From Minisyncoccota bacterium (GTDB lineage: Bacteria > Patescibacteriota > Minisyncoccia > Phycocordibacterales > JABAAK01): DNA of 64,000 nt. The notes under the pieces are model-generated. The model made no database searches. It was not told the DNA's origin and saw only the letters and a list, made by a program, of their open reading frames with translations. Positions within the stretch are counted from its first letter, which is position 1; every line of letters starts with the position of its first letter. The stretch is from positions 105,241 to 169,240 of the forward strand of contig OY764332.1 in assembly GCA_963668425.1 (NCBI GenBank), read 5' to 3'. Both the position numbers and the translations under genes were made by a program. Below, one piece after another: positions 1 through 64,000 of this stretch.

Positions 1-632
1 CCGACAATAGAGGCGATCTCAACTTCCACAAACTCTCTCATTGTCTTAAATGAAGGGGTCTGTAACTCGCCCGGAGTAACGAGCGGGTTGTTTCCAATCG
101 TGAACCATTTCATGCCCCTCTTAATGGGGTATGCTTCTTCACGATCTTTGCAGCCCTCCACCGTGGCAATTCCCACTACCCGATGAATTGGCTCCTCTTC
201 AACCTTCTCGTCAAGGTCGACTGAGAAGAAGAGGGGGAAATTCCTTGACCCTCTTGCGGCGTCAAGTGTCGCTTGGGCTCCGCCCTCAACGCTAAAGCGG
301 GAGAGGGCGCTGACGAGATGTTTGTATTCCTCGTCATCTCCAACACGGAGAAACCCTTTTGCATCTTCAAAGGTCATGATCTGTTTCATATTCCGTTCAA
401 CCATGAGGCGGGATATGGAGAGATCAGGTTTGACCTCTTCGATTTCGGATTCGGAGGGCTCTAGATTTTCATCCAAGCCCTCATCCGAATCCTCTTCAAC
501 TTCAACCTTCTTGATAGCGTCAACGATTCTGTTGACGCCGGGAATGGAAACATGTTCCCCATTCCATGCTTTTAGCACGAATGAGGATGCTATCAACACC
601 AACCCGAGCAACACCAATCCTAATACTTTCAT
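1..632 (-). CDS. hypothetical secreted protein, C-terminus truncated by window edge
   Basis: Minus-strand frame is open from ATG at 632..630 down to base 1, checked codon by codon with no stops. N-terminus MKVLGLVLLGLVLIASSF is signal-peptide-like. It is absent from the ORF track, presumably because it has no stop inside the window. Confidence 0.4.
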   Translation of the reverse strand, partial: MKVLGLVLLGLVLIASSFVLKAWNGEHVSIPGVNRIVDAIKKVEVEEDSDEGLDENLEPSESEIEEVKPDLSISRLMVERNMKQIMTFEDAKGFLRVGDDEEYKHLVSALSRFSVEGGAQATLDAARGSRNFPLFFSVDLDEKVEEEPIHRVVGIATVEGCKDREEAYPIKRGMKWFTIGNNPLVTPGELQTPSFKTMREFVEVEIASIV

Positions 633-989
633 TTTTTTCCTCCCCCGTATTGCGGGATTTTTCCCGCGTGGCGGGAGTTGTTTCTTTTGTGATCTAAATT
701 TTTTGTTTTGAATGAATTAGGTTACACACTCTGTGCAACCTATATAAAATAACGATATATATTACTTTATATAGGATGCTCAGAAAGCGATTTCTGTCTA
801 TAATATACCATTTTGAGTATATTTTGTCAACCCCTCTTGAATGTAGATGATGGTATCTTTTAGTAGTGTACCACATGTCTTGAAATGCTCACTATGTTTG
901 AAATACCCTTTTGTATTAGGGTTTTTAGGAGTATAAAAAAATGCCCCCTACTATAAAAGTAGGAGGGCTTGGTGTTCTTAAAGGATCAA

Positions 990-1886
990 TTATGCTTCAA
1001 CGGCTTCCGCAGTATCGGCAGTATCGGTATCGGCGTTTCGGTTCCGGTTTCGGTTCCGGTTTCGGTTTCTGCGCCGAGGCGTTGCCGCTGTTTCGGTTTC
1101 ACGAGCGCGTTTCTCACGAAGTGCTTCAGCCATGGCCTCTTTCTCTTCTGCAGCCGATGCCTTCTTGGCATCCCGCTTCTCTTTCCAGGACTTTGCCATG
1201 GAGAGAACTTTCCCGGACGCTATCCACAGCAGGATCACTATGCCGGCAAAGACGATTATGTCTGCCAAGTCCATCCCGCCATTTGTGGGTGGGAAGGCGT
1301 TTTTTTCCTCTTTCTCTACAACCTCAGTTTGACCGAGGAGAGAGAGGAGATAGGTGTTTGCCAATGCATACCCTTCGACCGATTGCAGGACTCGATCCAT
1401 CTTTGCCAGTGGCAAATTTGGATCTGTCGCCGCGACAGTCAGTGCCTGGGCGGTTCGATTGTTTTCGCTTATGGCGCTCTCTATTGCCTTGCGGTCTCCA
1501 GATTGCAGGTCTTTGTATCGATCTGCAATCGCCTTCTGTCCATTCCCATAAACTAAGCCGAGGGTGATCTGACGCTTAACTATTGGATCGTTAATTGCGT
1601 TGATGATCTCCGCGGCATTTTCTGTTTCACCTTCAACGACCACTGTGGAACCCTCTTCAGCGTTAAACTTTGAAGAGTATTCTATAGTGACGTCATTTAC
1701 GCCATTCGCCTCATTTGCGGAGGCAGGCGTCTCGTGTGTGGCAACTTCTGGTGTCGTTGCTGTTGTGCCGAAGGACACACCGTCAATGGCCACTGCTGAA
1801 AGGGTGAGAACCATAATCAAAAAAGCTGCTGTCGTACTAATCTTTAAAAACATTTTCAAATTTCCTTTTTTTCTATGACCAACCAA
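990..1886 (-). CDS. hypothetical secreted/membrane-anchored protein with C-terminal (RN)6 and DT repeats
   Basis: 298-aa ORF with N-terminal signal/TM (LKISTTAAFLIMVLTLSAVA). C-terminal basic tail RRRNRNRNRNRNRN is encoded by tandem cggttt/cggttc hexamers at about 1008-1072. Antisense ORFs over this span are rejected. Confidence 0.5.
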   Translation of the reverse strand: MVGHRKKGNLKMFLKISTTAAFLIMVLTLSAVAIDGVSFGTTATTPEVATHETPASANEANGVNDVTIEYSSKFNAEEGSTVVVEGETENAAEIINAINDPIVKRQITLGLVYGNGQKAIADRYKDLQSGDRKAIESAISENNRTAQALTVAATDPNLPLAKMDRVLQSVEGYALANTYLLSLLGQTEVVEKEEKNAFPPTNGGMDLADIIVFAGIVILLWIASGKVLSMAKSWKEKRDAKKASAAEEKEAMAEALREKRARETETAATPRRRNRNRNRNRNRNADTDTADTAEAVEA

Positions 1887-2082
1887 TGATTATAATACTC
1901 AAAAAAAATGATTTGTCAACCCATGACCTTGTCCCGTGCAATATACCACTGCTTAACACGCTGTATGGATTCATTCTTACGAGAACATATAGCACACGCC
2001 CCCTTGTCTTGTAATAAAAAAATCACCCCGAGAAAAGAAAACATAGAAACTATGTATTTTCTCAGGGCAATTGGATGGAACT

Positions 2083-2601
2083 CTACTCAACATTCAGTCC
2101 GGGCTTAGTTGCCCCAATGACCGTGGAGCCCCCCTTGAATTGGTGATTAAAGGTCGCCTTGACCTTCATATCAGTTTCTCGATCTGTGTTAGCAAGGCCG
2201 ACTAATGCTTCTTTTCCGACCCTGAATCCATGTTTCGGGGCGCCAACAACTTTGGCTCCCCCTTTTGCGTCAAATGTCTCGTTTCCACGAATGACTAGCC
2301 GCACAGGGCGACGGGTATTCCCGTTGATTTCCCCGACTTGTGGGGCACGTGCTTTTTGCACTCCGATGGCGGTTGCCGCCTTCACCTGGACGTCTTGCTT
2401 CACGATCACTTTCAGATCAAGCTCAAGGTCTTGAGGTGTTGCAACAGCTGTAACCTCGGACGGAGTGGTTTCAACCGGGACCTCTATTACTTCAGGGGTG
2501 ACAGTTCCACAACCGGCCACAAGTGCCACTGTTATCGCCAGTGCGAACGCGATCATTAAATTTCTCATCATCTTCTCCTTTGCCCGCAGTAACGCAGGCA
2601 A
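2083..2601 (-). CDS. putative lipoprotein
   Basis: 172 aa with lipobox-like signal peptide IAFALAITVALVAGCGTV. No recognisable catalytic motif. Confidence 0.45.
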   Translation of the reverse strand: MPALLRAKEKMMRNLMIAFALAITVALVAGCGTVTPEVIEVPVETTPSEVTAVATPQDLELDLKVIVKQDVQVKAATAIGVQKARAPQVGEINGNTRRPVRLVIRGNETFDAKGGAKVVGAPKHGFRVGKEALVGLANTDRETDMKVKATFNHQFKGGSTVIGATKPGLNVE

Positions 2602-2669
2602 ACTGTGAGTGAATTTCTTGTTTCAAAAGGACAAACTTGGGAAAAGTATACCAAAAAAAAGTGGTCATG

Positions 2670-2969
2670 TCAACTGCACGTGGTTTCCATGAGGTGCTGT
2701 AAGGAAACTTGGATGTCTGATTCTGCCAATCTGCCGACAAAGCTGATAATTGTCCAGACAGAGGTGATGATGAAAATGCCTACAATACTCCAGCCGAGTT
2801 TGGCAAAAAGGTCTTTTCTTTCTGTTGATTCTGCACCGGCAATGAGCTTTATACTGATAATAATGAAAAATAGGATGGCAATGAAAAGCATTCCTGCCAT
2901 TAAAGGGTTTACAATGTGGTCAAATAGGTTGTCGGCTATGTTCTTTGCTGAGAGGGCGTATGTGAGCAT
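2670..2969 (-). CDS. small membrane protein, VirB2/TrbC-like pilin topology, paralog 1 of 5
   Basis: C-terminal hydrophobic helix, short charged loop (ESTERKDLFAKLGW), second hydrophobic helix. This module is shared with the ORFs at 3000, 3362, 5426 and 5770. Confidence 0.5.
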   Translation of the reverse strand: MLTYALSAKNIADNLFDHIVNPLMAGMLFIAILFFIIISIKLIAGAESTERKDLFAKLGWSIVGIFIITSVWTIISFVGRLAESDIQVSLQHLMETTCS

Positions 2970-2999
2970 ACAGGTTTAGTATACAAGGTTTATTAGGTT

Positions 3000-3359
3000 T
3001 TAGAGCGATTCTACTTTTCGGAATTCTATATTTGGATCGGGCTGTGATGACCCCCCTGTTCCTAACACTGCAGTTTGTAGAAAATACACTAATCCCCACA
3101 TGCTTACTAATACAAAAATACCTATAATGCCCCATAGTATTCGCTTTTTTGCATCTTCCGATGTGGCATTATCCTTGCGAATATAGTCCACTAGTCCCCA
3201 GAAAAAATAAAGGAAAATCAAGGTAACAGCTACGATAATGAGTGCTCTTATTGCCATAGAAAAATCATCAAATAGGAATAGTATTCTATCTATCTCTTGC
3301 AGGGCAGGACCTTTATCTCCTGTGTCTGCAAAAACCATTCCATGCGAGAGTGTCAGCAT
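3000..3359 (-). CDS. small membrane protein, VirB2/TrbC-like, paralog 2
   Basis: FLYFFWGLVDYIRKDNATSEDAKKRILWGIIGIFVLVSMWGLVYFL matches the family pattern hhhhGF/W..Y.R...AKKR..G..G.....S.WG. Confidence 0.5.
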   Translation of the reverse strand: MLTLSHGMVFADTGDKGPALQEIDRILFLFDDFSMAIRALIIVAVTLIFLYFFWGLVDYIRKDNATSEDAKKRILWGIIGIFVLVSMWGLVYFLQTAVLGTGGSSQPDPNIEFRKVESL

Positions 3360-3361
3360 AT

Positions 3362-4138
3362 TTAGTTACCTGTATACACTTGGATTCCTCTGTTTACATT
3401 TTTAGATATTCTTCTACAATTTGTTGTAAGATGATGGCATTGCTTTGGATCTACACATTCTGTTATTCCCTTTCTTCCACTTTTTGTATAGCAGGGTTTT
3501 TCTGCAGCACCAGCCCCAGGGATAAGCCCTGTGGTGTCCTGACCTGCAGCACTTAGTGCGTTTATATCCTGCTGTGTAATAGTATAGTTATATACGGTAG
3601 TATCACCTTCACTGAAATTTACTGTAGGCAAGGTCAGATCGTCAACCACTTCCCCTGCATTAATTCCTAATACTCCACGCACAAATCCGATGATACCCCA
3701 TAAGGTTACAATCACAAAAATCGCTGCTAATGAGTAGCCCATCCTTGTTTTTGCTGCCTCTTTGTCCTCTTCATCTCTAATGTATTTTACCAAGTTCCAG
3801 AAGAAGTAAAAGAATGCGGCGGTTACCACAATACCTACCATTGTTTGTAAGAGTACTGCAAACACGTTTGCCCCTTCGTAGAAGTTGCCTATTGCGTATG
3901 CAATGGTTCCGCCACATATAGGTGCACCTCCTCCTGTTGGGTGTGTATGTGAGTCAGCGTTTGTGCAGTGTTCTATTGGAAGATTATTAACAAGGTAGGG
4001 ATCGGCATATGCTGTGTGTTGCGAGAGAGTAAAAAGGAATACTATACTCGTAATGATCGCTACAATGAAAAAGATCTTGCTTATTGTTTGATTGTTGTGT
4101 ATGCTATTCATATGTAGTAAGTATATCCTGTTTTCCAT
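3362..4138 (-). CDS. membrane protein with Cys-containing extracellular N-domain and VirB2/TrbC-like C-terminal hairpin, paralog 3
   Basis: 258 aa. FFYFFWNLVKYIRDEEDKEAAKTRMGYSLAAIFVIVTLWGIIGF is the same two-helix module, preceded by a longer Cys/Gly-rich domain. Confidence 0.5.
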   Translation of the reverse strand: MENRIYLLHMNSIHNNQTISKIFFIVAIITSIVFLFTLSQHTAYADPYLVNNLPIEHCTNADSHTHPTGGGAPICGGTIAYAIGNFYEGANVFAVLLQTMVGIVVTAAFFYFFWNLVKYIRDEEDKEAAKTRMGYSLAAIFVIVTLWGIIGFVRGVLGINAGEVVDDLTLPTVNFSEGDTTVYNYTITQQDINALSAAGQDTTGLIPGAGAAEKPCYTKSGRKGITECVDPKQCHHLTTNCRRISKNVNRGIQVYTGN

Positions 4139-4252
4139 GTATTAAAGATAGTATGTGGATAAAAAATGGAGTCACTTTCTCAATAAAATCTTGTTTTTTC
4201 TGCCTTGTGCTTTACAAATAATCTTGCCGGCAATGTAGTTATATCACAGGGT

Positions 4253-4280
4253 TGACAAAAATAATGGCAAGTGCTATAGT
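4253..4280 (+). promoter_or_regulatory. sigma70-like promoter, TTGACA-16 nt-TATAGT, in front of the non-coding transcript
   Basis: TTGACA at 4253-4258, 16-nt spacer, TATAGT at 4275-4280. No ORF of 60 aa or more follows on the plus strand. Confidence 0.55.
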
Positions 4281-4287
4281 GCTATCA

Positions 4288-4680
4288 GTGGTCGGGAAGC
4301 GTGGAGAAATCCCGCGTACCGGGACCCTGCTCTTTGATCACAGGAATTAATTGTGTTGAGGTGTTTAGTAACGTTCGTTGAAGGTCAGAGTAAGCGTGTG
4401 CCTTGGTTGGTTGCGCTGAAGATCTCCGAACTGTGAAAGACCATACCTCCTATTTTACTTCCTAGGCCATGGGTGGTCAGCGAATATAGTGCTTCTGGCT
4501 CATTCGCTCCCCTGGTTGAATTCTTACTTTCTAAAATTGCTCCCACTGTGTTTAAGGAAGGACGCGACCAACGTCACTGACCTTGCACTTTTAACCGACC
4601 AACCATCGTGTGGTTGAGCAGTGAGTGATACTAAGTAGACCCATTATGCCCAGACAATCGCGTCTGGGCATATTCTTTTA
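4288..4680 (+). ncRNA. candidate structured ncRNA of about 390 nt, possibly RNase P RNA (rnpB); class unconfirmed
   Basis: Consensus promoter upstream. Rho-independent terminator GCCCAGAC-aatcgc-GTCTGGGC plus T-tract at 4648-4680. No plus-strand ORF. Motifs resemble bacterial RNase P RNA: GGAGAAAUCCCGCG vs P4 GGAAAGUCCGGGC, GUAAGCGUGUGCC vs GUAAGAGCGCACC, and CAGUGAGUGAU..UAGAC near the 3' end vs CAGUGAGCGAU..UAGAUGA. The motif order is not fully consistent, so this is tentative. Confidence 0.4.
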
Positions 4681-4809
4681 TGTCTATATACTATGCACAC
4701 ATTGACATTGTGTGCGTTTTTTATTGACATACCACTTGTTCTTGCTTTATCATATAGGTATATGGTGTGGGGTTTGAATTCAAGTAACTTGTAAGCAGGA
4801 GGTGTACTA

Positions 4810-5367
4810 GTGAAACGGTTTGTTGTATTTTTTTTATTTTGCGTTGCTAGTTGTGTGTTGTTGCTGTATGGGTGTGGCAGTACGACACGCAGTGTCGGAG
4901 GTGGCTTATTGTTCAGCAACACACGTCGCTCAATTACGGCCATCGTTGTACATCACACTGCTGGCACGGCGAGCAATGATATACAGCAGGTTGCATCAGA
5001 GATTTCCCGGTTGCATAAACGGAAGTTTCGTAAGATGCGTAAGAGTGTTGGGTTGCATGTTGCTTACCACTACCTGATTACGCCAAATGGAAAGGTGTGG
5101 AAAGTGCGCGATCCGGATGATGTCGGCTATCACGCTGGCAACTGGAGTATCAATAAGCGATCTGTTGCTGTTTGCGTGGTTGGTGATTTTTCAAAGTATC
5201 ACCCGACCCGTGCGCAGGTACGATCTCTTGACACGCTGGTCAAAAAGATGCAGAGAGAGCGACAGATCAAGAATGTAATTCCACATTCTTATTGCAGAGC
5301 AACGCTCTGTTGTGGCGAATACCTGAAGCGAGAAGTTCGTAATCTCTCGTGGGGGAGATATTTTTAA
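4810..5367 (+). CDS. N-acetylmuramoyl-L-alanine amidase (Amidase_2/PGRP family)
   Basis: GTG start preceded by AGGAGGTG. Signal peptide present. AIVVHHTAG...GYHAGNWSINKRSVAVCVVGDF is typical of the Amidase_2 zinc-amidase domain. Terminator at 5393-5428. Confidence 0.7.
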   Translation: MKRFVVFFLFCVASCVLLLYGCGSTTRSVGGGLLFSNTRRSITAIVVHHTAGTASNDIQQVASEISRLHKRKFRKMRKSVGLHVAYHYLITPNGKVWKVRDPDDVGYHAGNWSINKRSVAVCVVGDFSKYHPTRAQVRSLDTLVKKMQRERQIKNVIPHSYCRATLCCGEYLKREVRNLSWGRYF

Positions 5368-5392
5368 CAACTATGATCTTTACTATTTGAAT

Positions 5393-5428
5393 ACCTAACA
5401 CACACTGTTGTGTTAGGTATTTTTTTTA
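5393..5428 (+). terminator. intrinsic terminator after the amidase gene
   Basis: ACCTAACACA-cactgt-TGTGTTAGGT followed by a T8 tract. Confidence 0.7.
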
Positions 5429-5773
5429 TCCGGTAAATATAGTACGCAGAAGATATACAAATCCCCAGAGGGAGAAGACAGCGAAGAGTGTGAGGATGCC
5501 GTAAAGGAGACGTTTCTTGGCGAGGTCTGCCATGTTGCTGTCGCCTTTACTTGCCCCGCGCATGTAGAGAACAATACCGTATATAAACATGAAGAGGAGA
5601 ATAGTTACTGCAAGCGGTATAAGCACTCCGCCAAGCGCTTGAATGACAAGATCTACTATGCCCTTGAGTGAGAGATTCTCCCAAGTTGGTTGGGCGTACA
5701 CGTTGCCTACGCTTGTTGCCATAATGCAGAGCAAGGGTATTGTTATTATTTTTATATATACACTCCTTTTCAT
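5426..5773 (-). CDS. small membrane protein, VirB2/TrbC-like, paralog 4
   Basis: LFMFIYGIVLYMRGASKGDSNMADLAKKRLLYGILTLFAVFSLWGFVYLL. Translationally coupled to the upstream paralog by a 4-nt overlap. Confidence 0.5.
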   Translation of the reverse strand: MKRSVYIKIITIPLLCIMATSVGNVYAQPTWENLSLKGIVDLVIQALGGVLIPLAVTILLFMFIYGIVLYMRGASKGDSNMADLAKKRLLYGILTLFAVFSLWGFVYLLRTIFTG

Positions 5774-6162
5774 ACTTCTCCTTCTTCCTGACCTCCAATA
5801 ACCTCCACCTTATACTCATCGTCCAGCACATCGTTGAGTGTATTTTGAATTACAAAGAGAATGCCACGCGCGCCGAGAACGAGAAACAAGCCAACCAAAG
5901 ACCACGCAAAAGCATCTTTCCACTTCGTATAATCAGCATTTTTTTCTTTGCCGGCAAGCACCATACGGAAACCAATGTAGGCAATGCCGAGTACAATAAT
6001 AGGCATTAAGATAATAGTAATACCCTCTGTCAGTGCCAGTATGAGTTCGCCGAGTGTATCATATTCCAATGGGTTACAAAAAATAACATCGGGGTCACAA
6101 TCCGCATATGCAAGGGTTGGAACAAATAGTGCAACTGCTGACAGTATAATGGCGTGTACCAT
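5770..6162 (-). CDS. small membrane protein, VirB2/TrbC-like, paralog 5
   Basis: IIVLGIAYIGFRMVLAGKEKNADYTKWKDAFAWSLVGLFLVLGARGILFVI has the same architecture. Confidence 0.5.
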   Translation of the reverse strand: MVHAIILSAVALFVPTLAYADCDPDVIFCNPLEYDTLGELILALTEGITIILMPIIVLGIAYIGFRMVLAGKEKNADYTKWKDAFAWSLVGLFLVLGARGILFVIQNTLNDVLDDEYKVEVIGGQEEGEV

Positions 6163-6223
6163 ATTAGTTGCAGTATACCATCGTTGTTTTTGCTGTTGCT
6201 TATTTGGTGGTGGGTAGGGCTAT

Positions 6224-7564
6224 CTACTCAAACAGTGTTTCAATAACTCTTGCCTCTTGCTTTGCTGTGCGGATACCGATGATGACATTCTTTAGTGCAT
6301 TGAGCGTACCTGATATCATGCCTTGAGAGAGTGGTATACTTCTGCTACTAAAGAGCGTGTCAATGAATACTTGATCAGACGTGGTAGTGGCATTGAAAAA
6401 TGCTTCTATTTTTCTTGCTTCTTCGTCTGTACTGGTGAGTGCCAATCTTGATGCGCGATCAAAATTGTTAATTGGCACTGGTAATGAGGTTGCTTGAAAT
6501 ATTTCTGTCGGAAACCGTTGTATTGTTGTTGCCACATCAAATACAACCTGATGTGCGGGTCCCAGATGCCTGTTTTTTTTCGGAATAGCAAGAGCGTATA
6601 GTTTTGTCGGCACTACTGCTACACTGTTGGTAGCAAGTTGTGGCAATGGGGCAACCTGTATCACAATATTTGGATTCGCTCGTTGCAGGTCTTGATATTC
6701 GCTAATAAATCCCGGGTAAAATAAGAGTTGATTTCCAACAAACATGCTTCGCGCATTTAGAAATGTTTCACCCCATGTCTGTATAGGTGAGCGCAGTGCG
6801 ACAAATCTTGTATAAAATGTGATAAGGTCTTCTGTTGAGGGTGAGGCAGTGCCAAACTCCCGTGCCTGTAATATAAGTGTTGCAAAGAGATGTGGTGCAT
6901 TGGCATAGTTACCGTAGGCACCGAGTGGTATTATTGCCTTGTCAGTTTTCCTGTATGCCTCAGCAATCTCCTGATATTCTTTTTCAGTAAAATCTTCCCA
7001 TACTTTCGGCAGTTGGCGTAGATTACTTTGGCGGCGCAGGCCTTCGTTGTAATACAGCACTAAACTGTCCGCCACTACCGGCAGGGCAATATAGCCACCT
7101 GGACGTAAGAATATATTTGCTGGTGGGATGAATAGGTTCTGATACCCTGCAACAGTGGTTAATGGATGGTGCCCAAACGGGATGGTTTTTAATGCCGTAT
7201 GCTCAAACGCAAGTACCTCAGCCGACTCCAGCAGTAGCATATCTGGAGATCGTTCATCATATGCAACCGCTCGTACATACTCACTTTCTATGGCATTGGC
7301 ACTCTTTTTTACATACTGCACTGTATCATATCCCTTAGCCACACCACCCTGCGCCCTTCCAAGTATGGTATTTGCTACGCCGGCATCCAGTGTTCCCCAT
7401 ACAATAATTTCAATATGCTCCCGATTTTGTGCCGATCCTGATTCTGAAGATGTTGCTTGCTCGTTTTTTTGCAGGAGACCATACAACGCCAAACTACCGA
7501 AGCCGACAAGGACAAAAAAGCCGAATACAACATAGGTAACGATTTGAAAATTTTGTTTGTTCAT
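6224..7564 (-). CDS. membrane-anchored extracellular solute-binding-like protein (SBP family 1-like), function unknown
   Basis: 446 aa with N-terminal TM. IIVWGTLDAG resembles the start of type-1 periplasmic binding proteins. The annotation is weak. Confidence 0.35.
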   Translation of the reverse strand: MNKQNFQIVTYVVFGFFVLVGFGSLALYGLLQKNEQATSSESGSAQNREHIEIIVWGTLDAGVANTILGRAQGGVAKGYDTVQYVKKSANAIESEYVRAVAYDERSPDMLLLESAEVLAFEHTALKTIPFGHHPLTTVAGYQNLFIPPANIFLRPGGYIALPVVADSLVLYYNEGLRRQSNLRQLPKVWEDFTEKEYQEIAEAYRKTDKAIIPLGAYGNYANAPHLFATLILQAREFGTASPSTEDLITFYTRFVALRSPIQTWGETFLNARSMFVGNQLLFYPGFISEYQDLQRANPNIVIQVAPLPQLATNSVAVVPTKLYALAIPKKNRHLGPAHQVVFDVATTIQRFPTEIFQATSLPVPINNFDRASRLALTSTDEEARKIEAFFNATTTSDQVFIDTLFSSRSIPLSQGMISGTLNALKNVIIGIRTAKQEARVIETLFE

Positions 7565-7578
7565 ACCCTGACTAACAG

Positions 7579-10026
7579 TTACTGCACCATAGTGCTTGCA
7601 GTCAGTATATCATCTCCTTTCAGTTTCATAACCCGCACCCCCTGTGTTTGTCGTCCACGTTCAGGTATTTCACTTGTTGCCATCCGTACTATTTGTCCTT
7701 TCTTAGACATTGTAATTAATTCATCATCTGATTTTTCAAGCAGTATGTGAATGCCGACAACCTTTCCGGTTTTTGTTGTCACTTCAGCGGCCTTGATACC
7801 GCCACCGCCGCGTTTCTGTATCTTGAATAATGAAACCTTTGTCTGTTTGCCATATCCTTTCTCAGCGATAGTTAATAGACGACTTTTTGCTTTTGCATCT
7901 TCCTGTATTACTAGCGCGCCGATAACGCTGTCTTCTTTTCCGAGCCGTATTCCACGGACACCTTTTGCAGAGCGACCGGATGCTCGCACTTCTTTTGCCG
8001 TGAAGCGAATTGCCTTACCGCCCCGACTTACCAGAATGATTGTGTCTTCGTTCGCGCAGAACATCGTATTCACTAACTGGTCTCCCCGATCAAGCGAAAC
8101 GGCTATGATTCCGCTCTTACGGATATTCTCAAACTGGTCTATCGTAACTTTTTTAATTGTCCCGTTTTGTGTTACAAAGAAAAGATATGCATTTTTCTTT
8201 GTGTCTTGTGATACTGGTATTATGGATGTTACTCGTTCATCCGCGTCTATTGAGATAAAGTTGACCAGCGCACGCCCTTTGCTGGTTCGTTTTGCTTCAG
8301 GTATCTCGTATGCTTTTAGTTGATACACTTTACCCTTGTCAGTGAAAAAGTAGAGTGTGTCGTGTGAACTTGCGCTGATAGAGATAGTGGTAAAATCCTC
8401 TTCTTTCAATTCTGCCCCTTTGGTGCCGATGCCGCCGCGTCGTTGCTGTTTGTATTCATCATTGGTAGTGCGCTTGATGTATCCGCCCCCGGTAATCATA
8501 ATGATGCACTGTTTTTCAGGGATAAGATCTTCATCGGCTACTGCGTTATGTGCCTGACTTACTATCTTAGTACGACGGTCATCTCCAAACAGATCCCGTG
8601 CTTCCTGTATCCCTTTTCCTACCTCTTCATCAACTTTTTTCTTGCTTTGTAAAATATCTTCTAACCGCTTAATGGTTTTCTTCAAATTCTCCAATTCATC
8701 TTCCACTTTTTTTCGTTCCAGTCCCGCGAGTTTTTGTAATCGCATTTCTAAAATGGCATTTGCCTGCACTTCGGAGAATGTGAATGTTTTCATCAGTGCT
8801 TTTCGCGCATCAGACACTGCCTGTGATTTTCTGATGAGTGCAATAATCTTATCTATATGATCCAGTGCTTTTTTTAATCCTTCTACAATATGCGCCCGCT
8901 CTTTTGCCCGCGTTAAATCAAATTTGACTGCCCGTTCAACAATTATTCGCCGATGATCTATGTATGCCTGTAGCAGTTGATGCAGGGTTAGCGTTTGTGG
9001 TATACCGTTGAGCAGTCCGACGACGTTGTAGTGATACGTTTCCTGCAGTTGCGTGTGCTTGTAGAGCGCGTTTTGTAGTCGATGAGGTTGCGCGTTTGCT
9101 TTTAATTCAATGACAATGCGTATATCGTCTGTTGATTCATCACGAAGATCCTTGATACCTTCTATTTTTTTATTACGTACCAACTCTCCTATTTTTTCAA
9201 TCATTCGCGCTTTGTTTACTCGGTACGGAATGGAACTAATAACTAAACTGACACCTTTTTTATCTTCTACAATCTCAACTTCACCTCGCACCAAAACACC
9301 GCCCCGCCCAGTTGCATATGCCTGTGCTATGGCTTTTTTATCATATGCAATCGCACCCATTGGAAAATCAGGTCCTTTGATGTGCTCTAACAGGTCTTCC
9401 GTAGTGGCATCAGGATCTTTGATCAGGTGTGTCAGTGCATCGCACACCTCCCGCAAATTGTGTGGCGGAATATCTGTTGCCATACCAACTGCAATGCCGA
9501 GTGTTCCGTTGGCTAATAAATTTGGCACTTTTGCTGGCAGTACCTTCGGCTCTTCAATAGTGTTTTCATAATTTGGTACGAAATCTACTGTTTTCTTTTC
9601 AATATCTTCCATCATCTTTTCTGCATACGCAGACATCTTTGCTTCAGTGTATCGTTCTGCCGCAGGTGGATCGCCATCTATAGAACCAAAGTTTCCCTGT
9701 CCAGTTACCAAAGGATACCGCGTAACAAAGTTCTGGGTCATTTTTGCCATCGCCTCATATACCGCCAAATTGCCGTGTGGATGATACTTACCAAGTGTTT
9801 CACCAACCACGGTTGCAGATTTACGGGTCTTTGTGGAATGTCGCAATCCCATGCCAAACATCGCATAGAGAATACGTCGTTGCACTGGTTTCAAGCCGTC
9901 CTGAACATCAGGCAATGCTCGTGCGGTAATAACAGACATTGCATAGTCCAGATACGCACTACGCATCTCTTCGGTGATATCTTTACTAAAAATCTTTGCA
10001 CCCTGATTTGCCGTGTCTTCTGCCAT
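7579..10026 (-). CDS. gyrA: DNA gyrase subunit A
   Basis: 815 aa with canonical GyrA N-terminus ([20 protein letters not shown]-like YHPHGN active-site region) and C-terminal beta-pinwheel repeats. Confidence 0.95.
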
Positions 10027-10241
10027 ACTTTCTTTGTTTTAGTATAACACATTACCCATCATTGCTTATGGTGTCTGGTTGGTTATTTCTTTCAAACAGA
10101 AAGGCAGGTTTGTATAAAAAGAGTGCGATTGGTATCCATACTACACAGATTACAATACATGCAATCATCGCACGCCGCTTCTTTTTTTCGCTCTGCTCTT
10201 TTTGTCGTTGTAGAAACTCCTCAGGATGCATAGGTCTTTAC

Positions 10242-10889
10242 TTACGAAAAGATAATCACTTTTGTCTTCCCTTCTAATAGCTCTTTTTTCTTGAGCGTAT
10301 ACTTACCAGTCACCTCTTCACTATCGCCCATTTCTTTTGCTAGTTTCTTTTTTAGCGCCTCATTGTTACCAATTGGCACAATTCGTTGCGCCTGCGTTGT
10401 GACAGCAATGCCAGCAATGCCGATTGCATCTATCCGCTTATCTTCTGTTGTAGGAGAAAATGCAACGAGCATGTCAATGTCACCAATCTCAGATATCGTC
10501 TGTGCTACTTCTTTTTGTCCAACAACGTCGCCTAGCACCAGCACCCGAATACCTTCTGCATCTATACACCATGTTGTTGTCTGCACACGCACACCTTGTA
10601 CTACTGTTTCCGTGCTAAACCCTTTGATGTATATATTTTCTTTTTCATACTCACCAGCATTTTGAAATAGCTGCTGTTCCCTGCTGTCTGCTTTCAGTAC
10701 ATGCGCCCAGTCGCCGACTGGTACCGGATAGGTGGAGAGGATAATAGCAGGCGGTACCCCCTTGCTCTTTTCAGGAGGGTTAATGGCGACAACACCTTCA
10801 GAAAATTTTAAGGCAATACCAGTGATTGCTGTCTGATGGATTTCCATAGAGAGATGTTGGTAGTATACCATCAACATACCATACAACAT
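10242..10889 (-). CDS. hypothetical protein
   Basis: 215-aa ORF with no recognised motif. Confidence 0.4.
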   Translation of the reverse strand: MLYGMLMVYYQHLSMEIHQTAITGIALKFSEGVVAINPPEKSKGVPPAIILSTYPVPVGDWAHVLKADSREQQLFQNAGEYEKENIYIKGFSTETVVQGVRVQTTTWCIDAEGIRVLVLGDVVGQKEVAQTISEIGDIDMLVAFSPTTEDKRIDAIGIAGIAVTTQAQRIVPIGNNEALKKKLAKEMGDSEEVTGKYTLKKKELLEGKTKVIIFS

Positions 10890-11057
10890 TACACACCTTT
10901 CTACCTACACTATGCCAAATTTTTTGCTTCAGTACAACGTTGACAGATAGACACATCTCTTATTTTGTACATGAGACGCGCGAGGCAATCTTGCCGGCTG
11001 TATTATCGCAAACAAGATGTGATGCTTTTTTTTATAAAAAATACACGGTATACTATT

Positions 11058-11087
11058 CTTGACACTATGTCAGGTTTGACACTATTA
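11058..11087 (+). promoter_or_regulatory. rpsA promoter region with duplicated TTGACA motifs
   Basis: TTGACA at 11058-11063, 18-nt spacer, TATTAT at 11082-11087. A second TTGACACTAT copy lies at 11075. Confidence 0.4.
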
Positions 11088-11146
11088 TGATGTCAGGTCA
11101 GTATTGTATATAGTCAGTATATTATATTACAAAAATATATAACCAT

Positions 11147-12280
11147 ATGTCTACAGCAACTACAACAGAGGGCGCACAAATAAAAACACCCGAAACTTAT
11201 GCCGTTGGTGATGTGGTGGATGGAGTTGTTGTTGCCGTGGATCGGTCGGTTGTATATGTAGATCTCTCCCCGATTGGCACTGGCATTATTTACGGCAGAG
11301 AGTTTTCTGTCGCAAAGGATATTTTACGAAAGACGCATGTTGGTGATGCTATTTCTGCACAAATTATTGAATTAGAAACATCGGATGGTTATATTGATCT
11401 TTCACTCAAGGAGGCACGAAAGGCGTTTATTTGGAGTGAAGCGGAGGAGTCATTGCGCAATAAGCAGGTGTATGAGGTGGTTGTTAAAAATGCAAATCGT
11501 GGCGGGTTGGTTATAGAGTGGAATGGTGTTCGTGGTTTTCTACCTGCCTCACAACTCACTGAGGAAAAATATCCGAAGGTGTTGAGTCGAGATAAAGACA
11601 GTATCTTAAACGAGCTTAAAAAATTTGTGGATACAAAGATGATGGTAACTATAGAAAGCGTTGATCCCGATAATGACACTATTATTTTTTCAGAACATAA
11701 AGATGGCACAACAGGCAAAAAATCTACCGGAGAGTCAAAGCCGGCAAATGAGTATAACGTAGGTGACATTAAGAATGGTATTGTTACTGGCGTGGTTGAC
11801 TTCGGTGCTTTTGTTACTGTTGACAATGCTATTGAGGGCTTGGTGCATATCTCTGAAATGGATTGGGGATTGGTTGATGATCCGAGAAAATTCTGTACTG
11901 TTGGCAATCAGGTACAGGTAAAAATTATTGATATTGAAGATGATAAATATTCATTTTCATTTAAGGAATTGCATAAGAATCCGTGGGAGGAGATTCATGA
12001 GCGACACAAAGTCGGTGATATGGTCTCTGGCGTGGTGATTAAATATGGCGGATTTGGTGCATTTGCTTCAATCAAAGCTGGTGTGTCGGGCTTGGTGCAT
12101 ATTTCAAACTTCGCTGATGAAAGTGATTTGCGAAATTCGTTAGAAATTGGCAAAACATATGAATTTGTTATTACTAACCTTGAGCCAAGTGGGCAGAAAC
12201 TTACCTTAGTGCCTAAAGACCGTTATCAGCCAGAAGCAGCTCCTGCAGCACAGCAGGCATCGGAAGAAAAATCTGGATAA
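11147..12280 (+). CDS. rpsA: 30S ribosomal protein S1 (four S1 domains, short form)
   Basis: Repeated S1 domains, e.g. GDVVDGVVVAVDRSVVYVDL and GLVIEWNGVRGFLPASQL. Confidence 0.9.
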   Translation: MSTATTTEGAQIKTPETYAVGDVVDGVVVAVDRSVVYVDLSPIGTGIIYGREFSVAKDILRKTHVGDAISAQIIELETSDGYIDLSLKEARKAFIWSEAEESLRNKQVYEVVVKNANRGGLVIEWNGVRGFLPASQLTEEKYPKVLSRDKDSILNELKKFVDTKMMVTIESVDPDNDTIIFSEHKDGTTGKKSTGESKPANEYNVGDIKNGIVTGVVDFGAFVTVDNAIEGLVHISEMDWGLVDDPRKFCTVGNQVQVKIIDIEDDKYSFSFKELHKNPWEEIHERHKVGDMVSGVVIKYGGFGAFASIKAGVSGLVHISNFADESDLRNSLEIGKTYEFVITNLEPSGQKLTLVPKDRYQPEAAPAAQQASEEKSG

Positions 12281-12294
12281 TCCATACTGTGGTG

Positions 12295-12837
12295 TTATTT
12301 TTTGTTTTTGTGTAGCGCTGTCTGTGCCGGCAGTTGGTTGAGTATGATATTTGGTAGTGTGGTATGTACTGTGTGCGTGATACTATTCATGTCAGATGAT
12401 GGTATTTTCTTTAGTACATACTCTTTAAGGTCGCCGTTATCTTTTCCCACACCTATTCGTAGACGGAAAAATGCATTTGTGCTTAACGCATCAGCGACCG
12501 AGGCAACACCGTTGTGTCCCCCAGGACTTTTGTTGTATGATAAACGGATTGAACCGACTGGTAAGGCAACTTCATCGTGTACCACCACTAATCGCGTTGG
12601 ATCAATTTCCAGCAATGCATCTTGCATATCCCGTCCAGTTTCGTTCATGAAGCCATTAGACACCATACAGGCGACTCGGTGTGGGCCAAGCAGTAAGCAC
12701 CCTACCCTACCCTTTGCCACGGTATGCCATTTACCTCCATCCTCAGACACTAACCCTTCAATCAGGTCTTTGCCGATGTTGTGTCGCGTACCCCGATATT
12801 CCGGCGGATTACCCAAACCAAGAAACAAGAAGTCCAT
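12295..12837 (-). CDS. pth: peptidyl-tRNA hydrolase
   Basis: MDFLFLGLGNPPEYRGTRHNIG matches the Pth N-terminus. Start moved to ATG at 12837. TGTATACT lies 8 nt upstream. Confidence 0.85.
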   Translation of the reverse strand: MDFLFLGLGNPPEYRGTRHNIGKDLIEGLVSEDGGKWHTVAKGRVGCLLLGPHRVACMVSNGFMNETGRDMQDALLEIDPTRLVVVHDEVALPVGSIRLSYNKSPGGHNGVASVADALSTNAFFRLRIGVGKDNGDLKEYVLKKIPSSDMNSITHTVHTTLPNIILNQLPAQTALHKNKK

Positions 12838-13056
12838 ACAGTTTTTAGTATACATGTAACACATGGTTATAGTCACAGTGCTAACCATACTATATTCTTT
12901 GATACTTCAAATTAATCTGGCGAACACCTTGTTGGCAAACAGGAAGATGTATGATCTTATTTTTTGGTACGTGGGTGCACCTTAGGTAACGCAAAGTTGA
13001 CAGAAGTGGTGATTTGGGGTAATTGCTGTGATATACTGTTGATTGTTTACTGGTGT

Positions 13057-13707
13057 ATGAGTAATACGACACAACAAAACAATACCATCGTAGAAAAAAA
13101 AACGAGGCGCGGAAGCGTGGATATTGTCCAAATATCTGTTATGGTTGCCGGCATAGTATCCGCTCTTTTTGTCTGGTTTTTTGGTTTTCGCCCTTTTTTG
13201 GTGAATGGCATATCAATGTATCCGTCATTTAACGCCTCTTTTACTGATACAACCACATCTTCACTTATAGCTGGTGATTATCTTATTATTGATGCATTTT
13301 CTTATCGTTTTTTAGAAGATCCGAAGCGGCTTGATGTTATTGTCGCAAAGAGTCCGATAGAGCCAGGAAAACATCTTTTGAAACGAATAATAGGACTTCC
13401 AAATGAGCAAATCCGTTTTTCTGATACCACCATTGAAATCACCACTGCAGATAATACTTCTTTTGTTTTGCATGAGCCATATATCAACCAAGAGCAATCA
13501 CCGCTCTATAAAAATCAGACCATGCAACTTAGTGAAAATCAGTACTTTATCCTCGGAGATAATAGGATGAATAGTTTGGATTCCCGTGTGTGGGGTGCCC
13601 TGACAAAAGATCATATCATTGGTCGTGTTGTGTTGCGTCTGTACCCGTTTAATGAGTTGGCAACATTGCCGGGAGGCGTTGACCAGAATGCACGTAATGT
13701 GTTATAA
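13057..13707 (+). CDS. lepB: signal peptidase I
   Basis: SPase I boxes present: GISMYPSF, KRIIGLPNEQ, GDNRMNSLDSRVWG. Start placed at ATG 13057 before the TM segment. Confidence 0.85.
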   Translation: MSNTTQQNNTIVEKKTRRGSVDIVQISVMVAGIVSALFVWFFGFRPFLVNGISMYPSFNASFTDTTTSSLIAGDYLIIDAFSYRFLEDPKRLDVIVAKSPIEPGKHLLKRIIGLPNEQIRFSDTTIEITTADNTSFVLHEPYINQEQSPLYKNQTMQLSENQYFILGDNRMNSLDSRVWGALTKDHIIGRVVLRLYPFNELATLPGGVDQNARNVL

Positions 13708-13718
13708 TATATATTGTT

Positions 13719-14897
13719 ATGCGATCCTTTACCCTTACCCCTGAAAAATTCTTTGATAAGGCACATAAGATTGCCGGTCTCTACGGTTTTGGACCGATCA
13801 ATGAGGTGTTTAAGGGCTATAAGCACATGAAACGGATGAAAATTACACCCTGCAAAAAACTGGATGAAAAACATTTACAGCACCTTTCTCTCATACTACG
13901 GTTCTACTTTGAACGGTCGTTGCATACGCATGAATATGAGCCAATGTTTCTCTTTCACAGCAACATAGACAAAGATACTAAGTCAACAATTACCACATCA
14001 AAAAAACCTGGTGCCACTTACTTCTCTCTCACCGTTGTAGGTGTGCGTGATTCCTACGCCGAGGCACTCCTGCTCTCTTGCGCCAGTCATATATTCCGTT
14101 CACTTAAATCGGATACGTACCGTATTCGTATCAATTCAATGGGTACCGTTGATGATTCAAAGTTGTATTTTTCAAAATTGTCAAAAACTTTGAGGAAGGT
14201 GCGAAAAAATATACACCCTGACTGTCAAAAACTTCTCAATAATGAAAAGTTGTGCGAAGCGCATTCTTTACTGCATCATGGCGAACACACCGGTGTTGCC
14301 GAATATATCACACCAACATTGCGATTGCTTTCAGAGAAGGCACGGCAACATTTTGAGCGGGTTATAGAGTACCTTGAGGCGCATCAGCTACCGTATGAAC
14401 TCGCACCTGATATTGTTGAATTGACCCGATACGGTATTCACACCGCCTTTGAGATTGATGACGAACAAACACCCTTGTATGCCCGTGGCGCTCGATATGA
14501 TACGTTGCCTTACCATCTCTATCGCCGTAAGATACCTGCAACCTCAATCACTATTACACTTCCTGAAAAAGCAACGGGTACTCATCAACTGAAATCTCGG
14601 TCAAGGAGGCCACGAGCATTCTTTTTTCATACCGGTGAAACAGCTCGCTTGCGTTCTTTGAGAGTTATTTCTCAGTTATATGATGCGAATATACCAGTGG
14701 CACATCGCCTCCACTATACTAGAGTTGCTGATCAACTCAACGATGAGGCACGATCTTACCCGTATACTATTGTTTTTGGACAAGAAGAAGCCGAAAATAA
14801 TGTTATTTGTATCCGTAAAAGCGATACAAAGGCCTTCAGAATGGTGAATTTGACTGAGGAAGCCCTTCAATCAGCCAGAGAATTCCTTAAAAAATAA
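13719..14897 (+). CDS. histidyl-tRNA synthetase-like protein (class II HisS/HisZ family) with degenerate motif 2
   Basis: GARYD resembles HisRS GGRYD. The C-terminal anticodon-binding-like region is FGQEEAENNVICIRK. The motif-2 arginine cluster (RxERPQxGRxRxFxQ) is not recognisable. Confidence 0.5.
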   Translation: MRSFTLTPEKFFDKAHKIAGLYGFGPINEVFKGYKHMKRMKITPCKKLDEKHLQHLSLILRFYFERSLHTHEYEPMFLFHSNIDKDTKSTITTSKKPGATYFSLTVVGVRDSYAEALLLSCASHIFRSLKSDTYRIRINSMGTVDDSKLYFSKLSKTLRKVRKNIHPDCQKLLNNEKLCEAHSLLHHGEHTGVAEYITPTLRLLSEKARQHFERVIEYLEAHQLPYELAPDIVELTRYGIHTAFEIDDEQTPLYARGARYDTLPYHLYRRKIPATSITITLPEKATGTHQLKSRSRRPRAFFFHTGETARLRSLRVISQLYDANIPVAHRLHYTRVADQLNDEARSYPYTIVFGQEEAENNVICIRKSDTKAFRMVNLTEEALQSAREFLKK

Positions 14898-14947
14898 GAT
14901 CTTTTAGTGTGTGGAGCCACTGGCTATGAGTAGTTGTAGCCGAAAAA

Positions 14948-14985
14948 CCCCTTTATCTTAAGGGGTTTTTGTTGTTTTGGGGCGA
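14948..14985 (+). terminator. intrinsic terminator after the HisRS-like gene
   Basis: CCCCTT-tatctt-AAGGGG followed by TTTTTGTTGTTTT. Confidence 0.65.
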
Positions 14986-15109
14986 CTTTGAAACTTGCAT
15001 TATTTGTTGTTTTATGGTATAGTACGTGTAGTATACTCTGTGGTAGGGGGCATGTTGCCTCCCTCACAGATGGACATTACACAAACTTAATTACATTAAG
15101 GGAGACGAA

Positions 15110-16963
15110 ATGGATATCAAAAGAATTGTTAGTATTGGTTGGCTTGCTGCTATTGCGGTAGCCGCATTATTTCTCTTTAATTACAGCCCGATGGAACCAG
15201 TTATGGGTCCGGCTAATCCGACAACGCCCGCAGTGGTACTGCCTCAAGTACAAACACCTGATACGGTGGTGGTACCTGAAGTGCAAATCCCTGGCGTGGT
15301 TCCGTTGCTTTCAGCACCTGATGTGGTGCTCAATCAAGCGGCAATTGACGCCGCAAAGAGTTCCGCACTGTACACCCAGATACTTGTAGCGCTCGTGTTA
15401 CTTTTGGGTAGTGCGGGACTTGTGATTGCCCGCGGGTATGAGAGCCCAGGTCCCAAAGCTGTTGCTGTAGGGGGGGGAGCCGCGTCACTTGCTGTGGCAG
15501 CGGTGATGTTCAGCCAGGACTGGATACCCTCTGAGGTACTCCCGTCGGGACTTGCACTTCTCGCCATTGCCGCAGCAACGACAGGGCCTGTCCTGCAACT
15601 CATGGCACCAGATCAAAAGGTGTTGGATGAGTTGGATGAAGCCGAGGAAGAGGCTGAAGGACTTGAAGCAGATCTTGAATCTGCCGAAGAAGAGATCGAA
15701 AAATCTCTAAAGGTCGTAGAAGGGCTGAAGAAAGGTCTTGAAACTGCCAAGGCGGAAGCCAAGGCGGTTGGCGGCAAAGTTGCTGACGCAGAAAAGAGCG
15801 CCCAACAGGCGGTCGAGCGCGCAGATGTTGCTGAGAAAGCCGCCGCTGAGGCAGTGGAAGCACGGCATACTGCTGAGTCCGCGCAAGCGACTGCTGAAGC
15901 AGAAGCCACCACACTCCGTGGACATGCGGAACGCGCGGAAGCAAACTCTGCTGACTTACAGGTTCGCCTCAGCTCTTTTGAAGAGCGTAAAGTAGCGGAT
16001 CAGGAAGCTTTGAATCTCTCTGTTGCAGAGGAAGATCTTGCTGTTGCAAAGCAGCGAGTAACCTCGATCCAAAACGACCTACAGGTCGCAGAGGCAGAGC
16101 AGCAGCGCTTGCACACTGCGCATAGCGATGCAGTTAGTGCAGCTGATACTGCTTGGACCGCTGTTGAGGAAGCCGCAAAGGCCGCTCTTAAAACAGAGGC
16201 AACGCTTGTCGAGGCAAGTAAGGCGTCTGACGCGGCAGCGGAAGCCGTCGCCAATGGCGTCAAGATTCTTGACTCTGACGGTCTCGCACAGCAACTCGCT
16301 GATGCTGATGTGGAACATGGCAAAGCGGCAGACGCACTTACTCATCTCAACTCTGAGGCACGTAACGCTGACATTACTATCGGACGTCTTGCTTCTGAGT
16401 TTGAAGTTGCTAAAGCAAAGGTTGCTGATGTAACTGTAAACCTTGAAACAGCGAAGAGTAACCTTGATGTGGCGAAGGTTTCTGTTGACGAGGTGGCCAA
16501 AGTCGCTGAGGCGGCAGAGATTGAAGCAGTCGCCGCCAAACGTCGCTTCGCCGCACTCGTTGCTGCCGAACAGCAGAGTGCTGAACTGGCAACACAGGTT
16601 GCTAGTGAGCGAGCAGAGAAGGAAGCACTTGTCGCTCAGAACACTGAACTGAAAGACGCAGTGAAGGATGCCTTACGTGCATCTGGCTGTACGCTTTCAC
16701 TTGACAGGTTTGCTGCTGACGAAGACGTCGCTCGTTACCGAGCCGAGCTTCGTATGGCACAACCAAATGAGATCACCTTCGGAGTTCATATTGAAGACGA
16801 TGAAGGTGAAGAGGTACTTTTCCGAACAATTCCGGCTGGTCAAAAGTACTCGGAGGGTTTTGATGTGGATCGCGGCTACAATGCCAAAATTCGTGTCTTG
16901 CCCCCAGGGCAGACCGCGGATGCCCTCGGCACCTCCGAAATTGTTCCTTACTTGGTGGCATAG
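15110..16963 (+). CDS. membrane-anchored Ala/Glu-rich coiled-coil protein
   Basis: 617 aa with N-terminal hydrophobic segments and then a long low-complexity A/E/K coiled-coil. The many overlapping antisense ORFs in this higher-GC stretch are rejected. Confidence 0.55.
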   Translation: MDIKRIVSIGWLAAIAVAALFLFNYSPMEPVMGPANPTTPAVVLPQVQTPDTVVVPEVQIPGVVPLLSAPDVVLNQAAIDAAKSSALYTQILVALVLLLGSAGLVIARGYESPGPKAVAVGGGAASLAVAAVMFSQDWIPSEVLPSGLALLAIAAATTGPVLQLMAPDQKVLDELDEAEEEAEGLEADLESAEEEIEKSLKVVEGLKKGLETAKAEAKAVGGKVADAEKSAQQAVERADVAEKAAAEAVEARHTAESAQATAEAEATTLRGHAERAEANSADLQVRLSSFEERKVADQEALNLSVAEEDLAVAKQRVTSIQNDLQVAEAEQQRLHTAHSDAVSAADTAWTAVEEAAKAALKTEATLVEASKASDAAAEAVANGVKILDSDGLAQQLADADVEHGKAADALTHLNSEARNADITIGRLASEFEVAKAKVADVTVNLETAKSNLDVAKVSVDEVAKVAEAAEIEAVAAKRRFAALVAAEQQSAELATQVASERAEKEALVAQNTELKDAVKDALRASGCTLSLDRFAADEDVARYRAELRMAQPNEITFGVHIEDDEGEEVLFRTIPAGQKYSEGFDVDRGYNAKIRVLPPGQTADALGTSEIVPYLVA

Positions 16964-17063
16964 CCACCCTTACCATAGAGGACACTATACGTATGATGTT
17001 ATATATCATAGTATACGTGTCCTCTTTTTCTATACCTACTTTTTCTGCTATACTGTATGCACT

Positions 17064-17303
17064 ATGGCAGATAGTATTATAATGACAAAGCATGATAATG
17101 AAGGGGCGGCATCATTGTATCGCCGCTTTGTGAAGCATTTTCGATCATCGGGTATTCAATCCTCAGCAAAGCAAAAGCGATTTCACGGGCGAAAATTATC
17201 AAAAAATATCAAAAGAAAAGATTGCATTAATCGTCTGACTAAAAAAGAGGTGTATGAAAAAGCGTACCGTGAAGGAAAAATACCAGCTGCACGTGGGAAG
17301 TAG
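17064..17303 (+). CDS. rpsU: 30S ribosomal protein S21
   Basis: LYRRFVKHFRSSGIQSSAKQKRFHGRKLSKNIKRKD...EVYEK resembles S21 [26 protein letters not shown]. It is the 3' part of track ORF 16668..17303, restarted at ATG 17064. Confidence 0.75.
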   Translation: MADSIIMTKHDNEGAASLYRRFVKHFRSSGIQSSAKQKRFHGRKLSKNIKRKDCINRLTKKEVYEKAYREGKIPAARGK

Positions 17304-17310
17304 CCCTCCA

Positions 17311-17694
17311 ATGGCACACACGTTACATATTTTTAACGAGACAAAGGTTCAAGTGCCACGAACAGTTATGACCACTATCTATACCGACCTTCTTCAAAAA
17401 ATTTGCTCACTCAATGTTATTTGCATTGGTGATGCATTTTCACAAAAACTAAATAAAACGCACCGCGGGAAAGATACTCCGTCAAATATTCTTACCTTTC
17501 CACCAAATGATGATACTGTTGCTGAGATATACATAAATACTACTATGGCGAAGAAAACGGCGAAAAAGCATTGTATTTCGGTAAAAAAACAATTTCTTTT
17601 TCTCTATATCCACGGCATATTACACCTTCTCGGACATTGCCACGGCACGGACATGGAGATACTTGAGGATAGGTATATTACAATGTACACATAA
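17311..17694 (+). CDS. ybeY: rRNA maturation endoribonuclease YbeY
   Basis: HGILHLLGHCHGTD matches the YbeY H3xH5xH zinc motif. Confidence 0.8.
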   Translation: MAHTLHIFNETKVQVPRTVMTTIYTDLLQKICSLNVICIGDAFSQKLNKTHRGKDTPSNILTFPPNDDTVAEIYINTTMAKKTAKKHCISVKKQFLFLYIHGILHLLGHCHGTDMEILEDRYITMYT

Positions 17695-17707
17695 CCAAGA
17701 ACATTGT

Positions 17708-18913
17708 ATGAAGCAACGAGAAAGAAACATCGTCGCGATGGATGTGGGGAATATGCATATAAAAGTGCTGGTTGGTTCGTACAATGAGCCGGTGCGGACG
17801 TCTAAGCCATTCTTTGAATTGCAGGGTGCAATGATGCCTGTGAAAGGTGTGTCAAGGCAGGGTGTCATCACCCACAAAAAAAATCTCGTATATACGATGC
17901 GTAGAACCCTTGATGCCCTATCATCTTTTTCAGGGTATGATGTTGATGAAATCTTGCTAACATATACTCACCCAAACATTTCTTTTTTCAAAAAAACAAT
18001 TGGCTTGCAGGATATACAAAATAAGAGTGGCGGTATATATATCACAGAGCAATGGCTGGATGCACAGAAAGAAAAAATACAAGAACGCATACGCCAAACA
18101 CATCAACATAAAAAATGCGCCTATTTTGCAATTGTTTCACTTGTTGCAGATGGTGAAGAGGTTCTCTATGATCCGTATGAGTTTACTGCTATAAAATCAC
18201 TCTATCTGACGTACATATATCTCTTAGCACCGGCTGCATTTTTAGGCACACTCTTAGAAAGCGCTGAACATGTTGCGGCAATTCGCTCAGTACAACCGGC
18301 AGCAATCGTTAATGGCACATTGCTGTCAGACAGACAAAAAGAACAAGGTATTGTCATGTGTGATGTTGGCACTGAATTCACTAATGTAACGGTATACAAA
18401 GACGGTATGCCGATAGGTGTGTGTGTTATACCTTTTGGTGGCAGTACCATCACTAATGCGATAGCACTACTAAAAAAGATCTCACCGGAAGAAGCAGAGC
18501 AACAAAAGATGATGCTTGCTGATGAAGAACCACCACTCAAAAAACAGGACCTGCAACGAATCAATAAAAAAATTACACTTGCTTTGAAAAAATATCTCCT
18601 TCCTTATTTAAAAGGGATAGATACGCAAAAGGATTTTCCTGGTGGCATCATGCTGTTGGGCAAAGGATCGTTGTACCCAGATATGGAAGTGCTTGTAGAA
18701 AAAGCAATCGGACTTCATTCGTTTTATGCAAAAACACCATATCACATCCAGAGTCAACAGCATGCTCACCAAACGACGTGGCACACTTCGTATGCAACGC
18801 TCTGCAGTGTGATTACTCGGCAGGACTATGGTGCTGCTATACAGTATGAAAAACCATCTTTCTTAGAAAGAATTATGGGCTATCTTCATGCAATAACAAA
18901 GATACTGCGGTAA
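17708..18913 (+). CDS. ftsA: cell division protein FtsA
   Basis: Actin-fold ATPase, AMDVGNMHIKVLVGS, immediately upstream of ftsZ. Confidence 0.8.
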   Translation: MKQRERNIVAMDVGNMHIKVLVGSYNEPVRTSKPFFELQGAMMPVKGVSRQGVITHKKNLVYTMRRTLDALSSFSGYDVDEILLTYTHPNISFFKKTIGLQDIQNKSGGIYITEQWLDAQKEKIQERIRQTHQHKKCAYFAIVSLVADGEEVLYDPYEFTAIKSLYLTYIYLLAPAAFLGTLLESAEHVAAIRSVQPAAIVNGTLLSDRQKEQGIVMCDVGTEFTNVTVYKDGMPIGVCVIPFGGSTITNAIALLKKISPEEAEQQKMMLADEEPPLKKQDLQRINKKITLALKKYLLPYLKGIDTQKDFPGGIMLLGKGSLYPDMEVLVEKAIGLHSFYAKTPYHIQSQQHAHQTTWHTSYATLCSVITRQDYGAAIQYEKPSFLERIMGYLHAITKILR

Positions 18914-18969
18914 CAAAAATAAGGTGATTTGATGTTTTTAGTGCGTATGGTGTATAGTAATAGTACGAT

Positions 18970-20241
18970 ATGAAAAAAGTGACTCCACCAGAAAGTGAAA
19001 CCTTTGCTAGAATTCGTGTTATCGGTATTGGTGGTTCAGGGAAAAATGCAACAAATCATATGATTAAGGTCGGCATACCTGGCGTTGAGTTCATTGTTGC
19101 AAATACTGATTCACAAGATTTGCAACAATCAAAAGCGGAGCGAAAGGTGCATCTCGGCAAACGCTCAACACAAGGACTTGGTACTGGCATGAACCCGATG
19201 CTCGGCAGAACATCGGCGGAAGAATCGATCTCTGAAATTACTGAGGTCATCAAGGGTGCAGATATGATTTTTATTGCCTGTGGTATGGGAGGTGGCACTG
19301 GTACTGGAGCGGCGCCGGTTGTCGCAAAGGCCGCTCAGGATTTAGGGATTTTAACTGTCTCGGTTGTTACTAAACCGTTTACCTTTGAAGGTGGCAAACG
19401 GAAGCAGATTGCTGAAGAAGGGCTCCTTGAATTGGCACAGATCACTGATGCGATGGTAACGATACCGAATGACAATATTCTCTCTATTGCTGATGATGAT
19501 ACCACCATGGCGGACGCATTTACGCTCAGCGATGAGATTTTGTCACAGGCAGTTAATGGTATCGCTCAGTTAATTATGAGGCCAGGAGATATTAACATTG
19601 ACTTTGCTGACATTCGTACCATTCTTGAAGATTCCGGAGCTGCGCTACTCGGTCTTGGGTCTGGACGAGGTGTCAATAAGGCAGAAATAGCAGTTGCTAG
19701 GGTCATCTCTTCCCCACTGTTGGAGGTTTCCATTAATGGTGCACAACGTGCTTTGTTTTCAATTGCATCGCGCACTCGATCAGAAGTATCTATGCGAGAA
19801 GTTCAAACTATCGCTGAGCAGATTTCAGAGGCCGTTGATCCGAATGCAAAAATTATTTTCGGTACTTCTACGGATAAGGATATGAAGCAGGGAGAATTGC
19901 GTATCACTTTGATAGCGACTGATTTTAAAAAGTCCCAACCCGAACCTGAAGCAGAGAGCGCTTCTGGTGTGGTAGCAAATGCAGAGCAAATCACACCCCC
20001 TGCACAACCACCGGCTCCAGTTCCTGCGCCATCAAAAAAAGTGGTATCAATACAAACTCCTTCTTCCGAAAGATTGAAGCCAGCTGCTGCGCGCTTGGAT
20101 GGGTACACTGCACCAGATGAAGCAGATGTGTTTGATGTAGATGCCTCGGATGATGCTATACTGCTTGATGATGAGTATGTGATGAGTGATGAGCAGGATA
20201 ATAAAAAAACAGGATGGAGAAAACTGTGGAGCAAGCATTAG
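18970..20241 (+). CDS. ftsZ: cell division GTPase FtsZ
   Basis: IRVIGIGGSGKNATNHM and the tubulin signature GGGTGTGAAPV. Confidence 0.95.
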   Translation: MKKVTPPESETFARIRVIGIGGSGKNATNHMIKVGIPGVEFIVANTDSQDLQQSKAERKVHLGKRSTQGLGTGMNPMLGRTSAEESISEITEVIKGADMIFIACGMGGGTGTGAAPVVAKAAQDLGILTVSVVTKPFTFEGGKRKQIAEEGLLELAQITDAMVTIPNDNILSIADDDTTMADAFTLSDEILSQAVNGIAQLIMRPGDINIDFADIRTILEDSGAALLGLGSGRGVNKAEIAVARVISSPLLEVSINGAQRALFSIASRTRSEVSMREVQTIAEQISEAVDPNAKIIFGTSTDKDMKQGELRITLIATDFKKSQPEPEAESASGVVANAEQITPPAQPPAPVPAPSKKVVSIQTPSSERLKPAAARLDGYTAPDEADVFDVDASDDAILLDDEYVMSDEQDNKKTGWRKLWSKH

Positions 20242-21149
20242 AACTAGTAATTATAGGTGGCGGTCCAGCAGGTACCGCAGCGGGAGTGTATGCAGCACGA
20301 AAACAACTGAAAACTATTTTAGTGACAGAGTCGTTTGGTGGTCAAAGCGTTGTTTCTGCTGATATTAAAAATTGGATTGGCACTCCTAGTATTAGTGGGA
20401 CTGATCTTGCCGACTCATTCAAGAGGCATTTGCAAGAATATGAGAGTGACTGGTTCTCTATTGTTGAGACAAAGGCAGTATCAGTAACAGAAGAAGATGG
20501 TGTGTTCATCGTGGAATTAGCAAATGGTAGCACACTCAAAACAAGTACTATTTTGTTGACAACCGGCTCAACCAGACGCAAGCTTGCCGTACCAGGTGCT
20601 GATACGTTTGAACATAAGGGGCTTACCTACTGTGCCTCTTGTGATGGTCCGCTTTTTGCAGATAAGGATGTTGCTGTCATTGGTGGTGGTAATGCTGGCT
20701 TTGAAACTGCCGCCCAATTGCTTGCATATGCGAAAAGTGTTACTCTCCTGCACCGTAGCCCAGCGTATGACAAGGCGGATGCGATTACGGTCAAAAAGGT
20801 TCTTTCCCATCCGAATATGACTGGCATTACCAATGCACAGACATCTTCTGTTTTTGGCGAAATGTTGGTACAGGGACTTTCCTATGAAAAAGATGGTGTA
20901 GAACACACCCTTGCTGTTGAGGGTATTTTTGTTGAAATTGGACTTATTCCTTCAACTTCTATTATTAAGGATCTAGTATCACTGGATTCGGTTGGCAGAA
21001 TACTGGTAGACCCAAAAACGCAACAGTCATCACACACCCGCATCTGGGCAGCAGGCGATTGTACTGACGGACTCTTTCACCAAAATAATATCGCTGCTGG
21101 TGATGCTGTTAAAGCCATTGAACACATATACCTCACCCTCCATACATAA
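20214..21149 (+). CDS. trxB: thioredoxin-disulfide reductase
   Basis: LVIIGGGPAGTAAGVYAAR (FAD site), CASCDG redox CxxC and GGGNAGFETAAQL (NADPH site). Confidence 0.85.
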   Translation: MEKTVEQALELVIIGGGPAGTAAGVYAARKQLKTILVTESFGGQSVVSADIKNWIGTPSISGTDLADSFKRHLQEYESDWFSIVETKAVSVTEEDGVFIVELANGSTLKTSTILLTTGSTRRKLAVPGADTFEHKGLTYCASCDGPLFADKDVAVIGGGNAGFETAAQLLAYAKSVTLLHRSPAYDKADAITVKKVLSHPNMTGITNAQTSSVFGEMLVQGLSYEKDGVEHTLAVEGIFVEIGLIPSTSIIKDLVSLDSVGRILVDPKTQQSSHTRIWAAGDCTDGLFHQNNIAAGDAVKAIEHIYLTLHT

Positions 21150-21174
21150 AGTGGGCTTAAAAAGCTGAATACCG

Positions 21175-22545
21175 TTAATAGCTCTCCAGTTTTTTAACCT
21201 CGGTGTGTGCTCGAAGTTTTTCAAGTGCTCGGGATTCAATTTGTCGTACCCGTTCACGAGTTACGCCGAGTGCCAACCCTATCTGCTCTAAGGTATGCTG
21301 TATGCCATCTTCTAGCCCATGTCGCATTTCTATTACCTGCCTCTCTCGTGGTGAAAGGTCTTTTAAGATGCCCTGCACTTGATCTTTCAGAATATCTTTT
21401 GAAACTATTTTCTCCTGTGTCTCCTGATCATGATCTTCAACTGTATCAGATATGCGTGTATTACCTTCTTCATCACCGCCCCCGCCTAGCGGTCGTTCTA
21501 GTTGCACAATATCTTGCGATATTCTTCGTATCATGTACACTTTTTCTGGATCAATACTAAGTTCGGTTGCTATTTCCTGCACTGTTGGCGCGCGCCCTAA
21601 ATCTTTTTCCATCTGCACCATAGCTTTTTGATATCGCTGTGTTGTTTCTGACATATGTACCGGTATGCGAATTGTTCTTGACTTGTCTGCCAAACCGCGA
21701 ACAATTGATTGTTTAATCCACCAGGTTGCATACGTTGAAAATTTAAAACCACGCTGTGGTTCAAATTTATCAACTGCTTTATACAATCCCTCTGAACCTT
21801 CCTGCACTAAGTCAAGCAAACTCAAATCACGGCTTCTGCCAGCATAGTTTTTTGCAATAGAAACCACTAGTCGTAAATTAGCGGTGGCTAATTTATTACG
21901 CGCTTCAAGCCCCTCATTCAAAATCTTATTTTTTTGTGCCGATGTCAATCGTTTCTTGTTTCTTTTTTCTAATACATCTCGTCGTGCCATTATTTTTTTG
22001 CCCAGTGTCTGCTCCTCTGCTGCACTGAGTAGTTGGTACTTTCCAATATCCCGCAGATACATTTGTATAGAGTCATATGAAGATGGATCAAACTCAGGAA
22101 ATCGCGGATCTGATTCCAAGCTGACCTCTTGGAGCAATCCTTCATTTTCTACCAGATCAACACAGCTTGTTTTTAATACACCTTCAATGCAATTCCATAC
22201 ATCGCCTGTGTTATCGCACTCTTCCATCCCGACGTACTCCAACACTTCCTCTGATGTTACATACCCCTTGCTTTTGCACTTGTTAACCATATCCTTGATT
22301 TTCTTTCTATACTTATTTGGAATCGATTCGTATAAGTTTTTCTCTTGTTGTGCAGTGTCGATTAAATCCTCAAGTACTTCTACTGGTTTGGTATGTTGCT
22401 TTTTTTTCTTTGCGACTGCCTTTTTTACAGTTTGCTTTTTTTTCTTTACTGCAGATTTCTTTTTAGCGTGCACAGAACTCTTCTTTTTCTTTTCTTTTTT
22501 TTTCGCTACATCCGATTTTCTTTTTTTACTCAATTTTTTTTTCAT
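21175..22545 (-). CDS. rpoD: RNA polymerase sigma factor RpoD
   Basis: Lysine-rich N-terminus. Region 2 [11 protein letters not shown]. Regions 3 and 4 with an HTH at the C-terminus. Confidence 0.9.
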
Positions 22546-22828
22546 ATTCCCTCTTAAAAATATCGCTGTTATAGATGTTTTTATTGTATCACGCCACCCT
22601 ATCCTTGCCCAATTTTGCGTTTGTGCTTTTTCTGGAAAACTTCTGGAAAACTTTTTTACTTACCCTCCCCCTACAAAAGAAAATCCCCCCGACTTGACCG
22701 AGGTTTTTTTATAAAAATAAACTCTCCTTGTCAAATCGAGGGGTTTTGAGAACACCCTCTTTATTTTTTTAGAATGAGAGAGTGTTGAAAGAAATTGATG
22801 TTGCCCCAGATTCATCAATTCTTTATAA

Positions 22829-22911
22829 TGGCTTTCGGCCACGGACAGCATAAGCTGTCTTTGTGTTGTGGCTTTCGGCCACGCCGTAATTCAAAAATAT
22901 ATTTTTGAATT
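22829..22911. promoter_or_regulatory. repeat/palindrome cluster in the rpoD-tRNA divergent intergenic region
   Basis: TGGCTTTCGGCCACG occurs at 22829-22844 and 22869-22884, each an internal TGGC/GCCA hairpin. GGACAGC-ataa-GCTGTC hairpin lies between them. A perfect 24-bp palindrome AATTCAAAAATATATTTTTGAATT is at 22888-22911. Confidence 0.5.
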
Positions 22912-23310
22912 ACCAGTAACAGTAGTGTGTTACACTTATATTTCTTAAGTGTTTGTATTGTGTTTTACATTGTACTTTTTTATCTTTACAATGTTAATTT
23001 TAAAGAACATTCTGTGAGAAAAGATTTTTCTCACAAAGGATCAATTCACGAGGTAAGCAAGTTCTACCATCCGGCGTTACACCGGAGTTATGGTAGATAC
23101 ATGCGCTTATTTTATTACCCTTTTTTTACAATAGTTGTTTTTCACAACTTTTTCACTGTAAATTTTTCTCCGGGTTATTTACATTCCCCGTCTACTATTT
23201 ATATTAAACCATATATGACATGCCTGACAATGCCGTGTGGATAACCAACAATGTCCCGGAGCTCTTGCTGTTTTTTTCTCTGTTTAGGAGTGTATTATAC
23301 TGAACATATT

Positions 23311-23383
23311 GCCATCTTAGCTCAGTCGGTAGAGCACTCCCATGGTAAGGGAGAGGTCGCCGGTTCAAATCCGGCAGATGGCT
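23311..23383 (+). tRNA. tRNA-Thr(GGU)
   Basis: Cloverleaf folded by hand: acceptor GCCATCT/AGATGGC, D-arm GCTC..GAGC, anticodon stem CTCCC/GGGAG with loop AUGGUAA giving anticodon GGU, T-arm GCCGG-TTCAAAT-CCGGC. CCA is not encoded. Confidence 0.9.
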
Positions 23384-23616
23384 CTTGGCTCGGATATCCG
23401 TTGCACATGCTCTGTTTTGAAGTATTGCATATCTTGCATTCCTCGTGCGGCTTAACCAACCTGCAAAGTACTGTCTCTTACGATCTTTCTAAAAGGCACT
23501 CGGAATGCAACTATGTAATGTTTTCATTTGTGTATGTTCACCGTGTACCTCTCGCCGGCGGATGAGGCGATAGTTATTTGTTATTGTGTTGAATGGAGTG
23601 ATCTTCGCGGATGCTG

Positions 23617-23672
23617 TGTTGTGTAGTATAAGTTGTGCAGTATAGGTTGTGCAGTATAAGTTGTGCAGTATA
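23617..23672 (+). repeat. four tandem copies of a 14-nt repeat (RGTTGTGCAGTATA) upstream of secG
   Basis: Direct reading gives tgttgtgtagtata / agttgtgcagtata / ggttgtgcagtata / agttgtgcagtata. Confidence 0.8.
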
Positions 23673-23739
23673 AAAATTTTTGTGTTGTGGGTATTACTTG
23701 TGTTTTGCGTTTATGCTATACTATTGGCATATAAGGATT

Positions 23740-23973
23740 ATGAGTATCTCATTTATCATACAAGCAGTTCAGGTTACCAGTGCAATACTCCTCATCATCG
23801 CTGTTCTTCTGCAGCACGGTGAAGCCAATGTTGGTAGTGCATTCGGTGGTGGTGATGTTTCTGAAACGGGTAACGCTAAGCGACGTGGATCAGAAAAAAT
23901 AGTATTCATGGCGACTTTTGTAATCGCAGCAATTTTTGTTGTTAGTATTGTTTTCCCATTCATCGCACCTTAG
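23740..23973 (+). CDS. secG: preprotein translocase subunit SecG
   Basis: 77 aa, two TM segments, LLQHGEANVGSAFGGG Gly-rich SecG motif. Start at the internal ATG of track ORF 23680. Confidence 0.75.
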   Translation: MSISFIIQAVQVTSAILLIIAVLLQHGEANVGSAFGGGDVSETGNAKRRGSEKIVFMATFVIAAIFVVSIVFPFIAP

Positions 23974-24084
23974 TCCAAGTGCTATCACAACTTCCATTTG
24001 CAATCGCGATATGCTGTAAAAGAATATGTGAAAAGAATATGTGCGTATTCGCTTTCTGCATATAATTAATAGTACAATTAATTA

Positions 24085-24141
24085 ATAGTACAATGAAATC
24101 ATTTATATCATTAACAGCACAATGAAATCATTTATATCATT
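24085..24141 (+). repeat. tandem duplication including the start codon region of the SBP gene
   Basis: ACAATGAAATCATTTATATCATT occurs twice, at about 24089-24111 and 24119-24141. AATTAATAGTACAAT and AAAAGAATATGTG duplications lie just upstream. Confidence 0.7.
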
Positions 24142-25873
24142 CCGCCCTCATCCGGGTATATACAAAAAATTACCTCTATCAGATGCCTGCGTCGTACTCT
24201 TTCTGATGAGCATTCTTTGCGTGCAACTTTTTTTTCTCCTTCTTGCCCTTAACAACACTTTTCTACATGAAACAATTGTTCGTCGCGGAGAAATTAACGA
24301 AGGTGTTATTGGTGTGCCGATATACAAAAATCCTCTGTATGCGGACAATGCCGCAGAGAAAGATGTCGTTGCACTCATGCATGCTGGCTTACTCAAATAT
24401 ACTATTGCCGGCGAGCTCATTCCACACCTCGCTAAAACATGGAGGCAAGATAGTCCAAACCGTTATACATTCACCCTCAGGAAAAATGCTTCTTTTCACG
24501 ACGGCTCTCTTATAACTACAGCAGATGTACTTTACACCATCGGAATGATCCAAGAGGAACAAAAATATAAAACGCATCTTCACGAAGCGTGGCGTGATGT
24601 TGTTGTAGAGGACGTAGATGACATGACTCTTGCATTCACTATCCCTGAAGGAAACCTTCACTTCCCTGAACAATTCACTATTCCTATTCTTCCGAAACAT
24701 GTTTGGAAAAAAATACCGACAGATAAGCAACGCAACTACAATGGTTCAGGTGTACACATTGGCGCAGGTCCGTACAAATATAATCAAGAAACTATAACCT
24801 TAGACGGACGCCCAACGAATATAACTCTTGAAGAATTTTCTGGCTATGTTCTTGGCAGGCCCTTCATTAAAAAAATTACTTTGCACTTTTTTGTGGATGT
24901 TATTGATCTCCTTCAGGCATATCAGACCGGCATTATAGACAGTGTCTATGGTATCGCCGGTGGTGAAGTGACGGCACTCCTCAAGCAAAGAAAGGAAGAG
25001 GGTGAGATTCATACCGCTTATACTAACCGCGTCTTTGGTGTATTCTTCAATGCTGAAGATGGTCGTATTCTTCAGGACTCCTTTCTTCGTAGCATTCTCT
25101 CTCAGTGGGTTAAGCGTGAATATATTATCAACCAAGTGTTCAGCACGCATGCCACTCCCATACAACACCCACTTCCGACCGATGTCAGCATAAAAGAACA
25201 AGACATAACACTCGCAGAGATCAAACAGACGTTAGAAGACATTAATTGGGACTTTGAATCTGCTACTGGGTATCGTGAACAAGATGGCGTCCCTCTTAAG
25301 ATTTCTTTTGTCATCCCTGATATTAAAGAAGCACAGCAGATAGCGGATATGCTTACGGAAGGATGGCGACGACTCGGCATTGCTGTAACAACAAAAACTG
25401 TTCCAGAAAAAGAGATTGTTACTACCATACAAGAAAAGGATTTTGATGCCATACTCTACGGCTATGAAGCAAATACTGTGAAAGATTTGGTCGCATTATG
25501 GAAATCTGGCAACCGTGAAAATCTCGCTTCAATCACTAGTTTTGGTAGCCCAACACTTAATAATCTTCTCACTGACTTGGAGCAATTCACTCCCCCACAA
25601 CGCCTTATTGAGCAGTTATCCCGAACCCCTGATGACAACTGGCGGAATATAGTGTATGATGCTGTTAAGGTAGAGATGACGAAAAATGTTCCGGCAATTT
25701 TTCTTTATTCGCCTCACTTTCTCTATATACTACCCAAGAATATCAAAAGGGTGGATCTACAAACAGGACAGCAACAGATCGGGAGGATAACAGATTCAAG
25801 CGATAGGTTTATCAATGTACATAAATGGTACACCCAACGGGAGAAGGTGTGGAAACCTTTTGTTGAGAATTAA
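24122..25873 (+). CDS. extracellular solute-binding protein, family 5 (OppA/DppA-like peptide-binding)
   Basis: 583 aa with N-terminal TM/signal. Size and blocks are typical of SBP_bac_5. Confidence 0.5.
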   Translation: MKSFISFRPHPGIYKKLPLSDACVVLFLMSILCVQLFFLLLALNNTFLHETIVRRGEINEGVIGVPIYKNPLYADNAAEKDVVALMHAGLLKYTIAGELIPHLAKTWRQDSPNRYTFTLRKNASFHDGSLITTADVLYTIGMIQEEQKYKTHLHEAWRDVVVEDVDDMTLAFTIPEGNLHFPEQFTIPILPKHVWKKIPTDKQRNYNGSGVHIGAGPYKYNQETITLDGRPTNITLEEFSGYVLGRPFIKKITLHFFVDVIDLLQAYQTGIIDSVYGIAGGEVTALLKQRKEEGEIHTAYTNRVFGVFFNAEDGRILQDSFLRSILSQWVKREYIINQVFSTHATPIQHPLPTDVSIKEQDITLAEIKQTLEDINWDFESATGYREQDGVPLKISFVIPDIKEAQQIADMLTEGWRRLGIAVTTKTVPEKEIVTTIQEKDFDAILYGYEANTVKDLVALWKSGNRENLASITSFGSPTLNNLLTDLEQFTPPQRLIEQLSRTPDDNWRNIVYDAVKVEMTKNVPAIFLYSPHFLYILPKNIKRVDLQTGQQQIGRITDSSDRFINVHKWYTQREKVWKPFVEN

Positions 25874-25882
25874 CCAACGACT

Positions 25883-27667
25883 ATGGCAACACCAAAAAGA
25901 AGTTACAAAAAACCACGTCCAACACGACAAAAAGGCAAAGCAGCCCCCATCAAAAAAGCAAAAAAAGTATTTATCCCGAAGCCAAATCGGGGTGAGATTC
26001 GTGCGCTTGTGTTCGGCGGTATATCAGAAATCGGCAAAAATATGTACGGTATTGAATACAACAATAACATTGTGCTATTGGAGTGCGGCACTATGTTTGG
26101 CGAGAGCAACACCCCTGGCGTGAATACCGTGATGCCGAATATTCAATATCTTAAAGATAGAAAACAAGATGTTAAAGCGCTCGTTGTAACGGACGCTTCA
26201 ATGAAGCATATCGGTGCTATTCCGCATGCTATTCGTGATATAGGAAGCCCGACAATATATGCCAGAAAACTTACCAAGGCAATTATAGAGAATCATCAAA
26301 GCACCCTTCGTAAAAAATCAACCCTAACATTTCACGAAGTAGAAAAAGCGGAGTCAGTTACTATTAACGACGATATTACTCTTCACTTTTTTGGTGTTAC
26401 CGACAACACACCGAGCACTCTTGGTGTGCTTGTAGAAACTTCTTCTGGCTGTGTTGCCTATACCGGCAACCTAAAGGTGAGTCACAACAAAGAGGTTATT
26501 CGTGCTGAAGAGGAAAAGGTATTTCAGGCAGCAAAGGAAAAGGAGGTTGTTCTTTCTCTCGCTGATTCAGTAGGATCAGAACGTCCTGGCTTTGCCATCA
26601 CCGATGATGAGATTGCTAAAGAAATTGATCAGATGATGCAAGAGGCACCGTATCGTGTGATGACACCTCTCTTCCCTTCTCAGATAAAAAGGAATGCAAT
26701 GATATTGGAAAAAGCTCTCCGAGCAGGTAAAAAAATCTATGTAGAAGGATCACTCCTGTTGGAAAATCTTCAAACTGCTTCTGACCTTGGTATAGCCCAG
26801 ATACCGAAAGAAGCCCTCATTCCTATACAAGAGATGAAAAAAGAAGAGGATGACTTGAAAAAAGTATTTATTGCTTTTACTGCCCAAGAGAATGAGATCT
26901 GTGAGGCATTAGAAAGCATTTCTCGAGAAAGTTATCGGCATACTTCTGTCATTACAAAAGATACTATTATATTTCCTTCACCAATGATCCCCACAAATGC
27001 ACAAGCGATTCAAAACCTTAAAGACCGCCTTTCCCGTCTTGGCGCAATAACCCGATCCTATGATACTAGCGATGTTAAAGGCAGTGGACATGCTAATAAG
27101 AGTGAGTTGCGTTGGATGCACCAACTCCTCAATGCGAAATTCTTTATCCCTCTGCAGGGTTACCACTATATGTTGAATGCACATACTCATATACTTCGCG
27201 AACTCGGTATGAGTCAGGATTCTTTTGTTATACCGGAAAATGGAACAATAGTAGATATTAGCCCAGATGGTCAGGTGATTAAAAAACAGAAACAACAAAT
27301 GGAAACTACTGCGGTATCCATTGACGGACATACTCTCGCTCCGATACAGGAAGTTGTGATACAAGACAGGAACACTCTTTCCCAAGAGGGTATATTTATT
27401 ATCATTGTTTTCATTGACCGCAAAACTTTTGAGGTTAAGAAATCTCCTGACATTATCTCTCGTGGCTTTATATACTTGCGAGAGTCGCAAGATCTCATTG
27501 CGCGTGTCCGGATTGTTATTAAAAAAGCTGCTGAAAAAGAAGCGGAAGAAGCCGGTCAAATAGAAATTGATAAAATGAAAAAAGTAATACAAAAAGAAGT
27601 CCAAACCTTTCTGGTGAACGAGACCAGCAAACGACCGATTATTGTTCCTGTTATATTCACTCAATAA
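25883..27667 (+). CDS. RNase J-like metallo-beta-lactamase/beta-CASP protein with degenerate motif II (likely non-catalytic paralog)
   Basis: Collinear with the downstream RNase J (GGISEIGKNMYGIEY, SGHANKSEL motif C). HxHxDH is replaced by VTDASMKHIG. Basic N-terminal tail. Confidence 0.8.
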   Translation: MATPKRSYKKPRPTRQKGKAAPIKKAKKVFIPKPNRGEIRALVFGGISEIGKNMYGIEYNNNIVLLECGTMFGESNTPGVNTVMPNIQYLKDRKQDVKALVVTDASMKHIGAIPHAIRDIGSPTIYARKLTKAIIENHQSTLRKKSTLTFHEVEKAESVTINDDITLHFFGVTDNTPSTLGVLVETSSGCVAYTGNLKVSHNKEVIRAEEEKVFQAAKEKEVVLSLADSVGSERPGFAITDDEIAKEIDQMMQEAPYRVMTPLFPSQIKRNAMILEKALRAGKKIYVEGSLLLENLQTASDLGIAQIPKEALIPIQEMKKEEDDLKKVFIAFTAQENEICEALESISRESYRHTSVITKDTIIFPSPMIPTNAQAIQNLKDRLSRLGAITRSYDTSDVKGSGHANKSELRWMHQLLNAKFFIPLQGYHYMLNAHTHILRELGMSQDSFVIPENGTIVDISPDGQVIKKQKQQMETTAVSIDGHTLAPIQEVVIQDRNTLSQEGIFIIIVFIDRKTFEVKKSPDIISRGFIYLRESQDLIARVRIVIKKAAEKEAEEAGQIEIDKMKKVIQKEVQTFLVNETSKRPIIVPVIFTQ

Positions 27668-27673
27668 GTACCA

Positions 27674-29614
27674 ATGCCTATGATAGAAAAAAAACAACGC
27701 ACAACTACTAAAAAAACAACTGATGACACCGCCAAGAGCGCAAGCATAAAGAGTAAAGATACACCCGCAAAGAAAAATGTGTCAAAAAAACAAGTTGCCA
27801 AACCAAACGACACGCAAAGGAAAAAAGTACCGTCTGGACTATACCAAAAACCTATTCGTCGCCAAGGTGGACTCATCGGCTCACGCGAGCTTACTACTGG
27901 GTTTGATGCAGAATCAACTCTTAACATCCCTCAGCAAGAGAAAGGCGGGATCCGTGTTCTCTTCTTTGGTGGTGTTGGAGAAATCGGCAAAAACATGTAT
28001 GGCATTGAGTATGAGGATGATATCATTCTTTTGGACTGTGGTATGAAGTTTGCCCAGAATGATACTCCTGGTATTGATTTTATTGTTCCTAATGTCCAGT
28101 ACCTTGAAGAGCGGAAAGAAAAGATACGAGGGCTTGTTATTTCTCACGCCCACCTTGATCACGTTGGTGGCATATCAGTTGTTATGAACAGAATCGGCAA
28201 TCCTCCGATATTCTCCCGCAAATTGAGTATTGAACTTATTAAAAATAGACAAAAGGAATTTGAGAACAAGGATGCGATTAAATATCATGAAGTGGAGAAA
28301 AGCACCGTACTTAAACTCGGTGAGAATATGACACTCACCTTCTTCTCAGTCACCCACACTATCCCTGATTCAATGGGGATAGTTGTAGACACTCCCATCG
28401 GCGCGATTGTATTTACCGGTGACCTCAAGCTCACTCATGAGGATGGCGTTGTTGGTCCTGACGAAGTTGCAGAATTTGCGGGAATCAAAAAGAAAAATGT
28501 CCTTCTCACCATGGCAGATTCAACTAATGCGGAACGGCCTGGTTTCTCCTTGCCTGAAAAACGTGTTGTGGAAACTATCGGCAAGATAATTAAGGAAACC
28601 AAAGGCAGAATTATTCTTTCTGCGTTCTCAACTCAAATAGAGCGCACTATTAGGGTTATTGAGCATGCTATTGATAGTGGCAGAAAAGTGATTGTACAGG
28701 GCAGATCAATGATCACTAACCTGACTATTGCATCGGAATTAGGTCTTCTCAAGATGCCTCTCAGCTCTATCATCCCCGCAGACAAAATGGGTGACTATCC
28801 GAAAGACAAGATACTTATACTCGCAACTGGCGCTCAAGGAGATAATTTCGCTGCGATGGATAGGATGTCCCGTGGCACCCATCGACATATTAAACTAGAC
28901 CCTAAAGATACTGTTGTCTTTTCTTCTTCAATTATTCCCGGCAATGAAGAGCCCGTGCAAAATCTTAAAGATCGTCTTTCCAAACTTGGTGTTGACCTTA
29001 TCACGTATCAAACAAGTGATGTCCATTCCAGTGGACATGCTAATCGGGATGAACTCAAATGGATACATGAAAATATCGGTGCAAAATTCTTTACTCCGAT
29101 TCATGGTTACCATTTCATGCTCTCCGCCCACGCTCAAATACTTCGCGATATTGGCATGCCTGAAGAAAATATCATCCTTCCTAATAATGGATGTATTGTT
29201 GACATCAGTCCAGATGGTAAAGCAATCACCATGCAGGATTACACCATGCCAACAGAAGTTATAGTTGTGGACGGTAATGCTGTCGGTACTGCACAAACAG
29301 TTGTTTTGAATGACAGGATTACTCTTAAAGAAGAAGGTATCTTTGTTGTCATTGTGCTCATCAACAAACGACTTAAGAAGGTCAAAAAATCTCCCGATAT
29401 TATCTCTCGTGGTTTTGTCTATCTTAAGGAATCTCAACAATTTATCAACCGATCTCGTATGGTAGCCCGTCGCTCTGTGGAACAAACCCTTCGGAAAGAC
29501 AGAATGATAAATCTTGACACTATCAAACGAAATCTTGTTCGTGAAACACAAAACTATCTCTATACTGAAACTAAAAAACGCCCCATCATTGTTCCCGTCA
29601 TCTTTATCTCTTAA
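27674..29614 (+). CDS. rnj: ribonuclease J
   Basis: ISHAHLDHVGG (motif II), TGDLKLTHEDG, SSGHANRDEL (beta-CASP motif C). Long basic N-terminal extension. Confidence 0.85.
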   Translation: MPMIEKKQRTTTKKTTDDTAKSASIKSKDTPAKKNVSKKQVAKPNDTQRKKVPSGLYQKPIRRQGGLIGSRELTTGFDAESTLNIPQQEKGGIRVLFFGGVGEIGKNMYGIEYEDDIILLDCGMKFAQNDTPGIDFIVPNVQYLEERKEKIRGLVISHAHLDHVGGISVVMNRIGNPPIFSRKLSIELIKNRQKEFENKDAIKYHEVEKSTVLKLGENMTLTFFSVTHTIPDSMGIVVDTPIGAIVFTGDLKLTHEDGVVGPDEVAEFAGIKKKNVLLTMADSTNAERPGFSLPEKRVVETIGKIIKETKGRIILSAFSTQIERTIRVIEHAIDSGRKVIVQGRSMITNLTIASELGLLKMPLSSIIPADKMGDYPKDKILILATGAQGDNFAAMDRMSRGTHRHIKLDPKDTVVFSSSIIPGNEEPVQNLKDRLSKLGVDLITYQTSDVHSSGHANRDELKWIHENIGAKFFTPIHGYHFMLSAHAQILRDIGMPEENIILPNNGCIVDISPDGKAITMQDYTMPTEVIVVDGNAVGTAQTVVLNDRITLKEEGIFVVIVLINKRLKKVKKSPDIISRGFVYLKESQQFINRSRMVARRSVEQTLRKDRMINLDTIKRNLVRETQNYLYTETKKRPIIVPVIFIS

Positions 29615-29706
29615 ATGCACCCCCCCTATTGCTCACTGCACCACAACACTGAACAACTGAAAGCAATGTCTGGTGTCAATCGCTCTATCAGTTTGCACCA
29701 CTAGGG

Positions 29707-30543
29707 TTAGGAACATCCGTTTTGTGCGTCTGTCGCCTTTGTGCTTATCAAACCTGTTTTATATACATCAATACTCCGTGTAGCAGTGATGCCGGTTGTG
29801 GCAACAAAAGCAATACGAACCCCCTCATACGTGTCTGAAATTCTCTTTGTTGCGCCGTTCGGCTCAATGGCACTGTAGGTGTATGTTGTCCCGACAACTG
29901 GCATTACATTCACATATACCTCTCGGGTCGGCTGTTCAATTGAAAAATGGATATCAAAATTATTTCGTGCTGTTTTTGTCGCGTCATACCCACTTACGAA
30001 TGGATTGGGAGAGCTACAAAGCATAGAATCGGAAGCGCAGCTCTGGTCGCTGTTCAGCACCAACTGCTTTCGGGTATATCGTGGAGCGGCGTCAGCGTCT
30101 ATAAAGCATACGTCAACAAAATATTGTTCGGCTGTCTCCAATGAAACGGTCGATGATCCTGGCACCTCTCCATCCCGTGCAGTCGCGAAATTAGACCCTT
30201 CAGCAAAACCGGCAAACGGTCCGGCTGCCCTTTCAAGACGAAAATCCTTTAGGATTCCGTCCCGCACCTTTATACGCACCACCTGAAACCCCTGTGTCGG
30301 CAGCACTGTGTTTTGCGAGAACGTTTCTGCGGAGCCGGAACGCTCTTGCGCAAACCGAATATATTCTCCTAACTCATCAACTCGTATCCGTAGCAGTGAA
30401 TGGCTTGTAAATGATGCGTAGTTAACAAACACCACCCCCACAATAATCCCCATGATGGCAATGGAAACTAATACTTCAATCAGTGTAAACCCCCCATCAT
30501 CACCCCCACGCAAAGAAAAAAAACGCACAGCGGACATATGCAA
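29707..30543 (-). CDS. type IV pilin-like protein (minor pilin/pseudopilin-like)
   Basis: Prepilin N-terminus GFTLIEVLVSIAIMGIIVGV after a short leader. Large variable C-domain. Confidence 0.75.
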   Translation of the reverse strand: MHMSAVRFFSLRGGDDGGFTLIEVLVSIAIMGIIVGVVFVNYASFTSHSLLRIRVDELGEYIRFAQERSGSAETFSQNTVLPTQGFQVVRIKVRDGILKDFRLERAAGPFAGFAEGSNFATARDGEVPGSSTVSLETAEQYFVDVCFIDADAAPRYTRKQLVLNSDQSCASDSMLCSSPNPFVSGYDATKTARNNFDIHFSIEQPTREVYVNVMPVVGTTYTYSAIEPNGATKRISDTYEGVRIAFVATTGITATRSIDVYKTGLISTKATDAQNGCS

Positions 30544-30558
30544 GTAGTATACCTTGAC

Positions 30559-31005
30559 CTACATCACGGTAGTGATGTCGTCTACCTGACTTCCCTGCTC
30601 CATTTGTGACGGCTGATATTTAATCGCATTCTGATAAAGATATGCAGGCATGCGGACACAAACAATAATCACAAAAACAATAAGCCCTCCCACCAAATGC
30701 TTTTTTGCTGACTGCCGCTCTCTTTCTAAGAAACGAAATATCAGAAAAAATATGAAAATAACAAACGGAGATATCATAAGAGCAGCCAGCATCGCTCCTT
30801 TAATAGGGCTCTGCAACAGGTCTTCCTTAAGGAATAATGTCAAATAATCTGATAAAAGACCACCACCAACACCCAACAATACACCAAGGATTAACAAAGC
30901 AATGTCTCTTTGTATATCGCCCTGCTGTGACATATTTTTATCGTTATGCATCTTTTTAGTTTTTTCGTTGCTCATTATTTTTAATTTTACACTATACCGT
31001 TGCAT
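30559..31005 (-). CDS. hypothetical membrane protein (paralog of 32075..32467)
   Basis: 148 aa, three or four TM segments. The C-terminal codons and 3' flank (41 bp CAAGTAGTATACCTTGACCTACATCACGG...) are shared with the paralog. Confidence 0.55.
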   Translation of the reverse strand: MQRYSVKLKIMSNEKTKKMHNDKNMSQQGDIQRDIALLILGVLLGVGGGLLSDYLTLFLKEDLLQSPIKGAMLAALMISPFVIFIFFLIFRFLERERQSAKKHLVGGLIVFVIIVCVRMPAYLYQNAIKYQPSQMEQGSQVDDITTVM

Positions 31006-31059
31006 ATTGCAATATACAAGCGTGCCGTACCTGAGTAACGTACTTGTTGCGTTAGATTA

Positions 31060-31803
31060 TTGCTCCCAAGTATGAAATTGACTTGGTTTTGTATATGTAC
31101 TAACATACTGAACATGAATAATAATTCCTACCAAAAACCAGAGTTCCGGAAAGATGGCTTTCATTGTTCCTTTTGTGGTATATATGCCAACCATGACTGG
31201 AAAAATCTTTTTCTGGCAGAGCGTCTGGATTATGGGAATGAGTGGAAACCAATTTCAATATCATCTCAATGTGACCACTGCAAGAGATATGCCCTATGGA
31301 TTCCTAGTGAGGGGGGTGAGTGGCATATGGTTTATCCAAGAAAAATGCTTTCCCCTCTGGCGCATTCTGACATGCCAGGGTTAGTGAAAGCATTATATGA
31401 AGAGGCGAGAAGTATATCAGACCAATCACCAAGAGCAGCTGCTGCCTTATTACGATGCGCTCTTGAAAGGTTAACTGAGCACCTTGGAGAAAAAGATGGT
31501 TCGTTATATGCAAGAATTGGAAATCTGGCTCAGAAAGGTTTGCCAAAGATGGTTTTAAAGGCGTTAGATATTGTACGTATCACCGCAAACGAAGGCGGTT
31601 CTCATTGTGGAGAGATTGATTTGACAGGAAAAGACGGAAAAGAGGTTGTTGACAAATTGTTTTTGTTGGTGAACTTCATTGTTGAAAAAACAATTACAGA
31701 GCCCAAAGAAGTTACTATGATGTTTTTGGACCTGCCTGAAAGCAAGAAAGATGGTGTGCGAAATAGGGATAATAAACATGAAAAGAAGATAGAAAATGAG
31801 TGA
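31060..31803 (+). CDS. DUF4145 (HEPN-clan-like) domain protein
   Basis: AAAALLRCALERLTEHLG...LAQKGLPKMVLKALDIVRITANEGGSH is characteristic of DUF4145. Confidence 0.6.
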   Translation: MLPSMKLTWFCICTNILNMNNNSYQKPEFRKDGFHCSFCGIYANHDWKNLFLAERLDYGNEWKPISISSQCDHCKRYALWIPSEGGEWHMVYPRKMLSPLAHSDMPGLVKALYEEARSISDQSPRAAAALLRCALERLTEHLGEKDGSLYARIGNLAQKGLPKMVLKALDIVRITANEGGSHCGEIDLTGKDGKEVVDKLFLLVNFIVEKTITEPKEVTMMFLDLPESKKDGVRNRDNKHEKKIENE

Positions 31804-32074
31804 GATATTGGTATAGAGTAACAAAAAAATAACCGATAAATATTACAGATTGCTCTGGAAAAGAATTTAATTAATGGTATTAAAATACCCGAAATTGAAA
31901 ATGGGTCTTCCTTTATTAATACTAATGTCCTTGTCAACCCAACCCAGCCCAGCTTTGGGAGGTAAGCCAGATCCAGATCCTGCGTATAGAATATACGACG
32001 GAAACCTGTCTATGGTTTCGTTTATTGTTTCCATTTTTTGTTTTTGTGGTTGCATACAAGTAGTATACCTTGAC

Positions 32075-32467
32075 CTACATCACGGCAGTAGTGGCGTTGC
32101 TGTATAGGTACATAAACGTGAGAGCGCAGATAAACACGGTAAAGAACAAATAACATTTCCAATCACTCTTCCAGGCCGACACTAAGAAATCAGACATGTT
32201 TTGACCTTCTTCTGCCTGATAGAGATTTAACAACAAGAATATAAAAGTAGAAAATAGGAAAACCATAAAAGTAGTAATGATTGAATTTAAAAAAGGGTTT
32301 TTTAATAACATGTCCCTTGAGAATATTGTTAGGTGGCTTCCAACATAGCCGCCTACTACACCCGCTAATATACCCATCACAAAAAGAGTGTTTTCCTTAA
32401 AAGTGAGTTTTTCTTTTTCCTGAATAGCGGATTCTCCCCTTTCAATGTTTTTATCTGTCTTACTCAT
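32075..32467 (-). CDS. hypothetical membrane protein (paralog of 30559..31005)
   Basis: 130 aa. MGILAGVVGGYVGSHLTIFSRDMLLKNP parallels LGVLLGVGGGLLSDYLTLFLKEDLLQSP in the paralog. Confidence 0.55.
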   Translation of the reverse strand: MSKTDKNIERGESAIQEKEKLTFKENTLFVMGILAGVVGGYVGSHLTIFSRDMLLKNPFLNSIITTFMVFLFSTFIFLLLNLYQAEEGQNMSDFLVSAWKSDWKCYLFFTVFICALTFMYLYSNATTAVM

Positions 32468-32998
32468 AGATGTATTTTTTGTTTTTTTGAGTACGGATGC
32501 TTTCTTGGATTGCCGCTCTTCTTCTCCTTTTACCCTCGCCTAACACTACCCTCACCCAGTTTTCCAACGGTGCTATGTTGTGATGGATCATTGCTGTACG
32601 AATACTCGGATGAACTGATGCACAACAGGCGGTGGTTCCAAATATCATCAAAACCGCTATAATATAAACTACAATTTTGTTTGGTAAATTGTTTTTATTA
32701 AAATTTATTATCGATACCTTTAGTATACATCACCCTGTGAAAACCGCAAGACGCAAAAACAAGCGAGTTATTCTCACTTGTTTTTTATTTATTTTTCTTT
32801 ATAGATGACAAATAGTATTAAATAGCGATATTTTTCTTATGTTAATAGTATATCCTACAACTGTTGCGCAAGAGCAAATGTTTGCTTTTTAAACAATGAT
32901 CGTTTATACTACTGGTAGTTTAGTAGAAGAGTTCCAGGCCCATTGGGATATCTGGGCTCTTTTCGTTTTAATACGTCATCATCAGGCACTATAGACAT

Positions 32999-33436
32999 AT
33001 GTCTCTTTGGAAAAAAATTAAAAATGTTATTCTTGGATCTTTGCTTTTTCCTCTCAAAGAGTATGGTCTTGCACTCAAGATTTGTGTAGGAAACATGGCA
33101 GCTTTACCATTCCTGGTAACTGTGGCTTACTATGTGGAGAAATCGGGTCGGGAAATACCCCTTGACTTTATATCCGTATTGCTCAAAACCTTCTTCATAT
33201 CTTTCACTTGCTATCTATGCCTTATTTTTGGAAAGATTTTTCGTAATCGGATTCTTATTATTTTTTCTGGTTATCTTCTTTTTTCTATTCTTTTTATTTA
33301 TGTTATAATTTGGGTACATCTGTATGGAATGGTGTGTAATATTTCAAAGATGAAGACAGAACAGAGCGTAGTAAATCGTTATTCAGCTAAGGCTTTTTGC
33401 CTCCCGCACACCACATATGCACATCTCTTTTTATAA
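32999..33436 (+). CDS. hypothetical polytopic membrane protein
   Basis: 145 aa, four predicted TM helices. Confidence 0.45.
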   Translation: MSLWKKIKNVILGSLLFPLKEYGLALKICVGNMAALPFLVTVAYYVEKSGREIPLDFISVLLKTFFISFTCYLCLIFGKIFRNRILIIFSGYLLFSILFIYVIIWVHLYGMVCNISKMKTEQSVVNRYSAKAFCLPHTTYAHLFL

Positions 33437-33529
33437 AAGTAACACAAAAAGAAAAATACACGGAGTTTTCCGTGTGTTTTTCAGATGAGTGAGCGCACTC
33501 TGGTTGTGTTACTTACACTAGGCAGATTT

Positions 33530-34057
33530 TTATGTGCACCTCGGATTGCTTCCACTTGTGCTGGCAGGACTTCCGTTCAACGACCCCAAGAACCCGTTAT
33601 AGTCCGTGCAGTAGATATCGTTCCCACTACCTCCTGTTCCATCAGCGTCTGGCAATGCACCCCAAACAACCCATTTACCACGGTTTGCATAACAACAAAT
33701 CTCTCCTGCTGAAACTCCTGATTTCAATCCGCTTGTGCCAATAAGGTCGCCCTTCGCACACACAGCACTTCCATCCCATTTATCCCAACTGTCTTTTTGA
33801 CCAGAGATTTTTTCGTAGATGTTGTCGCACAAAGTATCTCCGGTGAGGTTTGTGTTTATTGCGGTTTCAGCAAAAGCCAGTGTGCGGATACTGGACACTC
33901 CCAATTTTGCACTGCTCTTTCCAGCGTTTCCTGTCTGAGTGCCGATGGAAACGATTACCGTTGTGGCAAGGACACCGATGATTGCGATAACAATAAGAAG
34001 TTCTATAAGGGTAAATCCTTTACTGCTATTGAGATTTTTCCTGTAGTAGTTTTTCAT
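33530..34057 (-). CDS. type IV pilin (paralog 1 of 3)
   Basis: KGFTLIELLIVIAIIGVLATTVIVS prepilin motif. Cys-containing variable C-domain. Confidence 0.85.
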   Translation of the reverse strand: MKNYYRKNLNSSKGFTLIELLIVIAIIGVLATTVIVSIGTQTGNAGKSSAKLGVSSIRTLAFAETAINTNLTGDTLCDNIYEKISGQKDSWDKWDGSAVCAKGDLIGTSGLKSGVSAGEICCYANRGKWVVWGALPDADGTGGSGNDIYCTDYNGFLGSLNGSPASTSGSNPRCT

Positions 34058-34077
34058 ACAGTGATCTTTATTGTTCA

Positions 34078-34647
34078 TTACTCACAACTTTCAATTGTGG
34101 CGGCATTACTGTTACCTACCACCCCCTCTCCTTTTTTGACTGTCTTGTTGTTTCTGGTATCATTGCCACTATTGGCAAGAGTAAACTTACCTAAAAATCC
34201 ACCGCTGTCAGCACAATACACCTCACCGGTGCCTGCCCCGTTGCCGCTTAACTTTGCCCACAGTACCCATTTTTCATTTTTTGATGAACAACATATCTCT
34301 CCAGCAACACCAGCAACACTATCGGCTTTACATATTTGATTAGCGTCAGTACCTTCATTCCCCCAAGTCCACTTGGTCTTCTCACCAGAGACCTTTGGGT
34401 ATATCTCATCGCAGACACCATTGGCACCGTAGCCACCCCCAATAACTGTTACGGTCGCAATAGTCCTCAAACTGGACACACCACTTTTTACTGAGGAGAT
34501 TTGTGCCTTCTCTGTTTGACTTCCCAGTGAGACCACGACCGTTGCCGCCAGCACGCCTATGATTGCGATGACAATAAGCAACTCGATTAAGGTAAATCCT
34601 TCGCTGTGCCTCGTGCCACTAAAGTTTTGCTGCCATATTTGCAACAT
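34078..34647 (-). CDS. type IV pilin (paralog 2 of 3)
   Basis: EGFTLIELLIVIAIIGVLAATVVVSLGSQT is identical to the next paralog through the N-terminal helix. The C-domain is divergent. Confidence 0.85.
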   Translation of the reverse strand: MLQIWQQNFSGTRHSEGFTLIELLIVIAIIGVLAATVVVSLGSQTEKAQISSVKSGVSSLRTIATVTVIGGGYGANGVCDEIYPKVSGEKTKWTWGNEGTDANQICKADSVAGVAGEICCSSKNEKWVLWAKLSGNGAGTGEVYCADSGGFLGKFTLANSGNDTRNNKTVKKGEGVVGNSNAATIESCE

Positions 34648-34659
34648 ACAAGTGCTTTA

Positions 34660-35199
34660 TTACTTGCACGTTTCAAGCACCACATCTGCGTCACTTCCGT
34701 CACTTTTTACCACGCTTTTGGCACTGGCACTATCTTGATCAAGCGTAACACTTCCTGCAAACCCAGTGCTGTCTGCACAGTAAACTTTTCCGGTTTCGGC
34801 TGCTCCCCAGAGCACCCACTTTTCAGGACTACTGCCTGTAGCGGCTACTGATGAACAGCAAATCTCACCACCTCCAAGCGGCTCATTTGCTTTACACTCA
34901 GCAGCAGGAGTGGCCTTGCCCCAAGTCCAGTCATCCTTTTCTCCCGAAACTTGCGGAAGTATTAGTTCACAAACCTTGTCGTTAACACCAAGTGATGTGT
35001 TACCAACTTTGCCCTCAACAACTGCAATTGTCGCAAGGTTTCTAATACTGGATACGCCGATCTTTACCGACCCCTGCTGGGCTTTATCTGTTTGCGAGCC
35101 AAGAGAAACGACCACTGTCGCCGCCAACACTCCGATGATTGCAATCACAATCAGCAATTCAATCAGTGTGAATCCTTTTTTGTATTTTTTATTAAACAT
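34660..35199 (-). CDS. type IV pilin (paralog 3 of 3)
   Basis: MFNKKYKKGFTLIELLIVIAIIGVLAATVVVSLGSQT. Classical short basic leader. Confidence 0.85.
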   Translation of the reverse strand: MFNKKYKKGFTLIELLIVIAIIGVLAATVVVSLGSQTDKAQQGSVKIGVSSIRNLATIAVVEGKVGNTSLGVNDKVCELILPQVSGEKDDWTWGKATPAAECKANEPLGGGEICCSSVAATGSSPEKWVLWGAAETGKVYCADSTGFAGSVTLDQDSASAKSVVKSDGSDADVVLETCK

Positions 35200-35407
35200 A
35201 CTTAAATATTACTTATAATTATTAACGTTTTTAGTGTACCATCCCCCAAAATCCCCACCACACCACCCCTGTGGATAACCACCACCTACCCTTTTCCGCC
35301 AAAAATTTCTATTGTTTGGCACATCTATGACATAAAACTACCTCAACTAGTAATACCCTCTGTAAAATAAGTATTGAATTATATTTCGTTTGTGCCATAA
35401 TTCATTT

Positions 35408-36226
35408 ATGAACCAGGAAAATAAAGTTAACAAAGATGATTTAAAGAAGGTTGGAAAAATAGGATTTGAGCACAATGGGAAAAAATATAACCTGTTTCGC
35501 TATTTTTGGTCTCCAGACAAAGCGGAAGGAGATCTTGAAATAGCAATAACCATTCCTAAAAAATATACAAACATTACAGATAGTGTTTATTATCTTAAAA
35601 GGTTGCGTGCTGGAAAAGTTGTAGAAAGGCATAAAAGTTACTCAAAACTTCTTAAAATAAGTTTTCATAGTAGTGGTGCATATCATATTTCTGGGGAAAA
35701 CATGCCAAACAGAAGTAAAAACCCTTATGCGATGGGAGCATCATTTGGGGGATATTCTGGTGCACCACTTGGTTTCATGTACACAGATGACTTATCATCA
35801 TTTATGCATAGTGGGAATATAACCGATGATTTAAACACACGCTTTATTGTTGACAGCGGGCACTCAACTATTTTCGTTGCACTGTATAGAGTAGAAAATA
35901 CTTTATACAGGAGAAAAGACGGTATGGGCATTGCTGAAGAACTTAGAGATCATATCATTAGCAGTCTTGAAAGAGACAAAGATAGAATTGGCATATGTTT
36001 GGAAGACCCTTACTTTATTCCGCTAGATTATCCAGGGAACACAGACCATATATTCCTACTAGCTTGCTTCCGTGGAAATCCCAAACCAAAAGAAATAATG
36101 GAAGGAACTTTTGTCGGAACATATGCCTACGAGGCAGATGGCGATGCCTTGTCCCTGTATGTTAACAGAGATGATGAGAAAGTTCCTGAAATCAAGCGGC
36201 GCCCCAGGATACCGCTTGCATTTTAA
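35408..36226 (+). CDS. hypothetical protein
   Basis: 273-aa ORF (MNQENKVNKDD start), no recognised motif. Confidence 0.45.
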   Translation: MNQENKVNKDDLKKVGKIGFEHNGKKYNLFRYFWSPDKAEGDLEIAITIPKKYTNITDSVYYLKRLRAGKVVERHKSYSKLLKISFHSSGAYHISGENMPNRSKNPYAMGASFGGYSGAPLGFMYTDDLSSFMHSGNITDDLNTRFIVDSGHSTIFVALYRVENTLYRRKDGMGIAEELRDHIISSLERDKDRIGICLEDPYFIPLDYPGNTDHIFLLACFRGNPKPKEIMEGTFVGTYAYEADGDALSLYVNRDDEKVPEIKRRPRIPLAF

Positions 36227-36245
36227 CAAGTGTTACGTTTTCAAT

Positions 36246-36446
36246 ATGGTTGGTAGTGTTTCTGGCATCGCACTATTCGCATTACTTATAGTACCGCTAA
36301 CAGTGTTGTTGGTGAATACCCTCTTTAGATTGTGGGAATATGCTTTTGATAAATCAGTTCGTTTTGCCGCTATTTTATCTTGCACAATCCCCTTAGTGTT
36401 GCTTGCAGAGTTGCTTTGTTGGGCTAGACTGTTTGGGTGGTATTAG
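36246..36446 (+). CDS. small 2-TM protein, 3' portion shared with 43306..43641 (left direct repeat)
   Basis: LFRLWEYAFDKSVRFAAILSCTIP is identical to the paralog. About 95 bp of DNA identity (36322-36416 vs 43515-43609). Confidence 0.5.
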   Translation: MVGSVSGIALFALLIVPLTVLLVNTLFRLWEYAFDKSVRFAAILSCTIPLVLLAELLCWARLFGWY

Positions 36447-36451
36447 TTTTA

Positions 36452-37147
36452 TTACTGTATCTTATTCATCCCTCCGCTAACAGCATTAGCGACAATTTCA
36501 AGCGGTGTACCCATTTTATCTTCTTTTGTGTGTGGAGGGGTTGTGATAAATTCAACAACTTTACTGGCTAGCAAAGGTCTTATCTCTTGATCTTCAACAC
36601 TTCTGAGTACATTATAGTAACTTTGTGCTAACACTTGTCTATGCTTCATATCAATAAATAAATTTCTGTACAAAGAATATTGCCTGGCACAAAAGTAGAG
36701 AGCGTAGACCGCAACACCAGTTATGGTCAATCCGCTCAACCGAAATTCCCAACTGATGTTATATTTCACACAGTAAAAAAAATACAGAACAGAGATAGCG
36801 AAAGTCATCAATACCATAAATGTAGTTGCTCTGAGCCATTTATCACGATCCTCCCTATACCCAGATCCGGCTTTTTCAAAAGCATCAGCTAATTTCTTCG
36901 TCTGAAAGATGTCTATTTGTTTTTTTAGAGAGACATTCTTGTCAGACAGATTGTCCACCTCAGACCGCTTTGATTTTATTTCGTTTGTTAAATTTCCTAT
37001 TTCAGTATCTTTGTTCTTATTCTCTTCCCGAAGTGATTCACGCTCCTCCTCAAGTGCTTTGACCTTTGCATCTAAGTGCTCAATTTTACCTTCTTTTCCA
37101 CTCAAGAGCTGCTCCCAATACTCCCTATTTCTTCTTTGTGCGTTCAT
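36452..37147 (-). CDS. coiled-coil membrane protein, candidate effector partner of the OLD-family ATPase
   Basis: 231 aa from ATG 37147: N-terminal coiled-coil, two TM helices, 80-aa C-domain. Directly downstream of the ATPase gene. The TGTATAAT motif sits 12 nt upstream of the ATG. Track start 37264 is an alternative. Confidence 0.55.
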   Translation of the reverse strand: MNAQRRNREYWEQLLSGKEGKIEHLDAKVKALEEERESLREENKNKDTEIGNLTNEIKSKRSEVDNLSDKNVSLKKQIDIFQTKKLADAFEKAGSGYREDRDKWLRATTFMVLMTFAISVLYFFYCVKYNISWEFRLSGLTITGVAVYALYFCARQYSLYRNLFIDMKHRQVLAQSYYNVLRSVEDQEIRPLLASKVVEFITTPPHTKEDKMGTPLEIVANAVSGGMNKIQ

Positions 37148-37301
37148 ATACCCAATTATACACCAAGCGATAACAGTGCACCATATCCCCGCCTGAAATA
37201 CAACAATCGCACAAACCAGCGACCGTCTCGGACAACCACCCCACGCACAACACAAAACTCTCACTCCTGTTTTTTAAGCACTCTCTTATCTATTCAAGCC
37301 C

Positions 37302-38408
37302 TCAAGAGGTGGGCTTCTGTTGGAGTATGTCTCGCAGGTATTTTATTGCACCTTTCTTTACATCTTCAGTAATTTCAGGTGTTTGCTTACCAGTTTCTCT
37401 ATTAGATTTTTTTGTTTTATGTGCCACACCTCTCCTTATATCAAAAATTTTGATGTCCTTTATTTCTTCTTTTTTGAATTTAACTTCTGTTTCAGGTTCC
37501 TCTGCCTTTTGATATAATTGTAAAAAATAATCTGTTGAAACTACGCCAAAAATCAGATAGTTAATCTCTGCATCTGATCTGTAATTCAATACGCCAAATT
37601 TATCCTCCATCTCTTTCACATCAGTTGAATAATTTTTCTCAGGATTTCTAAACACTTCATAGATTTTCTGCCCACTGCCAAGCTCTATGAAATATGGATC
37701 GTGTGTGCTGATGATAATGTTGATGTTGTTGTTTTTGCTACGGGATAGAGTGGAGAGCGCTTCGTACAGACTCTTTTTTAAGCGTGGATGCAGGTATATT
37801 TCTGGTTCTTCAAACAAAATAAATATTTCATCATCACTTACACCGACCTTCCCTAGTTCTTGGATTACAGAAGCAACAATGAGACGTTGTGTCCCTTGAC
37901 TCGCATCTCCGATTGCCAAAGGTGATGAATCTTTTGATTTGTCATGCGTGTCTAACACTTTTGCTTCAAGCACCTTCTTTACAACGGCATCATGAATGGA
38001 TTTTTTTACATCATCTTTAGTAAGCTTCTTCTGAGTTAGTTGCAATTCGGCACCAATAACATCAAAATTTTTGAAGGTTTCTGATATGCTACTAAATAAT
38101 TCGGTTATTTCCTTGTAATTTATTTTAGGCATACTTTTAACTGTTATATTTATAAGTTCAGCGATGGCAGAATGCATAGGGTCAGAAATGGCACTAGTCT
38201 TCATTTGCTCCTCTGCATTAATTTTTTCTGCGGGTATATAAATAACTTTTCCTGCCTTGCTTTCTTTTATCTTCTTTTGTATCGCATTCATTAAATGAGT
38301 TTTCCCGGCATTATTTTCTCCAGCAAATATCGTATAAGGGGCAAGGTCAATCCCATCAATTTTCTCTGTAATACTACTGTCCTTCTGTGGAGATATGGTT
38401 ATTTTCAT
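37302..38408 (-). CDS. OLD-family ABC-type ATPase (AAA_15/AAA_21-like), no TOPRIM
   Basis: Walker A FAGENNAGKTHLMNAI, long coiled-coil insert, D-loop/Walker B region ILFEEPEIYLHP, and H-loop IIISTHDP typical of OLD/PtuA/GajA-like ATPases. Confidence 0.75.
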   Translation of the reverse strand: MKITISPQKDSSITEKIDGIDLAPYTIFAGENNAGKTHLMNAIQKKIKESKAGKVIYIPAEKINAEEQMKTSAISDPMHSAIAELINITVKSMPKINYKEITELFSSISETFKNFDVIGAELQLTQKKLTKDDVKKSIHDAVVKKVLEAKVLDTHDKSKDSSPLAIGDASQGTQRLIVASVIQELGKVGVSDDEIFILFEEPEIYLHPRLKKSLYEALSTLSRSKNNNINIIISTHDPYFIELGSGQKIYEVFRNPEKNYSTDVKEMEDKFGVLNYRSDAEINYLIFGVVSTDYFLQLYQKAEEPETEVKFKKEEIKDIKIFDIRRGVAHKTKKSNRETGKQTPEITEDVKKGAIKYLRDILQQKPTS

Positions 38409-38530
38409 ATAGTTTCAGTATACCAAGCAGTGTCGGAATTTCAAAATGTTCTTTGCCATCTTCTTGCATGTTTTTTCTTGTATTTTGTCTATATCGTCAT
38501 CTACAGATTGCACAAACCTCACCTATTCCA

Positions 38531-38568
38531 ACGCAAAACGGTTAAAAGGGTGTCTATAGCAATCGCGC
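38531..38568. repeat. 38-bp conserved element B, copy 1, upstream of the ATPase gene
   Basis: CAAAACGGTTAAAAGGGTGTCTATAGCAATCGCGCCAC, identical to 42226-42263. Confidence 0.8.
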
Positions 38569-38646
38569 CACCACCACTTTTCATCAAAACCAACACACAG
38601 CATAAAACTACTCCCCTCTTTATACATTCCTACATTTTTTAAACCT

Positions 38647-39117
38647 TTAGTCCGTTTTATTCATTGACTGCCTTTTAAACTCCTTATAGTTTATACAAGA
38701 AAATCTTTTTTCTAGGAGCGCCTTCTGTAATTTCTTGTCATTTGTCACGCAAGTGTACTCACCGGGATAACGTTCTACAGCGGCCATTATGTGTGCGTCA
38801 CATATACCTCTTCCGTTCATTATGTCATATTCAATATTAGTAGCAAATGCAGATTTTAAGTGCCCAGCGAACTGAATGTCACTATTGGTTTTTATAATAT
38901 TATTTTGGGGTATACTGCTCCACAATTTATGACGATTTTGAATATCTCTCTCTTTCTCCTCTGGTGAAATATCTTTGGCAATATTAATGTAATCGTGTAT
39001 AAATTCTTTTTTACATACTCCAACAGTGTATATAGACATAAAATCAATACGTTCCTCAAAATTATTTTCCTCGCTTAATTTAACTAGGGCACAGCTGTCA
39101 AAAATGAATTTGTTCAT
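38647..39117 (-). CDS. PIN-like domain protein
   Basis: N-terminal FIFDSCALV and C-terminal GICDAHIMAAVERY...CVTNDKKL follow the PIN acidic-residue pattern. 4-nt overlap with the upstream gene. Confidence 0.5.
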   Translation of the reverse strand: MNKFIFDSCALVKLSEENNFEERIDFMSIYTVGVCKKEFIHDYINIAKDISPEEKERDIQNRHKLWSSIPQNNIIKTNSDIQFAGHLKSAFATNIEYDIMNGRGICDAHIMAAVERYPGEYTCVTNDKKLQKALLEKRFSCINYKEFKRQSMNKTD

Positions 39118-40319
39118 AGGCCATGTTCACGCTTAACATTGCGCAAAAACAATCTAGCATCCTTTTTGTCGCCACTAAAAGAAATAAGGTTCGCTGTTTC
39201 TTTCTCCCCCACCTTATTAAGATTACTACTAAGTAATTCCTTCGGATAAAAATGAGCAAATGCTTTCATCAAAGATTGACCCCCTTTGCTTTTCTTTTTT
39301 TTCGTTTCATCAGATGGACTAGTCGGTCTTTCTTCACAGATACTCACATACCTTTCTTTATCACTCTTACAGAACAAGAACCATACTAAGAAGGAGGGTG
39401 AAACACCGTAATCTTTTGCGAGCAACTTTGCGTCCTCCCATGAAACAATTTTCTCCTGTAATTGCTTGATTTCTTTATCATCAAAAAGAAGAAAGCCCAC
39501 AAAATCAAATGATTCGTTTTTTATTTCCCTGTATTCGTCATTGTGATACAAAGCAATGGCATTGCTACCAATGCCAATTGAGTGTAACAATGCCAATGCG
39601 GTTACTATCCTTCTCTCAAAAGAAATTATTTTTGAATTTACCAATATTGCAGCAGATCTACCTGATTCAGAAATCACAGACAAGCCGTCAAATGTAGCGC
39701 TATCAGGTAGTTTTTCAGGCATGACGCCGTTTCTATTGTGTGACCTGAACACTGGCACGCCGACACCATTTATTTTTTCCATTACGTAATTGAATCTTTG
39801 ACTGGGCTCTTTGATTGATCGAAATTCTGACAGGGTAAGGTTAAGTATCTCTCTCACTGTCACTGCAGCATCCCATGGACTTTTTTTGTGCAGAAGTCCA
39901 ATAAAATTACCGTTCTCCACCCCATAACTGATATTGTTTGATATGTATTGGCTTATCCTTTGAAGTGAATACTGTTCAGCGCCTCCACCACTCCTTATAT
40001 GGCCATAATATTTTACATTTTCCATCCTATACTTCTCCGCTTTAATAATTTTTTCCTCTGGCACAAAAATGTATGACCATTTTTCTTTGAATATTCTTTT
40101 TAAATCAGAAAATGTAATATCATTGCGAGTACCATCTCTAATCTGTCTTATAATCCCAGGCGTTTTTTCTGTTCCTAGCCCCCTTTTTATGTTGAATACT
40201 TTGTGCAAACGCAAAATTATATCTTTTGGAACACTAAAATGAAACGCATTCCTATAGTAGACATCAATCATACTAACATCTAAGGTGTGTATAAAGAGTG
40301 TTTGTTGTTTTGTTTTCAT
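39114..40319 (-). CDS. hypothetical 401-aa protein translationally coupled to the PIN-like gene
   Basis: No HExxH or nucleotide-binding motif found. Operon partner of the PIN-like protein. Confidence 0.45.
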   Translation of the reverse strand: MKTKQQTLFIHTLDVSMIDVYYRNAFHFSVPKDIILRLHKVFNIKRGLGTEKTPGIIRQIRDGTRNDITFSDLKRIFKEKWSYIFVPEEKIIKAEKYRMENVKYYGHIRSGGGAEQYSLQRISQYISNNISYGVENGNFIGLLHKKSPWDAAVTVREILNLTLSEFRSIKEPSQRFNYVMEKINGVGVPVFRSHNRNGVMPEKLPDSATFDGLSVISESGRSAAILVNSKIISFERRIVTALALLHSIGIGSNAIALYHNDEYREIKNESFDFVGFLLFDDKEIKQLQEKIVSWEDAKLLAKDYGVSPSFLVWFLFCKSDKERYVSICEERPTSPSDETKKKKSKGGQSLMKAFAHFYPKELLSSNLNKVGEKETANLISFSGDKKDARLFLRNVKREHGL

Positions 40320-40384
40320 ATTTGTTTGAAAAAAGCCACAATATTACTTGTGGCTCTTGTGTTCCCGCCCATGTATTTGGTCGT

Positions 40385-40594
40385 TTAATAGTTCCTTGTT
40401 GCGTCCCTGATAGAGTAGGCGGACACAAAGTCACGTGTCTCTTTTAAGGAGACCAAACGGCTTGCGACATCTACTGTTTTCACACCCTCAGTGGACATTA
40501 TCTTGACGATACTATCCTCCATCTCCTTCTTTTTCTCCTTAAGAGTGCTCAATGTATCACGTATATCCAAGTATTCTTTTATTTGTGTTTTCAT
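40385..40594 (-). CDS. small hypothetical protein (69 aa, charged/coiled)
   Basis: Short ORF downstream of the small hydrophobic ORF. Confidence 0.35.
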   Translation of the reverse strand: MKTQIKEYLDIRDTLSTLKEKKKEMEDSIVKIMSTEGVKTVDVASRLVSLKETRDFVSAYSIRDATRNY

Positions 40595-40603
40595 GTTTTT
40601 TTG

Positions 40604-40771
40604 TTAAAAATGCAAAGTCACTCCGAACAGTCCAAACACAAATACTGAAACAGACATTATAATCGTTGCCAGCACCAACTGAATGAACCCAATAAGGAGT
40701 AACCCCAATAACGCTTCAGCGCTTTCGATAGTAAAAAGCGTGCTAAAAATAAAGTCCTTTTCCATATGCAT
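40604..40771 (-). CDS. small hydrophobic 2-TM peptide (55 aa), not in the ORF track
   Basis: Hand translation: MHMEKDFIFSTLFTIESAEALLGLLLIGFIQLVLATIIMSVSVFVFGLFGVTLHF. Confidence 0.3.
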   Translation of the reverse strand: MHMEKDFIFSTLFTIESAEALLGLLLIGFIQLVLATIIMSVSVFVFGLFGVTLHF

Positions 40772-40944
40772 TTTGTTATCTTAATAATATCCGCCGTTAG
40801 GTAGACGGGGCTTCAGGAACAGTATATATCAGTGTCGGCTGGTACGCAAATGCACGATTAATCGTGTATTTACCGCGCCCCTTCTTTACCTTATTTTTGG
40901 GTTGAACCTTGCCCTCTGGTTATAGTCCGGTTTGGGTATTGAAA

Positions 40945-42171
40945 TCAATGATTTTTGTAAGCATCATAGTAACGTTGCATATCGTTTGTATTAACATTTT
41001 CTAATCCAGCCGCCCATCCCACTCTCTTTACTATATCAAAAAGTGATTCAGTATAATTCTTTTTAAGATTCTGATACATGATTGTCTCTGTAAGATTAAT
41101 GGAGTCATCAACTGAGCCATTATTAAAAGGTTCCTCGGTCTTTAAACTTAAGTTTGTTTCATTAGGGATGTTTCCAAATGGAACATTTTCAATATTGTCC
41201 AGTGATACCTTTAATTCAAGAAAGCCCCAGTACCCAATCTCTGCATAAAACTCTATGGCTGACGCGAGGAATAGATCAAGGCGAGATAATAAGTGCCCAA
41301 GATGAAAAACATCATGCCCGCCTTCTGTGTCTTTTTTAGAACGAATTTTTGTTTTGTGATAGTAAAAACCATATTGATTCAGTTCATCGTAGAGCAATCC
41401 AAGAATAGAGTGCTGAAAAAGCCGACAAAACCCATGTTGCACTGGTGAAAATATACAGTCGGAATTGTTGCGTGGGAGTGGAAACTGGACGACGCCCCAT
41501 CTACTAACCTGCATCTTTGTTAATATATTATTAGGGAGTTCCTGGTAGTCAGCCAGTATGTCAAATGGATACAGCGGGACAATACTGAAAGAGGTATCTA
41601 TACACCTTGGGTCTTGTTTGAACCTTTTACATAACACAACAGATCTTTCCTTTGCGGATTGATAAAAAGATTCTTTTAATTCAGTGGATTTTTTGCGCTT
41701 TTCAGTAAGCCAAAGTATCCTGTCAACATTTGCCAACTCTTCTGGCTCGTTGCTTGTATCAGTCCTGATATACACCTTTGTATTGTCTTTGATTGCGTGC
41801 GGTGTTGTATCGCTTTGCGGTACCCTGATCACAATCAAAGCATTCTCTTCCTTTTCATCTGAACAAATTTGCACTTCAGGGAAAATCGGAGGGGTGATTC
41901 TTCCAAGCACAATATTATTAATTCGCTCCCGTAGACCCTTTTTATAAGCAATACCCTGTACAGGCAATTCTGGTGTACTATCTTTGTCCTCAACACCAAT
42001 TATAATAACCCCTCCCCATGTATTAGCCATAGCAGCCATGGTTTTTGGCAAACTTGCATTATTGATTTCTCGTTTGTAATCAAGATGTATTGATTCTCGG
42101 TGTTTTTCTTCGCAGAAATCAATCACATCCTGATAGGTGATTTCTTCAATTTTTTTGGTGTATAGCAACAT
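40945..42171 (-). CDS. AlbA_2 (Schlafen-like divergent AAA) domain protein
   Basis: N-terminal YQDVIDFCEEKHRESIHLDYKREI...MANTWGGVIIIGVEDK resembles PF04326. C-terminal 270 aa unknown. Element B lies 55 nt upstream. Confidence 0.55.
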   Translation of the reverse strand: MLLYTKKIEEITYQDVIDFCEEKHRESIHLDYKREINNASLPKTMAAMANTWGGVIIIGVEDKDSTPELPVQGIAYKKGLRERINNIVLGRITPPIFPEVQICSDEKEENALIVIRVPQSDTTPHAIKDNTKVYIRTDTSNEPEELANVDRILWLTEKRKKSTELKESFYQSAKERSVVLCKRFKQDPRCIDTSFSIVPLYPFDILADYQELPNNILTKMQVSRWGVVQFPLPRNNSDCIFSPVQHGFCRLFQHSILGLLYDELNQYGFYYHKTKIRSKKDTEGGHDVFHLGHLLSRLDLFLASAIEFYAEIGYWGFLELKVSLDNIENVPFGNIPNETNLSLKTEEPFNNGSVDDSINLTETIMYQNLKKNYTESLFDIVKRVGWAAGLENVNTNDMQRYYDAYKNH

Positions 42172-42225
42172 ACTTTACTGTACCCTAATTTGACCTTTTT
42201 TATCAAGGGCAAGGTTTGCCCCATG

Positions 42226-42263
42226 CAAAACGGTTAAAAGGGTGTCTATAGCAATCGCGCCAC
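42226..42263. repeat. 38-bp conserved element B, copy 2, upstream of the AlbA_2 gene
   Basis: Identical to 38531-38568. Followed by an ATCTCAACCAATGACAACC motif that recurs at 43731. Confidence 0.8.
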
Positions 42264-42407
42264 TTACGATTAGATTCTTGGTTGAAATACAGCAATTATC
42301 TTGCCACACCATTTACGACCTGGCACCATCTCAACCAATGACAACCTTTCTTTGTAAAAGAGATTTTTGTTTAGTGCATGGATTTAATAATCTAGTGCAA
42401 CAGTAAA

Positions 42408-43190
42408 TTACTTATTTCGAATTATGTTCCACAAGCATTCTCTATCTTCGGCATTTAATACTTCAGAAAGGTGATCAAATTCAAGTACTATAGATGCGAA
42501 ATACCTTTCTATCTCTTTTAAATCTTTTGACACTTCTTCCTCCTTGGAGAAAGTGTGGTTTGGGTGAATGTACCTACTACAATTTTGATAAAGCGCTGAA
42601 AAAACATATCGTTCTTTTTTAGTGTCCTCAGTTTCAAAAGCTTGTATTGCTTGTTCATAAATGCTTTTTTTTGCAATTGATTTTAACAAAGGATTGTCAT
42701 TGATTTCTTTCTCGTGCTCTTGTATTTTTGCATTAGCTTCTGACTCCCCTTCTTTGATTTTTTTCTCAGTTTCTGCAATATCTTTAAGATCCTGTTCGGT
42801 TGTTTTAGGATTTTCTTTCATCTCTTTCAGAGATTTTTTTCTTGCTTTCCAATGGCGTAACCCTTCATTGCAAAATTTTAATTCAAAAGCCCTAACTACC
42901 CTCTCCTGCTCTTCCATAGTTTTGTACTCTGAAACATGTTTCTTGATTAGAAGTATTTTTATAAGTACTTCCAGTAAAACCCTGAGCAATACTGCATTTG
43001 TTTTTGCATATCTATTATTATTTTTTGTATTATTTTCTGCTAATGTTATTATTTCTACAGCATACTCAAACAACTCACATATCTTATCAAGCACTGCCTG
43101 TGATTGTATTAGGGCAACCTTTACTTTTGAAGGTTTGCTGATAATGCCGTCTCCGATATTTATTAACTTATTTATTGTTTTATCTGACAT
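42408..43190 (-). CDS. hypothetical protein
   Basis: 260 aa from MSDKTINKL. Charged, helical, no motif. Confidence 0.45.
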   Translation of the reverse strand: MSDKTINKLINIGDGIISKPSKVKVALIQSQAVLDKICELFEYAVEIITLAENNTKNNNRYAKTNAVLLRVLLEVLIKILLIKKHVSEYKTMEEQERVVRAFELKFCNEGLRHWKARKKSLKEMKENPKTTEQDLKDIAETEKKIKEGESEANAKIQEHEKEINDNPLLKSIAKKSIYEQAIQAFETEDTKKERYVFSALYQNCSRYIHPNHTFSKEEEVSKDLKEIERYFASIVLEFDHLSEVLNAEDRECLWNIIRNK

Positions 43191-43305
43191 TTTGTGTACG
43201 CATAGTGTAGTATATTTTTGTGTTTCAGGCAAAAGAAATTTTGTTCAATCTTGGTATTTTCTAAATGTTCGGAGGTTGGATTGTGAAGTATAATCTAAAC
43301 ATACC

Positions 43306-43641
43306 ATGAAACAAGAGAAGATACAATGTGTTCTAAAAGCTGTGTTGCGTTGGTTGTTTTGCTGGATACCGCTTGCATTTTTGATAGGTGTAATGTCATT
43401 GCTCCTGCTCTATGTTTTCGGTTTCTATTATGATAGTGATGTTTCCGGTTTCTATGATAGTGATGTCGTACCATTCACGCTGCCTGCAGTGCCCTTAATG
43501 GTATTGGTGGTGAATATCCTCTTTAGATTGTGGGAATATGCTTTTGATAAATCAGTTCGTTTTGCCGCTATTTTATCTTGCACAATCCCCTTTGTGTTGT
43601 TTCTATCTCTGCTTTTTTTGTCTGTTTTGTTTGGGTGGTAG
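43306..43641 (+). CDS. small membrane protein (full-length copy carrying the right direct repeat)
   Basis: 111 aa, TM helix, DSDV repeat, then LFRLWEYAFDKSVRFAAILSCTIP shared with 36246..36446. Confidence 0.5.
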   Translation: MKQEKIQCVLKAVLRWLFCWIPLAFLIGVMSLLLLYVFGFYYDSDVSGFYDSDVVPFTLPAVPLMVLVVNILFRLWEYAFDKSVRFAAILSCTIPFVLFLSLLFLSVLFGW

Positions 43642-44071
43642 TACTTAATAACGACACTGTATGAATAAAAATTTCTAGATGTCACTATATCCGTGCTGTG
43701 AACCTCTAACTACACACCAAGTGCTGATACTATCTCAACCAACGACAACCATCCTTTATATTTTCAATCAGGAGTGAGTCAGTAAAAAATCTGTTGGAAG
43801 TTGCTTATAGGTGTAATTTCGTGGATATGGCGATGGGCAAATGTTAAAAATGCTCTTATAGCATCGAATTTCATACATATAAGGGTGGTTTTTGTAATAA
43901 TCAGACAAAAAATACTCTTATATCTCTAAAAATCAGACCTATAAGGATTTAACCCTTATTTCATAAGGCGAAACGGCTATAGAACTACAAAAACCCTATA
44001 TCTAAAGAGGATTTTATGTAGTGAAAGTATATTATAGTAGCCATCTTTTTATTGAGGAATTATATACTTAA

Positions 44072-44569
44072 TTACCCCAGCAGTCCGTTATTGACCTCTC
44101 TTTGAAACTCTTGTATGGCATACACACCAATCAAGGCACGATCAGGACTGACCTGATCCTTCAACCACTCCACTGCCTTTTTTTTATATCCACCTCCATC
44201 AAGTAGTATTATTGTTGGTACGTCTGCTTTAATAATGTTGTGCAGTAAAAAAGGATACTTCTCATCCACCGATCCTGATGACTGTTGCCATTTGCATTCT
44301 ATGACTAATCCATCATCAAACAACTCCTTATTGAAAACTATAAAATCACACTTCCTTGGAGATTCATATATTGTAGTTCCGATAGGTACTTGTTTTGAAT
44401 ACTGTTTTCCACCAATCAAACTGATGTTTTTATACAACTGATTCTTGTGATCCCGGAACTCTGTATACCCTTTGCCTATCAAAACACTTTCAATAAGCAT
44501 CTCTAAACTTTCTCCAGTTTTGTTTGCCTTTGTTCCGCCTGTATCAGTAGTTTTTGATGATGAGTTCAT
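44072..44569 (-). CDS. putative type II restriction endonuclease (PD-(D/E)xK fold)
   Basis: CDFIVFNKELFDDGLVIECKWQ gives a D-x13-E-C-K motif. Overlaps the 3' end of the Dam-family methyltransferase gene. Confidence 0.5.
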   Translation of the reverse strand: MNSSSKTTDTGGTKANKTGESLEMLIESVLIGKGYTEFRDHKNQLYKNISLIGGKQYSKQVPIGTTIYESPRKCDFIVFNKELFDDGLVIECKWQQSSGSVDEKYPFLLHNIIKADVPTIILLDGGGYKKKAVEWLKDQVSPDRALIGVYAIQEFQREVNNGLLG

Positions 44570-45425
44570 TTTCTTTTCCTCGTTGATGTGCTTTACAGGA
44601 CACCGATCTGCTCGCCTGTATTACCTCTATAGTATACTTGCTGTATAAAAAGCGTATGAGTGGTGTATCGCTATTTGAGAGCAGAAAATATGATCCAACT
44701 TTGTTTATTTCATTACAAAAATCAGCAAGTTTTTCATGCTCCTCCTTACCGAAACCTGCACCGTTGTACTGACTGTATGTTGTGTGGTACGGGGGATCAA
44801 GATAGTAAAAGGTGTTCTTTTTTGGTTTCAATTGCGTAAAATCTTTTTGTTCTATGACGGTGTCTTTTAAGGACGCAGAACAAGCACGCAGATTATCCTC
44901 ATCAAGTATTGACGGATTTTCATAAGACCCTATAGGAACATTGAAACCGCCTGACTTGTTTACTCTGTACAGACCATTGAAACAAGTTTTGTTAAGGTAT
45001 ATGAATATAGCCGCAATTTTTGCACGATCTGTTTCTGTGTTCAATCTTGCTCTCACTCTGCCGTAGTATTCTTTGTTGTGATTTTTCTTGTGCCGTTTTA
45101 GGTGCCGTACAACATCATCAACAGTATCACGAACTGCACTGTAAGTTGCTATCAGCGTGAAGTTTATATCGGACAGGTGGGCATTCTCTGGCTGTATTTC
45201 AAAAAAAAGTGCACCGCCACCAACAAATGGTTCACAATAATATCCGGTAAAGCCGACCTTTGCTTGTTCAGTCAGATGTGGCAATGCTGATCGCTTTCCT
45301 CCTACCCACTTCACGAATGGTTTAGCAGATATGTGTAAATCACTTACATCCTGACCCGCAATGGTTTGTAAAACATCATTAAATGATCCATCAATCGGAT
45401 CGTGGTGTTTTCTTTCTCGTATCAT
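44544..45425 (-). CDS. DNA adenine methyltransferase (Dam/D12 class N6-MTase)
   Basis: FVKWVGGKRSALPHL, EPFVGGGA, CFNGLYRVNKSGGFNVPIG and YYLDPPY (DPPY motif) are collinear with E. coli Dam. Confidence 0.85.
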   Translation of the reverse strand: MIRERKHHDPIDGSFNDVLQTIAGQDVSDLHISAKPFVKWVGGKRSALPHLTEQAKVGFTGYYCEPFVGGGALFFEIQPENAHLSDINFTLIATYSAVRDTVDDVVRHLKRHKKNHNKEYYGRVRARLNTETDRAKIAAIFIYLNKTCFNGLYRVNKSGGFNVPIGSYENPSILDEDNLRACSASLKDTVIEQKDFTQLKPKKNTFYYLDPPYHTTYSQYNGAGFGKEEHEKLADFCNEINKVGSYFLLSNSDTPLIRFLYSKYTIEVIQASRSVSCKAHQRGKENELIIKNY

Positions 45426-45550
45426 ATTTATTTTGTAATTACCTTGTAAGAGGTGGTAGGACTTTCAGTTATGTTTACCAGTATACCGTTGAATACATCA
45501 GTAATCTTTTCAGCCCTGCTGGTGTGTGATATACTACTAATTGAAACTAA

Positions 45551-45748
45551 TTGACACTTTTTAATAGGTTCACTGTTAATACCGCTATGAAAAAGAACAG
45601 GAAGATGACAATCAAAGAGTATGCAGAAAAAAGGAATATTGATTTTGAAAGATTATTTTCTGGTGAGAATCCAAACATATCTATGCAATCCTATCTAAAA
45701 AAAGATAGGACTTCCAAGTGTTGCAAAAGTATTTTGTATATTGAATAA
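45551..45748 (+). CDS. small ORF (65 aa), possible HTH regulator
   Basis: Divergent from the R-M pair. Ends at the left inverted-repeat terminator module. Confidence 0.3.
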   Translation: MTLFNRFTVNTAMKKNRKMTIKEYAEKRNIDFERLFSGENPNISMQSYLKKDRTSKCCKSILYIE

Positions 45749-45754
45749 CGAGAA

Positions 45755-45838
45755 AGCGTAATGCCGGTTAAGTGTCGTATCACAGCACCGAAACATACGT
45801 TGCTTAGAAAAAGGTCCGTCAGGGACTTTTTTTGTTTT
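45755..45838. repeat. inverted-repeat element, copy 1 (contains bidirectional terminator-like hairpin)
   Basis: AAGCGTAATGCCGGTTAAGTGTCGTATCACAGCACCGAAACATACGTTGCTTAGAAAAAGGTCCGTCAGGGACTTTTTTTG. Reverse complement of 52524-52606 is about 93% identical. Similarity extends about 25 bp further. Confidence 0.85.
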
Positions 45839-46030
45839 TTTACAGCATCAACGCTCTGGCAATTAGGTTCTCGACTGAAGTACAACAATTGTGCATATTA
45901 GAGGGCGGAGTGGCTCTCAAGAGGTGTGTAAAATAAGGTGATAATTTGGTTTTCAACACTTCTTGCGGAAAAAATATATTTTTGATATACTGTTAGTGAC
46001 TTGAGGTTATCTCAGGTGGCAAAACCCCTA

Positions 46031-46780
46031 TCAAAGGGGCTTTTTGTTTCTCCTTTTTCTGCCCTCTGGCAATAACCTGCAACTCCCCTCGTCGTCACGA
46101 TGGATAAGTTTTTGCTTTTCCATAGAAACCAACTTTTTTTTAAACCTGGTTTTATTTTGTTCTTTGTTCATGCCAAATAACTCTTCAAGTGTCTTATCTC
46201 CATCTTCAAGAGATAGTAATATTTCTTTTTCTGAGGTCAATCTTGGGTCAGTAATGACCTTCTTGTTGCCAACTTTGAGTATGTCAGGAAACATAATATC
46301 TGCAGATTCATCAATCTTTTGTTGTATTTGTTTGGTATCCATATCGCTGTATAGTCGTATTAGCTCAGCATATATCCATTTGGTTGCATAGAAGGTGAAA
46401 TTAGTGTCAATACGCTCCAGATTAACCCCGCCGAGGTGTGCGGCATCTCTCTCATTACGAAAACCGAGCAAGATTTTAACCAATGGAGCAACTTTTGTTC
46501 TTAGTGATACATCAGCACCTGAATTGTTTGCTAGATTATTAATAATCTTTCCAGTATCAGAAATCTGTTTGCCTATTGGGGTGAATTTTTTTGTTAAAAT
46601 ATATTCAAAAATTCGCAGTATTACCTCACAGAATTTTCCTACAGATGTTTCATGATGCTCAAAGTCACTGCTTTGATACCTACCTATCACTTTTTTGTAT
46701 TCAGCGGTCAGCGTCTTTTCTAATTCCTTTGGAATGCCCGCAAAAAGAGGGTGTTTATTTTTCTGTTTTTTTCTTGCCAT
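46031..46780 (-). CDS. DUF4145/HEPN-like protein (Rx4-6H-like motif GFRNERDAAH)
   Basis: LVKILLGFRNERDAAHLGGVNL parallels LKALDIVRITANEGGSHCGEIDL of the DUF4145 protein at 31060. Last gene of a three-gene overlapping operon. Confidence 0.5.
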   Translation of the reverse strand: MARKKQKNKHPLFAGIPKELEKTLTAEYKKVIGRYQSSDFEHHETSVGKFCEVILRIFEYILTKKFTPIGKQISDTGKIINNLANNSGADVSLRTKVAPLVKILLGFRNERDAAHLGGVNLERIDTNFTFYATKWIYAELIRLYSDMDTKQIQQKIDESADIMFPDILKVGNKKVITDPRLTSEKEILLSLEDGDKTLEELFGMNKEQNKTRFKKKLVSMEKQKLIHRDDEGSCRLLPEGRKRRNKKPL

Positions 46781-47243
46781 GTTTTTTTCTCTTACTCTTA
46801 TGGTATTTTTTAGAAATGTTTTTCAGTGAATCTTCATTGGGGAGTTGTGATACTATCTCTCTCGTGGTTGCATTTATCTTATATTTCCCATGCCCAGCAC
46901 CACTTATATACCCATATGTCCCTATGGAGTGCTGAATGTCTTTACCAATATTCCTCCCATTCATTAATGAAACCTCCGTCTCTAAAAAAGATTCTAATGC
47001 TTTTTTTTCAATGACTTCATTACTACTGCCATTGGTTAAATAATATACAGCAAGAGCGACGATAAAATAGTAGTTTTTTGTTTCTTTTTCTTGAAAAAAA
47101 GTGTCCCATTCGTTTGGGATAAGTTTTAACTCACCTTTGGTTGGGTTATTTGTTGTTCTTTCTGCAGATACTGATTGATTCTTTAACAAATCTCTAATCT
47201 CCTCCAAGAGTTTTATTATTACTTTTTCGTTTTCTGTGTTCAT
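46755..47243 (-). CDS. hypothetical protein (middle gene of three-gene operon)
   Basis: 162 aa. Overlaps the downstream gene by 26 nt and the upstream gene by 4 nt. Confidence 0.45.
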   Translation of the reverse strand: MNTENEKVIIKLLEEIRDLLKNQSVSAERTTNNPTKGELKLIPNEWDTFFQEKETKNYYFIVALAVYYLTNGSSNEVIEKKALESFLETEVSLMNGRNIGKDIQHSIGTYGYISGAGHGKYKINATTREIVSQLPNEDSLKNISKKYHKSKRKKHGKKKTEK

Positions 47244-47671
47244 TTTTCTTCTTCTTTTCTTAACTCTGCGAGCGCCTCAAGCCCTGTGTTGGTCAGTGAG
47301 TACATCCTATTCCTATGCTTGCCAGAGATAACGTCAACAAACCCTTTTTTGTGCAACCGAGCAATCACATCACTTGGGTTTCCAGGCGTTTTTTCTTTTA
47401 CGGTTTTGTAGGACTCTTGAATCGCTTTCAGGTCAAACCCATCCTTACTGTTCTCATTATCCAGTATTGACATGATCGCAAGGCACTTTTCTACGTCTGA
47501 TTCCAAGCTATATTGCAAGAAGATCTCTCGCTTGCTTAGGTTTTTTTTAATAGATGATTTCACCTCGCTGGAAGACATCTGGCTCTCTATTGCTGCAACC
47601 CTTTTTACAAGTGCATCAAAATCTTCTTTTGTTATTGTCTTTGTCGTCATAATATTTATAGCATACAGCAC
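47240..47671 (-). CDS. winged-helix domain protein (first gene of three-gene operon)
   Basis: C-terminal NPSDVIARLHKKGFVDVISGKHRNRMYSLTNTGLEAL is wHTH-like. Confidence 0.45.
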   Translation of the reverse strand: MLYAINIMTTKTITKEDFDALVKRVAAIESQMSSSEVKSSIKKNLSKREIFLQYSLESDVEKCLAIMSILDNENSKDGFDLKAIQESYKTVKEKTPGNPSDVIARLHKKGFVDVISGKHRNRMYSLTNTGLEALAELRKEEEK

Positions 47672-47958
47672 TGTTAAGAATCTGTCAATGCATCATAATA
47701 ATGTTTCTATTTTTGTTTTTTGTTGTATATGCTTTTCAGTAGATAAAAAGTATAATATTCTTATTTTACCATGGTCTATCTATATTTATTTTCAATATTT
47801 TTACAAAAATCAAAATAAAAAAATAAAATCGTTTTTTGAGTACCTTAAAAAGTATAAAAATATGTTTATTTATTAGGTTAAAATTTATCTTTTGTAACTG
47901 CTTGCTATAAAAAATAATTTTTTTGACTTCTTATTAATTTTTATGTATACTTACTCAT

Positions 47959-48546
47959 ATGATGACATTTAAAGAAAAAATTTACTTACTATTGTTAGAT
48001 AAGTGCAATTTGATGACTATATCTATGGCAGTTATTGCTGTTATATCTGTTACTATAATTTGCTCACCATCTGTTTTGAAATATGCTATTGGCCATACCT
48101 TATTGCAATATGTTTTTCCAGCATCCGCTGCAATATCTACAGCATGTCTTGCTTTTTTTACTTATTTAAATTACAGAATAAAGCTTAATGGTGTAGTATT
48201 GTTCATTTGCAGAGAATCTGGTTTGTATGACCACCTTAAGGCGAAAAGAGCGATAGATGGAAAGTCAGAGCAGTACTTATATATTCAAGTCAATAATGCA
48301 TGCAGGAATGCCATCACTCTTTCCATTTTCAAAAGTGATAATGGCTTTGAAATGCCACTTGCAAGTAAAAAAGAAAGTGATGCGTTTAGTTTTAATTGGA
48401 TAATAGAAGCAGGCAAACGTCATCATAATTTATTTTCAATAGATACAAAACAATTTGAGACACTCAAAAAGAGTAAGTATCTATATGTCATAGACTTTTC
48501 AGGCAAGCCGTATAAGTTATCTCTGCCCGACCAACCTGCAAAATAG
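47959..48546 (+). CDS. hypothetical membrane protein
   Basis: 195 aa with N-terminal TM helices. Preceded by a 260-bp region of over 80% AT. Confidence 0.45.
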   Translation: MMTFKEKIYLLLLDKCNLMTISMAVIAVISVTIICSPSVLKYAIGHTLLQYVFPASAAISTACLAFFTYLNYRIKLNGVVLFICRESGLYDHLKAKRAIDGKSEQYLYIQVNNACRNAITLSIFKSDNGFEMPLASKKESDAFSFNWIIEAGKRHHNLFSIDTKQFETLKKSKYLYVIDFSGKPYKLSLPDQPAK

Positions 48547-48888
48547 CACTGACATGAATGAGTGAAATGCCCCTGGCGAAGGTGGATATGCTCCAAGTTA
48601 ATGCCTTCATGGACCAAAACCTCTATATTGCAATATACTCTTGTCGTAAACCTCACTATACACCAAGCGACAATAATGTGCCAATAAATATCGTCAGCTT
48701 CCCGACTGCGGTGTGGCAATTATTTTACCTAATAAATATATTAGGTTAAAATCTGCCACAACTTCTTGAGGTAAGGTATGCTTTTTGCCTTTTCTTCGAG
48801 TGTTTCTTTTTTTATTTTCTGCTCAAGCCATTTTTTTGTGATCTCATCGCACCCCTACTACCTTTTTATCACATGGCAACATATTTAT

Positions 48889-49755
48889 CTAAAACCCCTC
48901 TTTTTGCAGATCTTTTAGTATTTCTTTTGCCTTTTTGCTGAGTTTTTTGGGGTATGCGATGTGGCAGAATACAATCAATCGGTCGTTGCCTGCTGGTCGT
49001 GGTATTCCTTTTCCTTGAAATACAATATGGGTTCCCTCTCTGCTCATTTCTGGCACTGTTACTGCGAGTGTGTTGCCCCGTATGTCCTGTATTTCTTTTG
49101 TGGTGCCGAGCACTGCCTCACTCGGTGTTAGCTGTAGTGGGCATACCACATCGCCACCTTGGCGTTCAAACACTGGGTGTCTTTGCACTCGTATCTGTAT
49201 GAATAGGTCTCCTGGTGCTGATTGCCCGTCTTTTGATATCTCTCCTTTTCCTGCGTACTGCAGTCGTGCTCCCGGCTCTATTCCTGCCGGTATCTGTACC
49301 TCAATTGTCTCGGATGCTTTTCTTCGGTATGGTATGGTGAATTGTTTTGTTGTGCCGAATATTGACTCTTCAAATGAGATAGTTAGGTCAATCTGTATAT
49401 TCGCTCCACGGTTCATTGCTTCACGAAACATTGCTTTACGGTTCATTATTTCACGAAACATCTGGTTAATGGCATCGTCAAAGCCACCCGCACTACCGCC
49501 GAAATCAAACCCCTCAAAGCCAGAGGTGTCAGAGCCACCTGCACCTGCGCTTCGTGGGTCCACTCCGGCGTCATACTGTGCCCTTTTTTGTTGATTGCTC
49601 AATATTTGATATGCCTCATTCACTTCTTTGAATTTATTCACGTCACCTCCTTTTTTATCAGGATGATACTGATGTGCTAATGTACGAAACGCCTTTTGAA
49701 TATCCTCTTGGGATGCTCCTCTGTCAACACCGAGTATCTTGTAGTAATCTTTCAT
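48889..49755 (-). CDS. dnaJ: DnaJ-family co-chaperone (J domain; lacks Cys-rich zinc finger)
   Basis: MKDYYKILGV...HQYHPDK J domain, G/F-rich region, C-terminal substrate-binding domains, no CxxCxGxG repeats. Internal 8-aa duplication AMFREAMN. Confidence 0.8.
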   Translation of the reverse strand: MKDYYKILGVDRGASQEDIQKAFRTLAHQYHPDKKGGDVNKFKEVNEAYQILSNQQKRAQYDAGVDPRSAGAGGSDTSGFEGFDFGGSAGGFDDAINQMFREIMNRKAMFREAMNRGANIQIDLTISFEESIFGTTKQFTIPYRRKASETIEVQIPAGIEPGARLQYAGKGEISKDGQSAPGDLFIQIRVQRHPVFERQGGDVVCPLQLTPSEAVLGTTKEIQDIRGNTLAVTVPEMSREGTHIVFQGKGIPRPAGNDRLIVFCHIAYPKKLSKKAKEILKDLQKEGF

Positions 49756-49773
49756 ATTTGTAGTATAGAGGGG

Positions 49774-51681
49774 TTATTCCTCTTTTTGTTCTCCTGCCTT
49801 GTCGTCTTCTTTGTCAGTGTCATTGCTACTGCTTTCGGAGGTGTCCTTGTCACTGGGGGTTTCGGTGCCGTCAGTGTCTGCTGTTTGTCCTTCGGTGCTT
49901 GCCTGTCGGTGCTTTGCAAATACTCCTGATGCTTCTGTGATTGCCTGTTGGATTGTTTCTTTGTCATCTTTTTCTTTTTCGGCGCGTAGTTTTGTTATTG
50001 CATCTTCTACTTCTTTCTTTGCGTCAGCAGACAAATTGTCCTGTTTTGCAATTTTCTCTCCTTCGTACACTGCCTGCTCTGCGATATTTTGCACTTCAAT
50101 TAACTCTTTTTTCTTTATATCTTCATCGGCGTGTGCTTCGGCACTTTGTTTCATCTGCTCTATATCTTCATCTGAGAGTCCTGATCGCGCTTCTATTTTT
50201 ATGGACTGTGTTTTGTTTGTTTTTTTGTCTTTTGCGGTAACATTTAGGATGCCATCTGTATCTAAATCAAACTCAACTTCAATTTGTGGCATACCTCGTG
50301 GCGCATTGTCAATTCCGTCCAGGATAAACCGTCCCAAACTCTTGTTATCTGTTGCCATAGACCGTTCTCCCTGCACAATGTGTATCTCAACTGAGGGTTG
50401 GTTATCAGCTGCCGTGGAAAATACTTGTGAGGCACTGGTCGGCAATGTGGTGTTTTTCTCAATCACCTTTGTTGCGACACCGCCGAGTGTCTCAATGCCA
50501 AGTGACAGTGGTGTAACATCCAGCAGTAATACATCTCGCACATCACCGCTTAAAATACCTCCTTGAATAGCCGCGCCTAACGCCACCACCTCATCAGGAT
50601 TAATAGATCGATTTGGCTGCTTGCCGAAGAGGTCTTCAACTGCTTTGATTACTGCTGGCATTCGTGTTTGCCCTCCGACTAAAATGACTTCGTTCACATC
50701 GGAAACTGAAGCAGACGCGTCAGAGAGTACCCCTTTTGTAATCTCTAGTGTTTTGTCAATATACCGCTTTGCCAACTCTTCTAATTTTGCACGTGTTAGT
50801 GTTATAAGTAGGTGTTGTGGTCCGGCAGAAGTGGACGTGATAAACGGAATGTTAATCTCTGTTTCTTGTGACTGTGATAATTCTTTCTTTGCCCGCTCAA
50901 CCTCTTCATCAAGCCGCTGTACCGCTAATGAGTCCTCAGATAGGTCAACACCGCTCTCTTTTTTATATTCGGCAACCACATAGTTTAATACCTCACGGTC
51001 AATATCCCGTCCGCCGAGGTGTGAATCCCCACCTGTTGATTTCACCTCAACTATATCATCTCCGACTTGCAAGATAGACACATCAAAGGTACCGCCACCA
51101 AAATCAAACACGGCGATTTTTTCATTTTTCTTTTTGTCAAACCCGTATGCGAGTGCGGCAGCGGTTGGCTCGTTAATAATTCGCTTTACCTCAAGACCGG
51201 CGATTTTTCCTGCGTCTTTGGTTGCCTTTCGCTGTGCATCATTAAAATATGCTGGAGTGGTAATCACTGCCTCGGTTACACTTCCGCCCAGTCGCGCTTC
51301 AGCGTCTTCTTTTAGTTTTCGTAGTACCATGGCTGATACTTCTTCTGGGCTATACTCTTTATCTCCAAGCACTACTGACACTCCTCCGGTTGATGACTTT
51401 TTTACTGAAAATGATGCATTTTTGACATCTTCCTGCACTGCCTTGTCATCAAATGCGTGTCCGATAAATCGCTTAATTCCGTATACGGTATTGGCTGGAT
51501 TCGTAACCGCTTGTCGTCGTGCGGCAACACCCACCAATCGTTCTTTTGTTTTTGCGATAGCAACAACAGAGGGGGTCGTTCTTGCCCCTTCGGCATTTTC
51601 TAAAATCTCAGGACCCGATGACTCCATCACTGCAACCGCAGAGTTCGTTGTCCCTAAATCTATCCCTATAATCTTGCTCAT
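49774..51681 (-). CDS. dnaK: molecular chaperone DnaK (Hsp70)
   Basis: [41 protein letters not shown]. Start placed at ATG 51681. TATTATACAT -10-like directly upstream. Confidence 0.95.
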
Positions 51682-51865
51682 ATATGTATTATGTATAATA
51701 GTATTTTTATATAAAAACAGCAATTCCCCATCTATTTTTCCACGGGCAATCGCATATTGTTTAGTATAACAATAAATTTGTCTTTTCTTCAACTTTTTAT
51801 TGAGAATTTAATAATCTGATTTGAATATTTTATAGGTTTTTTGTATACTGCGCTGTAAAAACAAC

Positions 51866-52513
51866 ATGACGGATATTTTTATAGATGAGAGTGGAAACTT
51901 AGGGAAAGGTGAGCAGTTTTTTATCATAGCAGCAGTTCAGTTTGAATCAGATGATGATTATAAGAAGTGGAAAAATCTTGCAAAAAGAGTTATAAAAAAT
52001 AAAAATAATTTAAGAGAAATAAAATCCTCTGCAATGGATTATGACTCAAAGAAAGAAATTTTACAGCAGATCAAGAAGAGGAATATACGATTTACTGTTT
52101 GGCTTGGTATTATTGACACAAATCATAAGCGCTATAAAGAGAGATTTATTTTGAAGAATAACTCTAAAGAACTTGCCTTCAATTACACTTTGAAAAAGAT
52201 GTTTGAAAGATGTATTGCAAAAAATATTCAAAAGAGGCATATAGTTGTATGTGTTGACCAGCGAAACACAAAAACTGGTTCAAGATATTCATTGAAGGAT
52301 TACCTAAATGTGGAGTTTATTCATAACCAATCAATTACATTACAGAGTGTTTCTATTGAGTACTGCGATTCCAAAAGGAGTTATGGTGTTCAGTTATCAG
52401 ATTTGGTTGCAAATATCACTTATACTAAGTTTGAATACAATAAATCAAACCATCTTTTTGAGACATATATAAAACCTAAAATATTGGGAGAGTGCAGTTA
52501 TCCAGAATGTTGA
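51866..52513 (+). CDS. DUF3800 family protein
   Basis: N-terminal MTDIFIDESGNLG matches the DUF3800 hallmark (h-Y/F-h-D-E-S-G). Confidence 0.6.
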   Translation: MTDIFIDESGNLGKGEQFFIIAAVQFESDDDYKKWKNLAKRVIKNKNNLREIKSSAMDYDSKKEILQQIKKRNIRFTVWLGIIDTNHKRYKERFILKNNSKELAFNYTLKKMFERCIAKNIQKRHIVVCVDQRNTKTGSRYSLKDYLNVEFIHNQSITLQSVSIEYCDSKRSYGVQLSDLVANITYTKFEYNKSNHLFETYIKPKILGECSYPEC

Positions 52514-52523
52514 TGTTGTAAAA

Positions 52524-52606
52524 AACGAAAAAGATCCCTGACGGACCTTTCTCTAAGCAACTTATGTTTCGGTGCCGTGATACGACACTTAACCGGCATT
52601 ACGCTT
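52524..52606. repeat. inverted-repeat element, copy 2
   Basis: Reverse complement matches 45755-45838 with 5-6 mismatches. Confidence 0.85.
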
Positions 52607-52855
52607 GGGTCTCCACATAAGGTTTATGCCTACTACTACTATACCTTTTTATCTTTATATTTTCAACGGTATGCGAGATATGTGGAAAATATTGTACCCT
52701 CTCTTGAAGTATTAAAAAGATAGGTTGCCTTTGTCCATGCGTTTGCTATATGCTCACCATTATGCTGTGATATGTGCTTGTTGAAAAGTGTATACATTTT
52801 TTACTACTTCCTTTATACTGGTTGTGTATATAAAGTTTATTGGTGGATTACCATT

Positions 52856-53056
52856 ATGAAACATTTTCTAAATAAAATTAAAGCTATATTTACTGATACT
52901 CAGACAAATGCAAATAAGACAGGTGTTGCTGATGTTACTAGTAATCAAAGTGCGGGCAAGTTGAGTCCAGAAGAGAGGGAGCGGAGAATTAAGCACGCCG
53001 CTGAGTATACTGTTAAAGAATATGGGAGTGTCATTGAACGACTCGCAAAAGAGTAG
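52856..53056 (+). CDS. putative antitoxin (partner of Doc/Fic toxin)
   Basis: 66-aa ORF. Its stop TAG is followed after 1 nt by the ATG of the Doc-family gene. Confidence 0.45.
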   Translation: MKHFLNKIKAIFTDTQTNANKTGVADVTSNQSAGKLSPEERERRIKHAAEYTVKEYGSVIERLAKE

Positions 53057-53057
53057 C

Positions 53058-53489
53058 ATGAATTTCTTTACTAAGGGAGATCTGTTGCTTTTGTATGAGG
53101 AAGAATATAATACGCAGTATGTAACTGGCGGGCTTTTTGGTGCGTTTCTACCTACAGAAAAAGAACAGTGGGCAGAGCAAATGTTTTCAGCGCAGCAGAC
53201 CGTGCAGACAAGAGTGAGTATGGTTGGCGGTACTGTGCATGAGGCAGCGGCTCGCCTTATGTTCTGTATTATCAAAGGGCACAAACTTGCTGACGGCAAT
53301 AAACGCTCGTCCATTCTTTGTATGATTGGGTTCTATAGATTAAACAACTATAAGTTTAAATCTAATAAAGACGATCTCTACAATAAAACAAAAGAAGTGG
53401 CAGCATTGGACTCTCAGACAATAGATGATGAAAAAGAGATTGTTAACCTCACCAAATTTCTTGAAGATAACACTGAGTCCTTTGAATAA
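53058..53489 (+). CDS. Fic/Doc family toxin (Doc-type)
   Basis: HKLADGNKRSS matches the Doc/Fic motif HxFx(D/N)GNKR. Size about 143 aa as for Doc. Confidence 0.7.
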   Translation: MNFFTKGDLLLLYEEEYNTQYVTGGLFGAFLPTEKEQWAEQMFSAQQTVQTRVSMVGGTVHEAAARLMFCIIKGHKLADGNKRSSILCMIGFYRLNNYKFKSNKDDLYNKTKEVAALDSQTIDDEKEIVNLTKFLEDNTESFE

Positions 53490-53509
53490 CCGATATGTGT
53501 ACCTGCCTG

Positions 53510-54136
53510 CTATTGTGAAATAGTTGCGCTTGCGGGCTGGACAGTGTCTACTGTAGGGACAGTGACTATTGTGTTTGCCTGGATTTTTGCTCTTACATTT
53601 GAGACGGTACTCGCTACATCAGCATTAGTCAAGGTATAGCCGGTAAAGTGCTTCTCCTTATTTGCACCGATTGTAAGGTCGTGCGCGATGTCGTCGTCTA
53701 TGATAAAGCCGTCTTTATCAAGCCACTCTATTCTGGCGGTAAATGACTTGCTGCTATCAGCGTCATTTTTTACTGTCAAAATCCATGAGAATTTGTAGTA
53801 GGCATCATTCTTTTCTGTAATTTTTGTGGCGATATTTACTATTTGTATACTTGGCTCTTGTGTCTGTGGTGTTACCTCTTCTGACGTGTTCCCTGCCGAC
53901 TGTGTTTTTGCTATCCATGCGCGGTTTCGCTCGGCAACAATGTTGTGTATGTTGCTTAAGATGTACTGGATGCCATTTGAACTGGTCAGTAGCCCTTGTA
54001 GCCATGATTCACACTGTGTCCTCGTCTGACTCTGCACACCTCCAACCAGCAAGCCAAAAACTGCCACAATAGAAAGCACAAAACCAATACACACACCAAG
54101 TAGTATATTCTTATGTAACATCTTCATTACCGGCAC
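53510..54136 (-). CDS. hypothetical membrane-anchored protein
   Basis: 208 aa, N-terminal TM. Confidence 0.45.
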   Translation of the reverse strand: MPVMKMLHKNILLGVCIGFVLSIVAVFGLLVGGVQSQTRTQCESWLQGLLTSSNGIQYILSNIHNIVAERNRAWIAKTQSAGNTSEEVTPQTQEPSIQIVNIATKITEKNDAYYKFSWILTVKNDADSSKSFTARIEWLDKDGFIIDDDIAHDLTIGANKEKHFTGYTLTNADVASTVSNVRAKIQANTIVTVPTVDTVQPASATISQ

Positions 54137-54360
54137 TATACCCTACAAAACACCGAAGTTTTATCATTATCCCCACTTTCTGTACTACACATAGCATCAA
54201 AGTCAGTCGCAGGCTGCCTTTCCTATTACCCGAGAAAAGTGCAAAAAGTCGGGTATTAGTGGTATACTACAGCTACACTTAATTAAACAAGGAACACCTT
54301 CGCTTTTTAGCGAAGGTGTTCCTTTTACTCAACTCAAAAGGCCTCTTTCTTTTCAATACT

Positions 54361-55359
54361 TTAGTGCACAGGCCATATATAGTCCTTTGTTTCTCTCTCT
54401 TTCCATGCCTTTATGTGCTGAGGGGTGTCGTCGGTAGCGAATTTCCAGAGGTCGTGACGAGTGCCACCAATTCCTACCACACCTTTATCATGTTTTATGG
54501 TCTCTTTTTCTCTCATACAGACGTACTGGACACCATCATTGCTTGACGCTTCAAGCATTGGAAGCCATTTCTCTTCAGAAACCTCACGACAGTCAACTGA
54601 ATCAGATTCAACAGATGCATATCCTTTCACTGTTGTGTTTCGGACAATCATTAGAGGAGATAGTATCTCCCATACACGTTTACCCTTGGTTGCCCTCACG
54701 CAGATGTAGAAGATGCCATCTTCTTTAAGGTCACCAACCTTTAGTATTTTCGATCTGTAGGTTACTTCTTCACATGATTTCTTTTTGGTAAGTGCATATT
54801 TAATCTTTTTTGTTTTAACTCTTACAGTAAATTCTGGGGCAGATATAAGTGGTGCTTTCTTGTTCCGCATCTCATCTTCAGTGATTAATCCCTCGTGCCC
54901 GCGACTAAAACCATTATTTGCTGCAACACCAATAAACCTTGGTTCTCCATCTTTCTTCAAGAACAGTTTTTTGGTTTTATTCTTCTCCAGATCAGCTAGG
55001 TGTTCTATAATGTCTTCAATGGTCCAGTCCGCTGGAAACGAAGGAGGCAAGTTGAACCCATCCCCCTCATCATCAGTAGCATCCTCATCAATATCATCTG
55101 CGCTAACAGTTGTCTGAGTATCATCGGTGGTTTGTGCAACCTCAGCAGTAGTTTGTGTAGAATCAGTAGTATCTTCATCAGTAGCGTCCTCATCATCAAT
55201 AGTATTCTCATCAACGGTTTGTGTAGAATCATCAGTGGTTCGTGGAAGTCCAACAACGGTCTGTGCAGATACGGTGAACACGCTCGCAGATGTTATTGCA
55301 CATATCGTCAATATCACTGCCAAAGAAATACTTTTTCTTTTCATTATTAAGTTTGACAT
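54361..55359 (-). CDS. hypothetical secreted protein with acidic D/T/E-rich repeats
   Basis: Signal peptide. Low-complexity acidic region (DDTQTTVSADDIDEDATDDEGDG). C-terminal folded domain. Confidence 0.5.
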   Translation of the reverse strand: MSNLIMKRKSISLAVILTICAITSASVFTVSAQTVVGLPRTTDDSTQTVDENTIDDEDATDEDTTDSTQTTAEVAQTTDDTQTTVSADDIDEDATDDEGDGFNLPPSFPADWTIEDIIEHLADLEKNKTKKLFLKKDGEPRFIGVAANNGFSRGHEGLITEDEMRNKKAPLISAPEFTVRVKTKKIKYALTKKKSCEEVTYRSKILKVGDLKEDGIFYICVRATKGKRVWEILSPLMIVRNTTVKGYASVESDSVDCREVSEEKWLPMLEASSNDGVQYVCMREKETIKHDKGVVGIGGTRHDLWKFATDDTPQHIKAWKERETKDYIWPVH

Positions 55360-55485
55360 ATTTATTTTTTATTTTTAATAAAGTACTAAAAGTTCATATC
55401 TGTGTACATATCTATATTAGCACAAAAAACTTACAAGAGTAAGTAAAAGGAGGGGCTATACCCTCCTTTTTATTATAGTTCTAAA

Positions 55486-55908
55486 TTATTTCCTTTTGTG
55501 AATTTCATGATTGAGATCTATAAGCACTATATTGAATACCCCTTTCCATTGGTATCCGAAGATGCGTATCTCTTGTGTTACTGAAAGGTATGATGGATAA
55601 TACTCTTCTCCATTTGAATAATCTGCTTCTTTAGCACATGCATTTTTTATAACTTCTTTAACCTTTTTGTCTTTTATTTCTTTTATCGGATTTGCTTGAT
55701 TTCCACTATAGAGATATTCTGATTTTTGCACTTCTTTCCACTTTCGTCTTTCAAGATTTTTTAATGCTTCAACCACTTCTGCTATTTTTTTAAAATTTTC
55801 TTTCTCCAGTTTTACACTCTTCAATTTTGGTGGGTTGTAATTGTAGTTAATCCTTTCAAATGAGTATTTAAAATCTTCTTCTGTAAATTTAGGATCAATT
55901 ACTGGCAT
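55486..55908 (-). CDS. hypothetical protein, candidate toxin partner of the Panacea-domain protein
   Basis: 141 aa from internal ATG. Overlaps or abuts the upstream Panacea-domain gene. Confidence 0.4.
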   Translation of the reverse strand: MPVIDPKFTEEDFKYSFERINYNYNPPKLKSVKLEKENFKKIAEVVEALKNLERRKWKEVQKSEYLYSGNQANPIKEIKDKKVKEVIKNACAKEADYSNGEEYYPSYLSVTQEIRIFGYQWKGVFNIVLIDLNHEIHKRK

Positions 55909-56410
55909 ACTCTTCAGATAATATCGGTTTGTAGTACTTCTGTATTGCTTTTTGTGGAATGACAATATCCTGCTCTCCGTTTTCTACCCTTTTTTTATAA
56001 TGTTTCCATGGCTGTTTGTGTGAGTGAGTGATTTCCATAAGTCGTACCGCTGAGTAACCACCGAAGGTCTCTAATACTTCGCTGACTATCTTTTTATCTT
56101 CATTTGGCACATTGATATCATGCTTCTTTACTTCTGCCTTGGGCAATGGATTGTTTTTATATTCCTTATACTCTTCATATACCTCCTTTACCACCGGCCC
56201 GTATTTCCATGCACATATATCTTCTTCAAACATTGGTCTATCCAACTTAGCTAATGAAAATGCTTGGCAGAAATATAGGAGTTTCTGCAATTTTAGATTT
56301 GATACACCCTCTGAGACCCCTTCATCAATTTCTTTATCTTTGCTATAGAATGCAGTGATGATGTATTTAGCCACATCTGTAGCAGATAGGGTGTTTGTGT
56401 TTGTTTCCAT
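55895..56410 (-). CDS. Panacea domain (DUF4065, SocA/GepA-like) antitoxin-type protein
   Basis: KLQKLLYFCQAFSLAKLDRPMFEEDICAWKYGPVVKEVYEEYKEY matches the Panacea consensus (KL.KLLYFa....G.PlF...f.AW..GPV...vY). Confidence 0.65.
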   Translation of the reverse strand: METNTNTLSATDVAKYIITAFYSKDKEIDEGVSEGVSNLKLQKLLYFCQAFSLAKLDRPMFEEDICAWKYGPVVKEVYEEYKEYKNNPLPKAEVKKHDINVPNEDKKIVSEVLETFGGYSAVRLMEITHSHKQPWKHYKKRVENGEQDIVIPQKAIQKYYKPILSEEYASN

Positions 56411-56600
56411 GTGTCTATAGTTGTTGTTTAGTATAGCATGTTACACAAGCATTCCCCTGTTTGAGCATTGTGTTTCAAGATAGTATTTAGATGTTTTTTT
56501 TGACTTATCTTGTTATTTCCTGTATACTATATATAGTATCTTTCTGTCGTATCCTACCTATACCATATAACATAACCTTAATTAGGAAAGGAAACTTCTA

Positions 56601-57143
56601 ATGAAATATGTGCTGTTGCTTCTTTCTTTGTGCATTTTTGCGTTTGGCTGTGGTCAAGAGGGTGGTGTCCAGACACTCATGACTACCGCTGAAACATCGG
56701 TAATCAAAAATGATACCTCTTCTGATGATGTGCCAACTCAAGAGGAGGCGTATGACATGACTATTGACATTTTGACCGCTGTGACGATAGATCGTCTTGT
56801 CGCACGTGAGGCCCTTGACCCTGAAGACCCAGATTATGAGACCCTCATGGACGCTGTGTATGATGAAGCACTGATTCGTGAGGCCGGTTTTTCTCTCTCT
56901 TTTTTGAGAGAGACGTTGCGTCCGATCGTTGCTGATGTGCACGGCATTGTCGTTGAAGAAGAATTTGACCTTGGACTGACCGGAGAGTATGTGTATCTTG
57001 GGTTTCTACACCCAAACAGTAGTCAAGAAGCGCTTCTTCTTTTGTTCAGAGAATCTGTAGAACGTGAAGAAGAGCGGATTCAAACTCTTCATATTGTTGT
57101 TCTTGATCAGGTGTCGGAACAACGCACCCCACAAGAAAACTAA
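56601..57143 (+). CDS. putative lipoprotein
   Basis: MKYVLLLLSLCIFAFGCGQ lipobox. Acidic. Confidence 0.45.
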   Translation: MKYVLLLLSLCIFAFGCGQEGGVQTLMTTAETSVIKNDTSSDDVPTQEEAYDMTIDILTAVTIDRLVAREALDPEDPDYETLMDAVYDEALIREAGFSLSFLRETLRPIVADVHGIVVEEEFDLGLTGEYVYLGFLHPNSSQEALLLLFRESVEREEERIQTLHIVVLDQVSEQRTPQEN

Positions 57144-57476
57144 TGGGGTATATCAAGATCGTATGTATTATACATACGGTCTTTTTTTATACAAAATATT
57201 TTTCTCTTCCGTGGTGACGCAAACTCAACCAGTGTTTGACATAAGTTAAAAAATCTATTATAATATTGTTCAGTGTGTTCGTTTTTATGTACTATATGTA
57301 ATTTTGATTTGAGGAGGTAAATATCGTGGAACTTTTTTGGTTTTTTGCTTTCAAGTTTTTGTCAGTCTTAGCGCGCGTGGGTATTGTTTGGGCGGTTGCT
57401 ATCACATTCTCTTCCAGATGTCGCAAGATATGGACGAACATTCTGGACAAAATATTTTATTAAGCAGGAGAACTAT

Positions 57477-57806
57477 ATGGACTACTATGCGCCGGTGCAG
57501 TTGTATGCCTTACTGGCAATTGGCCTTGCACTCTACTCTGCCACAATGTCAAGATTGGCACTCAGGTATCCGCTTCCTGACAACACGAAGATGTTTGCTG
57601 GAGCTGATTTCCTCCTTTTTGTTACTTGGATACCATTGGCGATGTATCAAGTAGCATTGTTTGCTAACATGTCTTCCGAAATAATTCCCTATCACGATGT
57701 GTCAGATAGCGCGATCCGGCTCTATAAACGGATTGCTTACTTTTCCCACGTGGTAATTGTGTATCTGCTCTTTTTCTGGATGCCTGCTTTTTCTAAAGTA
57801 AGGTGA
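57477..57806 (+). CDS. hypothetical membrane protein
   Basis: AGGAG RBS 7 nt upstream of ATG 57477. Three TM helices. Confidence 0.45.
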   Translation: MDYYAPVQLYALLAIGLALYSATMSRLALRYPLPDNTKMFAGADFLLFVTWIPLAMYQVALFANMSSEIIPYHDVSDSAIRLYKRIAYFSHVVIVYLLFFWMPAFSKVR

Positions 57807-57840
57807 TATAAGTAATGTTGTAGTGCAACACCACTCCCAA

Positions 57841-57927
57841 AAGGAGCGACCAATGGTCGCTCCTTATTGTATTTTATAAGGAACACCTCCACTGGAGCAG
57901 AAGCGATCTAACGCTTCTGCTTTTTTT
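57841..57927 (+). terminator. two tandem intrinsic terminators
   Basis: AGGAGCGACC-aatg-GTCGCTCCT plus T-rich at 57841-57876. GCAGAAGCG-atctaa-CGCTTCTGC plus T7 at 57896-57927. Confidence 0.7.
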
Positions 57928-58084
57928 ATATACATTTATATACATTTCACACTCTTGGGCATACGCCCGGCACGCACAACATTTATATAACAACTTTCTC
58001 TTGCTCCAGCCGTCCCGGTTTCGCATATCCGGGAGAGCGAGTACGATTTACGGACATAGTACCATTGTCCCAATCACTCAAGAA

Positions 58085-59590
<1,506 letters not shown>

Positions 59591-59941
59591 AAAACGGTTG
59601 GAGCAAGAGAAAATTGTCAATCAATTATCTCTTGCAGCTATTGTTTGTTGTGTTGCATAGTTTCGTATAGTAAATATAAAAAACTATAGATAGAAAAATT
59701 GTAAGGATCATCATCGCTCTCTTAACACAAATTGTACACGCACATTTACTAAAACACACTACATTGAGATATGCGTTTATATAGTATACCACAGTTATAC
59801 GCATGAAAATAGCAATTTGGTTGCTTTTGCACAATGGACTTGGTGCCGGAAAAATAAAAGATTGCGTGGTTTTCTGTGACGGTCTATAGTTTTTGGCTGT
59901 TTGTTGCCACAAATCAGTGCCCTGCTTGCAATGTCTTTGCT

Positions 59942-61360
59942 TTATAGGGGCAGATACTCTGCTGGGTTTAGTTTTGCGTCTTGAGCGGCAACTGGTACAA
60001 TCAGACCCCGACATCGTGCGTTGCTTGATACCCGCTCGTAAGGGATAATGCGTATACCGTTTGAATCATACACACCAAAATGGAGGTGTGGGCCGGTACT
60101 GAAGCCAGTGTTGCCACTATAGCCAATCAACTCTCCCGCTTTCACTTTTTGTCCAAGCCGTACTTTTATAAGTGACAGGTGGGCGTAGAGTGTTGTGAGA
60201 CCAAATCCATGTTTAATCACAATCCATTTTCCCCATGAATGACAGCTTGACACAATATCGGTATTGCCGGTTCCAATGACAATTCCATCAGCACTGGCAA
60301 ATAATTGTGTTCCCGTTGGCAATCCAAAATCTGTACCGTCGTGGAATGGCCTGCCGTATCGCAATGCATTTGCGATAGCGAATGCTGTTTTGCCGAATTG
60401 CTGCGTGAGTGGTGCCTTAATATTGAACGGCATACGAAGCAACCCTTTTTTCGGTCCTGGTACCGTCTTTGGATCACGTAAATACTCTATACGTGACTCA
60501 TATTCATAAATATCCTGCTGTAATTCCAGTCGTTCCTGCTGCTTTTCTTTCAGCAAATCTTGATACACCGCCTCGTCATTGCGTGTTTGTTTCACTAATA
60601 ACTCCTGTTGCTTAATAGAGAATTCATAAATTTTCTTTCTGTCTGCCAACTCTTTTTGCTGTTGTTCCAATGTTGCCCGCCTCTTGACAACATCTTTTTT
60701 ATTCTGCTGTAATTTCTTTGTTTCATTTTCTAAAAACTCCAAATGCGTATGTAGCGCTTTTGAGTACCGCTCAATCTCTTCTATTCGCTGTAGCACATCA
60801 GAAAATGAGGTGTGCATGAGGAGCAGTGTCTTTCCATGCAATTCAAACTCATTTGCCTGTTGAAAATTCTGTCGCAAGACATTATAGAGCACCTCAAGGT
60901 TTTCTGCGTTGTCAACAATGGAAGTATCCAGTGCTTTCAATTTCAACTGCCCCTGTTGGATACCATCTTCAGTTTTACGTATCTGTGCTTCATTTTTCCT
61001 TTTTGTAAGTGTCAATCCGTTTAATTTACTCTCCAATGAATCTTTCTTCTTATATATTTGACTGAGTTGCATGTTAATGCCCCGAATCTCTTCCTCAGCG
61101 TTGCGAATGCGAGATTCTTTGCTCCCTATCTGGTTGCGCAAACTTGCAATTTCTGAACTCTCACGCAACAAGACAATTTCCCCCTCTTCTGTTTCATCAT
61201 TCTCTATCGGCGTATACACACCAGATGTTGGTGTTGGCGAGGTTATGGTCGCACTACTACTATGCACATAGATTGGCAATACTGTATTGCCAAGAATAAA
61301 AAATGAGCTTACATAAATAAGTAAGTAATATACAATACTGTATCTACACCACGCCTTCAT
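59942..61360 (-). CDS. M23 family metallopeptidase with N-terminal coiled-coil
   Basis: FHDGTDFGLPTGTQLFASADGIV...HLHFGVY matches the LytM/M23 HxxxD...HxH motifs. Start placed at ATG 61360. Confidence 0.8.
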   Translation of the reverse strand: MKAWCRYSIVYYLLIYVSSFFILGNTVLPIYVHSSSATITSPTPTSGVYTPIENDETEEGEIVLLRESSEIASLRNQIGSKESRIRNAEEEIRGINMQLSQIYKKKDSLESKLNGLTLTKRKNEAQIRKTEDGIQQGQLKLKALDTSIVDNAENLEVLYNVLRQNFQQANEFELHGKTLLLMHTSFSDVLQRIEEIERYSKALHTHLEFLENETKKLQQNKKDVVKRRATLEQQQKELADRKKIYEFSIKQQELLVKQTRNDEAVYQDLLKEKQQERLELQQDIYEYESRIEYLRDPKTVPGPKKGLLRMPFNIKAPLTQQFGKTAFAIANALRYGRPFHDGTDFGLPTGTQLFASADGIVIGTGNTDIVSSCHSWGKWIVIKHGFGLTTLYAHLSLIKVRLGQKVKAGELIGYSGNTGFSTGPHLHFGVYDSNGIRIIPYERVSSNARCRGLIVPVAAQDAKLNPAEYLPL

Positions 61361-61362
61361 AA

Positions 61363-62763
61363 TTACTTTAGTATACCCTCTAAGAGTGCACATGCTTTCT
61401 GTACCCGCCGTATTGTCTGTCGCTTACCAATTGCCTGCGCAATTGCAAACGGTCCTGGACTCTTATCCTTTCCGGATAGTGCGATCCGTAATGGCCACAG
61501 AATTATAGATTTTCCTTTCTGCTCAGCGTAATCCCATACCTTTTTTCGTATACACTCTTCATTCCATCCTGTATAAGTGCTCATTTGTTGTAATAGCGTG
61601 TGGGTTCCCCACAGCCCTGACAGCACCTCACGCGCCATATCTTCACGTGCCATGTCGCTCTTTGGTAGTAGCAGTTGCACATCGTACCTTGGCTCTCTAA
61701 AATAAAAATCGTATGCACCGTTGTCAATGAGTAACTGCACCTCTCCAAATGGCATGCCTTTTTCCCGCATAGTATGCAGAACTGTTTTTATTGACCGAGG
61801 CCGCAGTCGTGATCGCATCGGAAACCGTTTTACTAGTGCTGGCACTATCATTTTTCGCAAACGATATTCTGACATTTGCTGTATATGCTTTTTTTGGAAC
61901 CAGAGTAGTTTTTTTTCATTAAATACTGCTTCTTTCTTCTGTATCCCTTCCAGTGTAAAAATGGCAGTCAATTCCTCTAATGAAAAAACCTCGTCGTCGT
62001 GTTTTGGGCTCCACCCCATGAGTGCGATGGCATTTATAATCGCTTCTGGCAGATATCCGCGCTCACGAAATTCTGTTATTGCAGTTGCATCTTTGCGTTT
62101 TGACAACTTACCCCCACCTGGTGAATGAATTAGTGGTATGTGTGTATATGATGGCGGCGTACCACCTAGTGCTTTAAGTAGTAGTATTTGCCTGGGTGTG
62201 TTAATAATATGGTCATCGCCACGCAAAATATGTGTAACTCCCATTTCCATGTCATCTATCACTACCGCAAGATGATATAGCGGATCATCCACTGACCGTG
62301 CTATTACAAAATCTCCCAAATCACTGATATCAACAGTAATATCTCCCCGAACAGTGTCAATGAACGAGACGCTTGGCGAGGTGTTTCTGAAACGCACAAT
62401 TTCCACTTCTTGTGTTGGATCTTTTTTTGATATCTCTTTTGACACATATGCCTTATCCTCTTCTAATAATTGCTGTATGTACTTTTTATATATTGCAGTG
62501 CGGTCTGATTGTCGTACAATTTTATCTGGCTTGAGTGAGAGCCATTGTAGCGCGCTGAGTATATCCTCTTCATACTTCTTTTCACTTCGCTCCTGATCAG
62601 TATCTTCAAATCGTAAAATAAATACTCCTCCGTGCCTCTTTGTAAAAAGATAGTTACATAATGCTGTGCGGGCAGTGCCGATGTGTAGTGCACCGGTCGG
62701 ACTTGGCGCAATGCGTGTTACTGGTACGTGTATATCTACATCATTGTAATTATTATTTTTCAT
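61363..62763 (-). CDS. gltX: glutamyl-tRNA synthetase
   Basis: PSPTGALHIGTARTAL (HIGH), KLSKR (KMSKS), class I catalytic core. Confidence 0.9.
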   Translation of the reverse strand: MKNNNYNDVDIHVPVTRIAPSPTGALHIGTARTALCNYLFTKRHGGVFILRFEDTDQERSEKKYEEDILSALQWLSLKPDKIVRQSDRTAIYKKYIQQLLEEDKAYVSKEISKKDPTQEVEIVRFRNTSPSVSFIDTVRGDITVDISDLGDFVIARSVDDPLYHLAVVIDDMEMGVTHILRGDDHIINTPRQILLLKALGGTPPSYTHIPLIHSPGGGKLSKRKDATAITEFRERGYLPEAIINAIALMGWSPKHDDEVFSLEELTAIFTLEGIQKKEAVFNEKKLLWFQKKHIQQMSEYRLRKMIVPALVKRFPMRSRLRPRSIKTVLHTMREKGMPFGEVQLLIDNGAYDFYFREPRYDVQLLLPKSDMAREDMAREVLSGLWGTHTLLQQMSTYTGWNEECIRKKVWDYAEQKGKSIILWPLRIALSGKDKSPGPFAIAQAIGKRQTIRRVQKACALLEGILK

Positions 62764-63904
62764 GTGATTTCAGTATATCTACTAATAATTTTGCCACTTT
62801 CTCTGATGCATTTGGTGTTGAAAATGCTTTTGCCTTCTGACGCATTTCATCACCCACCTTCTTATTTTGCAGTATATGATTAACTTGCGATACCAGTAAG
62901 TGTGGTGAAAGATTCTGTTCTTCTACTACTACACCACCTGCGGATCGTGCATACGCATACGCATTCTTTTTTTGATCATGCGCTACCTCTTCTCGTATCG
63001 GTATAATAATTGCTGGTATTCCCCATTCTGCAATTTCGTATAAGGTTCCGGACCCGGCTCTGGTAATGATTACATCCGCAACACTATATAGCGCTCGCAT
63101 ATGGTAGGCATTTAAAAACGGTAGCGGATGATAGGTGTGCATATCTGGCAAGGCGTGCAAAAAACTCTCTGCTTCTTTTTTAAGATCAGTAAACATTTTT
63201 TTTCCGGTCTGATGTACCACTTGGTATCTCCGTAACATAATCGGCAATGCGTCTAAAACATTTTCATTCAAAAACTGTGCCCCGCTTGAGCCGCCAAGTA
63301 TCGCTACCGTCTTCATGTCGGGATCAAGCTTCAGTATGGTGTGTGCATCAGGGTTTGGATTGTATCGCAGCTGTCGACGAATTGGTATGCCGATGAGTGC
63401 TGCTTTTTCTTGCTGTTTTTTACTAAGATCATTTTCTGCCTCAGGATATGCAATTGCTATGTGTGTTGCAAATGTAGCAGACCACCGTGATACCCGCCCG
63501 AGCGTTGAATCAGAATCATGAATTACTACTGGAATGCGCAATATTCGTGCGGCAAAGAGTATTGGAAAACTGGCATAACCGCCTTTGCTGAACACAACAT
63601 CTGGGAAAATCACAAATAAGGTAAACAGCGCTTTTAATGCGCCAAAAAAGAGGGAGATGAGGGAGAAAAGGTTTTTTATACGGGATAGTATGTCTTTTGT
63701 CCGTCGCATTTTCCCTGCTGGACAAAATACAAATGTAATACCTGCATTGTATAACGCTTTTTCATCGTAGTGTGTCGGCCCTAGGTAATACTTTTTTGGT
63801 TGCACTAGCTGATTTTCCAGTGCATACCGTTCAATTTCTTCTGCAACCGCAATTAACGGATAAAAATGTCCTCCCGTACCACCCCCCACAAACACTATTT
63901 TCAT
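62753..63904 (-). CDS. murG: UDP-N-acetylglucosamine--N-acetylmuramyl-(pentapeptide) pyrophosphoryl-undecaprenol N-acetylglucosamine transferase
   Basis: MKIVFVGGGTGGHFYP N-terminal G-rich loop and GT28 C-terminal domain. TAAAGTATA lies directly before the ATG. Confidence 0.9.
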   Translation of the reverse strand: MKIVFVGGGTGGHFYPLIAVAEEIERYALENQLVQPKKYYLGPTHYDEKALYNAGITFVFCPAGKMRRTKDILSRIKNLFSLISLFFGALKALFTLFVIFPDVVFSKGGYASFPILFAARILRIPVVIHDSDSTLGRVSRWSATFATHIAIAYPEAENDLSKKQQEKAALIGIPIRRQLRYNPNPDAHTILKLDPDMKTVAILGGSSGAQFLNENVLDALPIMLRRYQVVHQTGKKMFTDLKKEAESFLHALPDMHTYHPLPFLNAYHMRALYSVADVIITRAGSGTLYEIAEWGIPAIIIPIREEVAHDQKKNAYAYARSAGGVVVEEQNLSPHLLVSQVNHILQNKKVGDEMRQKAKAFSTPNASEKVAKLLVDILKSHEK

Positions 63905-64000
63905 ATACTTTAGTGTACCACCACATTACTACTGCACAATTTGCTATATAGTTCTGTTGATGCTGGCTCCAGAAAAAGTGTGCGCAACTTGGATGCCTAA

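What the first reader, a model, noticed from the sequence alone, without database searches (positions are those of the whole stretch)
45755..52606. 85-110-bp inverted-repeat pair bracketing a 6.8-kb segment that includes dnaK/dnaJ and an accessory operon
The segment at 45755-45838 and the reverse complement of 52524-52606 are about 93% identical. Each contains an A-run/hairpin/T-run terminator module. Similarity extends into the 3' end of the DUF3800 gene at the right copy and into a matching pseudo-3'-end at the left copy. The bracketed segment holds the wHTH/unknown/DUF4145 operon, a membrane protein gene, dnaJ, dnaK and the DUF3800 gene. This could be the footprint of an inverted duplication or recombination that captured accessory genes next to core chaperone genes. 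It could also be an invertible segment, or one member of a dispersed MITE-like terminator repeat family.
Basis: seen in the sequence. Interest (0 to 1): 0.7.

Follow-up and report, generated by a model that had tools for sequence, protein, structure and literature searches.

The report
Two copies of DUF3800-partner small RNA
The inverted repeat around dnaK/dnaJ is one intact and one 5'-truncated copy of a structured small-RNA gene that always sits next to a DUF3800 (RNase H2-like) gene; the RNA class is not in Rfam and its function is unknown, and there is no sign of inversion or a dispersed repeat.

Summary
The repeat is real: 87 nt at 93%, or about 107 nt at about 91% with one indel. It occurs twice in the window and in a second, independent assembly.

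It is not a recombination scar, an invertible-segment boundary or a MITE. The right arm is the 3' three-quarters of a ~115-nt small-RNA gene (52517-52632, minus strand). That gene has a near-consensus promoter and its own terminator, and it lies convergent with the DUF3800 gene. Twenty distinct homologues share a three-way-junction fold with strong covariation. Every informative copy lies next to a DUF3800 gene, in unrelated genomic contexts.

The left arm lacks the promoter and the 5' strands of three helices. It scores half as well and does not fold like the family, so I read it as a relic. In a sister strain the left side carries a second, very different DUF3800 gene with its own tiny cognate RNA. 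That RNA survives as an orphan in the window at about 45997-46048. In the window the second DUF3800 gene has been replaced by a mobile three-gene cassette.

dnaK-dnaJ order and orientation match a relative that lacks these modules, so nothing points to inversion. No Rfam family reaches its threshold, so this is a further structural class of DUF3800-associated RNA. Its mechanism is inferred only.

The parts
52517..52632 (-). Intact small-RNA gene (right arm plus about 26 nt beyond the repeat at the RNA 5' end). Three-way junction P0-P1-(P2,P3), conserved GUAAG-type bulge, UAAG and CCGA junctions, intrinsic terminator at 52553-52527.
   Evidence: Covariance model R1 scores 91 bits over 52517-52637. 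The single-sequence minimum-energy fold equals the family consensus, z = -3.4. Covariation is shown.
52638..52666 (-). Promoter of the right RNA gene, TTGAAA-17-TATAGT, about 6-8 nt upstream of the first paired base.
   Evidence: It is the top-ranked promoter-like site. Near-consensus -35/-10 boxes, as I read the sequences, sit at the same position in the homologues printed.
51866..52513 (+). DUF3800 gene (215 aa), convergent with the RNA gene. RNase H2/H3-like fold with invariant D7, E8, D131, Q176 and D179.
45752..45847 (+). Left arm: 5'-truncated copy of the RNA. It begins inside the P2 loop and lacks the promoter, the P0, P1 and P2 5' strands and the 5' bulge. It keeps P3, the junction motifs and the terminator (45807-45833). 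It lies directly after the stop codon of a 52-aa ORF (45590-45748).
   Evidence: Alignment with the right copy shows a sharp identity boundary at AAGCG. R1 scores 46 bits against 91, with non-standard pairs in the aligned 5' helices. The minimum-energy fold is not the family fold, z = -1.6. The sister-strain left copy has the invariant CCGA mutated to CCAA.
45848..45859 (-). Pseudo-3'-end: three sense codons plus a stop (P-E-R-stop) matching the end of the DUF3800 gene (P-E-C-stop). The frame is closed by TAA five codons upstream.
   Evidence: Read from the sequence. No DUF3800 remnant is found by profile search of the window ORFs.
45963..46048 (+). Orphan second small RNA ('sRNA-B'): promoter TTGCGG-17-TATACT (45963-45991), invariant core TGACTTGAGGTTATCTCAGGTGGCAA (45997-46022), terminator (46025-46048). 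It is the cognate RNA of a different, 281-aa type of DUF3800 gene, which is absent from the window.
   Evidence: Alignment A4 of the window, L001, L113 and L114 shows an invariant core and a terminator stem whose sequence differs between loci while still pairing. In L001, L113 and L114 it is convergent with a 281/307-aa DUF3800 gene.
46031..47925 (-). Mobile three-gene cassette (143-aa weak wHTH, 162 aa, 249 aa) with its promoter region. It replaces the 281-aa DUF3800 gene of the sister strain and is unrelated to the RNA.
   Evidence: The L001 to window homology break lies at 46060 and 48889. The cassette is conserved in L111 and L112 in other contexts, with homology only to window 46104-47925. 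There is no R1 hit beside it there.
47959..48546 (+).
48889..51792 (-). dnaJ (48889-49755) and dnaK (49774-51792; the Hsp70 domain starts at residue 41, so the likely start is 51681). These are the core genes between the two modules.
   Evidence: Pfam. Synteny with L031-L033.
52772..53489 (+). 94-aa ORF (possible antitoxin, by position only) plus a Doc/Fic toxin gene. It lies in the same ~1.7-kb stretch as DUF3800 and the RNA that is absent from L031.
   Evidence: TIGR01550 Doc, E = 2.5e-12. Pfam Fic. L031 lacks this stretch.

Best explanation
The two arms are copies of a small structured RNA gene that is the genetic partner of a DUF3800 gene.

Shown. The right copy is a complete transcription unit of about 115 nt: promoter, three-way-junction RNA and intrinsic terminator. 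It is convergent with the 215-aa DUF3800 gene and shares a bidirectional terminator hairpin with it. The gene-plus-RNA pair recurs in Patescibacteria and other metagenome contigs in unrelated neighbourhoods, so it behaves as a mobile two-part module. The protein has an RNase H2/H3-like fold with its acidic motif residues intact. The left copy holds only the 3' ~75% of the RNA plus the last codons of a 215-type gene.

Inferred. The left copy is a relic of a second module, or of a partial duplication or conversion from the right one. It now mainly serves as the 3' end and terminator of a small upstream ORF. The region downstream of dnaJ is a cassette-exchange site: a sister strain carries a different DUF3800 gene there with its own tiny RNA, while the window carries an unrelated three-gene cassette and keeps that tiny RNA as an orphan.

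Inferred mechanism, about 35% likely. The RNA acts in trans by binding the DUF3800 nuclease and holding it inactive or setting its specificity, in a toxin-antitoxin or abortive-infection logic. This would be analogous to an RNA antitoxin, or to the RT-ncRNA pair that accompanies DUF3800 effectors in type VII retrons.
For: Repeat and extent.

Full-length homologues with promoter and terminator lie next to DUF3800 homologues in L002, L003, L006, L007, L010 and L011, in different contexts.

A scan with the RNA core alone returned 17 metagenome loci. Fourteen are distinct family members, one is a duplicate and two are chance matches. Thirteen of the 14 have an adjacent DUF3800 ORF, and the 14th lies at a contig end.

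RNAalifold independently finds P0, P1, P2, P3 and the terminator; 14 of 27 pairs show compensatory changes. On my four-helix structure, 95.5% of cells are paired against 82.5% in shuffles. The covariation score is 0.424 against 0.171, reached by 0 of 500 shuffles, and it collapses to 0.03-0.12 when partners are slid. P3 was fixed by the search pattern, but the divergent L009 copy changes P1 and P3 in a compensatory way.

Model scores: right copy 91 bits, left copy 46 bits.

The sister strain L001 has both arms and a 281-aa DUF3800 gene on the left. That gene shares only the IFIDESG motif with the 215-aa one.

sRNA-B is conserved beside 281-type genes.

Fold. Invariant D, E, D, Q..D residues.

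Defence or toxin-antitoxin neighbours: Dam methylase plus PD-(D/E)XK nuclease, Schlafen/AlbA_2, Doc and SocA/Panacea in the window; methylases, Vsr, AAA_15/21, Mrr and Panacea in the relatives' loci.

Literature: DUF3800 genes associate with at least 11 unrelated RNA motifs of unknown function, on either side and in either orientation (PMC5737381). DUF3800 is the effector of type VII retrons (PMC7736814).
Against: There are no expression data, so the promoter, transcript ends and the trans-acting role are predictions.

The toxin-antitoxin-like mechanism has no direct support. DUF3800 matches no PADLOC model, and DUF3800 toxicity has not been shown in any paper I could read.

The left copy may not be dead. 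The covariance model can align its upstream sequence to P1, with 6 of 7 pairs by my reading. An A-to-C change shared by both strains strengthens alternative stems.

Only 64 kb of a roughly 0.70-Mb genome was visible, so further copies elsewhere are not excluded.

Many of the 20 sequences are related, which inflates the shuffle-based statistics.
Confidence: 0.8

Rival explanations
1. The repeat is a functional pair of recombination substrates. The 6.8-kb dnaK/dnaJ segment inverts between the arms, either as a site-specific invertible element or by RecA-mediated flip-flop.
For: A 107-bp inverted repeat at about 91% identity is long enough for homologous recombination.
Against: No recombinase family matched any ORF tested between 40.9 and 56.4 kb. 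The orientation is the same in the window and in the independent assembly L001. The order and orientation of X-dnaK-dnaJ match L031, which lacks both arms. GC skew in the segment matches the flanks. The arms are explained by an RNA gene with its own conservation pattern.
Confidence: 0.04
2. The unit is a member of a dispersed MITE- or REP-like terminator repeat family with no link to any gene.
For: It contains a bidirectional terminator and lies in intergenic DNA.
Against: There are only two copies in 64 kb and one in each relative locus that carries a 215-type DUF3800 gene. A scan of 241 million metagenome records found 17 core matches, 15 of them real, and all informative ones lie next to DUF3800. 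Conservation lies in base-paired helices upstream of the terminator, with compensatory changes. I saw no terminal inverted repeats or target-site duplications.
Confidence: 0.03
3. Both arms are functional RNA genes. The left copy is a shortened variant still used by the DUF3800 protein, for example as a second dose or a decoy, rather than a relic.
For: The left copy keeps P3, UUAAG, CCGA (in the window) and the terminator. An A-to-C substitution shared with L001 creates an alternative closing stem. A -10-like TATATT lies upstream. R1 still scores 46 bits.
Against: It has no good promoter and lacks the 5' strands of three covarying helices. The left copies of the two strains differ at about 8 of 106 positions (my count). 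That is only slightly fewer changes than in the 88%-identical left block as a whole, so selection is not evident. The right copies are identical. In L001 the invariant CCGA is CCAA.
Confidence: 0.12
4. The RNA is a guide or specificity RNA for an Argonaute-like nuclease rather than an inhibitor.
Against: The RNA has no long variable single-stranded segment. Variation is mainly compensatory within helices, and the junctions are invariant. The 11 known DUF3800 motifs are structurally unrelated, which fits protein-specific partners better than a common guide scaffold.
Confidence: 0.08

Closest known systems
DUF3800-I RNA motif (Rfam RF02969; Weinberg et al. 2017, PMC5737381)
   Same: A structured RNA of about 100-115 nt next to DUF3800 genes, in either orientation, ending in an intrinsic terminator. 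It shares a local hairpin-UAAG-hairpin-CCG arrangement enclosed by a P1 stem. It is the only DUF3800 family named by cmscan for both arms.
   Different: Scores are 21.9 and 19.4 bits against a gathering score of 44.2. Eleven loci that carry other family members give no DUF3800-I hit even at E<=10. This RNA has no separate 5' hairpin and no 4-bp P2 enclosing both hairpins. Instead it has a closing P0 helix with a GUAAG-type bulge and a plain three-way junction.
DUF3800-II to -XI RNA motifs (Weinberg et al. 2017)
   Same: The same genetic logic: different structured RNAs, each tied to DUF3800 genes. UAA trinucleotides are common, and several motifs have terminators.
   Different: No Rfam 15 family reaches its gathering score on the window or on 19 related loci. 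I could not read the 2017 supplementary alignments and could not confirm that all eleven motifs are in Rfam, so identity with one of them is not formally excluded.
Type VII retrons (RT + ncRNA + DUF3800 effector; Mestre et al. 2020, PMC7736814)
   Same: A DUF3800 RNase H2-like protein genetically coupled to a structured non-coding RNA within a defence-type module.
   Different: No reverse transcriptase is found among the tested ORFs of the window or the called genes of the relatives' loci. The RNA has no msr/msd-like inverted repeats.
Type III toxin-antitoxin systems (ToxIN-like)
   Same: This is the proposed working analogy only: a small RNA with its own promoter neutralising a neighbouring nuclease, in a mobile module found in defence islands.
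   Different: Type III antitoxins, from general knowledge, are tandem repeats processed by an endoribonuclease toxin of a different fold. Here the RNA is a single three-way junction and the protein is RNase H2-like.
MITEs / REP elements and invertible DNA segments
   Same: A short inverted repeat in intergenic DNA that contains a hairpin.
   Different: Two copies, no terminal inverted repeats or target-site duplications seen, no recombinase, one orientation in all assemblies.

Membership tests
DUF3800-I RNA (RF02969) | Covariance-model score at or above Rfam's gathering score (44.2 bits) | tested here: not met
   21.9 bits (left arm) and 19.4 bits (right copy). There was no hit at gathering in 19 related loci, and none at E<=10 in 11 loci that carry other family members.
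DUF3800-I RNA (RF02969) | Located next to a DUF3800 gene, on either side and in either orientation | tested here: met
DUF3800-I RNA (RF02969) | Followed by a Rho-independent terminator | tested here: met
DUF3800-I RNA (RF02969) | Consensus architecture: 5' hairpin, P1, then a 4-bp P2 enclosing two hairpins separated by UAA | tested here: inconclusive
   P1, a hairpin-UAAG-hairpin arrangement and CCG are present. The 5' hairpin and the enclosing P2 are absent or mismatched in the cmscan alignments and in the family consensus.
DUF3800-associated structured RNAs (general class, Weinberg 2017) | Conserved secondary structure supported by covariation | tested here: met
   14 of 27 RNAalifold pairs are compensatory. 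The covariation score is 0.424 against 0.171 in shuffles and at most 0.12 when partners are slid.
DUF3800-associated structured RNAs (general class, Weinberg 2017) | Consistent genomic association with DUF3800 (PF12686) genes across lineages | tested here: met
   All loci found through the protein carry the RNA. Of 14 distinct loci found through the RNA, 13 carry a DUF3800 ORF, and the 14th is cut by a contig end.
Site-specific invertible segment | A recombinase (Hin/Gin-type or tyrosine) encoded in or beside the segment | tested here: not met
   Pfam scans of 20 ORFs between 40.9 and 56.4 kb show none.
Site-specific invertible segment | Both orientations present in a population | not testable with these tools
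   Only assemblies are available. The window, L001 and L031 all show one orientation.
MITE / dispersed repeat | Many copies per genome, terminal inverted repeats and target-site duplications | tested here: not met
   Two copies in 64 kb, one in each relative locus that carries a 215-type DUF3800 gene, and 17 matches in the whole metagenome collection. The rest of the 0.70-Mb genome was not available.
Type III toxin-antitoxin | Antitoxin made of tandem RNA repeats processed by the toxin | tested here: not met
   The RNA is a single-copy three-way junction with no tandem repeats. Processing cannot be tested.
DUF3800 protein (PF12686) | Pfam score above the cut-off, an N-terminal DE motif and a C-terminal QxxD motif | tested here: met
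   64.7 bits against a cut-off of 21. D7, E8, Q176 and D179 are invariant in A5. The fold is RNase H2/H3-like.

The most novel reading that the evidence does not exclude
DUF3800 genes and their structurally unrelated partner RNAs form a broad class of RNA-protein toxin-antitoxin or abortive-infection modules, in which each RNA neutralises its own RNase H2-like nuclease. On this reading, the CPR locus shows cassette exchange beside dnaK/dnaJ that leaves behind orphan or truncated RNA 'antidotes': the left arm and sRNA-B. These could still protect the cell against incoming cognate nucleases, as an anti-addiction function. The three-way-junction RNA and sRNA-B would then be two undescribed RNA classes of that system.
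Probability: 0.2. Interest if true: 0.8.

Novelty: new variant of a known kind. Interest (0 to 1): 0.5.

Why it matters
DUF3800-associated RNAs have been an open puzzle since 2017. Eleven unrelated structures are tied to one RNase H-like protein family, and none has a known function. DUF3800 domains also appear as retron effectors and as Cas12/Cas13 accessory proteins. This locus adds a well-supported three-way-junction class that is not captured by Rfam 15. It also adds a ~50-nt candidate class, in small-genome Patescibacteria. The compact RNA-plus-gene pairs (about 115 nt with 215 aa, and about 50 nt with 281 aa) would be convenient for testing binding, toxicity and defence. The sister-strain comparison also shows such modules being swapped next to essential chaperone genes. 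For the scan itself, the lesson is that a long-range inverted repeat ending in a terminator can be two copies of a small-RNA gene rather than a rearrangement signature.

Tried and rejected
1. Known RNA families. At gathering thresholds Rfam finds only 16S rRNA and a tRNA in the window, and only rRNA and tRNA in 19 related loci. Permissive scans gave the sub-threshold DUF3800-I hits plus obvious noise such as snoRNAs and SpF41.

2. Recent duplication of a whole gene-plus-RNA module. Rejected, because the sister strain's left DUF3800 gene (281 aa) shares only the IFIDESG motif with the 215-aa gene.

3. The three-gene cassette as a partner of the left RNA. Rejected. Cassette homologues in L111 and L112 have no such RNA, and homology stops at window 46104.

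4. The DUF4145 label for the 249-aa protein. There is no Pfam, NCBIfam or PADLOC hit, and its homologues carry no Pfam annotation.

5. Phage origin. Neither RNA core occurs in IMG/VR contigs.

6. Remnant of a DUF3800 gene beside the left arm. No profile hit to the window ORFs, and nothing recognisable in the six-frame translation.

7. Literature on function. Searches for DUF3800, DUF3800-I, drum and skipping-rope found no functional study. The 2017 supplementary text is not held.

8. The look-up of encoding contigs did not return the window's own 696,550-bp contig, so the rest of the genome could not be scanned.
Full report
**1. Observation**

The inverted repeat exists as described. The repeat finder gives arms 45754-45840 and 52520-52606, 87 nt and 93% complementary. 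With one indel the similarity runs on to 45859 / 52502 (pair I3; alignment). That is about 107 columns with 9 mismatches and one gap.

A 28-nt core occurs exactly twice in the window and never in 100 shuffles. Each arm contains an A-run/hairpin/T-run terminator.

The overlap with the DUF3800 gene is small: the last three sense codons and the stop (P-E-C-stop). The left arm carries a matching P-E-R-stop in a frame that is closed five codons upstream.

Both arms are also present in an independent assembly from another sample (L001).

**2. What the right arm is**

Read on the minus strand, the right arm is preceded by a near-consensus promoter, TTGAAA-17-TATAGT (52666-52638). This is the best promoter-like site in the region. 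The arm ends in a strong intrinsic terminator (52553-52527).

The repeat covers only the 3' three-quarters of this unit. About 26 further nucleotides at the RNA 5' end (52607-52632) are conserved in relatives but absent from the left arm.

The neighbouring gene 51866-52513 is a DUF3800 protein (PF12686, E = 2e-17).

**3. Relatives**

The protein has only nine homologues at E<=1e-5 among 5.8 billion sequences. All lie on small-genome contigs of 640-730 kb or in MAGs such as Candidatus Campbellbacteria.

In L002, L003, L006, L007 and L010 the homologue sits in a completely different neighbourhood. In each case it is followed by a convergent copy of the same promoter-RNA-terminator unit.

In the 27%-identical homologue of L011 the RNA lies immediately downstream on the same strand.

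I then searched 241 million metagenome records with the RNA core alone and obtained 17 loci:
- Two are chance matches. They have partial model hits of 19-25 bits and no DUF3800 ORF.
- One duplicates another.
- Of the 14 distinct members, 13 have a DUF3800 ORF directly adjacent, on the same strand and upstream of the RNA.
- The 14th is cut by the contig end.

The RNA and the gene therefore form a linked module that is found at different genomic sites.

**4. Structure**

On 20 distinct sequences (alignment A3), RNAalifold independently predicts these elements:
- a closing helix P0;
- a conserved GUAAG-type bulge;
- a 7-bp P1;
- a three-way junction with hairpins P2 and P3, separated by (U)AAG and followed by CCGA;
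- a terminator.

Fourteen of 27 pairs show compensatory changes.

For my four-helix structure, 95.5% of cells pair, against 82.5% in shuffles. Eleven of 20 pairs change on both sides. The covariation score is 0.424 against 0.171, reached by 0 of 500 shuffles. Sliding the partners drops it to 0.03-0.12.

P3 is invariant, but only because the search pattern fixed it. The divergent L009 copy (33 bits) changes P1 and P3 in a compensatory way.

The single-sequence minimum-energy fold of the window's right copy reproduces the consensus, z = -3.4.

**5. The left arm**

It starts abruptly inside the P2 loop (AAGCG...). It lacks the promoter, the P0, P1 and P2 5' strands and the 5' bulge.

Model R1 gives it 46 bits against 91 for the right copy, with non-standard pairs in the aligned 5' helices. 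Its minimum-energy fold is a different, statistically unremarkable structure, z = -1.6.

Between the window and L001 the left copies differ at about 8 of 106 positions (my count). One of these hits the family-invariant CCGA, which becomes CCAA. The surrounding left block is 88% identical. The right copies are identical, in a block that is 97.7% identical.

The left arm begins three bases after the stop codon of a 52-aa ORF (45590-45748), so its terminator probably now serves that ORF.

I therefore read it as a 5'-truncated relic. A residual function is not excluded: an A-to-C change shared by both strains strengthens alternative stems.

**6. What lies between the arms**

L001 is 97.7% identical to the window over 48889-53646 and 88% identical over 45063-46060. 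Between those blocks it has a 281-aa DUF3800 gene and a 99-aa gene, instead of the window's three-gene operon and 195-aa ORF.

The 281-aa protein shares only the IFIDESG motif with the 215-aa one. So the left side was never a simple duplicate of the right module.

Homologues of the 281-aa type (L113, L114) are each convergent with a short transcription unit. It has a TTGNNN-17-TATACT promoter, an invariant core TGACTTGAGGYTATCTCAGGTGGCAA, and a terminator whose stem sequence differs between loci while still pairing.

The same unit sits at window 45963-46048, now orphaned.

The window's three-gene cassette (143, 162 and 249 aa) recurs in other genomes in other contexts. Its homology is limited to 46104-47925, and no R1 RNA lies beside it there. 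It has no Pfam, NCBIfam or PADLOC identity, so the DUF4145 label is not confirmed.

**7. Synteny and inversion**

The closest genomes by DnaJ are a Candidatus Kaiserbacteria MAG (79%) and two Paceibacterota chromosomes (73% and 61%). The organism is therefore a Parcubacteria-group CPR bacterium.

Only dnaK-dnaJ are shared with the window. In L031, dnaK lies directly beside the homologue of window 53510-54136. So DUF3800, the RNA and the 94-aa ORF plus Doc toxin pair (52772-53489) lie in a stretch of about 1.7 kb that L031 lacks, which I read as an insertion in the window's lineage.

The order and orientation of X-dnaK-dnaJ are the same in L031, L001 and the window. GC skew in the segment has the same sign as the flanks. 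No recombinase family matched any tested ORF between 40.9 and 56.4 kb. R1 finds no real copy in the dnaJ loci of 12 relatives; the single weak hit (L060, 24 bits, 22% G+C) looks spurious.

Nothing supports an invertible segment or a dispersed repeat family.

**8. The protein and a likely mechanism**

The AlphaFold2 model (pLDDT 88) is closest to these structures:

D7, E8, D131, Q176 and D179 are invariant. These fit the published DE...QxxD signature.

The literature I could read states that DUF3800 genes associate with 11 unrelated RNA motifs of unknown function. It also describes DUF3800 as the effector of type VII retrons and as an accessory of some Cas12 and Cas13 loci. No mechanism is reported.

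Several facts favour a trans-acting, protein-binding RNA:
- an independent strong promoter in all members whose upstream sequence I examined;
- linkage that is indifferent to orientation;
- no variable single-stranded segment that could act as a guide;
- defence and toxin-antitoxin neighbourhoods.

The most likely role is to restrain or license the nuclease, in a toxin-antitoxin or abortive-infection logic. This is inference, and I put it at about one in three.

**9. Comparison and novelty**

The window-clade RNAs give sub-threshold DUF3800-I hits of 19-22 bits, against a gathering score of 44.2. Other members of the same family give none, and nothing reaches gathering.

The local hairpin-UAAG-hairpin-CCG arrangement is reminiscent of DUF3800-I, but the overall architecture differs. 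I therefore file it as a further structural class of DUF3800-associated RNA, not as a member of RF02969.

One caveat applies. I could not inspect the 2017 supplementary alignments for motifs II-XI.

**Verdict**

The rearrangement and MITE interpretations are not supported. The finding is a moderately interesting new variant of a known but unexplained kind of system.

Noticed in passing
window 45963-46048 (+); L001 ~926-1015; L113 ~4945-5030 (-); L114 ~1395-1480 (-): A second tiny RNA unit ('sRNA-B'): TTGNNN-17-TATACT promoter, invariant 26-nt core TGACTTGAGGYTATCTCAGGTGGCAA, and a terminator whose stem sequence varies while still pairing. It is convergent with 281/307-aa DUF3800 genes in three loci. 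In the window it is an orphan. No Rfam hit.
   Followed up: partly
window 46031-47671 (-), homology block 46104-47925; L111 4107-5735; L112 4141-5774: A conserved, mobile three-gene cassette (about 140-aa weak PadR-like wHTH, about 165 aa, about 250 aa) with no Pfam, NCBIfam or PADLOC identity. In L112 it lies among Schlafen/AlbA_2, AAA_15, N6/N4 methylase and ResIII genes. It could be an uncharacterised defence system.
   Followed up: partly
window 46060 and 48889 versus L001 1023 and 2418: Cassette exchange immediately downstream of the dnaJ stop codon between two strains. Identity to L001 is 97.7% to the right of the swap but only 88% to the left, which suggests the left block came from a more distant donor.
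   Followed up: partly
window 52772-53489 (+): A 94-aa ORF overlapping a 155-aa Doc/Fic toxin gene (TIGR01550, E = 2.5e-12), likely a Phd/Doc-type toxin-antitoxin pair. It lies in the same stretch as DUF3800 and the RNA that is absent from L031.
   Followed up: partly
window 40945-45425 and 55486-56410: Defence or toxin-antitoxin context on both sides: a Schlafen/AlbA_2 protein (40945-42171), a PD-(D/E)XK_11 nuclease plus Dam-type methylase pair (44072-45425) and a SocA/Panacea antitoxin-domain protein (55895-56410). The ORF 55486-55965 has only a sub-threshold J-domain hit.
   Followed up: no
L113 ~3860-3900 and ~5010-5050; window ~45938-45957: A conserved block (GGYGATRRTTGGKTTTCAAC on the sRNA-B strand) just upstream of the sRNA-B -35 box. 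In L113 it occurs twice, flanking the 307-aa DUF3800 gene, which itself follows a second 235-aa DUF3800 gene in tandem. It could be an operator or part of another RNA.
   Followed up: no
window 58129-59590 (-): The 16S rRNA gene reads GTGCCAGCAGGAGCGGTAATAC where the bacterial consensus has CAGCAGCCGCGG. That is a mismatch to the widely used 515F primer site.
   Followed up: no
window 45590-45748 (+): A small 52-aa ORF between the restriction-modification genes and the left RNA relic, conserved in L001, with no family hit. It may be a regulator of the restriction-modification system. The relic's terminator appears to serve as its 3' end.
   Followed up: no
A3 / loci L002-L010 versus L011-L030: Clade difference within the RNA family. 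The window clade has an extra mini-hairpin (GCR-UAA-YGC, covarying) inserted in the P2 loop and lies convergent with the gene. All other members lack the insert (L029 has a shorter, different one) and lie downstream on the same strand, with the promoter inside the end of the gene.
   Followed up: partly

Follow-up and report, generated by a model that had tools for sequence, protein, structure and literature searches.

HEPN domains have two recognised signatures: an Rx4-6H motif where helix 3 ends or the helix 3-4 loop starts, in which a polar residue (N/D/H) follows the arginine, and a conserved acidic residue in helix 2, typically within Ex3[KR] (PMC3710099). In the type IX retron (Retron-Kva2), a winged-helix protein wraps a HEPN nuclease, one HEPN-binding domain of the winged-helix protein lies near the active site, and the active site is enclosed by the winged-helix protein and msDNA and is suppressed until infection (bioRxiv 10.64898/2026.07.14.738597). 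Other HEPN proteins are likewise regulated by partners. In the small two-gene HEPN-MNT cassette (HepT-MntA, a type II/VII toxin-antitoxin system), the neighbouring gene encodes a nucleotidyltransferase that neutralises the HEPN RNase toxin. DARNA (PD-T7-3) acts in abortive infection and is encoded by a single gene of about 450 aa, in which an N-terminal HEPN RNase with an Rx4H motif is joined to a Pds5-like, nucleic-acid-sensing C-terminal domain (bioRxiv 10.64898/2026.02.22.705581). AbiJ consists of N-terminal AbiJ-NTD domains and a C-terminal HEPN domain (Abi_C, PF14355; HEPN superfamily of Anantharaman et al. 2013, PMC3710099). Proteins of the DUF4145 family (PF13643) are often linked to restriction-modification systems (PMC3710099).

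In the present study, we analysed a three-gene operon (A, B, and C) within a window, that is, the whole analysed stretch of 64,000 nucleotides from a Minisyncoccota bacterium. Gene C is predicted to encode a HEPN-like domain followed by a winged helix, and A and B are predicted to be separate winged-helix proteins. The combination of a HEPN nuclease with a separate winged-helix protein resembles the type IX retron and supplied the mechanistic model that we propose for A/B/C. However, the HEPN protein of the type IX retron does not have the Rx4-6H motif, whereas C has Rx6H, and no sequence homology between the two systems was detectable. As no reverse transcriptase ORF was found in 45400-48900 and no Rfam match near the operon, the operon is not a type IX retron. 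The HEPN-MNT cassette is similar in its small size and two-gene plan, but the partner of C is a winged-helix protein, C, twice as large as HepT, has a winged helix of its own, no MNT antitoxin gene is adjacent, and A and B gave no NTase match. AbiJ shares with C the fusion of a HEPN domain to a second, presumably sensing or binding, domain, in the opposite order; unlike AbiJ, C is almost always accompanied by a separate gene for a winged-helix partner and has an R-to-H spacing of 6 residues. C resembles DARNA in its order of domains, with a predicted HEPN RNase first and a C-terminal domain that may sense nucleic acid, differs from it in size, C-terminal domain, and motif, and gave no PD-T7-3 match. 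DUF4145 proteins have in common with C a HEPN-type motif ending in H and followed by G and an acidic residue, as well as restriction-modification genes as frequent neighbours, whereas their domain architecture is unlike that of C. The system models of PADLOC-DB v2.0.0 gave no meaningful match for A, B, or C. Among 111 relatives of C and 10 partner proteins, PADLOC returned only scattered weak winged-helix or CARF-HTH matches; WH_III-A and HTH_IX were stray weak matches in a few relatives.

Organisation and expression of the operon

The genes and the signals around them are as follows.

47660..47688, minus strand: putative sigma-70-type promoter (TTGACA, 17 nt, TATGCT; promoter scan 10/12)
47240..47671, minus strand: mechanical ORF of gene A, 143 aa, GTG start
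47240..47650, minus strand: gene A, 136 aa; N-terminal helix, Lys/Ser-rich linker, and C-terminal winged helix
46755..47243, minus strand: gene B, 162 aa; N-terminal helix (4-22), disordered linker, winged-helix domain (46-135), and Lys-rich tail
46031..46780, minus strand: gene C, 249 aa; N-terminal HEPN-like helical domain and C-terminal winged helix; predicted effector
46025..46039, no strand assigned: GC-rich hairpin GCCCCT/AGGGGT, read from the sequence, overlapping the stop codon of C

A first-pass annotation of this DNA had described three minus-strand genes overlapping by 4 nt (A/B) and 26 nt (B/C), and the ORF list and the sequence agree with this description. Read off the sequence, the A/B junction is ...GAAAAATGAACACAG, in which ATGA forms the 4-nt overlap, and the B/C junction is ...AAACATGGCAAGAAAAAAACAGAAAAATAA, with the 26-nt overlap. 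Only the start of gene A had to be corrected, from the GTG at 47671 to the ATG at 47650; the latter is where its homologs begin, as does the deposited gene (P0169, 136 aa, 100% identity), and the GTG falls within the promoter of gene A.

The -35 element TTGACA was invariant across the aligned upstream regions of 6 loci. In these alignments only the promoter was conserved, and no conserved structured RNA was found upstream of gene A. The promoter stops some 10 nt short of the gene A ATG, so that the leader is very short or absent. The hairpin at the stop codon of C is likely the end of the transcription unit; the terminator scan assigned it to the plus strand, and in the minus-strand direction the stem is followed by no more than four T. 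Thus, the three genes appear to be transcribed, with overlapping frames, from one conserved promoter. We regard A, B, and C as real genes, since dN/dS against the relative L004 was 0.14 for A and 0.22 for B, C homologs of 45-75% identity align over the full length, and the overlapping gene order is repeated in L001-L005 and L021.

HEPN-like domain and winged helices

C has 10 close homologs, and its family in a profile search (E<=1e-3) comprised 666 clusters at 50% identity, all of about 250 aa. The following features were located on the translation and on a structural model of C (pLDDT 77.9).

46286..46753, minus strand: HEPN-like domain, residues 10-165 (DSSP of the model: helices 18-36 and 40-63, insert 76-84, helix 91-109, loop, helix 126-144)
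46613..46627, minus strand: E52-x3-R56 (EVILR), putative second HEPN signature Ex3[KR], in helix 2 (40-63); from the translation
46436..46459, minus strand: predicted catalytic motif R108-N109-E-R111-D-A-A-H115 (Rx6H); from the translation
46046..46249, minus strand: C-terminal winged helix, residues 178-245 (model: H183-193, H198-204, H210-222, E226-228, E233-236)

In the model, R108-N109-x5-H115 is placed at the end of helix 91-109, so that an Rx4-6H motif with a polar residue after the arginine was found where helix 3 ends. Model confidence is lowest in the motif loop, 109-123. Among 111 relatives, which average about 25% identity to C, R108 was conserved in 110, N109 in 103 (the other 8 have S), R111 in 110, and H115 in all 111, and the R-to-H spacing was 6 in 109. 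The acidic signature of helix 2 was also present, with E52 in 111 of the 111 and R56 in 92, and D125 was near-invariant as well. The RNERDAAH segment, noted earlier as compatible with a HEPN motif, is therefore a conserved Rx6H in the correct structural position.

C itself had no match in Pfam, NCBIfam, PADLOC, or PHROGs, and neither Pfam, Foldseek, nor hmmsearch gave a statistically significant sequence or structure match of C to any HEPN family; an hmmsearch profile search of the PDB sequences returned no HEPN protein. The best Foldseek matches of C outside the winged helices were weak ones (E ~0.3) to the HEPN proteins TT1696 (1ufb_A), HepT (6m6u_G), and HEPN-MNT (8xeh_B). The only recurrent weak Pfam match within the family was Abi_C, seen in 12 of the 111 relatives and always over the motif region, below threshold (12.4-14.3 bits at E 0.04-0.17, against a gathering cut-off of 24; the best E among the relatives was 0.02). 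The model and motif conservation suggest that C is a four-helix HEPN-like bundle with nearly invariant R-N-x5-H and E-x3-R motifs, followed by a winged helix, and C is likely an RNA-cutting protein of the toxin type.

We recognised winged helices by the order H1-strand-H2-H3-hairpin and by similarity to known domains, and found them in A by sequence and in B and the C-terminus of C by model. In Foldseek, the C-terminal domain of C matched the DtxR, MarR, and Z-alpha winged helices with probability 1.0 and rmsd of 1.2-3 A. A C-terminal wHTH had already been attributed to the first protein of the operon, and this assignment held: residues 64-141 of gene A gave sub-threshold PadR, HTH_34, and HTH_45 matches, and the A family (48 homologs, all unnamed) matched the C-terminal winged helix of C in hhalign (probability 94%, E 1.4e-7), which indicates that the two winged helices are homologous. 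The middle protein, in which no domain had been recognised, turned out to be modelled as a winged helix too. The AlphaFold model of B reached pLDDT ~90 over residues 50-140 with an H-strand-H-H-hairpin topology, and its top Foldseek matches (E 0.05-1) were all winged-helix proteins, including Rok, TubR, and MarR. In hhalign, the A family matched B with probability 47% and E 1.9e-4 over 94 columns; paralogy of A and B was non-significant from six close sequences alone and gained moderate support with the broader A alignment. B is probably a diverged paralog of A. Only 6 homologs of B are known, and L005 has an additional copy of the gene. All three winged-helix proteins carry basic tails.

Distribution and genomic surroundings

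An A-like ORF on the same strand, -45 to +64 nt from C, was present in 69 of 80 metagenome loci, and an A-like gene was directly upstream of C in 68 of the 69 informative loci, defined as those with at least 400 nt of upstream sequence. As the pairing is this regular, the core is a two-gene module; the same pairing was observed in L006-L015 and L020, and in the large C subfamily no conserved third gene was found upstream of the A-like gene. What the wider family conserves is the pair of A-like gene and C; the presence of B is specific to this lineage, where it was added. Thus, conservation of the triplet, which the first-pass annotation had suggested checking, holds in its overlapping order for L001-L005 and L021 and gives way to two genes in the wider family. 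In our reading, duplication of the partner turned the widespread two-gene cassette into the three-gene form in this lineage.

The C family occurs in the candidate phyla radiation (CPR; Ca. Paceibacterota and Ca. Saccharibacteria) and on many unassigned metagenome contigs, and one C subclade alone has 404 relatives in JGI metagenomes. A-like partners are also present in a Hyphomonadaceae genome. A search for related loci with the A1 alignment gave one genome locus and nothing among viral and JGI metagenome contigs. We found no copies on phages, viral contigs, or bacterial plasmids; tblastn searches of plasmids and phages with C, P0029, and P0081 gave a sole match, an N-domain homolog on an archaeal (Natronomonas) plasmid. 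The weakest A-family match, P0215 from Chloroflexi (E 5e-4), adjoins a DUF1786 gene rather than a C homolog and is probably unrelated.

In L017, the A-like protein is paired with a different effector, which bears a classical RNSSAH motif and gave weak matches to DUF4145 and to the DARNA/PD-T7-3 HEPN (PD-T7-3 E 1.3e-4) and a precomputed match to PF27235. Towards the N-terminus, this effector possibly contains a winged helix like that of A (hhalign E 0.028, non-significant), and the protein may represent a second effector type for A-like partners. A literature search on AF_1680/PF27235 and on HEPN in Saccharibacteria found nothing relevant.

Within the window, the surroundings of the operon include the following features.

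45754-45840 and 52520-52606: 87-nt inverted repeat, 93% complementary, bracketing dnaK-dnaJ and the operon
44544..45425, downstream of the operon: D12 Dam-type methyltransferase
44072..44569, downstream of the operon: PDDEXK_11/DpnII-like nuclease
31060..31803: DUF4145 protein gene (DUF4145 match E 1.9e-11)

The operon was correctly placed by the first-pass annotation inside the segment bounded by the inverted repeat, and the gene at 31060 is the DUF4145 protein that it was taken for. The locus lies in a variable region rich in defence genes. The operon does lie beside restriction-modification genes, about 600 nt downstream; in the closest relative, however, other cassettes stand in their place, so the adjacent system is not a conserved partner, and L001, L007, and L014 have no restriction-modification neighbour. 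The operon thus lies within a variable hotspot and adjoins interchangeable restriction-modification cassettes. Between two genomes that are otherwise 97-99% identical, gene A had a dS of 1.57 and gene B one of 0.25, compared with 0.013 in C and 0.04-0.06 in dnaJ and dnaK, which indicates that gene A was swapped by recombination. The module occupies differing genomic contexts across loci. The genes next to the module differ across the family and include housekeeping, restriction-modification, Abi, and integrase genes; in the large subfamily, housekeeping genes predominate at the flanks, and defence or mobile genes are few. The differing contexts, the variable hotspot, and the swap of gene A are a signature of mobility and conflict.

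Proposed function and alternative explanations

The module is probably a phage-defence system or a toxin-antitoxin pair. With about even confidence, we propose that the three genes make up a conflict module complete in itself, of the HEPN toxin or abortive-infection type and restrained by its winged-helix partners. Two C subunits would pair via their HEPN domains and so create an RNase site that needs no metal. A, and here also B, would bind C and/or nucleic acid through the shared winged helix and the N-terminal helix, and would keep the RNase silent until a trigger, for example phage infection or loss of the partners, releases it. The released RNase would then cut RNA and cause growth arrest. 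In favour of this proposal are the operon structure, the HEPN signatures, the weak but concordant Abi_C and Foldseek matches, the pairing with an A-like gene, the possible second effector in L017, the winged helix common to A and C, the signature of mobility and conflict, and the precedent of the type IX retron. Speaking against it are the lack of a significant match of C to a HEPN family, the low model confidence in the motif loop, the lack of PADLOC matches, the mainly housekeeping flanks of the large subfamily, and the failure to find copies on phages, viral contigs, or bacterial plasmids. A defence or abortive-infection role is suggested by the domains and the context; across the wider family, the flanking genes are of mixed kinds. 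The fold and motifs of C are compatible with HEPN, and the genes are co-conserved, as the candidate-operon proposal of the first-pass annotation had required.

That proposal had also called C a DUF4145/HEPN-like protein, of which the HEPN-like motifs stood and the DUF4145 membership did not. C had no DUF4145 Pfam match at E<=1 (gathering score 23.1 bits), and DUF4145 was not among the 25 families most often matched by the 111 relatives. The alignment of GFRNERDAAH with the gene at 31060 was recovered in the same register by hhalign, but at a non-significant E of 0.11-0.28. These results bear on the idea that C is a DUF4145-family HEPN accessory of the adjacent Dam/DpnII-like restriction-modification system, for which the shared register, the closeness of the restriction-modification genes, and the known linkage of DUF4145 proteins to such systems could be cited. 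Given that the neighbouring system is replaced or lacking in relatives, and that the operon has its own promoter and hairpin, we consider this idea largely refuted and very improbable.

A role in addiction only, with C as a HEPN toxin and A/B as winged-helix antitoxins or autorepressors that stabilise a genomic island without any phage defence, seems to us rather unlikely. It would account for the order of the genes (small DNA-binding proteins first, toxin last), the overlapping frames, the autonomous promoter, the many copies amid housekeeping genes, and the other toxin-antitoxin genes close by in L005, L011, and L017; it fits less well with the several copies that sit in defence islands and with the allele swap of A, which resembles the specificity exchange of immune systems. 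In practice, toxin-antitoxin and defence roles are not mutually exclusive. We judge it quite improbable that the three proteins form a non-toxic regulatory or nucleoid-associated DNA-binding complex, in which the N-domain of C would be a non-catalytic sensor or dimerisation bundle. R108, N109, H115, E52, and D125 are near-invariant at about 25% identity and lie exactly at the HEPN catalytic positions, the distribution is patchy and cassette-like, and L017 pairs an A-like partner with a second effector of the classical RNxxAH type, even though the winged helices and basic tails of all three proteins, the lack of a significant HEPN match of C, and the presence of Rok, TubR, and MarR among the top Foldseek matches of B would suit such a complex. 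If C is not a nuclease, the locus would be a conserved winged-helix regulatory cassette of modest interest.

Beyond the conflict module proposed above, we tentatively suggest, as a possible though doubtful extension, that C and its A-like partner represent an abundant family of immune systems that has so far gone unrecognised and whose members have two to four components. In these systems, the same winged helix would be present in the HEPN RNase and in its partners, which would come together on a nucleic-acid cue or compete for it; the exchangeable subunit, for specificity or sensing, would be encoded by the partner gene, as the allele swap of gene A suggests; and duplication of the partner would have enlarged the module in ultra-small CPR genomes.

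The C family is common in environmental genomes, yet it is not recognised by Pfam, NCBIfam, PADLOC, or PHROGs. If our proposal is right, an unnamed family would be added to the HEPN-based defence and toxin repertoire, and its two-, three-, and four-gene series would be a compact model for how a HEPN RNase is kept under control by a winged-helix partner homologous to part of it. It would also mean a larger immune or toxin repertoire for CPR bacteria, whose genomes of about 0.7 Mb have scant room for dispensable genes.

The operon and its signals

Genes A, B and C had been described in the first-pass annotation as three minus-strand ORFs with overlaps of 4 and 26 nt, and both the ORF list and direct reading of the junctions confirmed this arrangement. 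The A/B junction is ATGA, a 4-nt overlap, and B and C overlap by 26 nt.

47240..47671, minus strand: ORF of gene A, 143 aa from GTG (ORF list)
46755..47243, minus strand: gene B, 162 aa (ORF list)
46031..46780, minus strand: gene C, 249 aa (ORF list)
47688-47660, minus strand: promoter-like site, TTGACA-17-TATGCT (promoter scan)

In the homologs and in the deposited gene call (P0169, 136 aa, 100% identical), A starts at the ATG at 47650; the GTG at 47671 falls within the promoter-like site. The -35 element TTGACA is invariant in the aligned upstream regions of six related loci. The -10 hexamer is about 10 nt from the ATG of A; thus, the leader is very short or absent. No Shine-Dalgarno sequence was evident before A (47650-47688), so that the transcript may lack a leader. 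At the other end, a GC-rich hairpin overlaps the C stop codon; with the overlaps, the promoter and the hairpin, the three genes make up a single autonomous transcription unit. The comparative data are those of real genes: dN/dS against L004, the closest related locus, is 0.14 for A and 0.22 for B, and homologs at 45-75% identity align with the whole of C.

Protein C and its winged-helix partners

C had no match in Pfam, NCBIfam, PADLOC or PHROGs, and a word-indexed search gave only 10 relatives. When 1.84 billion representatives were searched with a profile, 666 clusters matched at E<=1e-3, 333 of them at E<=1e-10; nearly all of the best 150 matches are 245-270 aa long and aligned across most of their length. 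All named members that we looked up are annotated as "hypothetical protein". In an alignment of 111 sequences (about 25% mean identity to C), F50, E52, R108, N109, R111, H115, D125, W135, E139, R142 and G240 are invariant or nearly so. The AlphaFold model of C (pLDDT 77.9) comprises an N-terminal helical bundle (helices 18-36, 40-63, 91-109 and 126-144, with a short insert at 76-84), in which loop 109-123 is of low confidence, and a winged helix at the C terminus (183-193, 198-204 and 210-222, then a beta hairpin at 226-236).

According to Anantharaman et al. (PMC3710099), HEPN proteins have an Rx4-6H motif that closes helix 3 and extends into the loop, a polar residue directly behind the R, and an acidic residue within helix 2, commonly as Ex3[KR]. 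In C, R108-N109-x5-H115 closes helix 91-109, as anticipated from the sequence of the third protein, and E52-x3-R56 lies within helix 40-63; C therefore carries all three signatures and falls within the HEPN definition at the motif level. Abi_C was the only Pfam family that recurred among the 111 relatives (12 members, best E 0.02, in each case across the motif region). The non-winged-helix matches of C in Foldseek/PDB included three HEPN proteins, TT1696 (1ufb_A; TM 0.59, probability 0.94), HepT (6m6u_G) and HEPN-MNT (8xeh_B), each with an E of about 0.3. The RNERDAAH segment had been linked to the DUF4145 gene at 31060..31803, which is indeed a DUF4145 gene; hhalign chose the proposed register, but the E values (0.28 and 0.11) were not significant, and we rejected DUF4145 membership for C. 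Formal membership tests failed for Abi_C, DUF4145 and every PADLOC system. With the three signatures present and the statistical support from these database matches weak, we regard C as HEPN-like and probably catalytic, not as a DUF4145 protein.

Residues 64-141 of A gave sub-threshold matches to PadR, HTH_34 and HTH_45, and the A family aligned with the C-terminal winged helix of C in profile-profile comparison (probability 94%, E 1.4e-7, 71 columns). The C-terminal winged helix proposed for the first protein thus stands, and by the profile match the winged helices of A and C are homologous. B, earlier considered to have no recognisable domain, had no profile match in the HMM libraries; its model, however, contains a confident domain of winged-helix topology (residues 46-135, pLDDT about 90), with a helix and a disordered linker on its N-terminal side, and every one of its top Foldseek matches is a winged-helix protein (Rok, MarR, TubR and FOXN1 (TM 0.65); E 0.05-1). 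Comparison of B with the A family gave a probability of 47% (E 1.9e-4, 94 columns), and the simplest reading makes B a diverged A paralog.

Conservation, genomic context and allele exchange

The related loci L001-L004 repeat the overlapping A-B-C order; they belong to a close clade that also takes in Candidatus Paceibacterota (L021, OZ241963.1). L005 has one additional B copy, and L021 has an additional winged-helix gene upstream, giving a four-gene version of the operon. Distant C relatives (24-31% identity) again have one or two small same-strand genes ahead of C.

Genes preceding C in distant relatives
L007-L010: 161 aa and 152 aa
L011-L013: 135 aa and 187 aa
L014-L015 (Ca. Saccharibacteria): 190 aa and 181 aa
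L006 and L020: a single gene, 188-191 aa

The A-family HMM matches the C-adjacent gene in L007 (E 1e-13), both upstream genes in L014 (E about 5e-7) and the 188-aa gene of L006. A metagenome scan with one C subclade gave 404 relatives, from which 80 loci were kept; A-like ORFs were scored with the HMM once it had been iterated for one round. Of the 80 loci, 69 have a same-strand A-like ORF (about 180-200 aa) at -45 to +64 nt from C, and the count is 68 of 69 where the upstream sequence extends for 400 nt or more; this subclade had no conserved third gene. By these results the conserved core is a two-gene module (A-like gene and C), B being a lineage-specific addition. The triplet is co-conserved in the close clade, and across the wider family the conserved unit is the two-gene core.

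In L017 (Hyphomonadaceae, GCA_016791425.1; 6001-7358), the partner of a 201-aa A-like protein is another effector, of 251 aa, and the pair is inserted between flagellar genes and dxs. The effector has a classical C-terminal RNSSAH motif, a precomputed Pfam match (PF27235, AF_1680) and weak DUF4145 and PD-T7-3/DARNA HEPN matches. This pairing points to a second HEPN effector type as a possible partner of the A-like winged helix. The N-terminal part of the effector did not match the A-like winged helix significantly (hhalign E 0.028); the pair is possibly a domain-swapped version of the module, with an N-terminal A-like domain in the effector.

The operon lies, as first described, inside a segment bounded by an inverted repeat and next to a restriction-modification system.

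45754-45840 / 52520-52606: inverted repeat, 87 nt, 93% complementary
Downstream of the operon: D12 Dam-type methyltransferase and PDDEXK_11/DpnII-like nuclease (Pfam)
47926-48890: 965-bp insertion between dnaJ and the operon, absent from L004
47959..48546, plus strand: 195-aa ORF of the insertion, divergent from the operon

The repeat encloses dnaK, dnaJ, the 195-aa ORF and the operon; L004 keeps both arms (4081-4167 and 12296-12382). Each arm in the window holds a terminator-like hairpin, and the repeat could be a recombination/inversion site or a repeated terminator element. The 195-aa protein has hydrophobic N-terminal segments and no family match in Pfam or PADLOC; its ORF could be a separate single-gene cassette of the same hotspot. 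In L004, C is separated from the repeat arm by an EcoRI-methylase-like gene and a GmrSD gene, and beyond the arm lie an N6_N4 methyltransferase and a KAP NTPase in place of the Dam and DpnII-like genes. dnaK and dnaJ are 97-99% identical in nucleotide sequence between the two loci.

Window compared with L004 (nucleotide identity; dS)
A (47240-47650 vs 7594-8004): 71%; 1.57
B: 92%; 0.25
C: 98.7%; 0.013
dnaJ: 98.0%; 0.06
dnaK: 98.8%; 0.04

The steep drop in divergence along the operon from A to C indicates that recombination replaced the A allele, the breakpoint lying in B.

Several smaller features were also observed. Within dnaJ, three tandem 15-nt-offset repeats (49403-49461) encode repeated MFREIMNRKAMFREAMNRG in the Gly-rich DnaJ linker region. 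Within the 600 nt that separate C from the methyltransferase, a 65-aa ORF (45551-45748, plus strand, opposite to the methyltransferase; sequence beginning MTLFNRFTVNTAMKKNRKMTIKEYAEKRNIDFERLFSGENPNI) might be a candidate small HTH controller of the restriction-modification system. Upstream of the operon, a region that also holds Schlafen/AlbA_2, AAA_15/AAA_21 and DUF4145 genes contains direct repeats of 181 nt (36268-36448 / 43466-43646, 81%, overlapping 111-aa ORFs at 36111..36446 and 43306..43641) and of 44 nt (38528-38571 / 42220-42263, 95%; 30538-30581 / 32054-32097, 89%), which may be cassette boundaries or paralogous small genes.

Copies in defence islands adjoin Schlafen/AlbA_2, AAA_15, type III restriction-modification and Mrr genes (L002), GmrSD (L003), PLD and NgoFVII-like nucleases (L006 and L020), or a DpnI-like gene and a reverse transcriptase called by eye and motif (L021). 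At L021 (5973-8487), the four-gene operon is adjoined by the DpnI-like ORF (259 aa, judged by eye) and by a 467-aa ORF whose RYIDDM motif suggests a candidate reverse transcriptase; these surroundings may be another defence-island context. Other copies (L001, L007, L014 and L017) lie amid housekeeping genes. In a set of 120 ORFs flanking 29 subclade loci, only seven Pfam families recurred, each twice, and they represent about four kinds of protein (DUF3644, Abi_2, phage integrase (catalytic and SAM-like), AAA_30, AAA_19 and AAA_5); a BsuBI/PstI nuclease occurred once, and the remaining genes were housekeeping genes. The link to defence islands is visible, not strong. Collections of phages, IMG/VR sequences and bacterial plasmids yielded no copy of the module; the sole match there was an N-domain homolog on Natronomonas pharaonis plasmid PL131. 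This 290-aa archaeal hypothetical protein (WP_011324391.1; L016, 4941-5813) has the HEPN-like N-domain of C (hhalign 99.6%), a different C-terminal part and no adjoining A-like gene. The module thus behaves as a small, autonomous and patchily distributed cassette.

A predicted conflict module

The data show the operon structure, the HEPN-type signatures of C, the homologous winged helices of A and C, the modelled winged helix of B, the near-obligate A-C pairing, the mobility of the cassette and the partner-allele swap. We propose that C would dimerise to form the HEPN RNase site, that A, and here B too, would bind C and/or nucleic acid and hold the RNase off, and that a trigger would free the RNase and stop growth. 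Control through protein partners, RNA or covalent modification is known for other HEPN proteins. The type IX retron, in which a winged-helix protein wraps the HEPN subunit and encloses the active site together with msDNA (bioRxiv 10.64898/2026.07.14.738597), provides a precedent for control by a partner.

We give roughly even chances to the reading of A-B-C as a conflict module in which winged-helix partners govern a predicted HEPN RNase. The copies amid housekeeping genes would also fit a toxin-antitoxin pair serving addiction only, which we consider unlikely beside the visible defence-island copies. Somewhat less likely again is a non-toxic regulatory complex that binds DNA; winged helices occur in all three proteins, and the HEPN signatures of C stand on the other side. 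That the operon is an accessory of the restriction-modification system adjoining it in the window seems very improbable; the neighbours beyond the repeat arm differ in L004.

Of the systems already known, the nearest in kind are AbiJ/Abi_C-type HEPN Abi proteins, HEPN-MNT toxin-antitoxin systems, the HEPN and winged-helix proteins of retron IX, and DARNA/PD-T7-3. A HEPN-winged-helix protein with a homologous winged-helix partner matched nothing in four HMM libraries, among solved structures or in the literature searched. HEPN toxin modules are already a familiar theme, and the function of C is a prediction; the C family is abundant and wholly unannotated, and it yields clear predictions.
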